A DNA stretch of 45,145 nucleotides from a virus (lineage: Duplodnaviria; Caudoviricetes). The position numbers were made by a program, and so were the translations under genes. Where the stretch lies: IMG/VR virus record IMGVR_UViG_3300042923_001790, positions 1 through 45,145 of that record. The stretch is one strand, 5' to 3'. The notes below the pieces were generated by a model. It was not told the DNA's origin, made no database searches, and saw only the letters and a program-made list of their open reading frames with translations. Below, one piece after another: positions 1 through 45,145 of the stretch (within the stretch, counting starts at the first letter, position 1; every line of letters begins with the position of its first letter).

Positions 1-2688
1 CCGCTCGACATAGTCCCGCACGCCCTTTTCGAAATTCTCCAGCGAGACCTGCACGTTGTCGGCCCGCACCGAGGGAGCCTCTAGGTCCACATAGGACCAT
101 TGGCCCTGCTTGCCGCTGGTCCCGATGGCGGCGACCGCCAGCCGCAGCGCCAGCGGATCGACCACCGCGGAAATTTTCGGCAGTCGCGTTTCCGGCAGCG
201 GCGTCCAGCTCTCGCCGCCATCATAGGAGACCCGGGCGGTGTAGATGACGGCGCCGGCGGCCGGGAACCAGCTGGCCTCGACGCGCCGCGGGACCTCGTT
301 GGCGATGAAGCGGGCCGTCAGCCCAGCGACGACGAGCTGCTGCTGGTTGCTGAGAGGGGAGCCGTCGGGAAGCGGCGGCGGTTCGGTCAGGTCTTCGTCG
401 TGGACGCGCTCGTCGTCGACGAAGAGTTCGATGCCGACGCGATCCCCGGAAGGCGAGCCGGAGGTGACGACGCAGCGCCGCATCCATGTCGTGCCGAGCC
501 CGAGCGAGAAGCTCGGGAGCTCGCCGCCGTCGCTACGCGCCAGCACATCCTCGAGGTCCAAGCCCTGCACCGTCTCCACGGCGGTGAGGTCCGCATTGTC
601 GAGGACGGCGATGCTGTCATTGGCGCCGCGGGCGCATTTGATCGGGCCGAACGCCTTCCCGCGCGCCGTCCGCAGCACGATGTAGAACTGCCCGGCTTGC
701 CACTCAATCGGCCGGTCGAGGATCAGCCCGGTGCCTACGGCGCGAACAACCTTGCCGGCCTGCCCCCACTCCTGCGGCAGGCTCGACTGCAGCAGGATCG
801 GCGTGCCGATGGACAGGAGCCGGCCGTCATGCTCGGTTTCATGGGAGACCCGCCGGCGACGATAGAGGTTCTGGCGCAGCAGGAATTCCGCCTCGCGTTG
901 CGCCTGCGCCCGCTTCACGATGCCCGGGATCTGCAGCCGGGTAGCATCGGCTATCTGTTCCTCGGTGGCGCTGCGCGGTGCCACGGCCTCCTGCGGCGTC
1001 CAGGTGCTCTCGTCGATGTATTCGAGCACGACGCACTGTGACGCCTCGGTCGGCTTCAGCAGGTATTCGACCTCGAGCGAGCCGCGGACGATCTCGCTGT
1101 CGGTCAGCATCATCGACGGCAGCGAGGCCCACTCGTCGCGCACCAGCGAGAGCGTGCCGCCGAGCCATTTGTGCTTGGTGCGGCAGACCGCGAGCGCGAT
1201 GTCGAGCGCATCGGTGACCGGTTGGGTCGAGGTGAAGTCGTAGTCGAAGGTGTCGCCGCGCGCCGCGCACTTCACGGCGAGGTCGACGAACGCCTGAAAG
1301 TCGGTGCGGGCCAGCGGGAATCGCCCGCCATAGTCGGCATTGGTCGCGATATCGAGCGCCGCCCAGGCCGGCGAGCGCGTCGCCTGCTCCACCCATGCCG
1401 AGCCGTTCCACACCGGCAGGATCCGCGTCTCGACGACGGAAAGCTGGCTGGCGGCGTCGCCGCTGAATTGGTCGGTAGCCTTCGCCCGGATGGCGATCGT
1501 CGAGACCGGGAAGCTCTTCGGCCCGGTGATGAAGGCGCGCAGGCCGGCCCAGGTGATGGTGTCGGAGACCTTGCTGTCGGTGGACTTCACCGTGGTGCGC
1601 TGGACGCGGACCGCATAGCGGCCGGCCGGGACGTCGGCTGCCAGGCTGAAGCGGATCGGGCTCTTCGAGCAGAACGGCACGCTGGGACCGAAGCCGAGGG
1701 TCTGCCAATCGCCGGTCGGCGCGCCGGCGGCATTGATCGGCTGATACTGGGCGAGGACCGGCACGAAGGTGGGTGTCAGCACGCCTTCATCGTTCACCGT
1801 GCCGCAGCCCTGCGGCATCACGATATCGACCACCAGGCGGGTTGCCGTCGTGCCCGGCGCGTTCGCGGCGAAGCCGCCGGTCCACGTCGGATAGGCGAGT
1901 TCCTGCCCGTCTACCTCGGTCGAGGTTTCGACGTTGATCGGAAACGCCGTGATGGTCTGGCCGGGGTTGTAGAAACTGACGGTGACGCCTTCGAACTGCG
2001 GATTCACCCCGCCGCCGGAGGTCCACAGCGAGGTGTCGCCAGTGAGGATCTGTTCGCGAGAGAACTTCCCCTCTCCTTCCGATAACAGGATGTGGACGTA
2101 CTGGTCGTTGCCCTCGAAGCTCGACCACGGCACCGCCGCGTAATCGAGCATCCGCTTGGTGCGCCCATAGGCACTCGGCACGGGCTGCAGCGGCTTTGCC
2201 GAGTTGGTCTGCCGCGCCCACGAATAGATCGCCGTCTCCGGCGTCTGGGAGCCGCCGGGCTGCACCGACGCCAGCGTCGATATCAGGAAGCCGCCGCCGA
2301 GCATGATGGCGCCGGTGAACACGCTGCTGGCGATCGTGGCGGCCCCGCCGGTGAAAAGCGCCCCAGCAAGCGCGCCGCCGGCCCACGGTGCCAGCGCGGT
2401 GAGCGCGATCACGCCCAGCAGTCCGGCGACCGAACTGCCGCCCAGCGAGCCGCCGAACGGCAGCGAGCGGAACTCGACGGCCATGCCGATCTTAATGCGG
2501 GTTTTGCGCCAGGCGGCGCGGAGCACCGGCTCGCCGTCGACAACGCAAATGGTCGGCAGCCGTGTCGTGCTCCAGCCGGCGCGGCGCAGGAATCCGGCGA
2601 TCGTCTCGCGGGCGCGCGGCATGGCGCGGGCGAGTTCGATCCCCGGCGCTGCGATATGCAGAACCGGCAGCATGGTCACAGCGGTCAT
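1..2688 (-). CDS. Tail tip / host-specificity (J-like central hub) protein, 3'-truncated by the window edge
   Basis: Not in the ORF track (no stop in window). Manual translation from ATG 2688: MTAVTMLPVLHIAAPG...ARQTNSAKPLQPVPSAYGRTKRMLDYAAVPWSSFEGNDQYVHILL; same frame reads ...ENFEKGVRDYVER at positions 60-1; follows the NlpC/P60 gene. Confidence 0.85.
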   Translation of the reverse strand, partial: MTAVTMLPVLHIAAPGIELARAMPRARETIAGFLRRAGWSTTRLPTICVVDGEPVLRAAWRKTRIKIGMAVEFRSLPFGGSLGGSSVAGLLGVIALTALAPWAGGALAGALFTGGAATIASSVFTGAIMLGGGFLISTLASVQPGGSQTPETAIYSWARQTNSAKPLQPVPSAYGRTKRMLDYAAVPWSSFEGNDQYVHILLSEGEGKFSREQILTGDTSLWTSGGGVNPQFEGVTVSFYNPGQTITAFPINVETSTEVDGQELAYPTWTGGFAANAPGTTATRLVVDIVMPQGCGTVNDEGVLTPTFVPVLAQYQPINAAGAPTGDWQTLGFGPSVPFCSKSPIRFSLAADVPAGRYAVRVQRTTVKSTDSKVSDTITWAGLRAFITGPKSFPVSTIAIRAKATDQFSGDAASQLSVVETRILPVWNGSAWVEQATRSPAWAALDIATNADYGGRFPLARTDFQAFVDLAVKCAARGDTFDYDFTSTQPVTDALDIALAVCRTKHKWLGGTLSLVRDEWASLPSMMLTDSEIVRGSLEVEYLLKPTEASQCVVLEYIDESTWTPQEAVAPRSATEEQIADATRLQIPGIVKRAQAQREAEFLLRQNLYRRRRVSHETEHDGRLLSIGTPILLQSSLPQEWGQAGKVVRAVGTGLILDRPIEWQAGQFYIVLRTARGKAFGPIKCARGANDSIAVLDNADLTAVETVQGLDLEDVLARSDGGELPSFSLGLGTTWMRRCVVTSGSPSGDRVGIELFVDDERVHDEDLTEPPPLPDGSPLSNQQQLVVAGLTARFIANEVPRRVEASWFPAAGAVIYTARVSYDGGESWTPLPETRLPKISAVVDPLALRLAVAAIGTSGKQGQWSYVDLEAPSVRADNVQVSLENFEKGVRDYVER

Positions 2689-2693
2689 GAAGA

Positions 2694-3113
2694 TCAGTCC
2701 GTCACAGGCTCGTAGAAGCGCAGGCGGTTCCAGCCGGCGGCACGCAGGGCTGGCGCCGCTTCGATCTGCACGCCGAAGGCTTCGTCGCAGTGGATCACGC
2801 GGCGCTCCGGAGCGAGCCAGACGCCGATGTGCGCGGCGCGATCGGCGCGCGCCATGGCGACCAGGGCGCCATCCGGCGCGGCGATAAGCCCCGGCACAGG
2901 CGGCGGTGGGACCTCACACCAGCGCTCGCGCTCGGGATGGCTGGCGATCGTGTCCATCATCCAACGCCAGCCCAGCGCATCCGGCAGGGTGATGTCGGGC
3001 AGGATGCGGCCGAAAAGGTCGAGCTCGATCTCCTGCGCCAGCGCCCAGCAGGACCGCTCCCGCGACCACGGCCGGCCGATCAATGAGGTGAGGTAGGCCG
3101 TGCGGTCGATCAT
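2694..3113 (-). CDS. NlpC/P60-family tail tip protein (lambda K-like)
   Basis: SCWAL...AHIGVW...VIHC Cys/His motifs; position in tail tip module. Confidence 0.85.
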   Translation of the reverse strand: MIDRTAYLTSLIGRPWSRERSCWALAQEIELDLFGRILPDITLPDALGWRWMMDTIASHPERERWCEVPPPPVPGLIAAPDGALVAMARADRAAHIGVWLAPERRVIHCDEAFGVQIEAAPALRAAGWNRLRFYEPVTD

Positions 3114-3310
3114 TCAGAAGGCACCTCTTGCGGAAGCGACGGCGGCGCGCGAGGGCCTTCGATCTCGACAATCTCATTGCCGGGGTAGAGGACGAAGTTG
3201 CCCTCGTCGTCGATGCGACCCCAGCCCTGCTTGATGGCGATCGCCTCGCACTCCTCGCGGGTATCCCGCGTGCGGACCCGATCGCCATAGACGAGGATGT
3301 CGAAGGGCAT
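3110..3310 (-). CDS. Small hypothetical tail-module protein (66 aa)
   Basis: Start/stop overlaps with both neighbours. Confidence 0.6.
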   Translation of the reverse strand: MPFDILVYGDRVRTRDTREECEAIAIKQGWGRIDDEGNFVLYPGNEIVEIEGPRAPPSLPQEVPSE

Positions 3311-3846
3311 CAGCGCACCAACCCCGGGAACTTCGACCGGGTGTAGACCCGTGTCGGGAACTTCTTGTCGGACAGATTGGACACCCGCGCCGAGCCGGTG
3401 ATCCTCGTGGCGTTCACCTTCACGGTGCTGATGATGAACTCCACCGGGCCATAGCAGGGCTCGGAGAGATCCTCGCTGCTGTACTGGCGGAAGATCGCCT
3501 TGAGGTCGGCGCTGTACCCGACCGCCTCTTCCAGAGCGGCCGTGAACTCGCGGGCGACGTTGTCGATCGAGATATCACAGCGAGGGACTTGGCCTTCGGC
3601 ATAGGCCGGGAACGCCGCGCCGAAGGCGGACGGCGCGAAGGTGTCGGTCGCACCCGGCGTGAACAGCGCGCCGGCCTCGATCCCGAACACCATCTCCATC
3701 ACGGCATTGACGATGCGCGCGGGGGTCGCGTTGCCCTCCCCGTCCTGCAGGGCCGGGTGCTGAAGTTCCAGCGTGTCATAGGTGATGACGTCGGTCGGGC
3801 AGGACGCCACGGCCTCTTCGATGGCAGCCGTCCAGGGGTTCGCCAT
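3310..3846 (-). CDS. DUF1833-like minor tail protein
   Basis: YDTLELQHP...CDISIDNVARE...KFPTRVYTRSKFPGL pattern; synteny. Confidence 0.8.
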   Translation of the reverse strand: MANPWTAAIEEAVASCPTDVITYDTLELQHPALQDGEGNATPARIVNAVMEMVFGIEAGALFTPGATDTFAPSAFGAAFPAYAEGQVPRCDISIDNVAREFTAALEEAVGYSADLKAIFRQYSSEDLSEPCYGPVEFIISTVKVNATRITGSARVSNLSDKKFPTRVYTRSKFPGLVR

Positions 3847-3849
3847 CGA

Positions 3850-4242
3850 TCAGACTTCCGGCGGCGTCATCGACGCGGGAAAGACGAGAGCGGTGAACTG
3901 CACCATCGTCTCGACGCCGAGGGAACTGTATTGGATGCCACCGGCGCCGCGGACGATCTGCACCACGCGGGTTTCATACGTCTGCCCGTCGACGGAAACC
4001 GGCATCAGAAAACGAGCTGCGCCATTTGCGATTGTAGGCAGGAAGGCTTTGAAGGACGCCATCTGGGTCGTGGTGAGGCTCCGTCCCCACTGCATCGTAC
4101 CGAGATCGTCGCCAGCGCGGCGCCGTTGACGAACGTCGCCACCATCCATTTCCGTAGCGAGCGCCTCGCGACCGGGGACATAGTTCCACGCCGAGCGCTC
4201 GGGGCGGAACGGAACGGCGCTCGGCCAATCCAGATAAGCCAT
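3850..4242 (-). CDS. Distal tail / minor tail protein
   Basis: WPSAVP...ATEMDGGDVRQRRR motif immediately after the tape measure gene. Confidence 0.75.
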   Translation of the reverse strand: MAYLDWPSAVPFRPERSAWNYVPGREALATEMDGGDVRQRRRAGDDLGTMQWGRSLTTTQMASFKAFLPTIANGAARFLMPVSVDGQTYETRVVQIVRGAGGIQYSSLGVETMVQFTALVFPASMTPPEV

Positions 4243-7200
4243 CAGGAAGTCTGCCTCCGAACACCGTAGGCCCGCTCAAGCGAGCGGGCGATGCGGCCGC
4301 GCCCCGCGATTTGCTCGTCGACGACGGATTCAACAGCGCGCCTGATCACGACATCGAGGTCGACGCCGCCATCCGGCCGCTGGCGCTGAGTGACCTCCGC
4401 GGTCTCGCCGGGCAGCGTGCGAACATTGACGTTGATCTGCGGAGCCGCGCCGGCTGCGCGATTGTCGTTCGCGGTCTGCTTGAATTGGCGGATCGCGCCG
4501 ACCGCGCCACCATCGGCATAGCCCCTGAGGCCGCGATGCAGCGCGTCGAGGTTGCCGACGCCTGCGCTCCGGACCGCCTCCTGCGAGAAAACGAACTCGC
4601 CGCGATGCACGAGACCGGCGGCGTCGTACTTGCCGCCGGCGCCGGTGTACCCGCCGACGTCGTAGACGCCTTGACCGGTGGCCGGTGCATAGCCCGTCAG
4701 GTGGGCTCCGGAACTGGAAGGCACCCCGAAGTTGAAAAAGCCCGAAATGATGCTGCCCAGCGTGTTGCTTCCGCCCGTGCCCGGCCCGAAGAGGCTCGCG
4801 GCCAGGTTCTGCATCGCGATGTCGAGCACCACGTTCAGTGCGCGCTTGGCGGCATTCTCCAGCGCCTCCATGGCGTCCGCGCCGTCGAGGATGTCGCTGA
4901 CGAAGCCGGAGAGGAAATCGCCGGCTATGTCCCGGGTGGTGCTGAGGATGGCATTCAGCCGGAGCGCCTGCGCCTCAAAGGAATCGAGGTCGACGGCGAG
5001 CCCGGCGGAACGCAAAGTCGAGGCGATCTGCTGATCGATGGGCCCACGGCCGAGTTGATCACGTTCGAACTGGACATCTGCCATCAGGTTGAGCCGCGCC
5101 GTCAGCTCCGCCTTGCGGCCTAGCTCGGCGTTCTGCTGTTTCAGCAGTTCAAGCTGGCGCTCGTCGACGGCGGTGCCGTTGGCGTCGGCCTCGCGCTTCA
5201 ACTCCCAATAACTCTGGAAGTTGGCCCGGAGCTCGGCGACCTCGCCAGCCGTCTTCCCGATGAGCTCGGCTTCAAGTTCCTGCGCTGCGACGCTCTGCTG
5301 CGCGCCGAGCAGACGATCCCGACCGGCCTGGTCAAGTGCCACCGTCGCCTGCGTCAGTTCGCGCGTAGCCGCCGCCTCGGCGCGGGCCGCCGCGGTCTTG
5401 CCGTCGGCCCCTTCGGCCTCCGCGCGGTAGCGCTCCAGCGCCGCCGACGCCGCCGCCCGCTGTTCCGGCGTGATCGCCTTCAGCAGGGCGATCTCAAGTT
5501 CCTGCTCACGGCGCACGACCTCGGCCTGGGGAACAAGGTTCCCATAGGCATCGGTCATGGAGCGGATTTGGTTCGTGACGCCTTCGAGGGCGCTCTGCTG
5601 CCCAGTCGTATCACCAAGACCGTGATCGAGGGCGCGCTGCAAATCAGCCTGCTGCTCCTGAAGACGGAGCAGATCCCCGTAGCGGCTGTCCCAAGAACGA
5701 AGCGCGTCGCCGCCCGCTGTCGAGTATCGGTTGAGCTGAGCTTCGTTGGCGCGCAGCGCGGATAGTCGCCGCTGCTGCTCCATGTAATCCTCGACCACGG
5801 CCATCTCGGCCTCGATCGCGGACTTCCTCCATCCCGCCCACGACGGAGTTTCCTCGAGATTGCGCTGCAAGTCCGCCAAGCGCTGCTGCGTCAGCGGAAT
5901 CTCGAAGCTCTCACTAATGATTTTGCCAGTATTAGCAAAGCCTTCGGAGATCGAATTCGAGACGGACTTCCACGCGCGCCCGAGGGCGGTCAACCGGCTT
6001 TCCGCCTGAGGCAGCACGCGAACCAAGCGGTCGAGCAGCACTGCCTGTGCTTCGGTGGTACGGTTCGCCGCCTCAAGCCCCTTTACGTATTGAAGCGTTG
6101 TATCGTCGAGAAAATTCAGCTTGAGGTTCAGATCATCGGCACCCTTTGCCGGATCTGCGAATGCTTCTGCCAATTCTTGCCCGGCCTGCACGACGTCGCC
6201 CGTCGTGATGCTTGCATAGTTCGCAGCAGCTTCGGTTAGTCCGATAAAGAACTGCGTCCCGATACGACCGGTCGCCGCGAACGCGCCAGCAATATCGCGC
6301 GCCGCCCCTTGGGAGATGTCGGCGGCATCAGCGGCCGCGGATGCAATAGCCATAATATCTTGCACCGACGCGCCAGTTTCACGCCCTCGGCCGGCTAGTG
6401 CGGCTTGCAGTTCCTTTTCCGCCAAGATCCAGCTGGCATAGGCGGCGGTTGCCGTCACCCCTACCGCCGCGATAGCCGTGACCGCCGCGCCCATTGGCGT
6501 GACTAGACCGGCCATCGAATTTCCCAGCGCGCGCACGCCAGCGACCACACCGCCCTCGCGGGTGGAGAGGATCTGGTAGATTTGGCCTGCCTGCGACGCG
6601 AAGACCTGCATGGGGTTGGCCCCCATCGCCAGCATCGTAACGATGTCGTTGATTTGAAACGACAAGTTCGACAGGTCGAAGGTGCTCAGCGTGCGGCGCG
6701 TTTGCTCAAAGCCGCGCAGCATGACGACCTGCTGAGCGAAGGCGTCCTTCGTCCGCTGGATGGAAGCGGCACGCTCGGTTTCCGTCAGGATGCCGAGTTT
6801 GGCGGCCTGATTGATCTCGTCGAGGGTCTCCTTGTAGACGCGCTGCACCTGTGCGAGCGGTAGGTATTTCTCGCGCAGACGCTGGATTTCATTGCCGACG
6901 GCGGCGATGTCGGCTGCGCGCGCATCGGTGCCGAAGTCATTGCGAACGCCGAGGCGCTGATTGACCGTGGCCTGGGCAGCCGCCGCGCGGGAGCGCGCAA
7001 GGTCCGCCTCCGCCTGCCGTGCCTTCACCAGCCCGGCATAATAGCGATCGAGCTCGGCCGCCCATGCTGCGATGTCCGCCGCACGGGAATCCGTGCCGAA
7101 GTCGGTTCGCACCCCGAGGAGCGCGTTGTAGCGCTGCTGACCAGCCGCGGCCTCGGCGATCGCTCGCGTTTCCTGCTCGACGCGGCGCGTCATCTCCTGC

Positions 7201-7553
7201 TGCGCGGCCGAAACGATCCGATGCTTCGCATGCATCAGGTCGAGCGTCCGGGCGTATTCCTCCGCAGTGATTGCGCCCTGCTGAAGAGCGCGATCCAACC
7301 GCTGGTGCTCGCGCGCGAGGATCTGGATCGTGCGGAATTCTTCGTCGTACTTCCGGCGGACGCCATCGGCCGCATTCGAGGCGGAGAGCTGACGCTTCGT
7401 CACTGTGTCGGTGACGGTCGCCATGGTCTCGCCGGTGCGGGCGACGTTGCCCTGCGCCGCCGCCACCGCATTGAGGTCCGCGGCCGCCTTATCGGCGCCG
7501 CGGCTCTCATATTGCGTGACGACACGCCGGATCTGTTCGACGGTGGTGGCCAT
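4242..7553 (-). CDS. Tail tape measure protein (lambda-like)
   Basis: About 1100 aa, Ala-rich helical; NLSFQINDIVTMLAMGANPMQVFASQAGQI motif and C-terminal GGYTGAGGKYDAAGLVHRGEFV; likely start ATG 7553. Confidence 0.95.
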   Translation of the reverse strand: MATTVEQIRRVVTQYESRGADKAAADLNAVAAAQGNVARTGETMATVTDTVTKRQLSASNAADGVRRKYDEEFRTIQILAREHQRLDRALQQGAITAEEYARTLDLMHAKHRIVSAAQQEMTRRVEQETRAIAEAAAGQQRYNALLGVRTDFGTDSRAADIAAWAAELDRYYAGLVKARQAEADLARSRAAAAQATVNQRLGVRNDFGTDARAADIAAVGNEIQRLREKYLPLAQVQRVYKETLDEINQAAKLGILTETERAASIQRTKDAFAQQVVMLRGFEQTRRTLSTFDLSNLSFQINDIVTMLAMGANPMQVFASQAGQIYQILSTREGGVVAGVRALGNSMAGLVTPMGAAVTAIAAVGVTATAAYASWILAEKELQAALAGRGRETGASVQDIMAIASAAADAADISQGAARDIAGAFAATGRIGTQFFIGLTEAAANYASITTGDVVQAGQELAEAFADPAKGADDLNLKLNFLDDTTLQYVKGLEAANRTTEAQAVLLDRLVRVLPQAESRLTALGRAWKSVSNSISEGFANTGKIISESFEIPLTQQRLADLQRNLEETPSWAGWRKSAIEAEMAVVEDYMEQQRRLSALRANEAQLNRYSTAGGDALRSWDSRYGDLLRLQEQQADLQRALDHGLGDTTGQQSALEGVTNQIRSMTDAYGNLVPQAEVVRREQELEIALLKAITPEQRAAASAALERYRAEAEGADGKTAAARAEAAATRELTQATVALDQAGRDRLLGAQQSVAAQELEAELIGKTAGEVAELRANFQSYWELKREADANGTAVDERQLELLKQQNAELGRKAELTARLNLMADVQFERDQLGRGPIDQQIASTLRSAGLAVDLDSFEAQALRLNAILSTTRDIAGDFLSGFVSDILDGADAMEALENAAKRALNVVLDIAMQNLAASLFGPGTGGSNTLGSIISGFFNFGVPSSSGAHLTGYAPATGQGVYDVGGYTGAGGKYDAAGLVHRGEFVFSQEAVRSAGVGNLDALHRGLRGYADGGAVGAIRQFKQTANDNRAAGAAPQINVNVRTLPGETAEVTQRQRPDGGVDLDVVIRRAVESVVDEQIAGRGRIARSLERAYGVRRQTS

Positions 7554-7619
7554 GGAGGATCCTTGCCGCGACGAAAGCGGGACAGCTAGTCTCGTCATCG
7601 TCGACCCTGGGGAGCAGCG

Positions 7620-7934
7620 ATGCGGATCTTTCTCGTCGTCTTGTTGATCGTCTTGATTGCTACAGGCACAATTGCCTATACACAGCTATCTATCTTCTCT
7701 GTTCAACCTATTGGCGCCGTTCCGGAAGGCAGAACAGTTTTGTTGTTACGAAACGGCCCGATGGAATTCATCGACAGCGCCGATGCGATATGCATGAGAA
7801 CTACGGGAAGCGTGACACTACTATGTCGCGGAGCCGTACTGGGCCGCGTGTCCTCGTCACCAATATTGCTGCGATTACCTTATCAACGATGGCTGTATCT
7901 GATTTCGACGGATGGGCGCGAATTTGGAGAGTAG
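7620..7934 (+). CDS. Moron: small N-terminally membrane-anchored protein (104 aa)
   Basis: Opposite strand to tail genes, lower GC, GGAG RBS, hydrophobic N-terminus, two Cys. Confidence 0.8.
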   Translation: MRIFLVVLLIVLIATGTIAYTQLSIFSVQPIGAVPEGRTVLLLRNGPMEFIDSADAICMRTTGSVTLLCRGAVLGRVSSSPILLRLPYQRWLYLISTDGREFGE

Positions 7935-7945
7935 CCACTCTAAGC

Positions 7946-7980
7946 AGAGGAGGGCAGTCCTATGTGAACCGCCCTCCTCC
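7946..7980 (-). other. Strong RNA hairpin closing the 3' side of the GGY/NN array
   Basis: Minus strand GGAGGAGGGCGGUUC-ACAUA-GGACUGCCCUCCUCU; the stem extends via G:U pairs only on the minus strand. Confidence 0.75.
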
Positions 7981-8001
7981 ACACGTGTCATGGCTAGCTC
8001 G

Positions 8002-8170
8002 ACCTTTCCGTGCCGCGCCTCGCCACTCCAAGCCCCACCTCGCCTAGCCTGCCGGACCGCACCTTTCCAAGGCTCGACAGGACTTGCCTTGACGTGCCTG
8101 CCCACCACAACAAGCCGTATCTAGACTTACCTTGCCTTGCCGCAACTCACCTTGCCTGCCCTGCCCGCCT
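8002..8170 (-). repeat. Array of three GGCAGGC-(NN-GGY)n units with strict 5-nt periodicity
   Basis: GGCAGGC at 8160-8154, 8102-8096 and 8053-8047 (minus strand), each followed by 9-10 variable dinucleotides separated by G-starting triplets, mostly GGC/GGT. Confidence 0.9.
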
Positions 8171-8218
8171 TTCGGCGCCCGAGGTTGAGAACCGCTAACT
8201 CTCGGCGTAACGCAAAGA

Positions 8219-8725
8219 TCAGTTCGTCTTCTTTCCCGGAAGATGCTTTTCGACGTCGTCGATCACCTCGAAGAGTTCAGAGAACTCCTTCAGATCCTTG
8301 TAGCGTGCACGCCACTGCTGAAGCTCGCGCCAAGCACGCTGCAGAACCATCTGCCGGGTTTTCGTTTGGCTCATGGCGTGCCCGGCCTCTCGGTAGTGCG
8401 GCGCGCCGGGCTCAGGGATATGGACATAGGCCTTCGTCCGCACCGCCGGACGGTCATCGGACGTATAGATCGCCACCACAGCGCGGATAAGCCCGCGAGC
8501 CTGATGCAGCCGATACTGCCGTGCCGCTTCCGTGTCGCTCCATTCGAAGAAGGAATGAAGGGGGCTATTCGGGTTTTCGGCGTCCTTGAGCACGTCTTCC
8601 GGCGTCAGCTCGCCATGCTGCTGCTGCCGCAGGAGTTCGAGATGTTCGCCAACGGATTTGGCGTCGAGCGCGGCGCCGGCCTGGAATCGGGTGCCTTGGC
8701 TGAATTCGAAACCGGCTATCTTCAT
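8219..8725 (-). CDS. Conserved phage protein translationally coupled to the RAMP-like gene (168 aa)
   Basis: TGATG overlap at 8723-8727; motif LTPEDVLKDAENPNSPLHSFFEWSDTEAARQYRLHQARGLIR. Confidence 0.85.
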   Translation of the reverse strand: MKIAGFEFSQGTRFQAGAALDAKSVGEHLELLRQQQHGELTPEDVLKDAENPNSPLHSFFEWSDTEAARQYRLHQARGLIRAVVAIYTSDDRPAVRTKAYVHIPEPGAPHYREAGHAMSQTKTRQMVLQRAWRELQQWRARYKDLKEFSELFEVIDDVEKHLPGKKTN

Positions 8726-9393
8726 CAGGCCGCCTCCGCCAGCTTGCCGAGATCGGCTTCGGTCGCGACATGAAACATGCCGCTCTCGCCGTCCTTCTCC
8801 GGCCGCCACTCCCCGATGCCGCAGGCGAAGCCGGCGACGTTCAGCATGTTCAGGATCTGCGCAGGCGAGAGCACGTTCGCATTGAAGCGGACCAACACCG
8901 TCGCATGCCAAGGCCAGAACTCGGCCCGGTAGCGGAGGTCGGCAGTGCCCATGCCGATGCGCACCATGTCCTCACGCATCCGGGGCTTGCCACCCTCGAT
9001 CCGAACGAGGTTCATGCGCGCCGAGGTGCCGTCGAAGGCGCCTTTCACGTCGACGCCGTCGCCGACGATGTGGAACGCCTGCCGGGCGGCCACCTTCGTG
9101 ATTCCCGACACGCTCGTCACCGCGGTCACGGCGGCGGCTTTGAACGCCACCGAAGGGAAGCCGTAGCCGCCGTCCTCGAAGCGGTACATGGACTGCTCGA
9201 AGTCGTCGACGGGGTTCTTCGCCTCCTTGGCGCCCTTCGCCGCCTTCATCTGCTTCTGCAGCATCTCGCGCTTGGCCTTCTGCGACCAGGCGTGAACGAT
9301 GAGCGGCGTGTCGCCGATCAGAGTGGCTTCCATCATCTGAATATCGAGTTTCGGCAGCTCGATTGACGTCGTTTCCTTCTTGGCGTTGGCCAT
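8725..9393 (-). CDS. Solo Cas7/RAMP-like protein (222 aa), candidate RNA-guided effector
   Basis: ATG 9393 with GGAGA RBS; N-terminal strand ATLIGDTPLIVH, PSVAFKAAAVTA helix and C-terminal Gly-rich loop GFACGIGEWRPEKDGESGMF, the layout of RAMP (Cas7-group) proteins; fold inferred by eye. Confidence 0.75.
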   Translation of the reverse strand: MANAKKETTSIELPKLDIQMMEATLIGDTPLIVHAWSQKAKREMLQKQMKAAKGAKEAKNPVDDFEQSMYRFEDGGYGFPSVAFKAAAVTAVTSVSGITKVAARQAFHIVGDGVDVKGAFDGTSARMNLVRIEGGKPRMREDMVRIGMGTADLRYRAEFWPWHATVLVRFNANVLSPAQILNMLNVAGFACGIGEWRPEKDGESGMFHVATEADLGKLAEAA

Positions 9394-9528
9394 GATCAGT
9401 CTCCATGGGCATCCGGCCCGCCAAGACCTGGATGCGTACAGGTGGTCGCTTACGACCGCCGGAGCCCATGAAGCTCGCGGTCGCATCAAATCCCCATGGC
9501 GGCGGGGAATTCGTGATGTCGGGTGTTC

Positions 9529-10191
9529 TCAGCTCGCCGGGGCGAGCCGCTCGATGTCGTTGATCAGGGCGATGGTCGCGTTGTAGTCGTCGTCGGTCCA
9601 GTTGCTGGCGTCTTGCCGGCGGACGACGGCGACCTTCACCGCGAGATCGGAGAGAGAGGTCGCCGGCGTGGTGAGGATTTCATCCTCGATCGCGCAGAGC
9701 GCCTCGTAGGCTGTGATCGAAGCTTCCTCCGCGGCGTCGAGACCGATCTCGTCGCGCAGCCGCTTGAGGTCGCTCTCCCACCGACGAACGGCATCTGCCC
9801 TTGCCTGTGCCTTATCAGCAAGCTCGTGCCAGTTCCTCTTTCGGTACTTGGCGGCCACGCTTTCCCATTGGGCGATGGTGCCCACGGTGCGATACCGGCC
9901 ATCAGGCTGACGCTCTTCCGACCAGCGGGCAGAAAACATGAAGCCGTTCGGCACGTACGCTTCTGTCGGCCTCATGGGCTTCCGGTCAGCGTAGAGCCGC
10001 CCTGCCCCTTCCGCCTCGTCGCTCGCGCTCTCGTAAGCGGCCAGCGCCGCATCGAACTGCGGCTTCATCAGCGCGAGGTCGCTGCTGGCCATCGCGGGCA
10101 GCGGGATCGTCAATCCAGCCGCCGCCCCGGCGCCGATGCCGGCGAGGAACCGGCGACGGGATGTGGTAGTCTGCTCGATAGCTTCGACCAT
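9529..10191 (-). CDS. Hypothetical protein with twin-arginine-like N-terminus (220 aa)
   Basis: TSRRRFLAGIGAGAAAG; C-terminal TPATSLSDLAVKV; GGAG RBS. Confidence 0.8.
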   Translation of the reverse strand: MVEAIEQTTTSRRRFLAGIGAGAAAGLTIPLPAMASSDLALMKPQFDAALAAYESASDEAEGAGRLYADRKPMRPTEAYVPNGFMFSARWSEERQPDGRYRTVGTIAQWESVAAKYRKRNWHELADKAQARADAVRRWESDLKRLRDEIGLDAAEEASITAYEALCAIEDEILTTPATSLSDLAVKVAVVRRQDASNWTDDDYNATIALINDIERLAPAS

Positions 10192-10254
10192 CGGACTGAA
10201 CTCCGTGGTTGGGGTTAGGGCCGGGAGGAAGTTGCCGCTTCCTGCCGGCCTGCA

Positions 10255-10301
10255 TTCGTGATAACACGATCACATCGAATGTCAACTCATGTTATCACGA
10301 A
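10255..10301. promoter_or_regulatory. Inverted-repeat operator overlapping a leftward sigma70 promoter
   Basis: TTCGTGATAACACGA (10255-10269) and TCATGTTATCACGAA (10287-10301), 14/15 complementary; minus-strand TTGACA at 10285-10280 with a TATCAC -10 candidate 16 nt downstream. Confidence 0.75.
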
Positions 10302-10309
10302 AACACCAA

Positions 10310-10591
10310 ATGCGCGCACCCGAGACTGGAACGCTTGTTGGAGTCCGGCTTCAGGCTGAAGATCTCAACGCCCTCGATGACTGGCGGCGTCAGCAGGATG
10401 ATCTTCCCTCTCGTCCAGAAGCAATGCGCCGACTAACCGCCTTCGCGCTTGCCCTCGCCCCGCACTTCGAAGCCATCGAGGGCTTCGTAGGCGTTTGCAT
10501 CATCGCGAAAAATGGGGACCTGACGGACCCGGCGCATCGAGCGCTATTGGATGCACTTGTCGAGGCCAATGAAGCCGTGCGCAGCTCATGA
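10310..10591 (+). CDS. Ribbon-helix-helix (CopG/Arc-like) regulator, divergent from the cassette
   Basis: LVGVRLQAEDLNALDDWRRQQDDLPSRPEAMRRL RHH pattern. Confidence 0.8.
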   Translation: MRAPETGTLVGVRLQAEDLNALDDWRRQQDDLPSRPEAMRRLTAFALALAPHFEAIEGFVGVCIIAKNGDLTDPAHRALLDALVEANEAVRSS

Positions 10592-10614
10592 CACCTTGGC
10601 GTCGCGGCGCCTAA

Positions 10615-11346
10615 CTAGGCGGGGTCTGTCTGGCCGGAAGCGGTGCCGGCGACGGCCTCGCTGAGGGCCGCCGACATCTTCGAGATCAGCGTGTGGAAGC
10701 GCTCGAAGGCGTCCGGCCCCGCGATCCCGAGCCGCTCCGCATAGCGGTCGATCGCCGTGAACGGGATGCCGCCGTGCGGGCCGGGGGTCCGGTCCGACAG
10801 CAGCGTCCAGAACGCCTTCCATTCGAGATCGAGGTGATCCGCCAGCGCCGGCCGCTCGGCAAGCGCCTTGAGGGTTATGCCCTCCTCACGGGCGACGTCT
10901 TCCAGCCACTGCAGATGATCGCCCCAGGCCACCATCCATCGGATTATGGCGGTCAGGTTGCTCGCGTCGGCTTCGAGCGAGGCAACGCCTCGATCGGCGA
11001 CGATCCCGCCGGCGGCGACGCAGGCGCCGGCCAGATACTCGCCGATCTCCGGATCGGTCAGCAGCTCGACGGTGCAGGGTTCGTCCAGGCTCCAGTCGAC
11101 GACGATGGTGCGGACGAGCACCTCCGCGAGGATCCGTGCCGAGACGTCCGGCGGCATCTTCTCCTTCTGCTCGTCCGGGAGTTCCCGAACGAGATCGCCA
11201 CGAAGCTTCGCCGCCTCGGTATTGCGCAGGCTGCGGGCCTTGACGTCGAGGCTGATGCCGAGCTCGTCGAGAACGATGCCCTTCACCCACGCGCCACCGG
11301 CGGCCTTGGCCTTTGCCGCCCTGAGATCACCGACCTTCAGTTTCAC
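10615..11346 (-). CDS. Tail assembly chaperone (G- and T-like parts in a single frame)
   Basis: Lies between tail tube and tape measure genes; GAWV...IVVDW (G-like) followed by WKAFWTLLSDR...IPFTAIDRYAERLG (T-like). Confidence 0.8.
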   Translation of the reverse strand: MKLKVGDLRAAKAKAAGGAWVKGIVLDELGISLDVKARSLRNTEAAKLRGDLVRELPDEQKEKMPPDVSARILAEVLVRTIVVDWSLDEPCTVELLTDPEIGEYLAGACVAAGGIVADRGVASLEADASNLTAIIRWMVAWGDHLQWLEDVAREEGITLKALAERPALADHLDLEWKAFWTLLSDRTPGPHGGIPFTAIDRYAERLGIAGPDAFERFHTLISKMSAALSEAVAGTASGQTDPA

Positions 11347-11525
11347 GAGGCCTTCTCCTGCTTGGCGGCGGGCTTGCCCCAGCGCGCGTGTTTCTTGTCG
11401 ACGATGAGCTGGGCGTAATCCGCCGGCACATCGTCGGGAACGGAGAGGGTTTCGCCGGCGGCGAACGCGCGCCGACGCCCCTCGGGATAGCCCGTGAAGG
11501 GCTCCACGATCTCGACCGTCTTCAT
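11343..11525 (-). CDS. Small hypothetical virion-module protein (60 aa)
   Basis: Overlaps next gene; AGGA RBS. Confidence 0.7.
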   Translation of the reverse strand: MKTVEIVEPFTGYPEGRRRAFAAGETLSVPDDVPADYAQLIVDKKHARWGKPAAKQEKAS

Positions 11526-11551
11526 GGGGATGTCCTGTTGGGAGCGGTCGA

Positions 11552-12478
11552 TCAGGCGACGGCGCGCGTGATCTTTACCGAGCAGGCCTCGGTGGCGTCG
11601 TAGACGGCTCGGAACGGGATGGAGACCATCACGTCGTCGTTGTTGCCGCCGATCTGCTTGGCGCCGTCTAGGAAGATGATCTTGGGCAGCAGGACCGTGT
11701 ATTTCTTGGTCGTGTCCTTGCCGATGTTGAAGCTCAGAGCGCCGCCGCCGTGGTCGAGCACCGCCTGGTAGAGCGCCTGGCTCTCGAAATAGGCCTCGAG
11801 GGTGCCGGTGCTGTCGAAACGGCCGGCGCCGAACTCCTCCGTGAAGAGCGAGCCGACCACCGGGCGTTCGCGGAGGTTGTTGTTGAATTCGAGGTTGAGG
11901 CTCCGCACCTTCGGCACCGGATTGAGACCGGCGACGGCCAGCGCCGCGACATGCGCGGAAGAAGTCAGGATCGGCTCGGTCGTCGCCGCCGTATAGGTGG
12001 CGCCGGTGACGATCGCCGAGGCGAGCGTCTCCTTCTGGCCGATGAGGCCGACCGAGCCGGTCACCTTCGCGCGCGCCGCGATGGCGAGGGAGAACGTGTT
12101 GACGGTGCAGCCCAAATAGCGATGAAAGCTGTCGGTGGCGCCGAGCTCCAGCGTCTCCTCCACGGTGAAGTATTTCGGCGTGATACCGTTCTTCAGGACG
12201 TTGGTGGCCCAGGTGCCGCGCAGCGCCGCCTCGAGCATGTCGTCGAAAGTGCTGTAGGAGAATTCGAACGGATAGGCGCCGCTGACGCCGAGGCCCAGCA
12301 GGCCCTCGTCGGGCACATTGCGATCGGCGCGGAGTTCGTCACTGGTTTGCGTCGTCTTGTTGGTGCGCGGCCCACCGCCGGTCGTGCGGAAGGTCTTGAA
12401 CGTCGGGGTGGCCGGCGTGGTGCCATACGTCGCCTCGGCGACATAGGCGATCCGCGCCTCGCTCGAATTGGCAGGCAT
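11552..12478 (-). CDS. Major tail tube protein
   Basis: 308 aa, IAYVAEATYGTTPATP...SDELRADRNV...TGTLEAYF; synteny. Confidence 0.9.
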   Translation of the reverse strand: MPANSSEARIAYVAEATYGTTPATPTFKTFRTTGGGPRTNKTTQTSDELRADRNVPDEGLLGLGVSGAYPFEFSYSTFDDMLEAALRGTWATNVLKNGITPKYFTVEETLELGATDSFHRYLGCTVNTFSLAIAARAKVTGSVGLIGQKETLASAIVTGATYTAATTEPILTSSAHVAALAVAGLNPVPKVRSLNLEFNNNLRERPVVGSLFTEEFGAGRFDSTGTLEAYFESQALYQAVLDHGGGALSFNIGKDTTKKYTVLLPKIIFLDGAKQIGGNNDDVMVSIPFRAVYDATEACSVKITRAVA

Positions 12479-12502
12479 GGCAGTTCTCCGATGTGAGGGA
12501 AG

Positions 12503-12913
12503 TCAGCCGAGGAAATCGGCGTCGTAGGCGACGGCGCAGCTCAGCGCCCAGTAGTTGCCGTCGTCGTTGCGGTCATCGAGGACGGCGGGCGAGGCACCCG
12601 CGGTGCGAACCGGGCCGAAACCCTGATGCCGGAAATGAGCGCGGAGTTCGTCGAGCCAGGCGGTCCAGGCGATGACGCCGCCGCCGCGCGGGATCATCAG
12701 CACGAAGCGGATTGCACCTTCCTCGCGCTGCAGGTTTTCACCGGGAGCCCCGATGCTGGCGGCGCTCTCCTCAGCCAGCGGGTACTGCACGGCGAGGAAG
12801 GGATCGCCGTCGTCCGGCGGCTGGAAGGTCTCGTTTGGATATTCGATCGGGGTCCGCGTCCAGAAGGCGTCTACCCGCTCCTTCACCGCGATCATCACCG
12901 CTGCCGAGGCCAT
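12503..12913 (-). CDS. Tail terminator-like protein
   Basis: YPNETFQPP...REEGAIRFVLMIPRGGG; position before tail tube. Confidence 0.75.
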   Translation of the reverse strand: MASAAVMIAVKERVDAFWTRTPIEYPNETFQPPDDGDPFLAVQYPLAEESAASIGAPGENLQREEGAIRFVLMIPRGGGVIAWTAWLDELRAHFRHQGFGPVRTAGASPAVLDDRNDDGNYWALSCAVAYDADFLG

Positions 12914-12915
12914 AG

Positions 12916-13590
12916 CTACCTCACCCTGATCACGATTGCGGGCTGGCGGCTTTCGCGCTCCATCCGAATGGCTGACTGCCGAGCGGGCTGATTTCGCATC
13001 GCTCGGCGCTCGGCGCGGTTGGCGGCACCGGGCACATAGTCGAGCAGCGGCGAGCGATAGGTAAATCGGATGCTGGCGACATTGTTGAAGCGCCGGCGCG
13101 CCAGCACGGTGACCGCTTCATAGACGCCATCCGGCGCCTGCTTCGACTGCCCACGTTCGATCTTTCGGGCATAGGGTTGCAGGTTGAGGAAGACGTACTC
13201 CTCCGCCGGCGGCACCTCTGCGCCCGGGGCGATCTCGACGCCGTCGGCATAGAAGGCGTGACTGTCCTGATATCGGCCGGTGAGCACCGGCGAGTGCTTC
13301 ACCAGCATATCGCCGACCCATTCGAACAGGTCGTTCAGCAGGTCGAACTCGAAGACGATGACGCCATCGGGCTTCACGCTCTCCAGCGGAGCGCCGAGGC
13401 GGCCGTCGACATAGGTCTCATGCGGTGGCACCACGCCGGTGGCGCGGCGGTTGATCTCCTGCGCCTCTGCGAGCGCCTGGCGGGCATAACCGGCCAGCCG
13501 CTTGCCACGCTCAGCTGGCGGCTCGCCGTCGCGGATCGCGAGCACGATGCTGCGCTCGATCGGCTCGATCCGCGTGGTGACCTTCGCCAC
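12916..13590 (-). CDS. Tail completion / neck protein (HK97 gp10-like)
   Basis: SPVLTGRYQDSH...NLQPYARKIERG.SKQAPDGVYE. Confidence 0.75.
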   Translation of the reverse strand: MAKVTTRIEPIERSIVLAIRDGEPPAERGKRLAGYARQALAEAQEINRRATGVVPPHETYVDGRLGAPLESVKPDGVIVFEFDLLNDLFEWVGDMLVKHSPVLTGRYQDSHAFYADGVEIAPGAEVPPAEEYVFLNLQPYARKIERGQSKQAPDGVYEAVTVLARRRFNNVASIRFTYRSPLLDYVPGAANRAERRAMRNQPARQSAIRMERESRQPAIVIRVR

Positions 13591-13949
13591 TAGCCGCGGA
13601 CCTGCAGGTTGATGCGGACCAGCTCGCCGCCGAGATAGATCGGCTCGGCAGCGATCACAGCGCGCGCCCGGCCGGCCGACACTAGCGTGTCTCCGGCTTT
13701 CGGGGGCTCCGGAGCGCCCGACGGCCAGCCCGCCGCAATTATCTGGGTCGGCGACATCACAACCGCGCTGTCGCCCTGAGTGATGCCCCCAACAAGCTCA
13801 TCCGGCGCATAGCCGCGGAGCTTGATCCGGACGGTGACGTCGGCAGTGGTCTTGGTCGTTCCGGACCAGGTGGCGCGACGCAGAACGGCGTCGTGGCCGT
13901 GCAGACGCAACTGCCGATCCAGGGCCGCTATGGCGGCTTGAGGCGTCAT
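13590..13949 (-). CDS. Head-closure / head-tail joining protein
   Basis: Synteny; GYAPDELVGGITQGD; ATGA overlap at 13946-13949. Confidence 0.7.
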   Translation of the reverse strand: MTPQAAIAALDRQLRLHGHDAVLRRATWSGTTKTTADVTVRIKLRGYAPDELVGGITQGDSAVVMSPTQIIAAGWPSGAPEPPKAGDTLVSAGRARAVIAAEPIYLGGELVRINLQVRG

Positions 13950-14578
13950 GACACCCACACCGTCCGGTAAGGATCGAGCATCGCCTGGACGGTCGAAGAA
14001 AAAGTGCTTTCCGACGCGCCGATCCCACCGACCCAGAATTCCTGTTCGCCGACGCCTTCGACCCGGTCCCGCTTGAGCAGCGGGTCACGATTGACCGCCG
14101 ACCACTGCTCCTGAACCGCGGTTGCCGCGGCAAGGGCAAGATCATTCGGAACAGCCTGGAACCCCGCCACATAGGTGACGACGATGGTCGACGGCTGCCA
14201 AAGACCAAACCGGCCGTTGCAGACGCGCCGCAGCAGCCCGGCGCCGGCATCGAGTTCAAATGCGGAGGCGTCGACCGCCTCGCCATTCACTACCACGCTG
14301 GTGACGCTGGCGACGAACCGTCGAGCCAGGATCAGCATGGAGACGGCGCAGGACAGCCGGAAGGTCTGCGCAACGGTCTCCTGTTTCAGCGTCGGCGGTG
14401 CGATGCCGGCCGGCGCGACGGAGCATTCTTGGGCGATGAGATCGGAAACTCGAAGACCCAGCTTGGAGAGCGCAGGATCCTGCGAACTATCGTCGGCGTC
14501 GAGACCGGCGGCCGATCGCAGGTCCTCGATGGCGAGGAGATTGCGATCAGCCGCCGGCATTACGAGAGCGAGCATCAC
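13946..14578 (-). CDS. Head-tail connector (gp6-like adaptor)
   Basis: VVTYVAGFQAVPNDLALA...RDPLLKRDRVEGVG...MLDPYR. Confidence 0.8.
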   Translation of the reverse strand: MMLALVMPAADRNLLAIEDLRSAAGLDADDSSQDPALSKLGLRVSDLIAQECSVAPAGIAPPTLKQETVAQTFRLSCAVSMLILARRFVASVTSVVVNGEAVDASAFELDAGAGLLRRVCNGRFGLWQPSTIVVTYVAGFQAVPNDLALAAATAVQEQWSAVNRDPLLKRDRVEGVGEQEFWVGGIGASESTFSSTVQAMLDPYRTVWVS

Positions 14579-14991
14579 TCACCCGTCTGTTCGGCCGCGC
14601 GTCGGGCGAGCTCGGCTTCAATGACAGCTTCCGCCGAACCGGTGTCAGCCGGCTCGGCACCGCTGATCTCGCGGGCGAGCTTCTTCTTGGTGGCGTGGTG
14701 CAGGGTCTGCCAGTTGGTCGGAATTTCGACCGTCAGAGCGGTCGTGCCCGGCTGACCGGCCGACTGGTCGTCACCATTACCGGCGGTATCTGCACCGCCT
14801 GCATCACCCTCGGAACCGTCCGAAGACGGATCGTGCCCGTCACCCTCACCACCGGCCGCAAGAGGGGTTTCGTCGGAGATCGCGACAATCCCCGCCGTCT
14901 TGAGACGGTTGGCCTCCGTCTCGTCGAACCCTGCTGCCTCCCCCGCTGCATAGGGGGAGGCGTCGCGCAGGAAGACCACCCGGACCTTCAT
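14575..14991 (-). CDS. Hypothetical head-module protein with acidic/Gly linker
   Basis: Coupled ORF; YAAGEAAGFDETEANRLKTAGIV N-terminal domain. Confidence 0.7.
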   Translation of the reverse strand: MKVRVVFLRDASPYAAGEAAGFDETEANRLKTAGIVAISDETPLAAGGEGDGHDPSSDGSEGDAGGADTAGNGDDQSAGQPGTTALTVEIPTNWQTLHHATKKKLAREISGAEPADTGSAEAVIEAELARRAAEQTGE

Positions 14992-15452
14992 CAGACCGGC
15001 AGCCGGGCGGAGCCACCGAAGATCGCGACGGCGTCGAGCGTCGCCGTGTCGGTGCTGGTGGCGTCGAGGTCCGGCTTGGCGCTGACCCGGATGTACCGCT
15101 TCGAATACTCGAGCGGCGTACCGACCTTGCCGACGCCACGCTCGGTCGTGCCGCCGCTGCCGCCAGTCAGCGTCAGCACCGAGGCCGCCGGCACCAGGTC
15201 GGTGAAGCCCGATCCACTGATGTCTGAATGCTCGATCTTGGCCACGACATCGAGCTTCTTGGTGGCCGCGAGCACGGCCCTAGCCGCGATCGCGAAGACG
15301 ACCGATTCCGGCCGCGACGGCAGCGCCAGCAGGTCGATGACCACGCCGGCCGCCTCGGTATTGTCGCCGGTGCCCCCGGCCGTCGCCGCCACGCCATCGT
15401 GGGCGAAGACGATCGCAAGCTGCGCGGCGATATCGCGCTGAAGCGAGTTCAT
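14991..15452 (-). CDS. Probable head decoration/cement protein
   Basis: 153 aa, beta-rich, directly after the capsid gene; KIEHSD...KRYIRVSAKPDL. Confidence 0.65.
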   Translation of the reverse strand: MNSLQRDIAAQLAIVFAHDGVAATAGGTGDNTEAAGVVIDLLALPSRPESVVFAIAARAVLAATKKLDVVAKIEHSDISGSGFTDLVPAASVLTLTGGSGGTTERGVGKVGTPLEYSKRYIRVSAKPDLDATSTDTATLDAVAIFGGSARLPV

Positions 15453-15523
15453 GATGAACCTCTTGGATGTGGGAATAAACGGCAGACGCCCCGTGGCGTG
15501 CCTAGAAGCAGCAAGGGCGCCGA

Positions 15524-16858
15524 TCAGGCGCCCCAGCGAACCTTGTTGAGCATGGCGAAGGCCTTGCTGCGCGAGACGCCGTAGTCGTGGCCGGCGAGGC
15601 CGCGGATGAGCGTCTGATTGCGGCTGTAGGCCGAGACCATCTCGTTCCCGACCTTGTAGGCAGCCGCCTCGTTGGCATCGATGCGGATGGCATAGCTGTC
15701 GGCGACCATGGAGAAGGTGAAATCGCCGAAGTAGATCTCCGACCCGTCGAGATTGCCGCTGCCGGCGTCGAGGTTCACCGGGATGCGGTTGAAACGCTCC
15801 ACGGCATAGCCGCGGAACGTCGGCTGAGCCGCCTGCAGGCCGGGGTAAACGATGTTGCCGTTGGGGTCGCGGAGATCCTGCAGGTACAGGAACACGCGGT
15901 CATGCATCAGCCAGCGCGGATTGATCATCGGGATTTCGGCCGTTGAGAGCGCCAGCAGCAGCTTGCGGCTGTCGCTGTCGATCTGTACCGCCGTGGGAGC
16001 GTTGCCGCCGGTGGCGTCGTAGATGTTGGCCGCCGGAACGTAGTAGCGCAGCCCCTTCGGCCCTGCACCGACGCCCGTGCCGCGCAGGAACGCCCCATCT
16101 TCCGCCTGGGCGAAGCCCTGCACCAGCATGTCGCGCACGTACATATCGATGCCGACACTGGCGAGGCGGATCAGCTTGTTGGACAGCGGCACCAGCGAAG
16201 CGATCTCGCGCTCCTTGAACGAGAGAGCACCGAAGCTCGGCTCGTCCGTGGTGATGTCGTCGCCTTCGCCAATGTAGTAGGCGTTGACGCCCTTCTCGAC
16301 GGTCGGGATCGTATCCGTGCCGCCGACGAGCGGAACGACACGCGAGATGCGGCGGATGACCGTGCGCGGATAGAGTAGTTGGATCAGCTGCGTCGACAGG
16401 CGCTCCGGCACGAATACGCCGCCACTCGACATGTCGTTGGTCTGCATAGCGGCGCCGATATCCGCGACGACGGGGTGCCCCTCGCCGAACTGCGCCACCG
16501 CCCACTCGCGAGCAGAGGTGAGATTGCCGCGAGCCGCGACGATCGCGCGAGTATAGCGGGCGAGGTCGACTCCCGGCTCTTCCTGCGCACGCGCCTGGGC
16601 CGGCACGGTCGGCGGAACAGCAGCAGGGGCAGGTTCCTGGGCGGCCGGCGCCGGAATGGCGGTCGACGCGCGAAGGGCCTGCGCGCGCTCGGCGGCGCGG
16701 ATGCGGCCGTCGAACCCCTTGATGTCGGTTTCGAGCTGGTCGAATTCGGCCTGCTCTTCGTCGGTCAGCGTCCGGAGGCCCGCCTGCGCGGCGAGACCAT
16801 CGAACTTCTCCATCGCCTTCGCGCGTTCCTGCCGAAGGCCAGCGATATCGGGGCGCAT
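15524..16858 (-). CDS. Major capsid protein, HK97 fold
   Basis: ATG 16858 with AAGGAGA RBS; coiled-coil delta domain, GGVFVPERLS, EDGAFLRGTG...PKGL, FGDF. Confidence 0.95.
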   Translation of the reverse strand: MRPDIAGLRQERAKAMEKFDGLAAQAGLRTLTDEEQAEFDQLETDIKGFDGRIRAAERAQALRASTAIPAPAAQEPAPAAVPPTVPAQARAQEEPGVDLARYTRAIVAARGNLTSAREWAVAQFGEGHPVVADIGAAMQTNDMSSGGVFVPERLSTQLIQLLYPRTVIRRISRVVPLVGGTDTIPTVEKGVNAYYIGEGDDITTDEPSFGALSFKEREIASLVPLSNKLIRLASVGIDMYVRDMLVQGFAQAEDGAFLRGTGVGAGPKGLRYYVPAANIYDATGGNAPTAVQIDSDSRKLLLALSTAEIPMINPRWLMHDRVFLYLQDLRDPNGNIVYPGLQAAQPTFRGYAVERFNRIPVNLDAGSGNLDGSEIYFGDFTFSMVADSYAIRIDANEAAAYKVGNEMVSAYSRNQTLIRGLAGHDYGVSRSKAFAMLNKVRWGA

Positions 16859-16877
16859 GGTTTCTCCTTTCGCCCAA

Positions 16878-16900
16878 AGAAAAAGGCGCCTCGCGGCGCC
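16878..16900 (-). terminator. Rho-independent terminator-like hairpin between protease and capsid genes
   Basis: GGCGCC-GCGA-GGCGCC followed by TTTTTCTTT on the minus strand. Confidence 0.6.
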
Positions 16901-16930
16901 CAACAAACCCGAACCTTCGGCCGGGAATCC

Positions 16931-17839
16931 CTATTTCAGAGCGGCCGCCCGCTTGCGGTTGGAAGCCATCCGCGCGAGTTGGCTGTAGCTCTGGTCGTAG
17001 CTCTGAACCTTGTCCGCCATGCCGGCGGCAACGGCCATCGGGCCGATCTTCACGCCGCCCGCGCCGAACTCTTCCTTGACCCTCGCCGCCGTGGTGCCGC
17101 GAGCACGGGCCACGTCGGCGATGAACTGCGTCTCCAGCGCGTCGAGCATGGTGCGGATTTCAGCAAGACCTTCGTCGGTCGTCGGATCCGGTCGCTTGTT
17201 CGGCGCATTGGTGGAGACGACCTCGATGGTGACCTCGCCATGGCCATCCGGCTCGACCTGCTTGGGGATGGCCGCGACAACGCCGATGGAGCCAAGGATG
17301 CCCGTCTTCTCGGTTGCCATCTCGTTGGCCGCCGATCCGATCCAGTAGGCGGCAGAAGCCGCCGTTCCGGAAACATGGGCGAGAGTGAACTTGCTGCCGC
17401 GCCCCTTGTAGACTTGGTCGGCAAAGGAGTTGATGCCGGAAACAGCGCCGCCGGGACTGTCGAGCAGCAGCATGATGGCGTGGATGTCGCCATTGGCTTG
17501 CGCGAGCCGGTAATCGTTCTGCAGCATGGCGACCGACGATCCGCCGGAGTACTCCGTCATAACGTTCGCCCGCGGGAAAATCGGCCCGAACACCGGGATG
17601 ATCGCCACGCCGGCGTCCGTCACCATCGCGTAGCGGGCGCCGTCCATCCGGCGGACCGTGGGACCAGCGAACGCGCCGATGATCGCGGCCAGATCCCGCT
17701 TTCGCCAGGTCTCGCCTTCGCTTTCGGCATTGGCGGCACGTGCCTCGCGGTCCATGCCGGCGATGCTCGCCATGAGATGGAGATAGTCGGGACGGATGGC
17801 CCACGGCTCCGCCGTGAGCGCGTGCAGAGCTCGGATCAT
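16931..17839 (-). CDS. Prohead protease, S49 (SppA/ClpP-like) family
   Basis: DSPGG, AASAAYWIGS, GSIGV motifs. Confidence 0.92.
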   Translation of the reverse strand: MIRALHALTAEPWAIRPDYLHLMASIAGMDREARAANAESEGETWRKRDLAAIIGAFAGPTVRRMDGARYAMVTDAGVAIIPVFGPIFPRANVMTEYSGGSSVAMLQNDYRLAQANGDIHAIMLLLDSPGGAVSGINSFADQVYKGRGSKFTLAHVSGTAASAAYWIGSAANEMATEKTGILGSIGVVAAIPKQVEPDGHGEVTIEVVSTNAPNKRPDPTTDEGLAEIRTMLDALETQFIADVARARGTTAARVKEEFGAGGVKIGPMAVAAGMADKVQSYDQSYSQLARMASNRKRAAALK

Positions 17840-19137
17840 TCGTCGTCTCCCGTTGAGCGCTTGTCATCCGGACGATCCTGCTTCTGATCATCCTTCATCG
17901 GGTCCTCGCCAGCGGGGACCATGTTCAGCGGCGTCAGATAGGTCGTGCCCGCGCCATCAGGGAGCGGGTTCAGGCTCTCCCATTCGCGGATCTCATCGGC
18001 GTTGAGCCAGCCCCATTGGCGTCCGATCGCATAGGATCGATAGCGGGACAGGATGTCGCCACGCTGGAGATCATCGAGGTCGAGCTCGGGCTCGTATTCT
18101 TCATCCTCGTCCGCCGTCAGGCAGGAGATGCGCACTGCGCTCTCGACGGCCTTTGCGAGCGAGGAGATCGGACCGGTGACGTAGTCGATTCCCTGCTGTT
18201 CGATGTTGGAGAAGGTCGCCCGATCGAGAATGCCGACCTTGTGCGGGGGCACGCCGAACATGGTGCAACAGGCTACGGCCTGTTCCTTCCGGACCTCGAT
18301 CAGCTGGCTGTCACGGTTGTTGAAGGAGAACTCCTTGAGCTTCATGCCGAGCTCGAGGATCGCGACCTTGAAAGAGTTGTCGACGCCGGCATAGGCACGC
18401 TCAATCTGCTCCCGAAGCCGCTTGGCAACCGCATCGTTCGGGATTTGCTTTTCCATCTCGATGGCGATGCTCGGACGCGCGCCATTGGAAAAGAACCTTG
18501 CAGCAAACCTCTCGGCCGCGATGGCAAGAGCGATAGCCTCTCGATGCTGCTGGATCGGCGAAACGCCGATCACGCCGCCATTTTCTGCGAAGTCGTTCGA
18601 ACTGCGATAGGCGAGGTGAAGGACATCTTGATAGGAAAGCCCCTGACGCATGGGTCCGGCCAACGACACCACGTCGTAGAAGGGCTCTCCATCTTCGGTC
18701 CACCGGACCGTCGCCCGGCCAGGTTGAATGAGGCCGAACCGTTGAACGCGCCCCTCGTCGTCGCGATGAACTCGGCTGTAGGCGTTGCCGCGCGACAGCG
18801 CCGCGTGCACCATCGCGCGACGCCAAGCATAGCTGGACAGCCAGGGCGCTGAGCGGGACGCGAGTAGCCCGAACAGGGGATGATTGGTTGCCGGATCGCG
18901 CCTTCTGCCGTCGCCCTTCCGGTACAGGAGAAAGGGAACCTTGGCGATGTCATCCGCAAGGACCTGAATGCAGGCGGCAATGCCGGGAACCGTTAGGGCG
19001 TCCCGCACCGTCACCCGCAGCCCGGTCGCCGTGACGACACCCCCGAAGAGATCCGTCAGCCAGGTTTCAGGCATCGAGGTGCCCGACGGCGCCGGCGCTT
19101 CCGCCCGAATTCCCAGCAAGCCGGAGAACAAGCTCAT
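17836..19137 (-). CDS. Portal protein, HK97 family
   Basis: GNAYSRV, FFSNGARP, FGVPPHKVG, ATFSNIEQQ, NADEIREWE. Confidence 0.95.
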   Translation of the reverse strand: MSLFSGLLGIRAEAPAPSGTSMPETWLTDLFGGVVTATGLRVTVRDALTVPGIAACIQVLADDIAKVPFLLYRKGDGRRRDPATNHPLFGLLASRSAPWLSSYAWRRAMVHAALSRGNAYSRVHRDDEGRVQRFGLIQPGRATVRWTEDGEPFYDVVSLAGPMRQGLSYQDVLHLAYRSSNDFAENGGVIGVSPIQQHREAIALAIAAERFAARFFSNGARPSIAIEMEKQIPNDAVAKRLREQIERAYAGVDNSFKVAILELGMKLKEFSFNNRDSQLIEVRKEQAVACCTMFGVPPHKVGILDRATFSNIEQQGIDYVTGPISSLAKAVESAVRISCLTADEDEEYEPELDLDDLQRGDILSRYRSYAIGRQWGWLNADEIREWESLNPLPDGAGTTYLTPLNMVPAGEDPMKDDQKQDRPDDKRSTGDDE

Positions 19138-19325
19138 GACTTCGCCTTAAGCGCACCGATAACGGCAACCGCGTAGAGCATCGCCCCGCCGGCGGCGAAG
19201 CCGAGTGGCGGGTAGTGCAGCCATCCTCCGATGCCGACGAGAATGGCCCCAGCGGCTGCCAATGCCAGGCGGGTGGCATCGAGCGCGATGTCCAGCGCAA
19301 CGGCCGCTTTTTGCTGGTCACTCAT
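19134..19325 (-). CDS. Small two-TM membrane protein between terminase and portal
   Basis: Hydrophobic 63 aa ORF, 4-nt overlaps on both sides. Confidence 0.75.
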   Translation of the reverse strand: MSDQQKAAVALDIALDATRLALAAAGAILVGIGGWLHYPPLGFAAGGAMLYAVAVIGALKAKS

Positions 19326-21184
19326 CCAATCACCGTTAGTTCGAAGTCATCCGGGATGCCCTTCGGCGTCTGGATGTCCTTCCCCGCCGCGCCGGTCGCC
19401 ATGGCGATGGTCACCATGCCGTCGATGCGCCCCCGCGATCGCTTCTTGTCGAACGCTCGATTGTTCATCCCGTCCGACGCGACATGGGCATTCGCGGCGC
19501 ACGAATAGGTCACAGGTGAGGAATCGATCACGATGGACCCATCGAGGACCCGATCCTCAAGGCGTTCGATCGACCTTGGCATGCAAAGCCGTTCTATCGG
19601 CTTCCCCTGCTCATCGAGCTGCTTGTAGAAGAGCACCTTGGTCCCCTGCCCGTGCGGCACGAGCATCAGTCCAACGCCTGGAAGCGTGTCCGGCCCCTCG
19701 TAGAGCCAAGCGGGGAACCCGATCTCTTCACACGCCTCCATGAACACGCCCATGCCGGCGGGATCGAAAGCCAAGCATCGGACGTCGTGGCTCGCGCAGA
19801 TTTCCGCGACCTTGGCGGCAACAAAGGACTTGTCGATGACCGCTCCGTCGACGGCAGCGAGATGGCGCTCAATCACCCACCTTTCGTAGGGCGCGCCGTC
19901 CGCTTTCGAGCGCTCCGCCAGGCCACTCTTCGTCGTCCAGTACCAAGTTTTTGCGAAGAGCTTTCCGTCCTTCAGCCACACGGCCGTCAGGGCCGTCAGA
20001 TCGTTCTTTTGCGAAAGGTCGAGAGACAGCCAGCACGGGCATCCCCTGAACTCGTCCGGATCGACGCTTCCCTGGACTGCCGCCCAAGCCTCCTCGGCGA
20101 TCCAGAACTCGGTCGCGCCGATCGGAATGCCGAAATACAGGCGTTTGACCGAGAGCGAAGTCGAAAGAAGGACCTTGGCTGTCTTGACCTGGCCTCGGAC
20201 GTTCTCGATCGGGAAGGTGATCCCAAGCGCCGGGAGCGCCTTGGGCCAGCACTTCTCGTTCTCGAAGACCGTCTCCCTATCGGCCTTGTCCACACGTGCG
20301 ACGAAGGCGAACGCCTCGTCGTCGTCGACCTCCCCTTTTGCGACCTTCTGGTAGAATTCCGAGTATTCGGTGCCGACCAGCTGCGTCGACGAGGGCGTGT
20401 TGGTGCCGAGCAGCATGAGAGCGTCACCCGGCATCTTGCCGATAGCGCCCTTCCACACCTCGATCGACGTGTTGTTCTTGAACTCGTGGATTTCGTCGGC
20501 CAGCACCGCCGCCGGCCGCGGACCGGAGATGGCCTCGCCGTTCGCCAGCGACTGGAATTTCGAGCTCGTCTCCGGATGCTCGATCTTCCAGGCGTTGTCG
20601 AGCTCGCCACGGATGATGACCTCGCCGCGTTGCTCGAGGGTGTCGGTCTCGTCGTCGCCGGGTGGAATCGGCGCTCGGCACATCGCCACGGCGTCCTTGA
20701 ACAGGACGTTGGCGGTCGCGCGGTCCTGACCGATCGAATAGACCTCCGAACGCTGGATGCCGTACCAGCCCATCAGGTACAGGCCAATCGCAGCCATGAA
20801 TGGACTTTTGGCCTGCCCCTTACCGGTTTCGAACCAACCGTGGCGAAACCTCATCCTTCCCGTAGCCAATCGCCAGCCGAACAGCGAGCCGCCGCAGAAG
20901 ACGTGCCATGGAAGCGGATGGAACGGCTTTCCCTGCAGCGAACCGGCGGTGATGCTCAATACCGCCGGCATGAAGCGCAGCGGGACGGCCGCCATCTCCG
21001 GTCGCCAGAAGATGCCCCGGCGCTCGCCGTCCTTGATGTCGCGGAGATGGCGCTCCGCGGCATGACAGACCAACTCGCCCGCTACGATTCGACCGCCGAC
21101 GACCTGCCTCGCCCAATCGGTCGTCGGGTCACTTGGAAACCGGCCGGAGGAACTCGTCCGCGGCGCGCTGGGCTTTCTTGCCAC
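19322..21184 (-). CDS. terL: Terminase large subunit
   Basis: Walker A-like GKGQAKS, Walker B LADEIHE, nuclease LDLSQKNDLTA, RIDGMV. Confidence 0.95.
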   Translation of the reverse strand: MARKPSAPRTSSSGRFPSDPTTDWARQVVGGRIVAGELVCHAAERHLRDIKDGERRGIFWRPEMAAVPLRFMPAVLSITAGSLQGKPFHPLPWHVFCGGSLFGWRLATGRMRFRHGWFETGKGQAKSPFMAAIGLYLMGWYGIQRSEVYSIGQDRATANVLFKDAVAMCRAPIPPGDDETDTLEQRGEVIIRGELDNAWKIEHPETSSKFQSLANGEAISGPRPAAVLADEIHEFKNNTSIEVWKGAIGKMPGDALMLLGTNTPSSTQLVGTEYSEFYQKVAKGEVDDDEAFAFVARVDKADRETVFENEKCWPKALPALGITFPIENVRGQVKTAKVLLSTSLSVKRLYFGIPIGATEFWIAEEAWAAVQGSVDPDEFRGCPCWLSLDLSQKNDLTALTAVWLKDGKLFAKTWYWTTKSGLAERSKADGAPYERWVIERHLAAVDGAVIDKSFVAAKVAEICASHDVRCLAFDPAGMGVFMEACEEIGFPAWLYEGPDTLPGVGLMLVPHGQGTKVLFYKQLDEQGKPIERLCMPRSIERLEDRVLDGSIVIDSSPVTYSCAANAHVASDGMNNRAFDKKRSRGRIDGMVTIAMATGAAGKDIQTPKGIPDDFELTVIG

Positions 21185-21566
21185 GTTGCACCTTTCCGGC
21201 CTTGGCGCGACGAACAGGCGCTATGCCGAGCTCCGCCTCGAGCACCCGGATGTGCTCATCCGCCTGGCGCATGATGGTCCAGTAGGGGCTGACCTGAGGG
21301 ACCTTCGTCCGGCGGGCCTTGAGGATGGTTCCGTGCTCGGCGATCTGCCGTGCCGCCCGCCGATACTCGACGTAGAACTCGACGAGGCGCTGCATCGCGT
21401 GGCCGTTGACGATCGCCAACGTCGCCGCGTTCTTCATCTCACGTTCGATGATGCCCCATCGCTCGTGAGCTTCGGCGATGTCGAGCTCATCGGCGAATTG
21501 AGAGGTCCAATCTGGCTCCGGCGGAACCCCGTCACCACCGTCAACGGAGGTAAGCTGCATCGTCAT
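21129..21566 (-). CDS. terS: Terminase small subunit (P27 family)
   Basis: PPEPDW...SPYWTIMRQA...ELGIAPVRR; position. Confidence 0.88.
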   Translation of the reverse strand: MTMQLTSVDGGDGVPPEPDWTSQFADELDIAEAHERWGIIEREMKNAATLAIVNGHAMQRLVEFYVEYRRAARQIAEHGTILKARRTKVPQVSPYWTIMRQADEHIRVLEAELGIAPVRRAKAGKVQRGKKAQRAADEFLRPVSK

Positions 21567-21683
21567 CCCCTACGGGGATGGCCGAAACCCCCCTTCCAAA
21601 ATTTGCTCGCAGTGCGAATGCTTGACCCCATGCGGTCCGGGCCCCGGTCGCTCTAGAGATTTAGCACCCCCCGGGGGTACTGC
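21567..21683. other. Probable cos/packaging region
   Basis: Non-coding gap between HNH and terS genes, the usual cos position in HK97-like phages; exact site not determined. Confidence 0.45.
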
Positions 21684-22061
21684 TCAGCCTCTGCGGTTCC
21701 AAGGGTGGTTCGGGTCGAGTGGCCGACCGTCGACCGTGCAGCCGCGCATCCCGCCATCGCCGCGTTCTTCGCGCTGCTTTGAGCTTGAGTGATGCGCGAC
21801 GCAGAGTGGCTGCCAGTTGTGCTTGTCCCAGAACAGGACTCGCGCCTTCGCCAGTTCATCGGGCGTGCAGGCCTCGGCAAGGCGATGCGGCACGATGTGA
21901 TCGACGATCGTTGCTTTCGTCCGGCTGCCCTGCAGCGCACATCGACAGCACCATTCGTGAGTGCGCAGGAACTCCCTGCGCGCCTTGTCCCACTTGCTGT
22001 CGTAGCCGCGCTGGCGAGCTCCAGGTCGCACGCCGTCAGGTCTCCTGCTCGGCAATGCCAC
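21684..22061 (-). CDS. HNH endonuclease (terminase-associated, HK97 gp74-like)
   Basis: RGYDSKW...VDHIVPH...NWQPLCVAHHSSSKQ. Confidence 0.92.
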   Translation of the reverse strand: MALPSRRPDGVRPGARQRGYDSKWDKARREFLRTHEWCCRCALQGSRTKATIVDHIVPHRLAEACTPDELAKARVLFWDKHNWQPLCVAHHSSSKQREERGDGGMRGCTVDGRPLDPNHPWNRRG

Positions 22062-22198
22062 GCCGACACCTCACCACGCGCCAGGCCGGCTGCTGCGTCG
22101 CCCATTCGTTCATGGATGCAGTGCATTCCATCGACTGACCTATTGGCGGCGCGCTGCCGACGATGCAGGATCGGCGGGTTGTCAGGTGGGGGCGCACC

Positions 22199-22399
22199 AT
22201 GGCCAAACTTGAGAAGTCGCCGAGGGAGCGCGCTGCTCGCGCGCTATGTGGTCTATCCGGCAATCCTGAGAACGCGATGTTCGAAGGGGAGCCGATGTGG
22301 AAGAGCTTCCTCGATGAAGTAGACACGGTCTTGATCGCGGCACTCAGCGAGGAAGAATGGCGCAGGATCCGCGCCCTCGATCCCCCAGATCCCGAATAA
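22199..22399 (+). CDS. Small hypothetical moron protein (66 aa)
   Basis: SPRERAARALC...GEPMWKSFLDEVD; ATG 22199. Confidence 0.7.
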   Translation: MAKLEKSPRERAARALCGLSGNPENAMFEGEPMWKSFLDEVDTVLIAALSEEEWRRIRALDPPDPE

Positions 22400-22417
22400 G
22401 GTTCCTGCCGCCAGGCG

Positions 22418-22443
22418 GGAACTGCCCTGCTCACGGACGGGTT
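22418..22443 (+). promoter_or_regulatory. EcfG (general stress sigma)-type promoter
   Basis: GGAAC-N17-GGTT upstream of the PRC-barrel gene. Confidence 0.65.
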
Positions 22444-22472
22444 GAGATGGCACACCATTAGGAGTGCCAATC

Positions 22473-22787
22473 ATGGACCACGCCAATCACGTTCGCCTTC
22501 TGCCCTCGGAACTCACCTCCGACGTTCTCGAGAGCGCACCCATCTATGGCCCCAACGACGAGAAGATCGGGTCCGTCTCTCATCTGCACGGCAGCGGACC
22601 CGATTCCAGCGTGGTGGTGGACGTCGGCGGCTTCCTCGGAATCGGTGCCAAGCCGGTTGCTCTGCCGATCCAAGATCTGGACGTCATGCGCGATGAAAGC
22701 GGCGAGGTCCATGCCGTCACCCGCTGGACAAAGGAACAGTTGAAAGACCTGCCGGAACATACCGACGACGCCAAGTTCTCCGGCTGA
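22473..22787 (+). CDS. PRC-barrel domain protein
   Basis: IYGPNDEKIGSV...VVDVGGFLGIGAKPVAL; GGAG RBS. Confidence 0.9.
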   Translation: MDHANHVRLLPSELTSDVLESAPIYGPNDEKIGSVSHLHGSGPDSSVVVDVGGFLGIGAKPVALPIQDLDVMRDESGEVHAVTRWTKEQLKDLPEHTDDAKFSG

Positions 22788-22818
22788 CGAGAACTCCGTC
22801 TAGCTTCCCCGCGCTATG

Positions 22819-22858
22819 AAAACGCCCGCTGTTTTTTGTACAGCGGGCGTTCTTTTTC
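22819..22858. terminator. Bidirectional terminator between convergent morons
   Basis: 12-bp stem AACGCCCGCTGT/ACAGCGGGCGTT with A- and T-runs on the flanks. Confidence 0.8.
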
Positions 22859-22876
22859 CAGTTCGACACGTCGCGC

Positions 22877-23791
22877 TTATCGCGTTCTCACGTATAGATT
22901 GTCGTCGTCCCGCTGATAGCCGCCGATGGCAGCGGCGACGGCAGCGATGAACGCCCCGACCATCATCGAAAGTGCGGCAAGGAGGGCGAATGTCGCGCTG
23001 GCCTTGCGCGCGGTGTCCGCCGCCTGCTGCGCCTTCACCTTCGCGTCGTTCACCTGCTTCAGCACAGCATCGACCCGCGCTGTGGCGTCAGCCTCCGATA
23101 GCCCCGTGCGTGCGGCGACCAGTTGGCCGAGATAGGCCTTGTCGCCAGGCGAGACCTCTCCAGCGGCCGCGCTCGCCAGGAGGATCCGGGACGCCTGCGA
23201 AGCCGCCGCTGCATCGCCCTCCGGTCCGGGCTCCGCCTGCTTTGCGGGATCGCTCGGACGGAACAACGCGTCGACAAAATAGGCAGCCGCGTTCGACGTC
23301 TCACCGGAACCTGCATTCGACGTCGCGCCAGCCGAAGCGCCTAGCGCGGCGCCCGAGGCGACGGTAGATGCCGCCTGAACACCGGTGCTCACGGTCGACG
23401 AAATAGCGGACCCCAGAACCGACACAACCAGCAGAGTGGCCAGCGCCCAGGCCAGAAAACCATGGGCAGTGTCACGGAACATCGCCTCACCTGTTTTGGG
23501 CCCGGTCCATTTCGTCCGCAGGCGGCCGGTCAGATAACCGCCGAGTCCCGACGAAAGCCACTGCACCACGACAAGCCAGATGGCCGTCGAGACCGCGAAA
23601 GTCGTGACGCTTGCGCTCTCGTTGACCCACGGAGAAACCATGGTGAGCCCGATGCCGGAGCCAACCAGCATCAAAACGAATGTCAGAGCCGAGGCCGCAA
23701 CGGCGCCCGCAATGACTGGTCCCCAGCTTACAGCGGATGAAGACGATTCAACCGTCGCTGCGGTCGTCGTCGCTGAATATGTCTCGGCCAT
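22877..23791 (-). CDS. Multi-pass membrane protein of rhizobial type (304 aa)
   Basis: SAVSWGPVIAGA...GGYLTGRLR...RDTAHGFLAWA; several TM segments; AGGAGG RBS. Confidence 0.85.
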   Translation of the reverse strand: MAETYSATTTAATVESSSSAVSWGPVIAGAVAASALTFVLMLVGSGIGLTMVSPWVNESASVTTFAVSTAIWLVVVQWLSSGLGGYLTGRLRTKWTGPKTGEAMFRDTAHGFLAWALATLLVVSVLGSAISSTVSTGVQAASTVASGAALGASAGATSNAGSGETSNAAAYFVDALFRPSDPAKQAEPGPEGDAAAASQASRILLASAAAGEVSPGDKAYLGQLVAARTGLSEADATARVDAVLKQVNDAKVKAQQAADTARKASATFALLAALSMMVGAFIAAVAAAIGGYQRDDDNLYVRTR

Positions 23792-23890
23792 GGATTTCCT
23801 CCTGACTGAACAGCGCGCGAGCGTGTCATGGAGGGGCCCAGGATCGCCGTCGTGCCGGCGGTTTCACGGCTCGTGAGTTCCGCGCCTGAT

Positions 23891-23916
23891 AACAGGAGGA
23901 CGGTTACGAAGGTTCC
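23891..23916 (-). promoter_or_regulatory. EcfG-type promoter
   Basis: Minus strand GGAAC-N17-TGTT upstream of the 304-aa membrane gene. Confidence 0.6.
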
Positions 23917-23941
23917 TTGGATGAGAGCGCGTCTCGGGCAC

Positions 23942-23972
23942 AAAAAAACGCCCGCAGCGGGAGCAGCGGGCG
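23942..23972 (-). terminator. Rho-independent terminator ending the early-leftward operon
   Basis: Minus strand CGCCCGC...GCGGGCG followed by T7. Confidence 0.75.
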
Positions 23973-24055
23973 CATTTCGTTCCGATCATGAATTTCGTCG
24001 GCAATTAGGACTGATTTGCTCGATCTACGCAAGAGGGTGCCCTCGGATTGCGCAC

Positions 24056-24751
24056 CTATTTGTACGTGATGTCGAGCTCCCTTTCCTCGTGCCCCCATAA
24101 TGGCCGGTCCGCCCGCTGTGCCCGCACCCTGGGCTTTGGCCCGTGCTTCTCTTCCATCGGGTCGTGCGGCCGCTCCATCCGCCACAAGCGAGCCAGCTGA
24201 CCAAGACCTGCTTTCAAGACCTGGAGGAGCGCGAAGTCGACCTCGGCATCGCGAAGCACGACGCTCTCCATGACGGCAAATACCTGCCGCTTGTCCGACA
24301 GCCGCCGAATGGCATTCATGGCAGCACTGTGCTGCACGAGCACGCGTTCGCGACGTTCTTCGTCCGTCTCCCGCTCTGCCGCCGTCCCCGACCTCTCCGA
24401 ACGATTGCGGCTTTCGCTGTCGACTTCATCGGCAACCATCTGCCCCATGGCCGAACCGGGCATGACCGGGGCGGCAAGCACCTGGTGGAACTCGCCGACG
24501 AGCTTGCGCCAGCGGTCGCCGGCCCAATACTCGGATTCCGTGATCTTCCCGGCGAGCAGCAGGCGGCCAAGGGCGTTCTCTGCCAGTTGGTCGCTGCGGC
24601 GCCCCTTGCCGAGCCAGGCGCGGTGCGGCTGCGAGAGCGCCACGTCCATGACGCCCCGCAGGCCACGCACGGCGCGCTCGGCATTGGCCTCCGACAGCTT
24701 CCCCGAACGGGTGCGCCGCCCTTCTTTCCTCTTCCGTCCCTTGCGTGCCAT
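24056..24751 (-). CDS. Probable late-gene regulator (Q-position protein)
   Basis: Basic N-terminus, LGRLLLAGKITESEYWAG, LKAGLGQLARLW; last gene of the replication operon. Confidence 0.55.
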   Translation of the reverse strand: MARKGRKRKEGRRTRSGKLSEANAERAVRGLRGVMDVALSQPHRAWLGKGRRSDQLAENALGRLLLAGKITESEYWAGDRWRKLVGEFHQVLAAPVMPGSAMGQMVADEVDSESRNRSERSGTAAERETDEERRERVLVQHSAAMNAIRRLSDKRQVFAVMESVVLRDAEVDFALLQVLKAGLGQLARLWRMERPHDPMEEKHGPKPRVRAQRADRPLWGHEERELDITYK

Positions 24752-24766
24752 CGTCCCTCTCCGCCG

Positions 24767-25786
24767 CTATCGTTCGCCTGCCGCTTGCTGTCGCCTATCC
24801 GGCCCGTCTCGGCTCGGTGGCCACTCGCTCGGAAGCCGTTTTCCCGTCATCTTGTTCGGACGGCCGGCAAATGGGCGCGCCGGATAAACCTCCGCCCTCA
24901 GCGGAAGCCCGGCTTCATCGGCAACGGACTGCCAAGCATCCCACTGAGGTGTGCCGAGCTCGACGATTACGCCGCCGGAGAAGTTAGGCTGGAATGACCT
25001 CCGCAGCGCTGCCACGCCGGGGCTGTCTGGCACCCTCGGCTTCAGCGAGACGGCGAAGTTCTTGAACGTGCCGCGGAGATAGGCCGACGGGTCGGTCATT
25101 TTCCGGTGTTCCTTGGCACAGACTGCGCGGTAGGCCGGGATTGCTGCCACCGCGGCCTTGCACTCGTCCTCGGTCAGCTTGAGCCATTGGCGATGGCCGC
25201 GGTGCTTGGGCCATGCCTGCGAGGGGCCGTACTCAGCCAGGAAGGCGAGATAGGCCGGATCGGCCTCCCATCCCGCTTCCCCTGACGAAGTCCCCTCGCC
25301 CACCGCCCCCTTGGGGGCTATGGGGGTATTTGTTCTCTTTTCCGTATTTGGTTCTTCTATATGCACAGCCTGAAAAGCCGCGCGCGGCAAAGCCGGTTGT
25401 GGGTGGTGTTTAGGTGTGTCGAGAGCCACAACCGGATTTTCAGGCTGTGGCTCAACGCCGTCAGCATCGTCAGAGGCGCTATCCATAGTATCGGCTGGCT
25501 CGTCGTACACAACATAGTCGATGCCGTTGAATGCACGGGTGACCGGATCGCGGGTCCGTTCCCGTTTTATCCAGCCCGCGTCGACTAGCTCGGCAACGAC
25601 GCGCTGCGTCTTGTCTCGGCCGATCTTGAAGCGCTCAGAGAGATGGGCGAGTTCGACGTTCCAGTCCCCCGGCCGGGAGCGCAGATAGCAGAGCACGCCC
25701 ATGGCTTCCGCTGACAGACGCTCATCGTCCAGGACGGCATTCGGTAGGACCGTGAAGTTGCGGTTGTAGCGGCGACGGATGATCAC
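24767..25786 (-). CDS. Phage replication initiator (N-terminal winged HTH)
   Basis: NFTVLPNAVLDDERLSAEAMGVLCYLRSRP...ELVDAGWI. Confidence 0.85.
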   Translation of the reverse strand: MIIRRRYNRNFTVLPNAVLDDERLSAEAMGVLCYLRSRPGDWNVELAHLSERFKIGRDKTQRVVAELVDAGWIKRERTRDPVTRAFNGIDYVVYDEPADTMDSASDDADGVEPQPENPVVALDTPKHHPQPALPRAAFQAVHIEEPNTEKRTNTPIAPKGAVGEGTSSGEAGWEADPAYLAFLAEYGPSQAWPKHRGHRQWLKLTEDECKAAVAAIPAYRAVCAKEHRKMTDPSAYLRGTFKNFAVSLKPRVPDSPGVAALRRSFQPNFSGGVIVELGTPQWDAWQSVADEAGLPLRAEVYPARPFAGRPNKMTGKRLPSEWPPSRDGPDRRQQAAGER

Positions 25787-26106
25787 GGATCTGTCTCCGC
25801 AACCTTTCCGGCTGCCAGTAAGTCGAGGACCGTGCCGATCGGGGAAAGCGCCCTGCCCTGCTCGTCACGCGATAGGCCGTGTCTCAGCACATCGGGGCTG
25901 GCGCCGTGCTGCAGAGCGATGGACGTCACCACCGCGGCGTCTCGGGCATTCACCTCGACATCGGTCCCGGCCTTCGGGCCACAGAGGAAGATCTCGCCCA
26001 GGCGGCCGTCGTCGTAATAACCGAACGTGGCCGTGTAGCTGATGCCCTTCACTTCGATCTCGAAGCTCTCGGCGGCGCGGCGGTCGGGGAGCAGTTCGCG
26101 CGTCAT
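25783..26106 (-). CDS. TSCPD-like (NrdJ C-terminal-like) small protein
   Basis: RELLPDRR...DGRLGEIFL...SIALQHGA. Confidence 0.7.
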   Translation of the reverse strand: MTRELLPDRRAAESFEIEVKGISYTATFGYYDDGRLGEIFLCGPKAGTDVEVNARDAAVVTSIALQHGASPDVLRHGLSRDEQGRALSPIGTVLDLLAAGKVAETDP

Positions 26107-26207
26107 GGACGCCCCCCGACCGAGAACAGACGAGTTTGCTTCGAATTTTCGCGGAACCTTACGGCATGTGGGGCGTTCGCCGCTGGATCAAGGGTGACGC
26201 CTAAAGC

Positions 26208-26513
26208 GTGGGGACGACGGTGGAAATTCTCCGCAGACTGACGGGGACGGGCATGTTGCGCCCGCCCGGCATGGCAGCTGCCAAAGCTGAGTACTGGATC
26301 TCCGTAAGGCGCCGAAAGACCGGCCCAAAAGCCGGCGAGGTGATCATTGGCGGGCAGGTCGAGACCAATATGGCCGCGCTTCTCAGCGCTCGCGACGGTC
26401 GCGCCTGGCTGACGCTGGAGACCGGTGCGATCTACGAGGTGGAACTGCACCACCTCACCACCACGACGGCCGAGTTCCGCGTATTGCCTCCTTTCGATAG
26501 CCTGCTCGACTAA
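26208..26513 (+). CDS. Hypothetical protein (inverted insert); start uncertain
   Basis: Coherent beta-rich ORF, first of three plus-strand ORFs. Confidence 0.55.
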   Translation: MGTTVEILRRLTGTGMLRPPGMAAAKAEYWISVRRRKTGPKAGEVIIGGQVETNMAALLSARDGRAWLTLETGAIYEVELHHLTTTTAEFRVLPPFDSLLD

Positions 26514-26585
26514 AGCGCACTTGTGCACATTTGAGCCCGGGCCTGCGTCCGATAGAGTATCGTGCTGGGTAGGGAGTTCGCCGTT

Positions 26586-26828
26586 ATGCCCCATGGGCTG
26601 CAACTGCCACTTGCCAGACCGATCGTGTTGCAGGGTGATCCACCCCGCACGATCGACACTTTCTTGGCAGCTGTTGAGTTTCTGGCTTCGAGCGAGGGGC
26701 CGCGCTCCCCGGAGGTCGAGGCCACCATCGATCAGCTCATCGCCGCCGGGCAGAGCGGAGAGCCCTCGGCCGTAGACGACGTAACTGACCGGCTCGTGCT
26801 GTTGCTGCGTCAGCGCGGGCAGTTGTGA
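26586..26828 (+). CDS. Small hypothetical protein, paralog of 26874-27149
   Basis: GGAG RBS before ATG 26586; LPLARPIVL...TIDT...PEVEATIDQLIAA. Confidence 0.7.
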   Translation: MPHGLQLPLARPIVLQGDPPRTIDTFLAAVEFLASSEGPRSPEVEATIDQLIAAGQSGEPSAVDDVTDRLVLLLRQRGQL

Positions 26829-26873
26829 GGTGACGGCTCGGCCCTGCGCTTCTCGCGCCGAGCCTGCTGTCAG

Positions 26874-27149
26874 ATGAAACCAGTGAGCGGCTTCGCGCTT
26901 ATTGGCTCGATGGCACCGCACTGGCACACACCTCTGCCCGAGCCGATAGCGCTCACGTCCGGAACGTCGCTGCACACGCTGCTCGACGTCGGTGCTTTCC
27001 TGCGCGCGAACTACGAAGGCCGGCGCACGCCTCCGGTTGAGGCCACTATTTCTGCCCTGCTGCGCGCTGCGGACACCGGTGATGAAGCAGACCGGCACCT
27101 CGCCTACGAGCGCGTGGCGCGCCTCCTTCGCTTCAACCGCCTGATCTGA
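26874..27149 (+). CDS. Small hypothetical protein
   Basis: TPLPEPIAL...SLHTL...PPVEATISALLRAA. Confidence 0.7.
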   Translation: MKPVSGFALIGSMAPHWHTPLPEPIALTSGTSLHTLLDVGAFLRANYEGRRTPPVEATISALLRAADTGDEADRHLAYERVARLLRFNRLI

Positions 27150-27160
27150 CGTCCACGCTG

Positions 27161-27769
27161 TCATCCGGCCGCCTCCGTGGCGTCGAACTTCGTCGCTTCG
27201 TTGCCCCAGGTATCCCAGCCGGCGCGCGACTGCCGGGAGAAGACGGACACACGCCGCGCCTCCGGCCACGCCTTCTCAACGGCCGCGTAGAACTCGTCGG
27301 GCTTGCGGGAATGCTCCCTGGCAACGCCGTCGATCGCATCGGCTTCGAGCGTCTCGACGAGATTGGGGAAGCCGGCTCCCTTCCATGACGACCCGGGCAG
27401 CCGCGCGATGATGTACGGCTCGTGGAGCGACCGGGCGACATAGCCCGTGCCCCAACGCGCCTTGCCTGACGGGTATCGCTTGGTCCATCCGCCGCCGGTC
27501 ACCGGCAGCAGGCCCCAACCACGGATCACCTCGACATGGGCGCCGATCGCCACGAGCGGCCAGGTGCACCACATGATGCACACGCCGCCAGGCGCTATCA
27601 GATTGCCAACCGGCAGAGCCTTGATGTCGTCCAGCGACATCGTCTGGTACTGCGCCTGGGCGGACTTCTTCTCTCCCTTGGCCGAGCGAAGGGCGAAGGT
27701 CCACGCGGGATCGATCTCGGCGACGTCGTAGGCGAACATCGACAGGGGAGAGAACGGCCAGCCGGTCAC
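27161..27769 (-). CDS. MT-A70-family adenine methyltransferase
   Basis: IDPAW (DPPW variant), YQTMSLDDIKALPV, REHSRKPDEFY, GWDTWGNE. Confidence 0.9.
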   Translation of the reverse strand: MTGWPFSPLSMFAYDVAEIDPAWTFALRSAKGEKKSAQAQYQTMSLDDIKALPVGNLIAPGGVCIMWCTWPLVAIGAHVEVIRGWGLLPVTGGGWTKRYPSGKARWGTGYVARSLHEPYIIARLPGSSWKGAGFPNLVETLEADAIDGVAREHSRKPDEFYAAVEKAWPEARRVSVFSRQSRAGWDTWGNEATKFDATEAAG

Positions 27770-29169
27770 GCCGCTTCTTCCTGCAGCATAGCCTCCAGCG
27801 CCTTCACCTCGGCTGCCACATCGGCGCCGGACGTCACCAGCCCGTCGATCTTGCGCACGGCGTGCAGCACGGTGGTGTGGTCGCGCCCGCCGAAGCGCCG
27901 GCCGATCTCCGGCAGGGAGCGAAGGGTCAGCGTCTTGGCGAGGTACATCGCGATCTGGCGCGGTTTCACCACGTTCGCGGTGCGGCGCTGGGAGAGGATG
28001 TCGGCGCGGCTGACGCTGTAGCGCTTCGTCACCGCGCGCATGATGTCGTCGATCCGGATCCTCTTCGGCTCGGCGGTGCGGATGAGGTCCCGGAGCGCCG
28101 ATTCCGCTACCTCTGGCGTGATTTCACGGCCGGTCAGCTGGTTGTGAGCCAGCAGGCGGTTGAGCGCGCCATTGAGGTCCCTTCCCGTGTGTCCGCAGTG
28201 GCGGGCGACATATCCGAGGATGTCCGGCTCGACGCTGAAACCCGGATACTGCCGGGCGAGCACGCTGAGGCGGGATGTCAGGATGTCGAGCTTGAGCTCC
28301 TCCTCCAGCGGGGCGATCTCGACGACAAGCCCGCCCGCCATGCGAGATCGCGCACGCTCGTCCATCGCGTCGAACTCGGCGGGCGAGCGGTCGGCGGCGA
28401 GCACCACCTGGCGCCGGCACGCAATCACGGTGTTGAGCGTATAGGCGAACTCCTGAAGAACGCTCTTGCCCTGCAGGAACTGCACGTCGTCGATGATGAG
28501 TATGTCTGCGGCGCGCAGGGCCTCCTGGAACACCGGGGCTGACTGGCTCCTCAGGGCGGCCACGAAGCCGAACATGAAGCGCTCGGCAGTCAGGTACAGG
28601 ACGCGCCGGCCGCTTGCCTCGCCGGCGGCGGCCACTGCTTGAAGCAGGTGCGTCTTTCCCAGCCCGACGCCACCATGAATGAACAGCGGGTTGAACACCG
28701 GATCGCTGATGATGGGGCCGCCTGCGACCCTCTTGGCCGCGGCGTGGGCGAGGCGGTTGGAATCGCCCAGCCTGAAGGCGTCGAAGGTCAGCCGAGGATC
28801 GAGCGGCGATGAGAGCGGCGCGTCTTCGGCATGAACCGGCGGCGCAGCGGGCGCCAGCGGTGGCGCCGGCATGCTCAGCGGAACGGGACGGGTGGGCCGG
28901 GATGGCGGGTTAAGCTTCGCCTGGCGGACGTTGATGACGAGGCGAACGTCGGCGTCGACGGTCTGCCAGATCTCGGTCAGCACCGCCTCATAGTGCTGTG
29001 CGATCCAGACCTTCAGGAAACGCGTCGGGACCGACAGCACGACGATGCCGTCGGCGCATCTCTCGAATTCCAGCCGGATGAACCAGCTCGCGTAGACCTC
29101 CTCGCCCACGCGCGCCCTCAGGATGCTGCGGAGCCGGGTCCACGTTTCGGCGTCGACGGTCGTTTCCAT
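27766..29169 (-). CDS. dnaA: Full-length DnaA homolog (phage-borne)
   Basis: Domain I VYASWF..LSVPTRF, NPLFIHGGVGLGKTHLL, IIDDVQFLQGK, domain IV RQIAMYLAKTLTLRSLPEIGRRFGGRDHTTVLHAVRKI. Confidence 0.95.
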   Translation of the reverse strand: METTVDAETWTRLRSILRARVGEEVYASWFIRLEFERCADGIVVLSVPTRFLKVWIAQHYEAVLTEIWQTVDADVRLVINVRQAKLNPPSRPTRPVPLSMPAPPLAPAAPPVHAEDAPLSSPLDPRLTFDAFRLGDSNRLAHAAAKRVAGGPIISDPVFNPLFIHGGVGLGKTHLLQAVAAAGEASGRRVLYLTAERFMFGFVAALRSQSAPVFQEALRAADILIIDDVQFLQGKSVLQEFAYTLNTVIACRRQVVLAADRSPAEFDAMDERARSRMAGGLVVEIAPLEEELKLDILTSRLSVLARQYPGFSVEPDILGYVARHCGHTGRDLNGALNRLLAHNQLTGREITPEVAESALRDLIRTAEPKRIRIDDIMRAVTKRYSVSRADILSQRRTANVVKPRQIAMYLAKTLTLRSLPEIGRRFGGRDHTTVLHAVRKIDGLVTSGADVAAEVKALEAMLQEEAA

Positions 29170-29196
29170 CGCGGCCACCCTCAATGTTGGAGATTG

Positions 29197-29472
29197 TCAG
29201 CCGATCATTCCGAGCGACTGGAGATAGAGGTCGACGATCGCCTCATGTTCCGCGCGCTGGTCGGCGTCCTGCCGCCGGATCTTCAGGATCTCCTTCAGCG
29301 CCTTCACGTCGAACCCGGCACCCTTCGCCTCGGCGAAGACGTCCGAGATGTCGTCGGAGACGGTCTTCTTTTCCTCCTCGAGGCGCTCGATGCGCTCGAT
29401 GAAGGACTTAAGCATCTCTCGGGAGACGTTCGCGGCTTCTTCGCCGGTGGCGGTTTCGGGGTTCTCCGACAT
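29197..29472 (-). CDS. gapR: GapR-like nucleoid protein (DUF2312)
   Basis: LKSFIERIERLEEEKK...AEAKGAGFDVKALKEILKIR. Confidence 0.92.
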   Translation of the reverse strand: MSENPETATGEEAANVSREMLKSFIERIERLEEEKKTVSDDISDVFAEAKGAGFDVKALKEILKIRRQDADQRAEHEAIVDLYLQSLGMIG

Positions 29473-29503
29473 GATGAGGCTCCAGTTATGAGGCGGCTGT
29501 GGA

Positions 29504-29752
29504 TCAGCGCGCGAAGAGATCGGCCACCGGCGCGGCGGGGCGCTCAGCGGGCTTGGTCTGTTTCAGTTCAAGAGGGATCAGCAGGCGAGTGAGGAGGCTG
29601 ATGCGGCGAGCCAACGGCGGCCGGCGATAATCGTGTGGCTTGAGAGAGTTGTATTCCGCGATGGCTGCCGCTCGCGTTGCGGCCACTTCTCTGCGCCGCA
29701 TCTCGGTCCGGGTCGGCTTCGGGTCGGCCGTCTTGTGGTAAGAGCGCGACAT
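29504..29752 (-). CDS. Hypothetical protein (82 aa)
   Basis: GGAGG RBS, in operon. Confidence 0.65.
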   Translation of the reverse strand: MSRSYHKTADPKPTRTEMRRREVAATRAAAIAEYNSLKPHDYRRPPLARRISLLTRLLIPLELKQTKPAERPAAPVADLFAR

Positions 29753-29767
29753 GTCCCCTCCCCATGA

Positions 29768-29923
29768 TTACCTGGCGAAGAGCGCAGCGAGCAGGTTCGC
29801 CGCCATGTCGATGATGTCTTTCGTGAAGTGCTGCCGCTCGCGCCGGCGGCGAGCGGCGGGTCGCTCGAAGGAGTGGTGCTTGCCGCGAGGCCGACCGGTC
29901 TTGAACGTTGTCCGCCTCGTCAC
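29768..29923 (-). CDS. Small basic hypothetical protein (51 aa)
   Basis: GTGA overlap with upstream stop; GGAGG RBS. Confidence 0.55.
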   Translation of the reverse strand: MTRRTTFKTGRPRGKHHSFERPAARRRRERQHFTKDIIDMAANLLAALFAR

Positions 29924-30429
29924 CGCCCGCCTCCCTGTTTGGGAAGCCGGCTCACATTGCTCGCGCCCGCGGCTTTGATCTCCGCGCACTCTTCCCGCAG
30001 TTCGTCGACAGCACGCGCGAGGTCGGCGGCTTCGCGCTCGATCCGCTCGGCATCAGTCGGCGAGAAGCGTCCGTCCGCTCGGGCGTCGGCAACAGCATGC
30101 GTGACATCGGCGAATTCGCGCATCACGGCGGTGTGGCGAGCGTCGATATCGACCCGCTTGCCGCCATCATCGTCGCCCGACCGCGTCAGCTCATGGCCGC
30201 TGTAGTCGGCCATCACCTTTGTGACGTAGGGGCGGCCGCAATCGGCCTCCAACACCATGGCCGACAGAAGCGGGATCAGGTCCTTGTCCTGTTGGTAGCG
30301 GTAGACGCTCCCGGGATGAACACCGAGGAGCTCTGCGCTGCGTTCGGCGCCGCCGCATTCGGTGATAAGGTCCCGGGTGGCCGCGACGATGCGCAGGCGC
30401 CAAGCGCGCGGGATCGGGTGCTCAGCCAA
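29920..30429 (-). CDS. CII-like regulator
   Basis: ATRDLITECGGAERSA...LEADCGRPYVT...ADGRFSPTDAERIERE; follows cro. Confidence 0.7.
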   Translation of the reverse strand: MAEHPIPRAWRLRIVAATRDLITECGGAERSAELLGVHPGSVYRYQQDKDLIPLLSAMVLEADCGRPYVTKVMADYSGHELTRSGDDDGGKRVDIDARHTAVMREFADVTHAVADARADGRFSPTDAERIEREAADLARAVDELREECAEIKAAGASNVSRLPKQGGGR

Positions 30430-30751
30430 GGTGCCCCTCCCCTGAGAATTCGCCTACGCCATTCGCGGCGGTATCTTGGTGCGAAACGTGCGATGACTGA
30501 TTTCCGTGAGCAGACGGAGGAACCTTGTGCTCGAACGGGATCATGTCCTTGGCGGTGATGTCGATGCTCGCGTGTGCCGCTTCGCGCAGAAGGACAGGCA
30601 TGTACTTCGCCGGGATGACGCCGCCGGTACCGCCCTTGGCCTTGGCCATCCGCCAACGCTGGACCGTCGAAATGTGCAAATCGCAGACGACGGCGACCCT
30701 CGAAAGGCCACCTAAGCGGGCAATAACAGATGCGGCGGGTTCACAATGCAT
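30422..30751 (-). CDS. Cro-like HTH protein
   Basis: VIARLGGLSRVA...STVQRWR..KGGTGGVIP; divergent from cI. Confidence 0.8.
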   Translation of the reverse strand: MHCEPAASVIARLGGLSRVAVVCDLHISTVQRWRMAKAKGGTGGVIPAKYMPVLLREAAHASIDITAKDMIPFEHKVPPSAHGNQSSHVSHQDTAANGVGEFSGEGHLG

Positions 30752-30758
30752 TGCACGA

Positions 30759-30844
30759 CTATGAGATAATCGCACAATCACGTCAAGCAAACTATGAGAC
30801 AATCGCACAGGACGCTGTGCCGGCTTTAGTGCGAAAATCGCACA
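30759..30844. promoter_or_regulatory. OR-like operators (three) and cro promoter
   Basis: CTATGAGATAATCGCACA 30759-30776, CTATGAGACAATCGCACA 30792-30809, TAGTGCGAAAATCGCACA 30827-30844; minus-strand TTGACG-N17-CATAGT. Confidence 0.85.
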
Positions 30845-31533
30845 TGGCCCTCAGCAAGCATCAACAATGGATCGCGGATCAGCTCGCCGCCACGGGCGTG
30901 TCCCAATCCGAGCTAGCGCGACAGATCGGATTGGATGACCCGTCGAAGGTCAACAGGATCGTGAAGGGCCTGCGTCGTGTTCAGCCCGAAGAGCTTGAGA
31001 AGGCGGAGGCGTTCTTCGCCTCGCTCAGCTCTGGCGATCCGCCTATCGACCAGGCTCGCCCTGTCAGAGCCACGCTCATCCCGACGCCGGTTTCCGGCCA
31101 AGTGAGCGCCGGCCTTTTCCAAGAGGTCGACGACGTCGAAAACCAAGATGCCGATGAGGTGCTGGTCGCGCGCGACCCGCGGTATCCGCAGGCGCGAATG
31201 GTCGTGTTCGATGTGGGCGGCAACTCGATGAACGCCTTCGACCCGCCGATCCCGGACGGCTCTCGCGTCAGCGGCCCCGTCTTTGAGGACATCCGCGAGG
31301 TCCCGCGAAACGGCATGGCCGTGGTCATTCAGCGATCAACCGCTGACGGGCAGATGCTCGAGTGGTCGGTCAAGGAGATCGAGGTGCGGGAGGACGGGTA
31401 CACGTTCCATCCCCGCTCCACGGATCCTCGCTACAAGGCGATCGTGGTCGATACAGACCTCAACGCCGACGACGGGAAGAAGGTCGAGATCATTGCGCTG
31501 GTGACGGATGTTACGCGGCCGGTGAGGTGGTGA
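30844..31533 (+). CDS. cI: CI-like repressor (XRE HTH + S24 peptidase domain)
   Basis: SQSELARQIGLDDPSKVNRIVKG; VSAG, GNSM and SVKE autocleavage motifs. Confidence 0.92.
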   Translation: MALSKHQQWIADQLAATGVSQSELARQIGLDDPSKVNRIVKGLRRVQPEELEKAEAFFASLSSGDPPIDQARPVRATLIPTPVSGQVSAGLFQEVDDVENQDADEVLVARDPRYPQARMVVFDVGGNSMNAFDPPIPDGSRVSGPVFEDIREVPRNGMAVVIQRSTADGQMLEWSVKEIEVREDGYTFHPRSTDPRYKAIVVDTDLNADDGKKVEIIALVTDVTRPVRW

Positions 31534-31576
31534 GGGGCTCATCTAGACACCGCTAGCCCTCGCGGCAAGCTCGCAG

Positions 31577-31733
31577 AAAGCCGAGTTGAAGCGCAAGGGC
31601 GTGACCTATGCCAAGCTCGTTGACCACTTGGCCGCAATTAGCGTTGACGAGAACGAGGTGAACATTCGAAATAAACTCTCTCGGAGCAAGTTAATCGCGG
31701 CTATTTTTCCAATGCCTTGCTGCGATTGGGGCA
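31577..31733 (+). pseudogene. Remnant of a DUF6471-like HTH gene
   Basis: KAELKRKGVTYAKLVDHLAAISVDENEVNIRNKLSRSK..AAIF, then frameshift to QCLAAIG; no start codon seen. Confidence 0.65.
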
Positions 31734-31758
31734 AAGGGTAAAAATACAGAATAGCGCT

Positions 31759-32718
31759 CTAATCAAACAGATCAGATTGTTGGAGCTTAGGCGGCGCGGG
31801 GACAAATTTTATAACACTCAATATCTTGTAATTCGCTTGATGGACCTTTCCTTCAGAGTTTATCTGGCTTGAAATCTCAAGAACCACTTGGTAAGCGTCA
31901 TCTACCATCGCGCCGCCGCGCTCTATCGCGGACTTAGCTATATCAGTTTCAGTTATATCTGCATATATAACATCACGACCATACCTAAAACGCCACTTTC
32001 CAGCATCTTCGTCATATACCGGCGAGTATACTGATAGCCAAGCAGTGACCGTCTCGATTTCCGGGTCTTTATCCTTTGATTCGGCGATACCAGAATTACA
32101 AGACTCGACGATATCTCTAACCGCTTCAGCACCAAATTCAGCAGCAATTTGCCCGCCGTCTTTAAATTTTACTTCATCAAAACCATCGGTTCCGATGGGT
32201 ATGAATGCGTCCCGCGCAGCGCGTAACGCTGTGGGGTTCTCGGAAAGTCGATAGATGCTCGGGTCGATCTGCACGGTGTTGCCGTCACCGACGATTCTGA
32301 CCTCAATCTTTCCCCTTTTATCACTATCAACCAGAGGGGGGACGACCTCAACTTTTCTGCCCTTCTTCCACTTGAGATATTGGAAGAACGACATTCCAAA
32401 TAATCCGGATGGCCCTACGATCAGACCCACCCACTCAAGAATATCCTTCGCACTTTTTGCCTCATCTGTAGCCAAAAGCGCTTTGATTTGCTCATAAATA
32501 CCAACAACTAATTCGAAATTTATGTGAAAACATTTGTGCTCAAAATCGGAAACCACAAGAACCTTGGCTATGGACTTCTTGCCGTTTATCTCATGATTGG
32601 CTTCTCTTAGAAGTCGCCCGAATGCAAGCAGCGCTGGGGCCAACGTCTGCACATCAATTGAATGAGGCTCAGGCCTGCCTGTCCCATCGTAGGCGACGGC
32701 AAATTCATATTTGCTCAT
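31759..32718 (-). CDS. Low-GC moron protein of unknown function (319 aa)
   Basis: Markedly AT-richer than flanks; GAGG RBS before ATG 32718. Confidence 0.85.
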   Translation of the reverse strand: MSKYEFAVAYDGTGRPEPHSIDVQTLAPALLAFGRLLREANHEINGKKSIAKVLVVSDFEHKCFHINFELVVGIYEQIKALLATDEAKSAKDILEWVGLIVGPSGLFGMSFFQYLKWKKGRKVEVVPPLVDSDKRGKIEVRIVGDGNTVQIDPSIYRLSENPTALRAARDAFIPIGTDGFDEVKFKDGGQIAAEFGAEAVRDIVESCNSGIAESKDKDPEIETVTAWLSVYSPVYDEDAGKWRFRYGRDVIYADITETDIAKSAIERGGAMVDDAYQVVLEISSQINSEGKVHQANYKILSVIKFVPAPPKLQQSDLFD

Positions 32719-32924
32719 CTCCGCCTCTTTCCGATCTGGCATTGTAACCCTCCCCGCATACCCGCTGAGAGAATTGCACGGCCCATTTCCGCCACCAAGG
32801 GTTTGGCGCGTTTGCCAACCCAATCCGCATCATTTTACCGCCTGCCACGGCGGGATAGGCAGCTTCTCCACGTTCGACATTCTGCCCTTCAGGCCCTAAA
32901 GCTTACGCACCGCGAGGTGGTGTT

Positions 32925-33173
32925 CTACCCCGCCTCCAGCACCCCTTCCGGCACCTCGCCATAGCTGGCGATCAGCACCGGCGGCTCAGCATCGCCGCTC
33001 TCGGTCTCGACTTCGGTCGAAAAGGCGATGGCGCCTGCCTTCACCAGGCTGAAGCGCTTGGCCTTGCGGTCGGCATCCTCGGCGTCGCGCGCTTCCATCG
33101 GAATTCCGGCTTTGATCCGGCCGCGCTTCTGCGCCTCGAACGGCTGCACGACATAGAACGTCTTCTTGGTCAT
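32925..33173 (-). CDS. Hypothetical protein (82 aa)
   Basis: MTKKTFYVVQPF...GAIAFS...PVLIASYGEVP; GGAGG RBS, ATGA overlap. Confidence 0.8.
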   Translation of the reverse strand: MTKKTFYVVQPFEAQKRGRIKAGIPMEARDAEDADRKAKRFSLVKAGAIAFSTEVETESGDAEPPVLIASYGEVPEGVLEAG

Positions 33174-33505
33174 TGGACCCTCCTGGGAGGCATGGGAAGC
33201 CGATGCGGCCGCGCCGGGGGCCGGGGCTTGGGATTGCGCAGGGCGTATTGCGCCATGCTGAGATCGGCGGGATGCAGCGCCAGCTCGGACATGATGATCG
33301 CCGCTAGGGATGGATCCTCGGCCACATAGTCGACGACGCCGGCGAGGAAGCGAGGATCCTCGGCAAGGGCCCTGATCGCCACCGGCTCGATCCCGGTCAG
33401 TGTCAGGAACTGCACCAGTCGATCTGGTTGCTTCGCGATGGTCCCGAGCACCGCGATTGCGATCCATTCTGCCCGGTCGCGGTTCACTGGTGGCGCGTCA
33501 TGCAT
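33170..33505 (-). CDS. DUF3572-like protein
   Basis: AEWIAIAVLG...RLVQFLTLTGIEPVAIRALAEDPRFLAGVVDYV. Confidence 0.8.
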   Translation of the reverse strand: MHDAPPVNRDRAEWIAIAVLGTIAKQPDRLVQFLTLTGIEPVAIRALAEDPRFLAGVVDYVAEDPSLAAIIMSELALHPADLSMAQYALRNPKPRPPARPHRLPMPPRRVQ

Positions 33506-33731
33506 AGGACGGCTCCGTGACGTCCGCGGCGCCGACGATGATGCCGATCGGCATCTCGCACGCCTTGCAAGCGAATTTCTGCTCCGCCAGGAACTGGCTC
33601 TCCAGCAACTCGTCCAGACAGGTCGGCGCGCCCTCGACCGCCGGCATGTCGAGCCGATGCATCGTATCCACCTTGCAATTGAAGCACCGGATTTTCAGTC
33701 GGAAGCGGGCTGCGATCCCGTCGGCTGACAT
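33498..33731 (-). CDS. Small Zn-ribbon protein
   Basis: CFNC...CKAC; GAGG RBS before ATG 33731. Confidence 0.75.
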   Translation of the reverse strand: MSADGIAARFRLKIRCFNCKVDTMHRLDMPAVEGAPTCLDELLESQFLAEQKFACKACEMPIGIIVGAADVTEPSYA

Positions 33732-33749
33732 GCGGCTCACCCTCTGTTT

Positions 33750-33764
33750 GTTCTCTCTATGTTC
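33750..33764. promoter_or_regulatory. Alphaproteobacterial LexA (SOS) box
   Basis: GTTC-TCTCTAT-GTTC, exact GTTC-N7-GTTC, about 20 nt upstream of the minus-strand three-gene operon. Confidence 0.85.
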
Positions 33765-33828
33765 TCATTTTGCTAACCATATCTGCCGGAGTCGAGTCGC
33801 CCGACAGACCCTTCCGCATGCGAAATGT

Positions 33829-33882
33829 TATGCGATTATCTCACAGACACGCTTGACATGAATTGTGCGATAATCTCATAGT
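33829..33882 (+). promoter_or_regulatory. OL-like operators (two) and early rightward promoter
   Basis: TATGCGATTATCTCACAG 33829-33846 and TGTGCGATAATCTCATAG 33864-33881 match the cI/cro operators; TTGACA-N18-CATAGT. Confidence 0.85.
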
Positions 33883-33978
33883 TATTCCGTTCAGCGCTCC
33901 TGCTGATGCGTGCCCGGCGGTGAGCCACCGCCCCCCGCTTAGCCGCCGGGCACGTCAACCGCTGATGGGATTTCCGCC

Positions 33979-34230
33979 ATGTGCGATTGCATCGAGCAGA
34001 TCGACGCGAAGCTCGCCGAGCGCAACAGCAAGCTCCAGATCGGCTTCACGTTCGGTACGCCGGATCGTCCCGGTTACACGTTCCCTGCGCTGACGACCGA
34101 CAAGATCGACAAGCGCAATCGCGACAAGATGGGCGCGATCCCGACCTTCTGCCCGTTCTGCGGCGAGAGGTACGTCGCCATTCCGGAGGCGCCGCAGCGC
34201 CCCGAGGCCGATCGCGCGCCGGCCCACTGA
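33979..34230 (+). CDS. Small Cys-rich (Zn-binding) protein
   Basis: MCDC...FCPFCG. Confidence 0.8.
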   Translation: MCDCIEQIDAKLAERNSKLQIGFTFGTPDRPGYTFPALTTDKIDKRNRDKMGAIPTFCPFCGERYVAIPEAPQRPEADRAPAH

Positions 34231-34322
34231 ACTCTGGCAGGTGCCAAGCACCGCCCGGCCGGATCGCTCCTCCCTGAAAACCCAAGTCGATCCGGCCGCC
34301 CTCCCCTTCGAAGGACGATGAA

Positions 34323-34532
34323 ATGGCCAAGCTCCGTCCCGCCACCAACGAGCAGCGCATTCGCGCCAAGGCCGCCGAATTCCGGCTGCGCGCCGCGCTT
34401 GAAGACGCCGAGGCAGCCGACTGCCCGAAGCTCGCCCACAGCATTCGCAGCGCTCTCAAGTCCGCTGACGGCGCCCGCCGTCACATGGAGCGTCGGCGTG
34501 CCGCAATCTCTCAGCGGAGTGATCAGCCGTGA
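34323..34532 (+). CDS. Hypothetical protein (69 aa)
   Basis: AAGGA RBS; ADCPKLAHSIRSALKSADGARRH. Confidence 0.75.
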   Translation: MAKLRPATNEQRIRAKAAEFRLRAALEDAEAADCPKLAHSIRSALKSADGARRHMERRRAAISQRSDQP

Positions 34533-34777
34533 TCGCATCATCCGTCGTGGCCGGACCATCGGCCGTTCGCAAGCGCTCCATCGTCATCGCCGGCCACAAG
34601 ACCAGCATCTCCATGGAAGACGCCTTCTGGTCGGCTCTCCGCGATATCGCTGCGGCCTCGAAGCGAACACTCTCGGACATCGTTGCCGAAATCGATGCGA
34701 GCCGCTCCAACGGCAACCTCTCGTCCGCGGTCCGCCTCCACGTGCTGGCCTATTACCGGGACGGGAGGCCGCAGTGA
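34529..34777 (+). CDS. Ribbon-helix-helix protein (RHH_4 type)
   Basis: KRSIVIAGHKTSISMEDAFW...NLSSAVRLHVL. Confidence 0.9.
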   Translation: MIASSVVAGPSAVRKRSIVIAGHKTSISMEDAFWSALRDIAAASKRTLSDIVAEIDASRSNGNLSSAVRLHVLAYYRDGRPQ

Positions 34778-34983
34778 TCGCGCCCTCCGCCGCTCCGAGC
34801 GAGTTGCAGCAGACACCTGCCTACCTCGCCAGAGAGCCCCTCGCCCTGGTGATCAGCCAAGTGGAGACGATGCTGGCGCAAAGCCAGGACACGACCGCTG
34901 TCCTTCAGGAGCAGCTCCGAAACCTGAAGGCGTTCGACCGTCGGTTCCGTGACATGCCGCTGGATGAGGTGCGCCATGGGTAG
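34774..34983 (+). CDS. Hypothetical coiled-coil protein (69 aa)
   Basis: GGAGG RBS, GTGA overlap. Confidence 0.6.
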   Translation: MIAPSAAPSELQQTPAYLAREPLALVISQVETMLAQSQDTTAVLQEQLRNLKAFDRRFRDMPLDEVRHG

Positions 34984-35353
34984 CGCCATCTTCAGCGCGA
35001 AGCGGCGGACCGAAGTTGCGGCGACCCGCAGGCTGTTCGTTCAGCGCTTTCCGCGCTGCTTCCGCGCCCCCGGCACGGCCAAACTGCCGCTCGCACGAAC
35101 CATCTACCAAGACCTCCGCCAGGCGTTGCCCGAGGTGCGCGGCCGGCTGCTCCGCGACGCGCTGCACGACTACACCACCGGCCGATCCTATCTCCGTGCG
35201 CTGGTCGAAGGCGCTTCGCGCGTTGACCTCGACGGCTGGCCGGTAAGCGTCGTCTCCGAACCCGAAGCTCGCAATGCCCGACGCCAGTTGCGCGACCTCC
35301 TCACCCAATTCGCCCCGAAGGAAAAGAACCATGCTGCGCACCCTGCTGCATGA
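34976..35353 (+). CDS. ProQ/FinO-domain RNA chaperone
   Basis: RFPRCF...PLARTIYQDL...ALHDYTTGRSYLRALVEGASRVDLDG. Confidence 0.85.
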   Translation: MGSAIFSAKRRTEVAATRRLFVQRFPRCFRAPGTAKLPLARTIYQDLRQALPEVRGRLLRDALHDYTTGRSYLRALVEGASRVDLDGWPVSVVSEPEARNARRQLRDLLTQFAPKEKNHAAHPAA

Positions 35354-35432
35354 AGCGGCGGCCTTGGCCGCGCTCGGGCTCTTCGTCGCGGCCGTAGGCC
35401 TCTGGTCCGGCATTCTGACGGGAGCGGTCTGA
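35331..35432 (+). CDS. 33-aa hydrophobic peptide
   Basis: MLRTLLHEAAALAALGLFVAAVGLWSGILTGAV; AAGGA upstream; TGATG coupling to next gene. Confidence 0.55.
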   Translation: MLRTLLHEAAALAALGLFVAAVGLWSGILTGAV

Positions 35433-35632
35433 TGGAATCCGTTGCCCTCGCCGCCGAGGTCGCCAGCGCCAACCGACAGTTCTGGTACGCCCTGACGATG
35501 GGCGCCACGCTCATGTTCCCCTTCGTCGTGCTCGCCTTCGTCCTCGGCCTTCGCTTTGCCGATCAGGACGATTTCCCCGACCCGCACGCCCAACCCTATG
35601 GCGACGATCCCGGACAGGTGCCGCATGGCTGA
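35432..35632 (+). CDS. Small single-TM protein
   Basis: Hydrophobic stretch; coupled to neighbours. Confidence 0.65.
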   Translation: MESVALAAEVASANRQFWYALTMGATLMFPFVVLAFVLGLRFADQDDFPDPHAQPYGDDPGQVPHG

Positions 35633-35831
35633 CATCGTCGACGCCATGGCGATCACGCTCGCCCAATCCTCCGTCGACCTCTCCGACGAAGCGGAGACGG
35701 CCATCCTCCTGCTGGAGGCGGGCTACGACGAGCATGAGATCACAGACGTTCGCCACCTCGCCGTCCGCGAGGCGCGCCACCGCCGGCATGTGAACGCCAT
35801 CTGCGCCGGCATGGAGGTCGCCCATGGGTGA
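35625..35831 (+). CDS. Hypothetical protein (68 aa)
   Basis: ATGGCTGA overlap pattern typical of this operon. Confidence 0.65.
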   Translation: MADIVDAMAITLAQSSVDLSDEAETAILLLEAGYDEHEITDVRHLAVREARHRRHVNAICAGMEVAHG

Positions 35832-36444
35832 CGTGACCTATGTCGCCAAGGGCGCCGAGATCTCCGCTTGCGGCACCTATCGCTACCGCCTCTGGCGCGA
35901 GTGGCGTCTCCATCCCTTGCCGGCGCAGTGGGATATGTGGGCGGAGAACGACGGCACCCCGATCGTCGACGGCGCCGGCGCGCAGCTCGGCGAGCCCAAT
36001 GCCTGCGTCTTCGTCATGCTCAACCCGTCGACAGCCGACGGCGAGGAAGACGACCCGACCATTCGCCGCTGCGTCGGCTTCGCTCGGGAATGGGGCTATG
36101 ACCGCCTCGAAGTTATCAACCTCTTCGCCCACCGCGCCACCGACCCCAAGGCGCTGCTGGCGCTTACGCATGATCAGGACCCGGTTGGCGTCTTCAACCA
36201 GCGGGCCTTCCACCACGTGCTGTTCGGGGGCAACCCGGTCGGCATCATTGTCTGCGCTTGGGGCTCCCACGGCGCCCATCTCGGCCAGGACGAGACGGCC
36301 CTCGGCTGGATTGGCAATCACGAGCGGTTTGCGCTCGGGCTGACCAAGGACGGGCACCCCCGCCACCCCCTCTACGTCAAAGCAGATGCGCCGTTGGTGG
36401 AATTCAGGCCAGCGCGCGGCGCTCGGAGCTATGCCCGTGGCTGA
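35824..36444 (+). CDS. DUF1643-family protein
   Basis: YRYRLWREW...FVMLNPSTAD..DDPTIRRC...NLFAHRATDP...AWG...PRHPLY. Confidence 0.9.
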   Translation: MGDVTYVAKGAEISACGTYRYRLWREWRLHPLPAQWDMWAENDGTPIVDGAGAQLGEPNACVFVMLNPSTADGEEDDPTIRRCVGFAREWGYDRLEVINLFAHRATDPKALLALTHDQDPVGVFNQRAFHHVLFGGNPVGIIVCAWGSHGAHLGQDETALGWIGNHERFALGLTKDGHPRHPLYVKADAPLVEFRPARGARSYARG

Positions 36445-37483
36445 GACCCGCAAGCTCGACGTGCGCCTGCACGACACCCGTGTCGGCATTTGGCAGGACG
36501 ATCCGAACGATCCGACCTTCAAGAGCGAGATCTTCGACGGCCTCGCGCGCCTTTTGCGCAAGCGCGGCTGGACGATCGCCCACGATCCGCACACCCTCAA
36601 GCACTTCCGCTGCATTTCCAAGTACACCCGGCTGGCACGTAAGGGGAACCTGCGCGCATCGCTGCAGGTCCGCGGCCGTGCAATCGAATTCGAGTGCTGG
36701 GCCGAGACCTGGCAGAAGATGAACGTCAACGGGCACCGCTATGACTTCGATAAGCGCCAGCGGCTCGACTATATCGACCGGCTCCGGCTCGATCTCGAAG
36801 AGCGGGCGATGATCGCATGGCTGTCCGATCGCGCCGAGGTGTCGGTTGATCGACACAAGCCGATGCCGAGCACGGGGGCGATCACCGCGCTCGCCTTCAT
36901 CGAGGCCGATTATGCGAGGTCCTGGCACACGGACAAGGCGATCGGTCGCCCGACGTGGGGACAGGATTACAACCGGAAGAGCGCCGATGGCTTCCTGCTG
37001 GAGCATGGCGCCACCGTCTGGACGACCGACGGAAAGGGCCGGATCATCCGCGGCGTCGCGTACTACCACATCAACAACATGTGGTACGTCGTCGCCGGGC
37101 CTCACACGCTCCTCAACCAAGCATGCCATGAGATCTATGCCGAGCAGCCGGAGGCCCTTCGCCGCAAGCGCAATGGGCGGGCGCGTCGAAACCGGCTGGA
37201 GCGCGAGCTCGCGAACGCAGTCTCGACACATGACTATCGCCGCGCCGAGATCCTGAAGCGCGTCATCTTCGGCGATGAGCCGGTCTATCGCATCTGGTCG
37301 CGCAAGAACGGCTGCTTCTATGCGCCTCAGTACTGCGGCTACACGACCGATGAGAACCGCGCCGGGCGCTACACGAGAGCGGAAGCAGAGCGCGAGGTGC
37401 GCCGCGTTCCACATCATCTCCACGCCATAGGGCCGGACGGCCGGCGTGAGGACTTCGGCATGGTGGGGGCAGGCCATGGCTGA
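36437..37483 (+). CDS. Hypothetical phage protein (about 348 aa)
   Basis: Long coupled ORF; NGHRYDFDK, AYYHINNMW, GYTTDENRAGRYTRAEA. Confidence 0.8.
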   Translation: MAETRKLDVRLHDTRVGIWQDDPNDPTFKSEIFDGLARLLRKRGWTIAHDPHTLKHFRCISKYTRLARKGNLRASLQVRGRAIEFECWAETWQKMNVNGHRYDFDKRQRLDYIDRLRLDLEERAMIAWLSDRAEVSVDRHKPMPSTGAITALAFIEADYARSWHTDKAIGRPTWGQDYNRKSADGFLLEHGATVWTTDGKGRIIRGVAYYHINNMWYVVAGPHTLLNQACHEIYAEQPEALRRKRNGRARRNRLERELANAVSTHDYRRAEILKRVIFGDEPVYRIWSRKNGCFYAPQYCGYTTDENRAGRYTRAEAEREVRRVPHHLHAIGPDGRREDFGMVGAGHG

Positions 37484-38663
37484 CCGCTCCGCTATCGAAT
37501 GGACCGACGCGACGTGGAATCCCATCGTCGGCTGCTCACTCGTCTCGCCCGGCTGCACCAACTGCTACGCGATGCGCATCGCCCATCGCTTCAAGGACAT
37601 CTATGCCGGACGGCAATTCGCCGGAGAACCGGCAGAGGACCTCACCCGCGTCGTGAACGAAAAGCCCGTATGGACCGGGCAGCTCGTGCTCGCGCCGGAG
37701 CACATCCTCACCCAGCCGCTGCGCTGGCGCCGTCCGCGCCGGATCTTCGTCAACTCCATGGGAGACCTCTTGCATGAGAGCGTGCCCGACGAGTGGATCG
37801 ACCGCGTCTTCGCCGTCATGGCGCTCACCCCGCAGCACACCTATCAGGTACTGACCAAGCGCTCGGCGCGGATGCGGGCGTATCTCGAAGCCTGCCGCCG
37901 GACGGCCGGGCGCCAGAACGAAATCCGCGCCGCGATCCTCGAAATCGCCGACGGCCGCTGCGCTCAAGACGCAGTCGACGCTTGCCGGCGGGTTTCCGGC
38001 GCCGGAGACCTTTGGCGCCCGCTCCCGAATGTCTGGCTCGGCGTCTCGACCGAGGATCAGCGCCGTGCCGACGAGCGCGTGCCCGACCTGCTCGCCACGC
38101 CGGCGGCGATCCGCTTCGTCTCGGCCGAGCCGCTGCTCGGGCCGATCGATCTCAGCGCATACATGTGGCCCGTCCACGGATGGTGGCGAGGCCCATACAA
38201 TTCATACGTGGAAGCCAAGGCGGCGGGTGCCGAGTGCGGCCTGAAGCGGCAGGCGCTGGTCGGCGCCTGGTGCACGTTCCTCGACTTTGTCATCGTCGGC
38301 GGCGAGAGCGGCCCGCATGCCCGGCCGATGCATCCGGATTGGGCGCGCACCCTGCGCGACCAGTGCGCCGCTGCCGGCACCGCCTTCTTCTTCAAGCAAT
38401 GGGGCGAGTGGCTTCCGATGCCGCAGGGCGGTTTCACCGCATGGCGTGCGGCTTCGCCTCGCCGACCCGGATCCTGGCGCGGCCACGCCGACTTCAACGA
38501 CGGTGATGGCGGGAAGAACACCCACAGCCTAGGTCCCGTGCCATCCTGTCTTGTCCATGCCGTTCCCGGCGATGCCGGCCGAATGGCAGTCAAAATCGGC
38601 AAGAAAGCCGCCGGCCGCCTCCTCGACGGCGTCGAGCACAACGCCATGCCGGAGGTGCGCTGA
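37476..38663 (+). CDS. Gp37/Gp68 (DUF5131) family protein
   Basis: [47 protein letters not shown]. Confidence 0.92.
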
Positions 38664-38664
38664 C

Positions 38665-39108
38665 ATGCTCACCTCTCGCCAGCACGAGCTCCTTCGGTTC
38701 ATCGACGGCTACGTCAAGCAGCGCGGATCCGCTCCGAACTTCGGTGAGATGGCCGAAGCGATGCACCTCAGGTCCAAGGCGGGCATCGTTCGGATGCTCG
38801 ACGCGCTCCAGGAGCGGGGCTTCATCCGCCGGCTTCCACAGCGCGCGCGGTCCGTCGAGATCCTTCGGCTCCACGACACGGCCACCACCGCCGCCCTCGA
38901 CGACTTCCACAACCGCCTCCGGATCATGGTCGGCATCGACATGCACGAGCTCGTCGAAGCCGGCGCCATCGCGGCGAACGACCGGAACGCGTGGGAATCC
39001 TTCCGGCTCGATCCCTACCGGTTCTTCATCCGTGCCGATGACGACACCCCCGCGAAGATCTGGTCGGTGATCGAACGGCGCGCGACCAAGCGAGGCTCGC
39101 ATGGTTGA
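38665..39108 (+). CDS. LexA DNA-binding-domain protein with unrelated C-terminus
   Basis: [13 protein letters not shown]...[44 protein letters not shown]. Confidence 0.85.
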
Positions 39109-39658
39109 GCAGCTTCACTATGGAGACGTGCCCGTCCCCTACACCGTCGCCTGGTCGGGTGAAGAGGGCGGAGCGCACCTCGCGGTCTGCCCCCATGTCC
39201 ACCGCCTCGCGATCAGCCAGCCTGTGGCGCGCGGCGAGGGCAAGCCGGTCTTCGGCAAGCCGCACATGCAGCGGCAGCGCGAGGTCATTGCCGATGACCG
39301 CTGCGACCTCTGCGGCAAGTCGCTGCGCAACCGCACCAAGGTCTCGCTCTCGCACGCCAGGCCGCGGGCTAACGGCGCCACCGGCCTCAACGTCCTTCAG
39401 GTCGAGCCGCTGCTTCACAAGGAATGCGCTGCCGTCAGCGTCCGGCACTGCCCGTCGCTCAAGCGCGACATCCGCGAAGGGACGCTGGCGATCCGGCAGG
39501 TGACGCGCCACCGGACGCAGTTCGCAATGATGTCCCCCGAGTATGTCGAGCAGCAGACCGGGACGGCCGCCAAAGCGGTCGGTCACGCCAAGGTCGAGTT
39601 GCTGGCGTGGCGCGAGCGCGATCTTGCCTGGCTCACCAGCGAGGTGAGCCATGGCTGA
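39101..39658 (+). CDS. Hypothetical phage protein (Cys/His-containing)
   Basis: [10 protein letters not shown]...RQR...CDLCG...EPLLHKECA...CP. Confidence 0.75.
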
Positions 39659-39884
39659 TCTGCTTTCCTTCATGGGTGAACACCCGTTCCTAACGTGGTG
39701 TCTTGCTTGGGGTATCTGGCCCGTCTGCACCGTTCTGACGGCACCGTTTCGCTGCGCTCTCGGCGCTTACAGGCTTCGGGTCCGTGCAGCGAACATCGCC
39801 GCGCGCGGCTGGCCGACGATGCCCTTGATGGATGCGGACGGCGACATCGTCCACCCGCCGGTGAAGGAGGAAGCCGGTGGCTGA
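39651..39884 (+). CDS. Small membrane protein
   Basis: Coupled ORF; ANIAARGWP...DADGD. Confidence 0.65.
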   Translation: MADLLSFMGEHPFLTWCLAWGIWPVCTVLTAPFRCALGAYRLRVRAANIAARGWPTMPLMDADGDIVHPPVKEEAGG

Positions 39885-40665
39885 CATTCCCATGCTTTTC
39901 AAGGCGCCCATGGTGCGCGCGCTGCTCGCCGGCACGAAGACGCAGACGCGGCGGGTGATCAAGCCTGCCCCGTTCGTCGACAAGATGGGCAATTTCTGTG
40001 TGCCGGATCGCAGGGGTAGGGTCGGGAATTGGGGCCAGCGTCTCGATGGTCGCCCCTGCACCCGCAACTTTGCGGAGGCTCATATCCGCATCCGGGCAGG
40101 AGACCGTCTCTGGGTGCGGGAAGCGTGGCAAACAGGATCGTCGTCTGACGGCCCGCAGATAGCCTTCCGCGCGACGCCCGATTTCTTCGAGATTGATGCG
40201 TGGGACGGCCCTGATGAAGGTATTGGCCCAAGCTTCAATTATGACCGCTGCCCCAGCGCGCACTTCCATCACTGGCTGCCGGACGTCTTGAACAACGACG
40301 GCCCTTGGCGCCCCAGCATCCACATGCCCCGCTGGACTTCCCGTCTGACGCTGATCGTCACCGACGTCCGCGTGCAGCGCTTGCAGGACATCAGCGAGGA
40401 GGATGCGCGGGCGGAGGGCGCCTATGTGGCGCCCCGCAGCGGTCGCGTGGCCGACGACTACGTCACCATGGCGATCGCCGGATCGTGGTTCGCCTCGGGC
40501 CGCGGCTGGTACGCAAACCTATGGGACCGGATCAACGGCACCGGCTCCTGGGCCGCCAACCCCTGGGTCGCGGCCTACACCTTCACCGTCCACCAGAAGA
40601 ACATCGACGCCCTCCAGATCGAAGAGCGCAAGGCCGGGGGAGAGGGGGTGGCCCATGGCTCGTAA
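39877..40665 (+). CDS. ASCH/PUA-like phage protein
   Basis: MVRALLAGTKTQTRR...GDRLWVRE...WRPSIHMPRW...QRLQDISEEDARAEG...NPWV. Confidence 0.8.
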   Translation: MADIPMLFKAPMVRALLAGTKTQTRRVIKPAPFVDKMGNFCVPDRRGRVGNWGQRLDGRPCTRNFAEAHIRIRAGDRLWVREAWQTGSSSDGPQIAFRATPDFFEIDAWDGPDEGIGPSFNYDRCPSAHFHHWLPDVLNNDGPWRPSIHMPRWTSRLTLIVTDVRVQRLQDISEEDARAEGAYVAPRSGRVADDYVTMAIAGSWFASGRGWYANLWDRINGTGSWAANPWVAAYTFTVHQKNIDALQIEERKAGGEGVAHGS

Positions 40666-40858
40666 CATGTTCAACCGCCCCTGCTACGTGTGCGGCCTCA
40701 TCGTTGATGCCGGCACCGGGCATTTCGAGCGACACAACGGCGGCTGGCGGACGAAGCACGCCGTCTATCCAGGTGATGGCCGCGTCACCTGCGCAATGGC
40801 GGCTCAGCTTCAAGCGTCCACCCGCCTCGCGCTTGCGCAGAAGGATTCCCAGCCATGA
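40655..40858 (+). CDS. Small Zn-binding hypothetical protein
   Basis: MARNMFNRPCYVCG...GHFER...H...C. Confidence 0.65.
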   Translation: MARNMFNRPCYVCGLIVDAGTGHFERHNGGWRTKHAVYPGDGRVTCAMAAQLQASTRLALAQKDSQP

Positions 40859-41772
40859 CCCAGACTGACGCGCATGTCGATCCGGTGCGCCTCGCCGAAC
40901 TTCACAAGGAATACGGCGAGTATCCAGGTCACCTCGAATTGTCTTGGGTCCGCGGGACCGCCACCCTTGGCGAATTCCTCGGCCTCATAGACCGCGCCAT
41001 GCAGGCCGCCACAGCCGGCGGGGCGGTGAAGGTCAAGGACTGGCTCCAAGTTGCAAAATTGGCGGGCGAACACGGTATCCGGTATCGGACCAACAGGGCG
41101 CTTGAGCGCTTCCTGTCCGATATCCTCTCCGCCCTCGAACCCGCCACCGCCACCGCGCAGGAGGGGGCTGACGCCGACGTGACCATGCGCGGCGACGGGG
41201 TTGCCGTCTACCCTGATGGCAGGGAATGGACCCCCACCCCCGCGCCAGAGCCGGGGAGCGTCGAGGGGCTGGTGGAGCGGTTGCGGGGTTTCCACTCGGC
41301 TCGTGCCGCATTTGTCGCCGCGCTCAACCGGTACAACGAACGCTTGGCCTATGAGAAGAAGCTCGGCGAGTTCCCGCCTCGTATGGGCAATCTCTACGAG
41401 GAAATGGAAGACGCCAAGAGCGAATGGCTGAAGGCGGCCCAAGCATTGGCGGATGATGGCAAAGCAAACGAAGCCGCCGACGCCCTCACCACCCTACAGC
41501 AGCAGCTCGCCGCCCTACGCGAGACGCATCGGCTCGATCGTCAAATGATTGATGCTAATCGGCGGCGCGCCGAGAGGGCTGAGCAGGAGGTGGCAGCCAA
41601 GAATGAGCTGATGGCGCAGGCCCTTGAAGCCTTCGAATTTGATGCTCACAGCAATACCGGGTGGACCTTCGATGAAGCCGGCCAGCCGGTTAAGTGGAGG
41701 GATATCGCTTGGGCAGCCAAGCGCCGTATGACGGCCGCCCTCGCGGCCAAGAGCGCGGGAGGCGGGGAATGA
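40855..41772 (+). CDS. Mosaic hypothetical protein (305 aa)
   Basis: Coupled ORF with coiled-coil segments. Confidence 0.7.
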   Translation: MTQTDAHVDPVRLAELHKEYGEYPGHLELSWVRGTATLGEFLGLIDRAMQAATAGGAVKVKDWLQVAKLAGEHGIRYRTNRALERFLSDILSALEPATATAQEGADADVTMRGDGVAVYPDGREWTPTPAPEPGSVEGLVERLRGFHSARAAFVAALNRYNERLAYEKKLGEFPPRMGNLYEEMEDAKSEWLKAAQALADDGKANEAADALTTLQQQLAALRETHRLDRQMIDANRRRAERAEQEVAAKNELMAQALEAFEFDAHSNTGWTFDEAGQPVKWRDIAWAAKRRMTAALAAKSAGGGE

Positions 41773-42329
41773 CCTATGACAGCGAACGTTTCGCTAAGTG
41801 GTCAAATGCGGATATCGCCGCCCAATGTCGGGCACAGGCCCGCGATCAGCTTGACCCTGAATACTCTCTGTTCATGACCGAGGTGGCCAAACGGCTCGCC
41901 GCCTCCCCGCAGCCTCCCGCTCCTGGCGCTGAGGTGGTGGCGCGAGAGACTCTCGGCCCCTACGAGGCGCGGCATTGCGCAGGCGTCCCGGCCAGCGTGT
42001 GTGACTATGGCGTTGTCTCGCTCAGCGCCGGCATTGAAGTGTGCCGCGTCTGGAAGGAGCAGGACGCCCGAGCTATATCCGACCTGTTGAATGCCACCCC
42101 ACCCACCGCAGAGGAGATCGCGCGGCGGGCGAGGGAGGAGACGGCTTCCGGACATGTCGAGATCGCGCACGACGGGTTCGCCGGCGACATCATCGGCCAT
42201 TACGTCACTCGTGAGGGAAAGCGCGGCGTAGTCGTTCAGCAGGACGACACGCGCGTCGTCCATGTCTACGGCGAGAAGTGGCTGGCCGCCCTCGCCAAGC
42301 CGCCGGGAGAGACGGGGGCGGGCGGATGA
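41769..42329 (+). CDS. Mosaic hypothetical protein
   Basis: ATGA overlap; C-terminal GDIIGHYVTREGKRGVVVQ. Confidence 0.7.
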   Translation: MTYDSERFAKWSNADIAAQCRAQARDQLDPEYSLFMTEVAKRLAASPQPPAPGAEVVARETLGPYEARHCAGVPASVCDYGVVSLSAGIEVCRVWKEQDARAISDLLNATPPTAEEIARRAREETASGHVEIAHDGFAGDIIGHYVTREGKRGVVVQQDDTRVVHVYGEKWLAALAKPPGETGAGG

Positions 42330-42571
42330 GCGCATGCTATCAGTTCCGCGTGGATGGACGCGCTGCCGGGAGCCCGGCACGGACGACTTGGGCCGAAGCC
42401 GCTCAGGATGCGGTGAATGCTGGCTACGCAATCTGGCAGGGCCGCAACTCCATCAAGATAGACCTGACGGCCGGCGGGGAGATAGCGCAATGGCGCCGGT
42501 ACCCCGCCACCCGCGCCGCGCTATCCGCGCTTGAGGAGGGCGGCCACGACACGGTGACCTCCGATGCCTGA
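42326..42571 (+). CDS. Hypothetical protein
   Basis: ATGA overlap with upstream gene. Confidence 0.55.
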   Translation: MSACYQFRVDGRAAGSPARTTWAEAAQDAVNAGYAIWQGRNSIKIDLTAGGEIAQWRRYPATRAALSALEEGGHDTVTSDA

Positions 42572-43073
42572 GCCGCAGCGGGTCCGCCTCACTAGGGTGA
42601 ACGGTTGGACGGTCGTGCCGCGCGGAGCCATTCGCGTCGATCGCGCAACGCCGTGGCGGTCGCCCTTCTGGATCGACCAGCCATACATCTTCACCCGCGC
42701 GCGCCTCTCGTTCGATGCAGACACACGCTCGAACCGAATGCTCATGGTCGCCAGGCTGCACTTCGCTTGGTTGATGGGGCTGACCAGGGTCGAGCCGCTG
42801 TGGTGCTTCCTCTCGAAGGAGATGCTCGCCCAGCTGCCAGATCCTCCCACGCTATTGGAGATCGAGCATCACCTCCGCGGCAAGACGCTGGCGGATTGGC
42901 CGGCCCTCGGCCAGCCGTGCATCGGCGATGTGCTGCTCGCCATCGCGAACCGCAGGCGAGACGGCTCGCTGTACCCAACTCCGTCGGACAGCTTCGAGCC
43001 CGACAACAGTTCCCTCTCCCGGGCAAACCGCCGGCGCGATCAGGAATACTCGATCGGAAAGGTGGGATGGTGA
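42564..43073 (+). CDS. DUF4326-like protein
   Basis: PQRVRLTR..GW..P.GAIRVDRATPWRSPF...LRGKTLADW...CIGDVLLAIAN. Confidence 0.75.
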   Translation: MPEPQRVRLTRVNGWTVVPRGAIRVDRATPWRSPFWIDQPYIFTRARLSFDADTRSNRMLMVARLHFAWLMGLTRVEPLWCFLSKEMLAQLPDPPTLLEIEHHLRGKTLADWPALGQPCIGDVLLAIANRRRDGSLYPTPSDSFEPDNSSLSRANRRRDQEYSIGKVGW

Positions 43074-43075
43074 CC

Positions 43076-43561
43076 ATGGCCGCCCGCATCGATTCCGGCA
43101 TCCGCCCCAAGCTGAAGACCGCCCGCCCGAAATCCGGCCGCCGCCCTAAGCCGCCGCGGACCAGGCTCGAGGATCTGGAGCACCTGAAGATCATCCGGCA
43201 GCTGCCATGCCTTGTGAGTGGCAAGGTGCCGGCCGGCGAGGCCGCCCACATCCGCTATGCCAGCGCGATGTACGGCAAGCCGGTCACCGGCATAGGCACG
43301 AAGCCTGACCATAAGTGGTCCGTACCGCTCTGCGCCTGGTTCCACACCATCAGTTCAGAGGCCCAGCATCGCTTCGGCGAAGAATGGTGGTGGGAGCAGC
43401 GGAACATCGATCCGCTGTTCGTTGCCTCGAAGCTCTATGCCGCCTCGGTGACCATGCGCGATGCCGGGATGGCCGAAGCAGAGATCGTCCAGGCTCTCGG
43501 CAAGATCGTATTGGCGGCCCACCACCTGTCGATGCCGCTCGCGGCCGGAGATCAGGGATGA
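43076..43561 (+). CDS. DUF968-like putative HNH-type nuclease
   Basis: HLKIIRQLPCLVSG...EAAHIR...GTKPDHKWSVPLC...H...QH. Confidence 0.75.
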   Translation: MAARIDSGIRPKLKTARPKSGRRPKPPRTRLEDLEHLKIIRQLPCLVSGKVPAGEAAHIRYASAMYGKPVTGIGTKPDHKWSVPLCAWFHTISSEAQHRFGEEWWWEQRNIDPLFVASKLYAASVTMRDAGMAEAEIVQALGKIVLAAHHLSMPLAAGDQG

Positions 43562-43830
43562 TCGGCCGCGCCCCATCCGTCCGGTTCCCTGTCGAGCCGC
43601 GGGACGTCCCACCTGCCAAGGCGGCACGACGTCTCCACCTCACACCGGCGGAATTCGCCGCCAAACTGCCGGAGCTGCAACGCCGTGGATTCCCCGCCGC
43701 GGACCCAACAACGGGGATGTACGACCTCAAGGCCATAGATGGCTGGATGGATCGCCGCTCGGGCTTGACCACGGCCGCCAGCGCACGCGACGCTAGGGAG
43801 GTAGCGCGTGAGCGCATTGCCAACCTGTGA
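43558..43830 (+). CDS. Excisionase-like HTH protein
   Basis: AKAARRLHL...RGFPAADPTTGMYDLKAIDGWMD; directly upstream of the integrase. Confidence 0.7.
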   Translation: MIGRAPSVRFPVEPRDVPPAKAARRLHLTPAEFAAKLPELQRRGFPAADPTTGMYDLKAIDGWMDRRSGLTTAASARDAREVARERIANL

Positions 43831-45145
43831 GCCGCCTGTGGGGTCGGACAAGATCCGGTATCTGGTCTTCGTACAGGGCAAGTGGCGCTGGCGCCCGACG
43901 GCCGCCATGAAGCGGCATGGATTTCATCTGGTGACCTTCGGCCGCACCCTTACGGATGCGGACCGCTTGAAAGCCCTGGCGCTCAACCGGGATTGGGATC
44001 AGGCGCGCCGCGGCATCGCGGTGCCGAAGAGGGAATTCCCCGTAGGCAGCGTCGGCGATGGCTATTCACGCGTCTCGGCGATGCGCGCCACGGATCGCAA
44101 AGCGCGCGGCGTCAAATGGACGTCGGAACAGGCGAGCCGCGACGACTGGCCAAGGGCATGGAAGTGGCTCGGGCCAGTATTTGGCGACACCGATCCTCGC
44201 ACCATCGAGCCCGAGACCATGCAGGACTTCCGCGCACGGATCGCGGCAAAGGTCTCGGATTCCGAGGCCTTCCGTACGATCAAGGTGTGGCGGGCGCTCT
44301 GGAAGAAGATGGCGGTCATGGGCTATTGCGACCTCGAGCGCGACCCGTCTCTTGCCAACGTCAACACCGCGCCGCCGCCCCGCGATGCCGTCTGGACCGA
44401 CCATGAAGTGAAGCGACTGGTCCAACGAGCGTGGAGGCTCGATTATCGTGGTCTCGCTGCATGCATGGCCGTCGCCTGGGATAGCCAGTTCTCGCCGGTC
44501 GACACTCGCACGCTGACACCCGCCCAGCGGCGGCAAGATGTCGCCGGCAGCTTTTACGCCGTGGACCGCGCTAAGACCGGCCGCGCAGCAGCGGGAACGC
44601 TTTCGCAATGGGCGGAAGCGATTCTGCAGGCCTATCTCCACTGGCTCGACGTCGAACTCATGGAGAATGCGCCGATCTTCCGCACAAGGCACATCCTGCC
44701 AACCATCAAGGGCGGGCGCTCCTATCTGCCGCGGCCATACACCAAGGATAAACTCGGCAAGGATTTCGCCGTGGTGCGCGCCGACCTATTCGGCGACGAC
44801 GAGAAGCGGCTGCTTTCGGATATGCGCCGGTCCGGCACTGTGGAAGCCTTCGCCGGCGGCGCCGAGCCCGGCGGCGTCTCGGTGAAAATGGCGAACACAC
44901 TCGCCGCTTCCAGCCGGCTGCAGAAGACTTACAACCCCGTAAACGTGGCCACGGTCCGGCAGGTAGATGAGGCGCGTGAGGTCGGCCGGGCACGGATAAG
45001 AGAACAAAAGGCCGTCGAAAGTGTCACGGCGCCGGTCCGGAAAGTATCACGGATTGTGGGAAGATCGACGCAAGTCCTTGAAAAGACTGGCGGGAGTGAC
45101 GGGGCTCGAACCCGCGACCTCCGGCGTGACAGGCCGGCGCTCTAA
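43808..45145 (+). CDS. int: Tyrosine integrase
   Basis: Catalytic-like residues DTRTL, AKTG, SDMRRSG (HxxR variant), KTY; adjacent to tRNA att site. Confidence 0.88.
   Translation: MSALPTCEPPVGSDKIRYLVFVQGKWRWRPTAAMKRHGFHLVTFGRTLTDADRLKALALNRDWDQARRGIAVPKREFPVGSVGDGYSRVSAMRATDRKARGVKWTSEQASRDDWPRAWKWLGPVFGDTDPRTIEPETMQDFRARIAAKVSDSEAFRTIKVWRALWKKMAVMGYCDLERDPSLANVNTAPPPRDAVWTDHEVKRLVQRAWRLDYRGLAACMAVAWDSQFSPVDTRTLTPAQRRQDVAGSFYAVDRAKTGRAAAGTLSQWAEAILQAYLHWLDVELMENAPIFRTRHILPTIKGGRSYLPRPYTKDKLGKDFAVVRADLFGDDEKRLLSDMRRSGTVEAFAGGAEPGGVSVKMANTLAASSRLQKTYNPVNVATVRQVDEAREVGRARIREQKAVESVTAPVRKVSRIVGRSTQVLEKTGGSDGARTRDLRRDRPAL
45088..45145 (-). tRNA. tRNA-Asp(GTC), 3' 58 nt (att site); 5' end beyond the window
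   Basis: Reverse complement TTAGAGCGCCGGCCTGTCACGCCGGAGGTCGCGGGTTCGAGCCCCGTCACTCCCGCCA: anticodon GTC, T-loop GGTTCGA, CCA end. Confidence 0.93.

What the first reader, a model, noticed from the sequence alone, without database searches (positions are those of the whole stretch)
8002..8170. Internal grammar of the array: three units of constant triplets alternating with variable dinucleotides
Minus-strand parse. Unit 1 (8160-8103): GGCAGGC aa GGT ga GTT gc GGC aa GGC aa GGT aa GTC ta GAT ac GGC tt GTT gt GGT g. Unit 2 (8102-8054): GGCAGGC ac GTC aa GGC aa GTC ct GTC ga GCC tt GGA aa GGT gc GGT cc. Unit 3 (8053-8002): GGCAGGC ta GGC ga GGT gg GGC tt GGA gt GGC ga GGC gc GGC ac GGA aa GGT. Every triplet starts with G, phase is never lost inside a unit, and GGCAGGC resets the phase. 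This looks like a processing or boundary signal separating individual guides of about 50-58 nt, not a slippage microsatellite.
Basis: seen in the sequence. Interest (0 to 1): 0.9.

Follow-up and report, generated by a model that had tools for sequence, protein, structure and literature searches.

The report
Phage VIPR staggered guide-RNA array
This five-base repeat is the guide array of a phage VIPR system, a CRISPR-related kind first described in 2026; its three units spell out gapped matches to tail and head genes of a closely related rival phage, which the system likely silences.

Summary
The pattern is real, with two corrections: unit 1 ends one base short, and unit 3 runs on to about 7992. 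It is the guide array of a VIPR system (2026 preprints). It lies behind a Vipr gene (9393-8725; same PHROG family as SUSP1 Vipr, Cas7-like fold) and an accessory gene (8725-8219). GGCAGGC is GGC-A-GGC, a one-base register shift matching the published 'staggered' arrays. In relatives, triplets are conserved and NN pairs vary.

Under the published one-base-skip rule, all three units match one related provirus without a vipr hit (G003): guide 3 at 22/22 (tape measure), guide 1 at 18/20 (tail tube), guide 2 at 15/18 (head-cluster gene, weaker). All are on the sense strand with the wobble base skipped. The phage's own homologous sites score 11/22, 16/20 and 13/18.

Cutting at the junction is untested; no RNA run was listed. 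A covarying pseudoknot-plus-hairpin leader sits 5' of this and many related arrays; Rfam and two paper searches gave no match. This scan has reported VIPR arrays before on other DNA. Verdict: new member of a known kind, with a clean target set and an unexplained leader.

The parts
8725..9393 (-). vipr gene: RAMP/Cas7-like guide-binding protein, 222 aa
   Evidence: phrog_4652 at E 6e-29, the family of SUSP1 Vipr (E 1e-96); profile hit to PDB 36pp 'SUSP1 Vipr protein', E 1.5e-6, the only hit at E<=1; model pLDDT 86 matches Csm3/Cmr/Cas7 chains
8219..8725 (-). accessory gene (vap-like), 168 aa, start overlaps the vipr stop
   Evidence: phrog_15946; a homolog lies beside vipr in 79 of 79 related loci; no similarity to SUSP1 vap1; only weak winged-helix regulator rows in PDB, none at E<=1e-3
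8166..8216 (-). conserved 5' leader: predicted H-type pseudoknot followed by a small hairpin (8177-8166)
   Evidence: 16 aligned leaders: 92% of cells paired, 7 pairs with changes on both sides, 0/500 shuffles reach the covariation score, slid controls 27-54% paired; 28 viral-contig hits, 24 followed by a GGY/NN tract by a strict count; no Rfam match
8103..8160 (-). guide unit 1 (10 full NN steps, last step one base short); predicted target: tail tube gene of a related phage
   Evidence: 18/20 in the G003 tail tube gene, in frame; own site 16/20 at 11719
8054..8102 (-). guide unit 2 (9 NN steps); predicted target, weaker: phrog_5707 gene behind a major capsid gene
   Evidence: 15/18 in G003, in frame, first 14 bases exact; the best own site (13/18, 15263) lies in the window's own phrog_5707 gene
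   Evidence: the only exact 18/18 hit in viral contigs, extending to 22/22; own homologous site 11/22
7944..7982 (-). strong hairpin closing the array (3' cap or terminator-like, no U run)
   Evidence: -34.9 kcal/mol, z -4.2, 0 of 200 shuffles as good; downstream 80 nt fold at z<-2 in 17 of 28 close loci, with differing sequences

Best explanation
The repeat is a three-guide VIPR array whose variable dinucleotides match tail and head genes of a closely related phage under a one-base-skip code, and it likely directs the Cas7-like Vipr protein encoded upstream to bind those genes and block their transcription. Shown here: the gene layout, the Vipr family and fold, the conserved-triplet/variable-NN grammar, the one-base junction, and the target matches. 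Taken from the published SUSP1 and P. fulva work and not tested for this clade: one Vipr subunit binds each five-base repeat, hides the triplet, and presents NN to double-stranded DNA, skipping every third target base. Inferred: the array is transcribed with vipr and vap; the leader pseudoknot sets or protects its 5' end; the GGC-A-GGC junction breaks the filament register and is likely where the RNA is cut into 49-62 nt guides; the outcome is silencing of a rival's virion-gene operon. The guides sit on stretches where rival and self differ, which would limit self-silencing.
For: Vipr identity. SUSP1 residues reported to contact RNA or DNA align to H33, K49, K55, R155, C190, E194, W195 and R196 (numbered without the first Met). 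Co-occurrence: 79 of 79 vipr loci carry the accessory gene and 72 of 79 a parsed array (some loci are duplicates of one phage). Junction: 388 of 396 parsed junctions have one spacer base (the parser favours this) and 248 read GGCAGGC. Skip rule in this clade: of 234 guides scanned against the fetched loci, guides with a match of 88% or more number 11 for skip 1, against 0, 2, 3 and 2 for skip 0, 2, 3 and shuffled. Window guides against G003: 18/20, 15/18 and 22/22 at skip 1; at best 15/20, 13/18 and 16/22 at other skips. G003 shares 40% of the window at 69-92% identity and has no vipr or vap hit; the gap between tail chaperone and tape measure is 403 nt against 3062 nt here. Only 7 of 308 tail-tube codons differ in their first two bases between window and G003, and guide 1 covers the one adjacent pair (11% of windows differ as much; 14% for guide 3's site).
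Against: No expression, processing, binding or silencing data for this locus. Guides 1 and 2 each miss at their last two NN steps in G003 and had 0 exact hits in viral contigs, so their true targets are probably unsampled relatives. Guide 2's 15/18 is near background: 2 of 234 control guides reach that level in G003 at each wrong skip. Guide 1 matches the phage's own tail tube gene at 16/20, exactly the 80% the discovery paper uses as its target threshold. The non-target-strand clamp residues K82 and K88 of SUSP1 are not conserved in my alignment (38 identities in 175 columns). Units 1 and 2 have no 3' structured tail, which caps the RNA in SUSP1. G003 is estimated 86% complete, so its lack of VIPR is not certain, and shared host range is inferred from DNA similarity only.
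Confidence: 0.88

Rival explanations
1. Same VIPR system, but the array is never cut. It stays one RNA from leader to 3' hairpin, and the one-base shift alone ends one Vipr filament and starts the next, so one RNA carries three guides.
For: No structured tail or processing hairpin lies between units. Structure is found only at the two ends of the whole array. The discovery text names sRNA-seq support for ribozyme-interspersed and single-guide layouts only. No nuclease gene was recognised in the cassette.
Against: The legend of fig. S18 speaks of 'individual processed vrRNAs' for staggered arrays (figure not seen). The junction base is strongly biased to A, more than a pure register shift needs. 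RAMP proteins such as Cas6 and Csm3 can cut RNA (own knowledge).
Confidence: 0.3
2. The complex destroys its target, or acts on the rival's mRNA, instead of repressing transcription on DNA; the accessory protein would supply the activity.
For: All three window targets have the guide identical to the sense strand. The accessory protein is not SUSP1 vap1 and has no assigned fold. Some VIPR types carry nuclease accessory genes.
Against: A guide identical to the sense strand cannot pair with the mRNA; it pairs with the template DNA strand. No nuclease family was found for the accessory protein in Pfam or PHROGs, and its weak fold rows are mostly DNA-binding regulators.
Confidence: 0.08
3. A degenerate microsatellite or a short coding sequence with no guide role.
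For: Short ORFs overlap the tract (77 aa minus, 62 aa plus), and it is G-rich.
Against: A period of 5 with one-base shifts cannot hold a reading frame. NN strings are unrelated between close relatives. The tract travels with vipr. A 22/22 gapped match falls in a sister phage, and its last four bases were not in the search pattern.
Confidence: 0.01

Closest known systems
VIPR systems with staggered vrRNA arrays (bioRxiv 10.64898/2026.04.26.720920, main text and legend of fig. S18)
   Same: vipr + one accessory gene + array of GGY/NN pentamers; successive guides offset by one base with no tail between them; phage location; 9-11 NN steps per guide (published: 9-16 repeats).
   Different: I could not see the figures or data files, so the VIPR type (I-VII) cannot be assigned. 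The triplets here are looser (GTY, GGA, GAT, GCC). A conserved 5' pseudoknot leader is not mentioned in the text. Natural targets are reported for the SUSP1 and P. fulva clades and for types III and V, not tied to staggered arrays.
Type II VIPR of Escherichia phage SUSP1 (same preprint; structures in 10.64898/2026.04.26.720927, PDB 36pp; NC_028808)
   Same: Same PHROG family for Vipr, conserved G-loop and guanine-contacting residues, one-base skip falling on the wobble position, targets in a rival viral element.
   Different: About 22% identity; unrelated accessory protein; SUSP1 guides are separate ~100-nt RNAs each with a 3' pseudoknot tail, while these are head-to-tail units with structure only at the array ends; the rival here is a sister siphophage, not a satellite.
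Class 1 CRISPR backbone proteins Cas7/Csm3/Cmr4
   Same: RRM core, thumb and glycine-rich loop; best Z 9.7, rmsd 4.1 A over 149 residues.
   Different: No CRISPR repeat-spacer array, and no other cas gene among the neighbouring ORFs scanned; specificity is in gapped dinucleotides, not a contiguous spacer.

Membership tests
VIPR | Vipr protein: stand-alone RAMP homolog with RRM, thumb and G-loop | tested here: met
   Shared phrog_4652 with SUSP1 Vipr; hhalign 95%, E 4e-8 over 60 columns; PDB 36pp hit; Cas7-type fold
VIPR | Minimal locus: vipr plus an accessory gene, no CRISPR array | tested here: met
   Two-gene unit 9393-8219; accessory homolog in 79 of 79 loci
VIPR | Adjacent non-coding tract of 9-16 GGY/NN pentamers, triplet conserved, NN variable | tested here: met
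   9-11 NN steps per unit; triplets include GTY and other variants
VIPR | Targets recognised by the one-base-skip rule, skip at the codon wobble position | tested here: met
   Computationally: 22/22, 18/20 and 15/18 in frame; skip-1 enrichment over other skips and shuffle
VIPR | No self-target at 80% or more NN match | tested here: inconclusive
   Guides 2 and 3 stay below 80% in the window (13/18, 15/22 at best); guide 1 reaches exactly 16/20 on its own tail tube gene
VIPR | vrRNA is expressed and binds Vipr; complex binds dsDNA and represses transcription | not testable with these tools
   Needs bench work; no RNA run was listed
VIPR, staggered-array form | Successive guides offset by one base, end of one marks start of next | tested here: met
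   GGC-A-GGC junctions; compared with the legend of fig. S18 only
VIPR, staggered-array form | RNA is processed at the offsets | not testable with these tools
   No RNA reads
VIPR type II (SUSP1-like) | vap1 accessory gene | tested here: not met
   Different PHROG family; hhalign probability 0.04%
VIPR type II (SUSP1-like) | Invariant structured 3' tail after each guide | tested here: not met
   Units 1 and 2 run straight into the next unit; only a terminal hairpin follows unit 3
Hammerhead-interspersed VIPR arrays | Hammerhead ribozyme between guides | tested here: not met
   No hammerhead core motif within 150 nt of any parsed array, the window's included; no Rfam match at 7800-9700
CRISPR-Cas class 1 | Repeat-spacer array and multiple cas genes | tested here: not met
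   Neighbours are tail, head and replication genes (29 of the window's ORFs were scanned, not all); no Rfam CRISPR repeat at 7800-9700

The most novel reading that the evidence does not exclude
The pseudoknot-plus-hairpin leader at 8216-8166 is an undescribed catalytic or processing RNA, possibly a new small self-cleaving ribozyme, that frees the guide array from the vipr-vap message. It and a second, unrelated leader type are interchangeable cassettes in the slot that hammerheads fill in other VIPR arrays, and they also head arrays with no vipr gene nearby.
Probability: 0.12. Interest if true: 0.8.

Novelty: new member of a known kind. Interest (0 to 1): 0.42.

Why it matters
VIPR itself and its staggered arrays are in print, so the grammar is not new. 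This locus adds three things. First, a clean natural test of the gapped code in a distant clade: three guides converge on one sister provirus, one at 22/22. Second, guides that fall on stretches where rival and self differ, which bears on how such phages avoid silencing themselves. Third, a compact multi-guide array with a covarying 5' RNA element of unknown role. How staggered arrays are cut into guides, and how new guides are written, are open questions. This 1.4-kb cassette, with a sister phage that keeps guide 1 but differs in leader, genes and later guides, makes both directly testable.

Tried and rejected
Exact searches of viral contigs for guide 1 (20 bases) and guide 2 (18 bases): 0 hits each. 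A 16-base guide-1 pattern gave 102 hits; 2 were tail-tube homologs (G003 and L152), and the rest were treated as background for an A-rich pattern. The 2 exact guide-1 hits in metagenome contigs (L220, L221) were rejected as chance: AT-rich DNA, a stop codon in the decoded frame. 301 genomes of the family of G002: guide 1 at <=2 mismatches 1 hit, guide 2 at <=1 mismatch 1 hit, both unconvincing; guide 3 at <=3 mismatches 9 hits against 2 control hits, of which only L201 (19/22) is a tape-measure homolog. The MAG with the identical locus (G001) held no good target: 2, 3 and 0 sites at <=3 mismatches, controls 1, 1 and 0. Ten tail-tube relatives: only G003 (18/20) and L210 (17/20) came close for guide 1. 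No RNA holder was listed. No sigma-70 promoter and no U-tailed terminator near the array by simple scan. Rfam gave nothing at gathering level for either leader type. From memory I compared the leader with twister, pistol, HDV-like, hammerhead, preQ1 and SAM-II layouts and saw no fit; that is recall, not a test. MFE folding of the window's leader alone is unremarkable (z 0.6); the method cannot form pseudoknots. The accessory protein stayed unassigned: Foldseek no E<=1e-3, ESM Atlas only unnamed viral clusters; the wider structural search of its model was never run. One search crashed after printing its statistics; the skip test was rerun.

Full report
Observation. The three units are in the sequence as written. 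Autocorrelation peaks at lags 5, 10 and 15 (0.52, 0.47, 0.44, against 0.20-0.32 elsewhere). The G-every-fifth-base runs (14, 23, 10 steps) include two longer than the longest run in any of 40 Markov simulations of the window (8-13). Unit 1 ends one base short (GGT-g-GGC-A). The same letters are in MAG locus L062 and in a 151-nt contig of another study (X5), so this is a real variant. A sister contig in X4 shows the regular two-base step at that place. Unit 3 extends to about 7992.

Setting. The window is a 45-kb virus record with terminase, portal, protease, major head, connector, tail tube, chaperone and tape-measure genes on the minus strand. The array lies in a 3.06-kb gap between tail chaperone and tape measure. 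An identical locus is in a Xanthobacteraceae MAG, and an 88%-identical Vipr is in Ancylobacter polymorphus.

The proteins. The gene at 9393-8725 matches phrog_4652 (E 6e-29), as does SUSP1 gene agp039 (E 1e-96), whose product YP_009199429.1 is named as Vipr in 10.64898/2026.10.15.759431. A profile of 120 homologs finds one PDB sequence at E<=1, 36pp 'SUSP1 Vipr protein' (E 1.5e-6); hhalign gives 95% over the C-terminal 60 columns. The AlphaFold2 model (pLDDT 86) matches Csm3, Cmr and Cas7 chains (Foldseek, 42 matches at E<=1e-3; best Z 9.7). SUSP1 residues H17, K33, R39, R138, C173, D177, W178 and R179 align to H, K, K, R, C, E, W and R here; E71, M72, K82, G87 and K88 do not keep their identity (38 identities in 175 columns; roles). 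The next gene (8725-8219) is phrog_15946, unrelated to SUSP1 vap1. Its model is confident (pLDDT 90) but has no PDB match at E<=1e-3.

Relatives. Searches gave 61 viral and 18 genome loci (several are duplicates of one phage). All 79 carry the accessory gene and 72 a parsed array. Of the 7 without one, L006, L015 and L078 show tracts in the looser scan, and L004 and L022 end near the gene. In 252 unique units, entropy by position is 0.37, 0.92, 1.20, 1.91 and 1.96 bits (triplets were scored by my parser, NN were not). 388 of 396 junctions have a single spacer base and 248 read GGCAGGC. Only 3 of 27,261 pairs among 234 guides share their NN string. This fits the 'staggered vrRNA arrays' of the discovery preprint.

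Decoding. The preprint's rule joins the NN pairs with one wildcard. Against the fetched loci with arrays masked, guides with a match of 88% or more number 11 of 234 for skip 1, against 0, 2 and 3 for skips 0, 2 and 3 and 2 for shuffled guides. For the window, guide 3's 18 bases had 1 exact hit in viral contigs: provirus G003, in its tape-measure gene, sense strand, wobble skipped. The next four bases, which were not in the pattern, also match, giving 22/22. G003 also holds guide 1 at 18/20 in its tail tube gene and guide 2 at 15/18 in a phrog_5707 gene behind a major capsid gene, both in frame. At wrong skips the best scores in G003 are 15/20, 13/18 and 16/22. G003 shares 40% of the window at 69-92% identity and has no vipr or vap hit (86% complete), and its chaperone-to-tape-measure gap is 403 nt.

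Self versus rival. The window's own homologous sites score 16/20, 13/18 and 11/22 (its own phrog_5707 gene). The two tail tube genes differ at the first two bases of only 7 of 308 codons; guide 1 covers the one adjacent pair. 11% of equal-length windows differ as much, and 14% for guide 3's site. This is suggestive, not proof.

Against. Guides 1 and 2 had no exact viral hit, and both miss at their last two steps. Guide 2's score is reached by 2 of 234 control guides at each wrong skip. Guide 1's self score equals the paper's 80% threshold. 301 family genomes added only one tape-measure homolog at 19/22. The two exact metagenome hits for guide 1 look like chance.

The leader. Upstream of the array, 19 of 79 loci and the window share a motif that can form two crossing stems followed by a hairpin. 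In 16 aligned copies 92% of cells pair, 7 pairs change on both sides, 0 of 500 shuffles reach the covariation score, and slid controls pair at 27-54%. The structure was drawn from these sequences and they are related, so this overstates significance. A pattern scan found 28 viral copies. 24 are followed by a GGY/NN tract by a strict count; two more visibly are, one is cut off, and one is not followed by a tract. In 23 distinct copies the G/C pair is concordant 23 of 23 times, and the first three pairs of the first stem, which the pattern fixed only at one G, pair in 22, 23 and 21 of 23. 10 of the 28 have no vipr hit within 1.5 kb. The window's own first stem is weak (one G-A mismatch). A second, unrelated leader precedes arrays in 13 of 79 loci and in 9 of 9 scan hits. 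The X4 sister contig has that second type in front of a near-copy of guide 1 (5 differences in 61 nt). Rfam gave no match. Two paper searches returned four VIPR-related preprints; in what I read, pseudoknots are described only as 3' tails, apart from 3 uses of the word in 10.64898/2026.10.21.760802 that I did not open. Figures and data files that I could not see may show this leader.

Mechanism. Shown: layout, family, grammar, junction and target matches. From published work on other VIPRs: one protomer per pentamer, gapped pairing with double-stranded DNA, transcriptional repression. Inferred: co-transcription with vipr and vap, a role for the leader at the 5' end, separation of guides at GGC-A-GGC (cutting more likely than not, about 0.65), and silencing of a rival's virion genes.

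Papers seen. 10.64898/2026.04.26.720920: whole text with methods and legends and a term search of its supplement PDF; no figures, tables S1-S3 or data S1-S4. 10.64898/2026.04.26.720927: parts 1-2 of 6 and passages. 10.64898/2026.10.15.759431: part 1 of 8 and passages. 10.64898/2026.10.21.760802: passages.

Verdict. A real feature and a new member of a known kind. Earlier notes of this scan report VIPR arrays on other DNA. Interest 0.42, raised above routine by the convergent targets and the unexplained leader.

Noticed in passing
window 8216-8166 (-); L001, L009, L019, L222-L249: Conserved pseudoknot-plus-hairpin leader 5' of staggered VIPR arrays, no Rfam match; 10 of 28 viral copies have no vipr hit within 1.5 kb, so some may head orphan guide arrays.
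   Followed up: partly
L007, L008, L011, L012, L016, L024, L027, L029; L250-L258: A second leader type (long hairpin then GGCRAGGATC) fills the same slot; L005 and L029 repeat a leader before each sub-array.
   Followed up: partly
run X4, 26.7-kb contig against window 7812-9500: Sister phage keeps both flanks and a near-copy of guide 1, but has different DNA in place of vipr-vap, the leader and guides 2-3: a snapshot of cassette turnover.
   Followed up: partly
window 8299-8270 (-), guide of L005: A guide from another phage matches this window's accessory gene at 17/20 in frame, and 18/20 in L006 and L009; a guide from L074 matches vipr genes of relatives at 19/20.
   Followed up: partly
window 11719-11690 (-): Guide 1 matches the phage's own tail tube gene at 16/20; possible weak self-targeting or tuning of late genes.
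   Followed up: partly
G003:C1 about 20500-37700: A 17-kb block not shared with the window holds a major capsid gene, a phrog_5707 gene and a head-tail adaptor; it may be a second element inside the record, and guide 2's site lies in it.
   Followed up: no
L030 5256-6359: A 1.1-kb staggered array of about 20 units whose junction base is mostly C or T, with near-duplicate units.
   Followed up: no
window 9529-10191 (-), 10289-10591 (+), 7620-7934 (+): Other genes in the same gap: a 220-aa protein with a weak Tat-signal-like start, a small repressor-like gene, and a phrog_37309 gene on the opposite strand.
   Followed up: no
window 31000-33000: GC content dips to 52-57% against about 65% elsewhere, around a phrog_3243 gene (31759-32823).
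   Followed up: no
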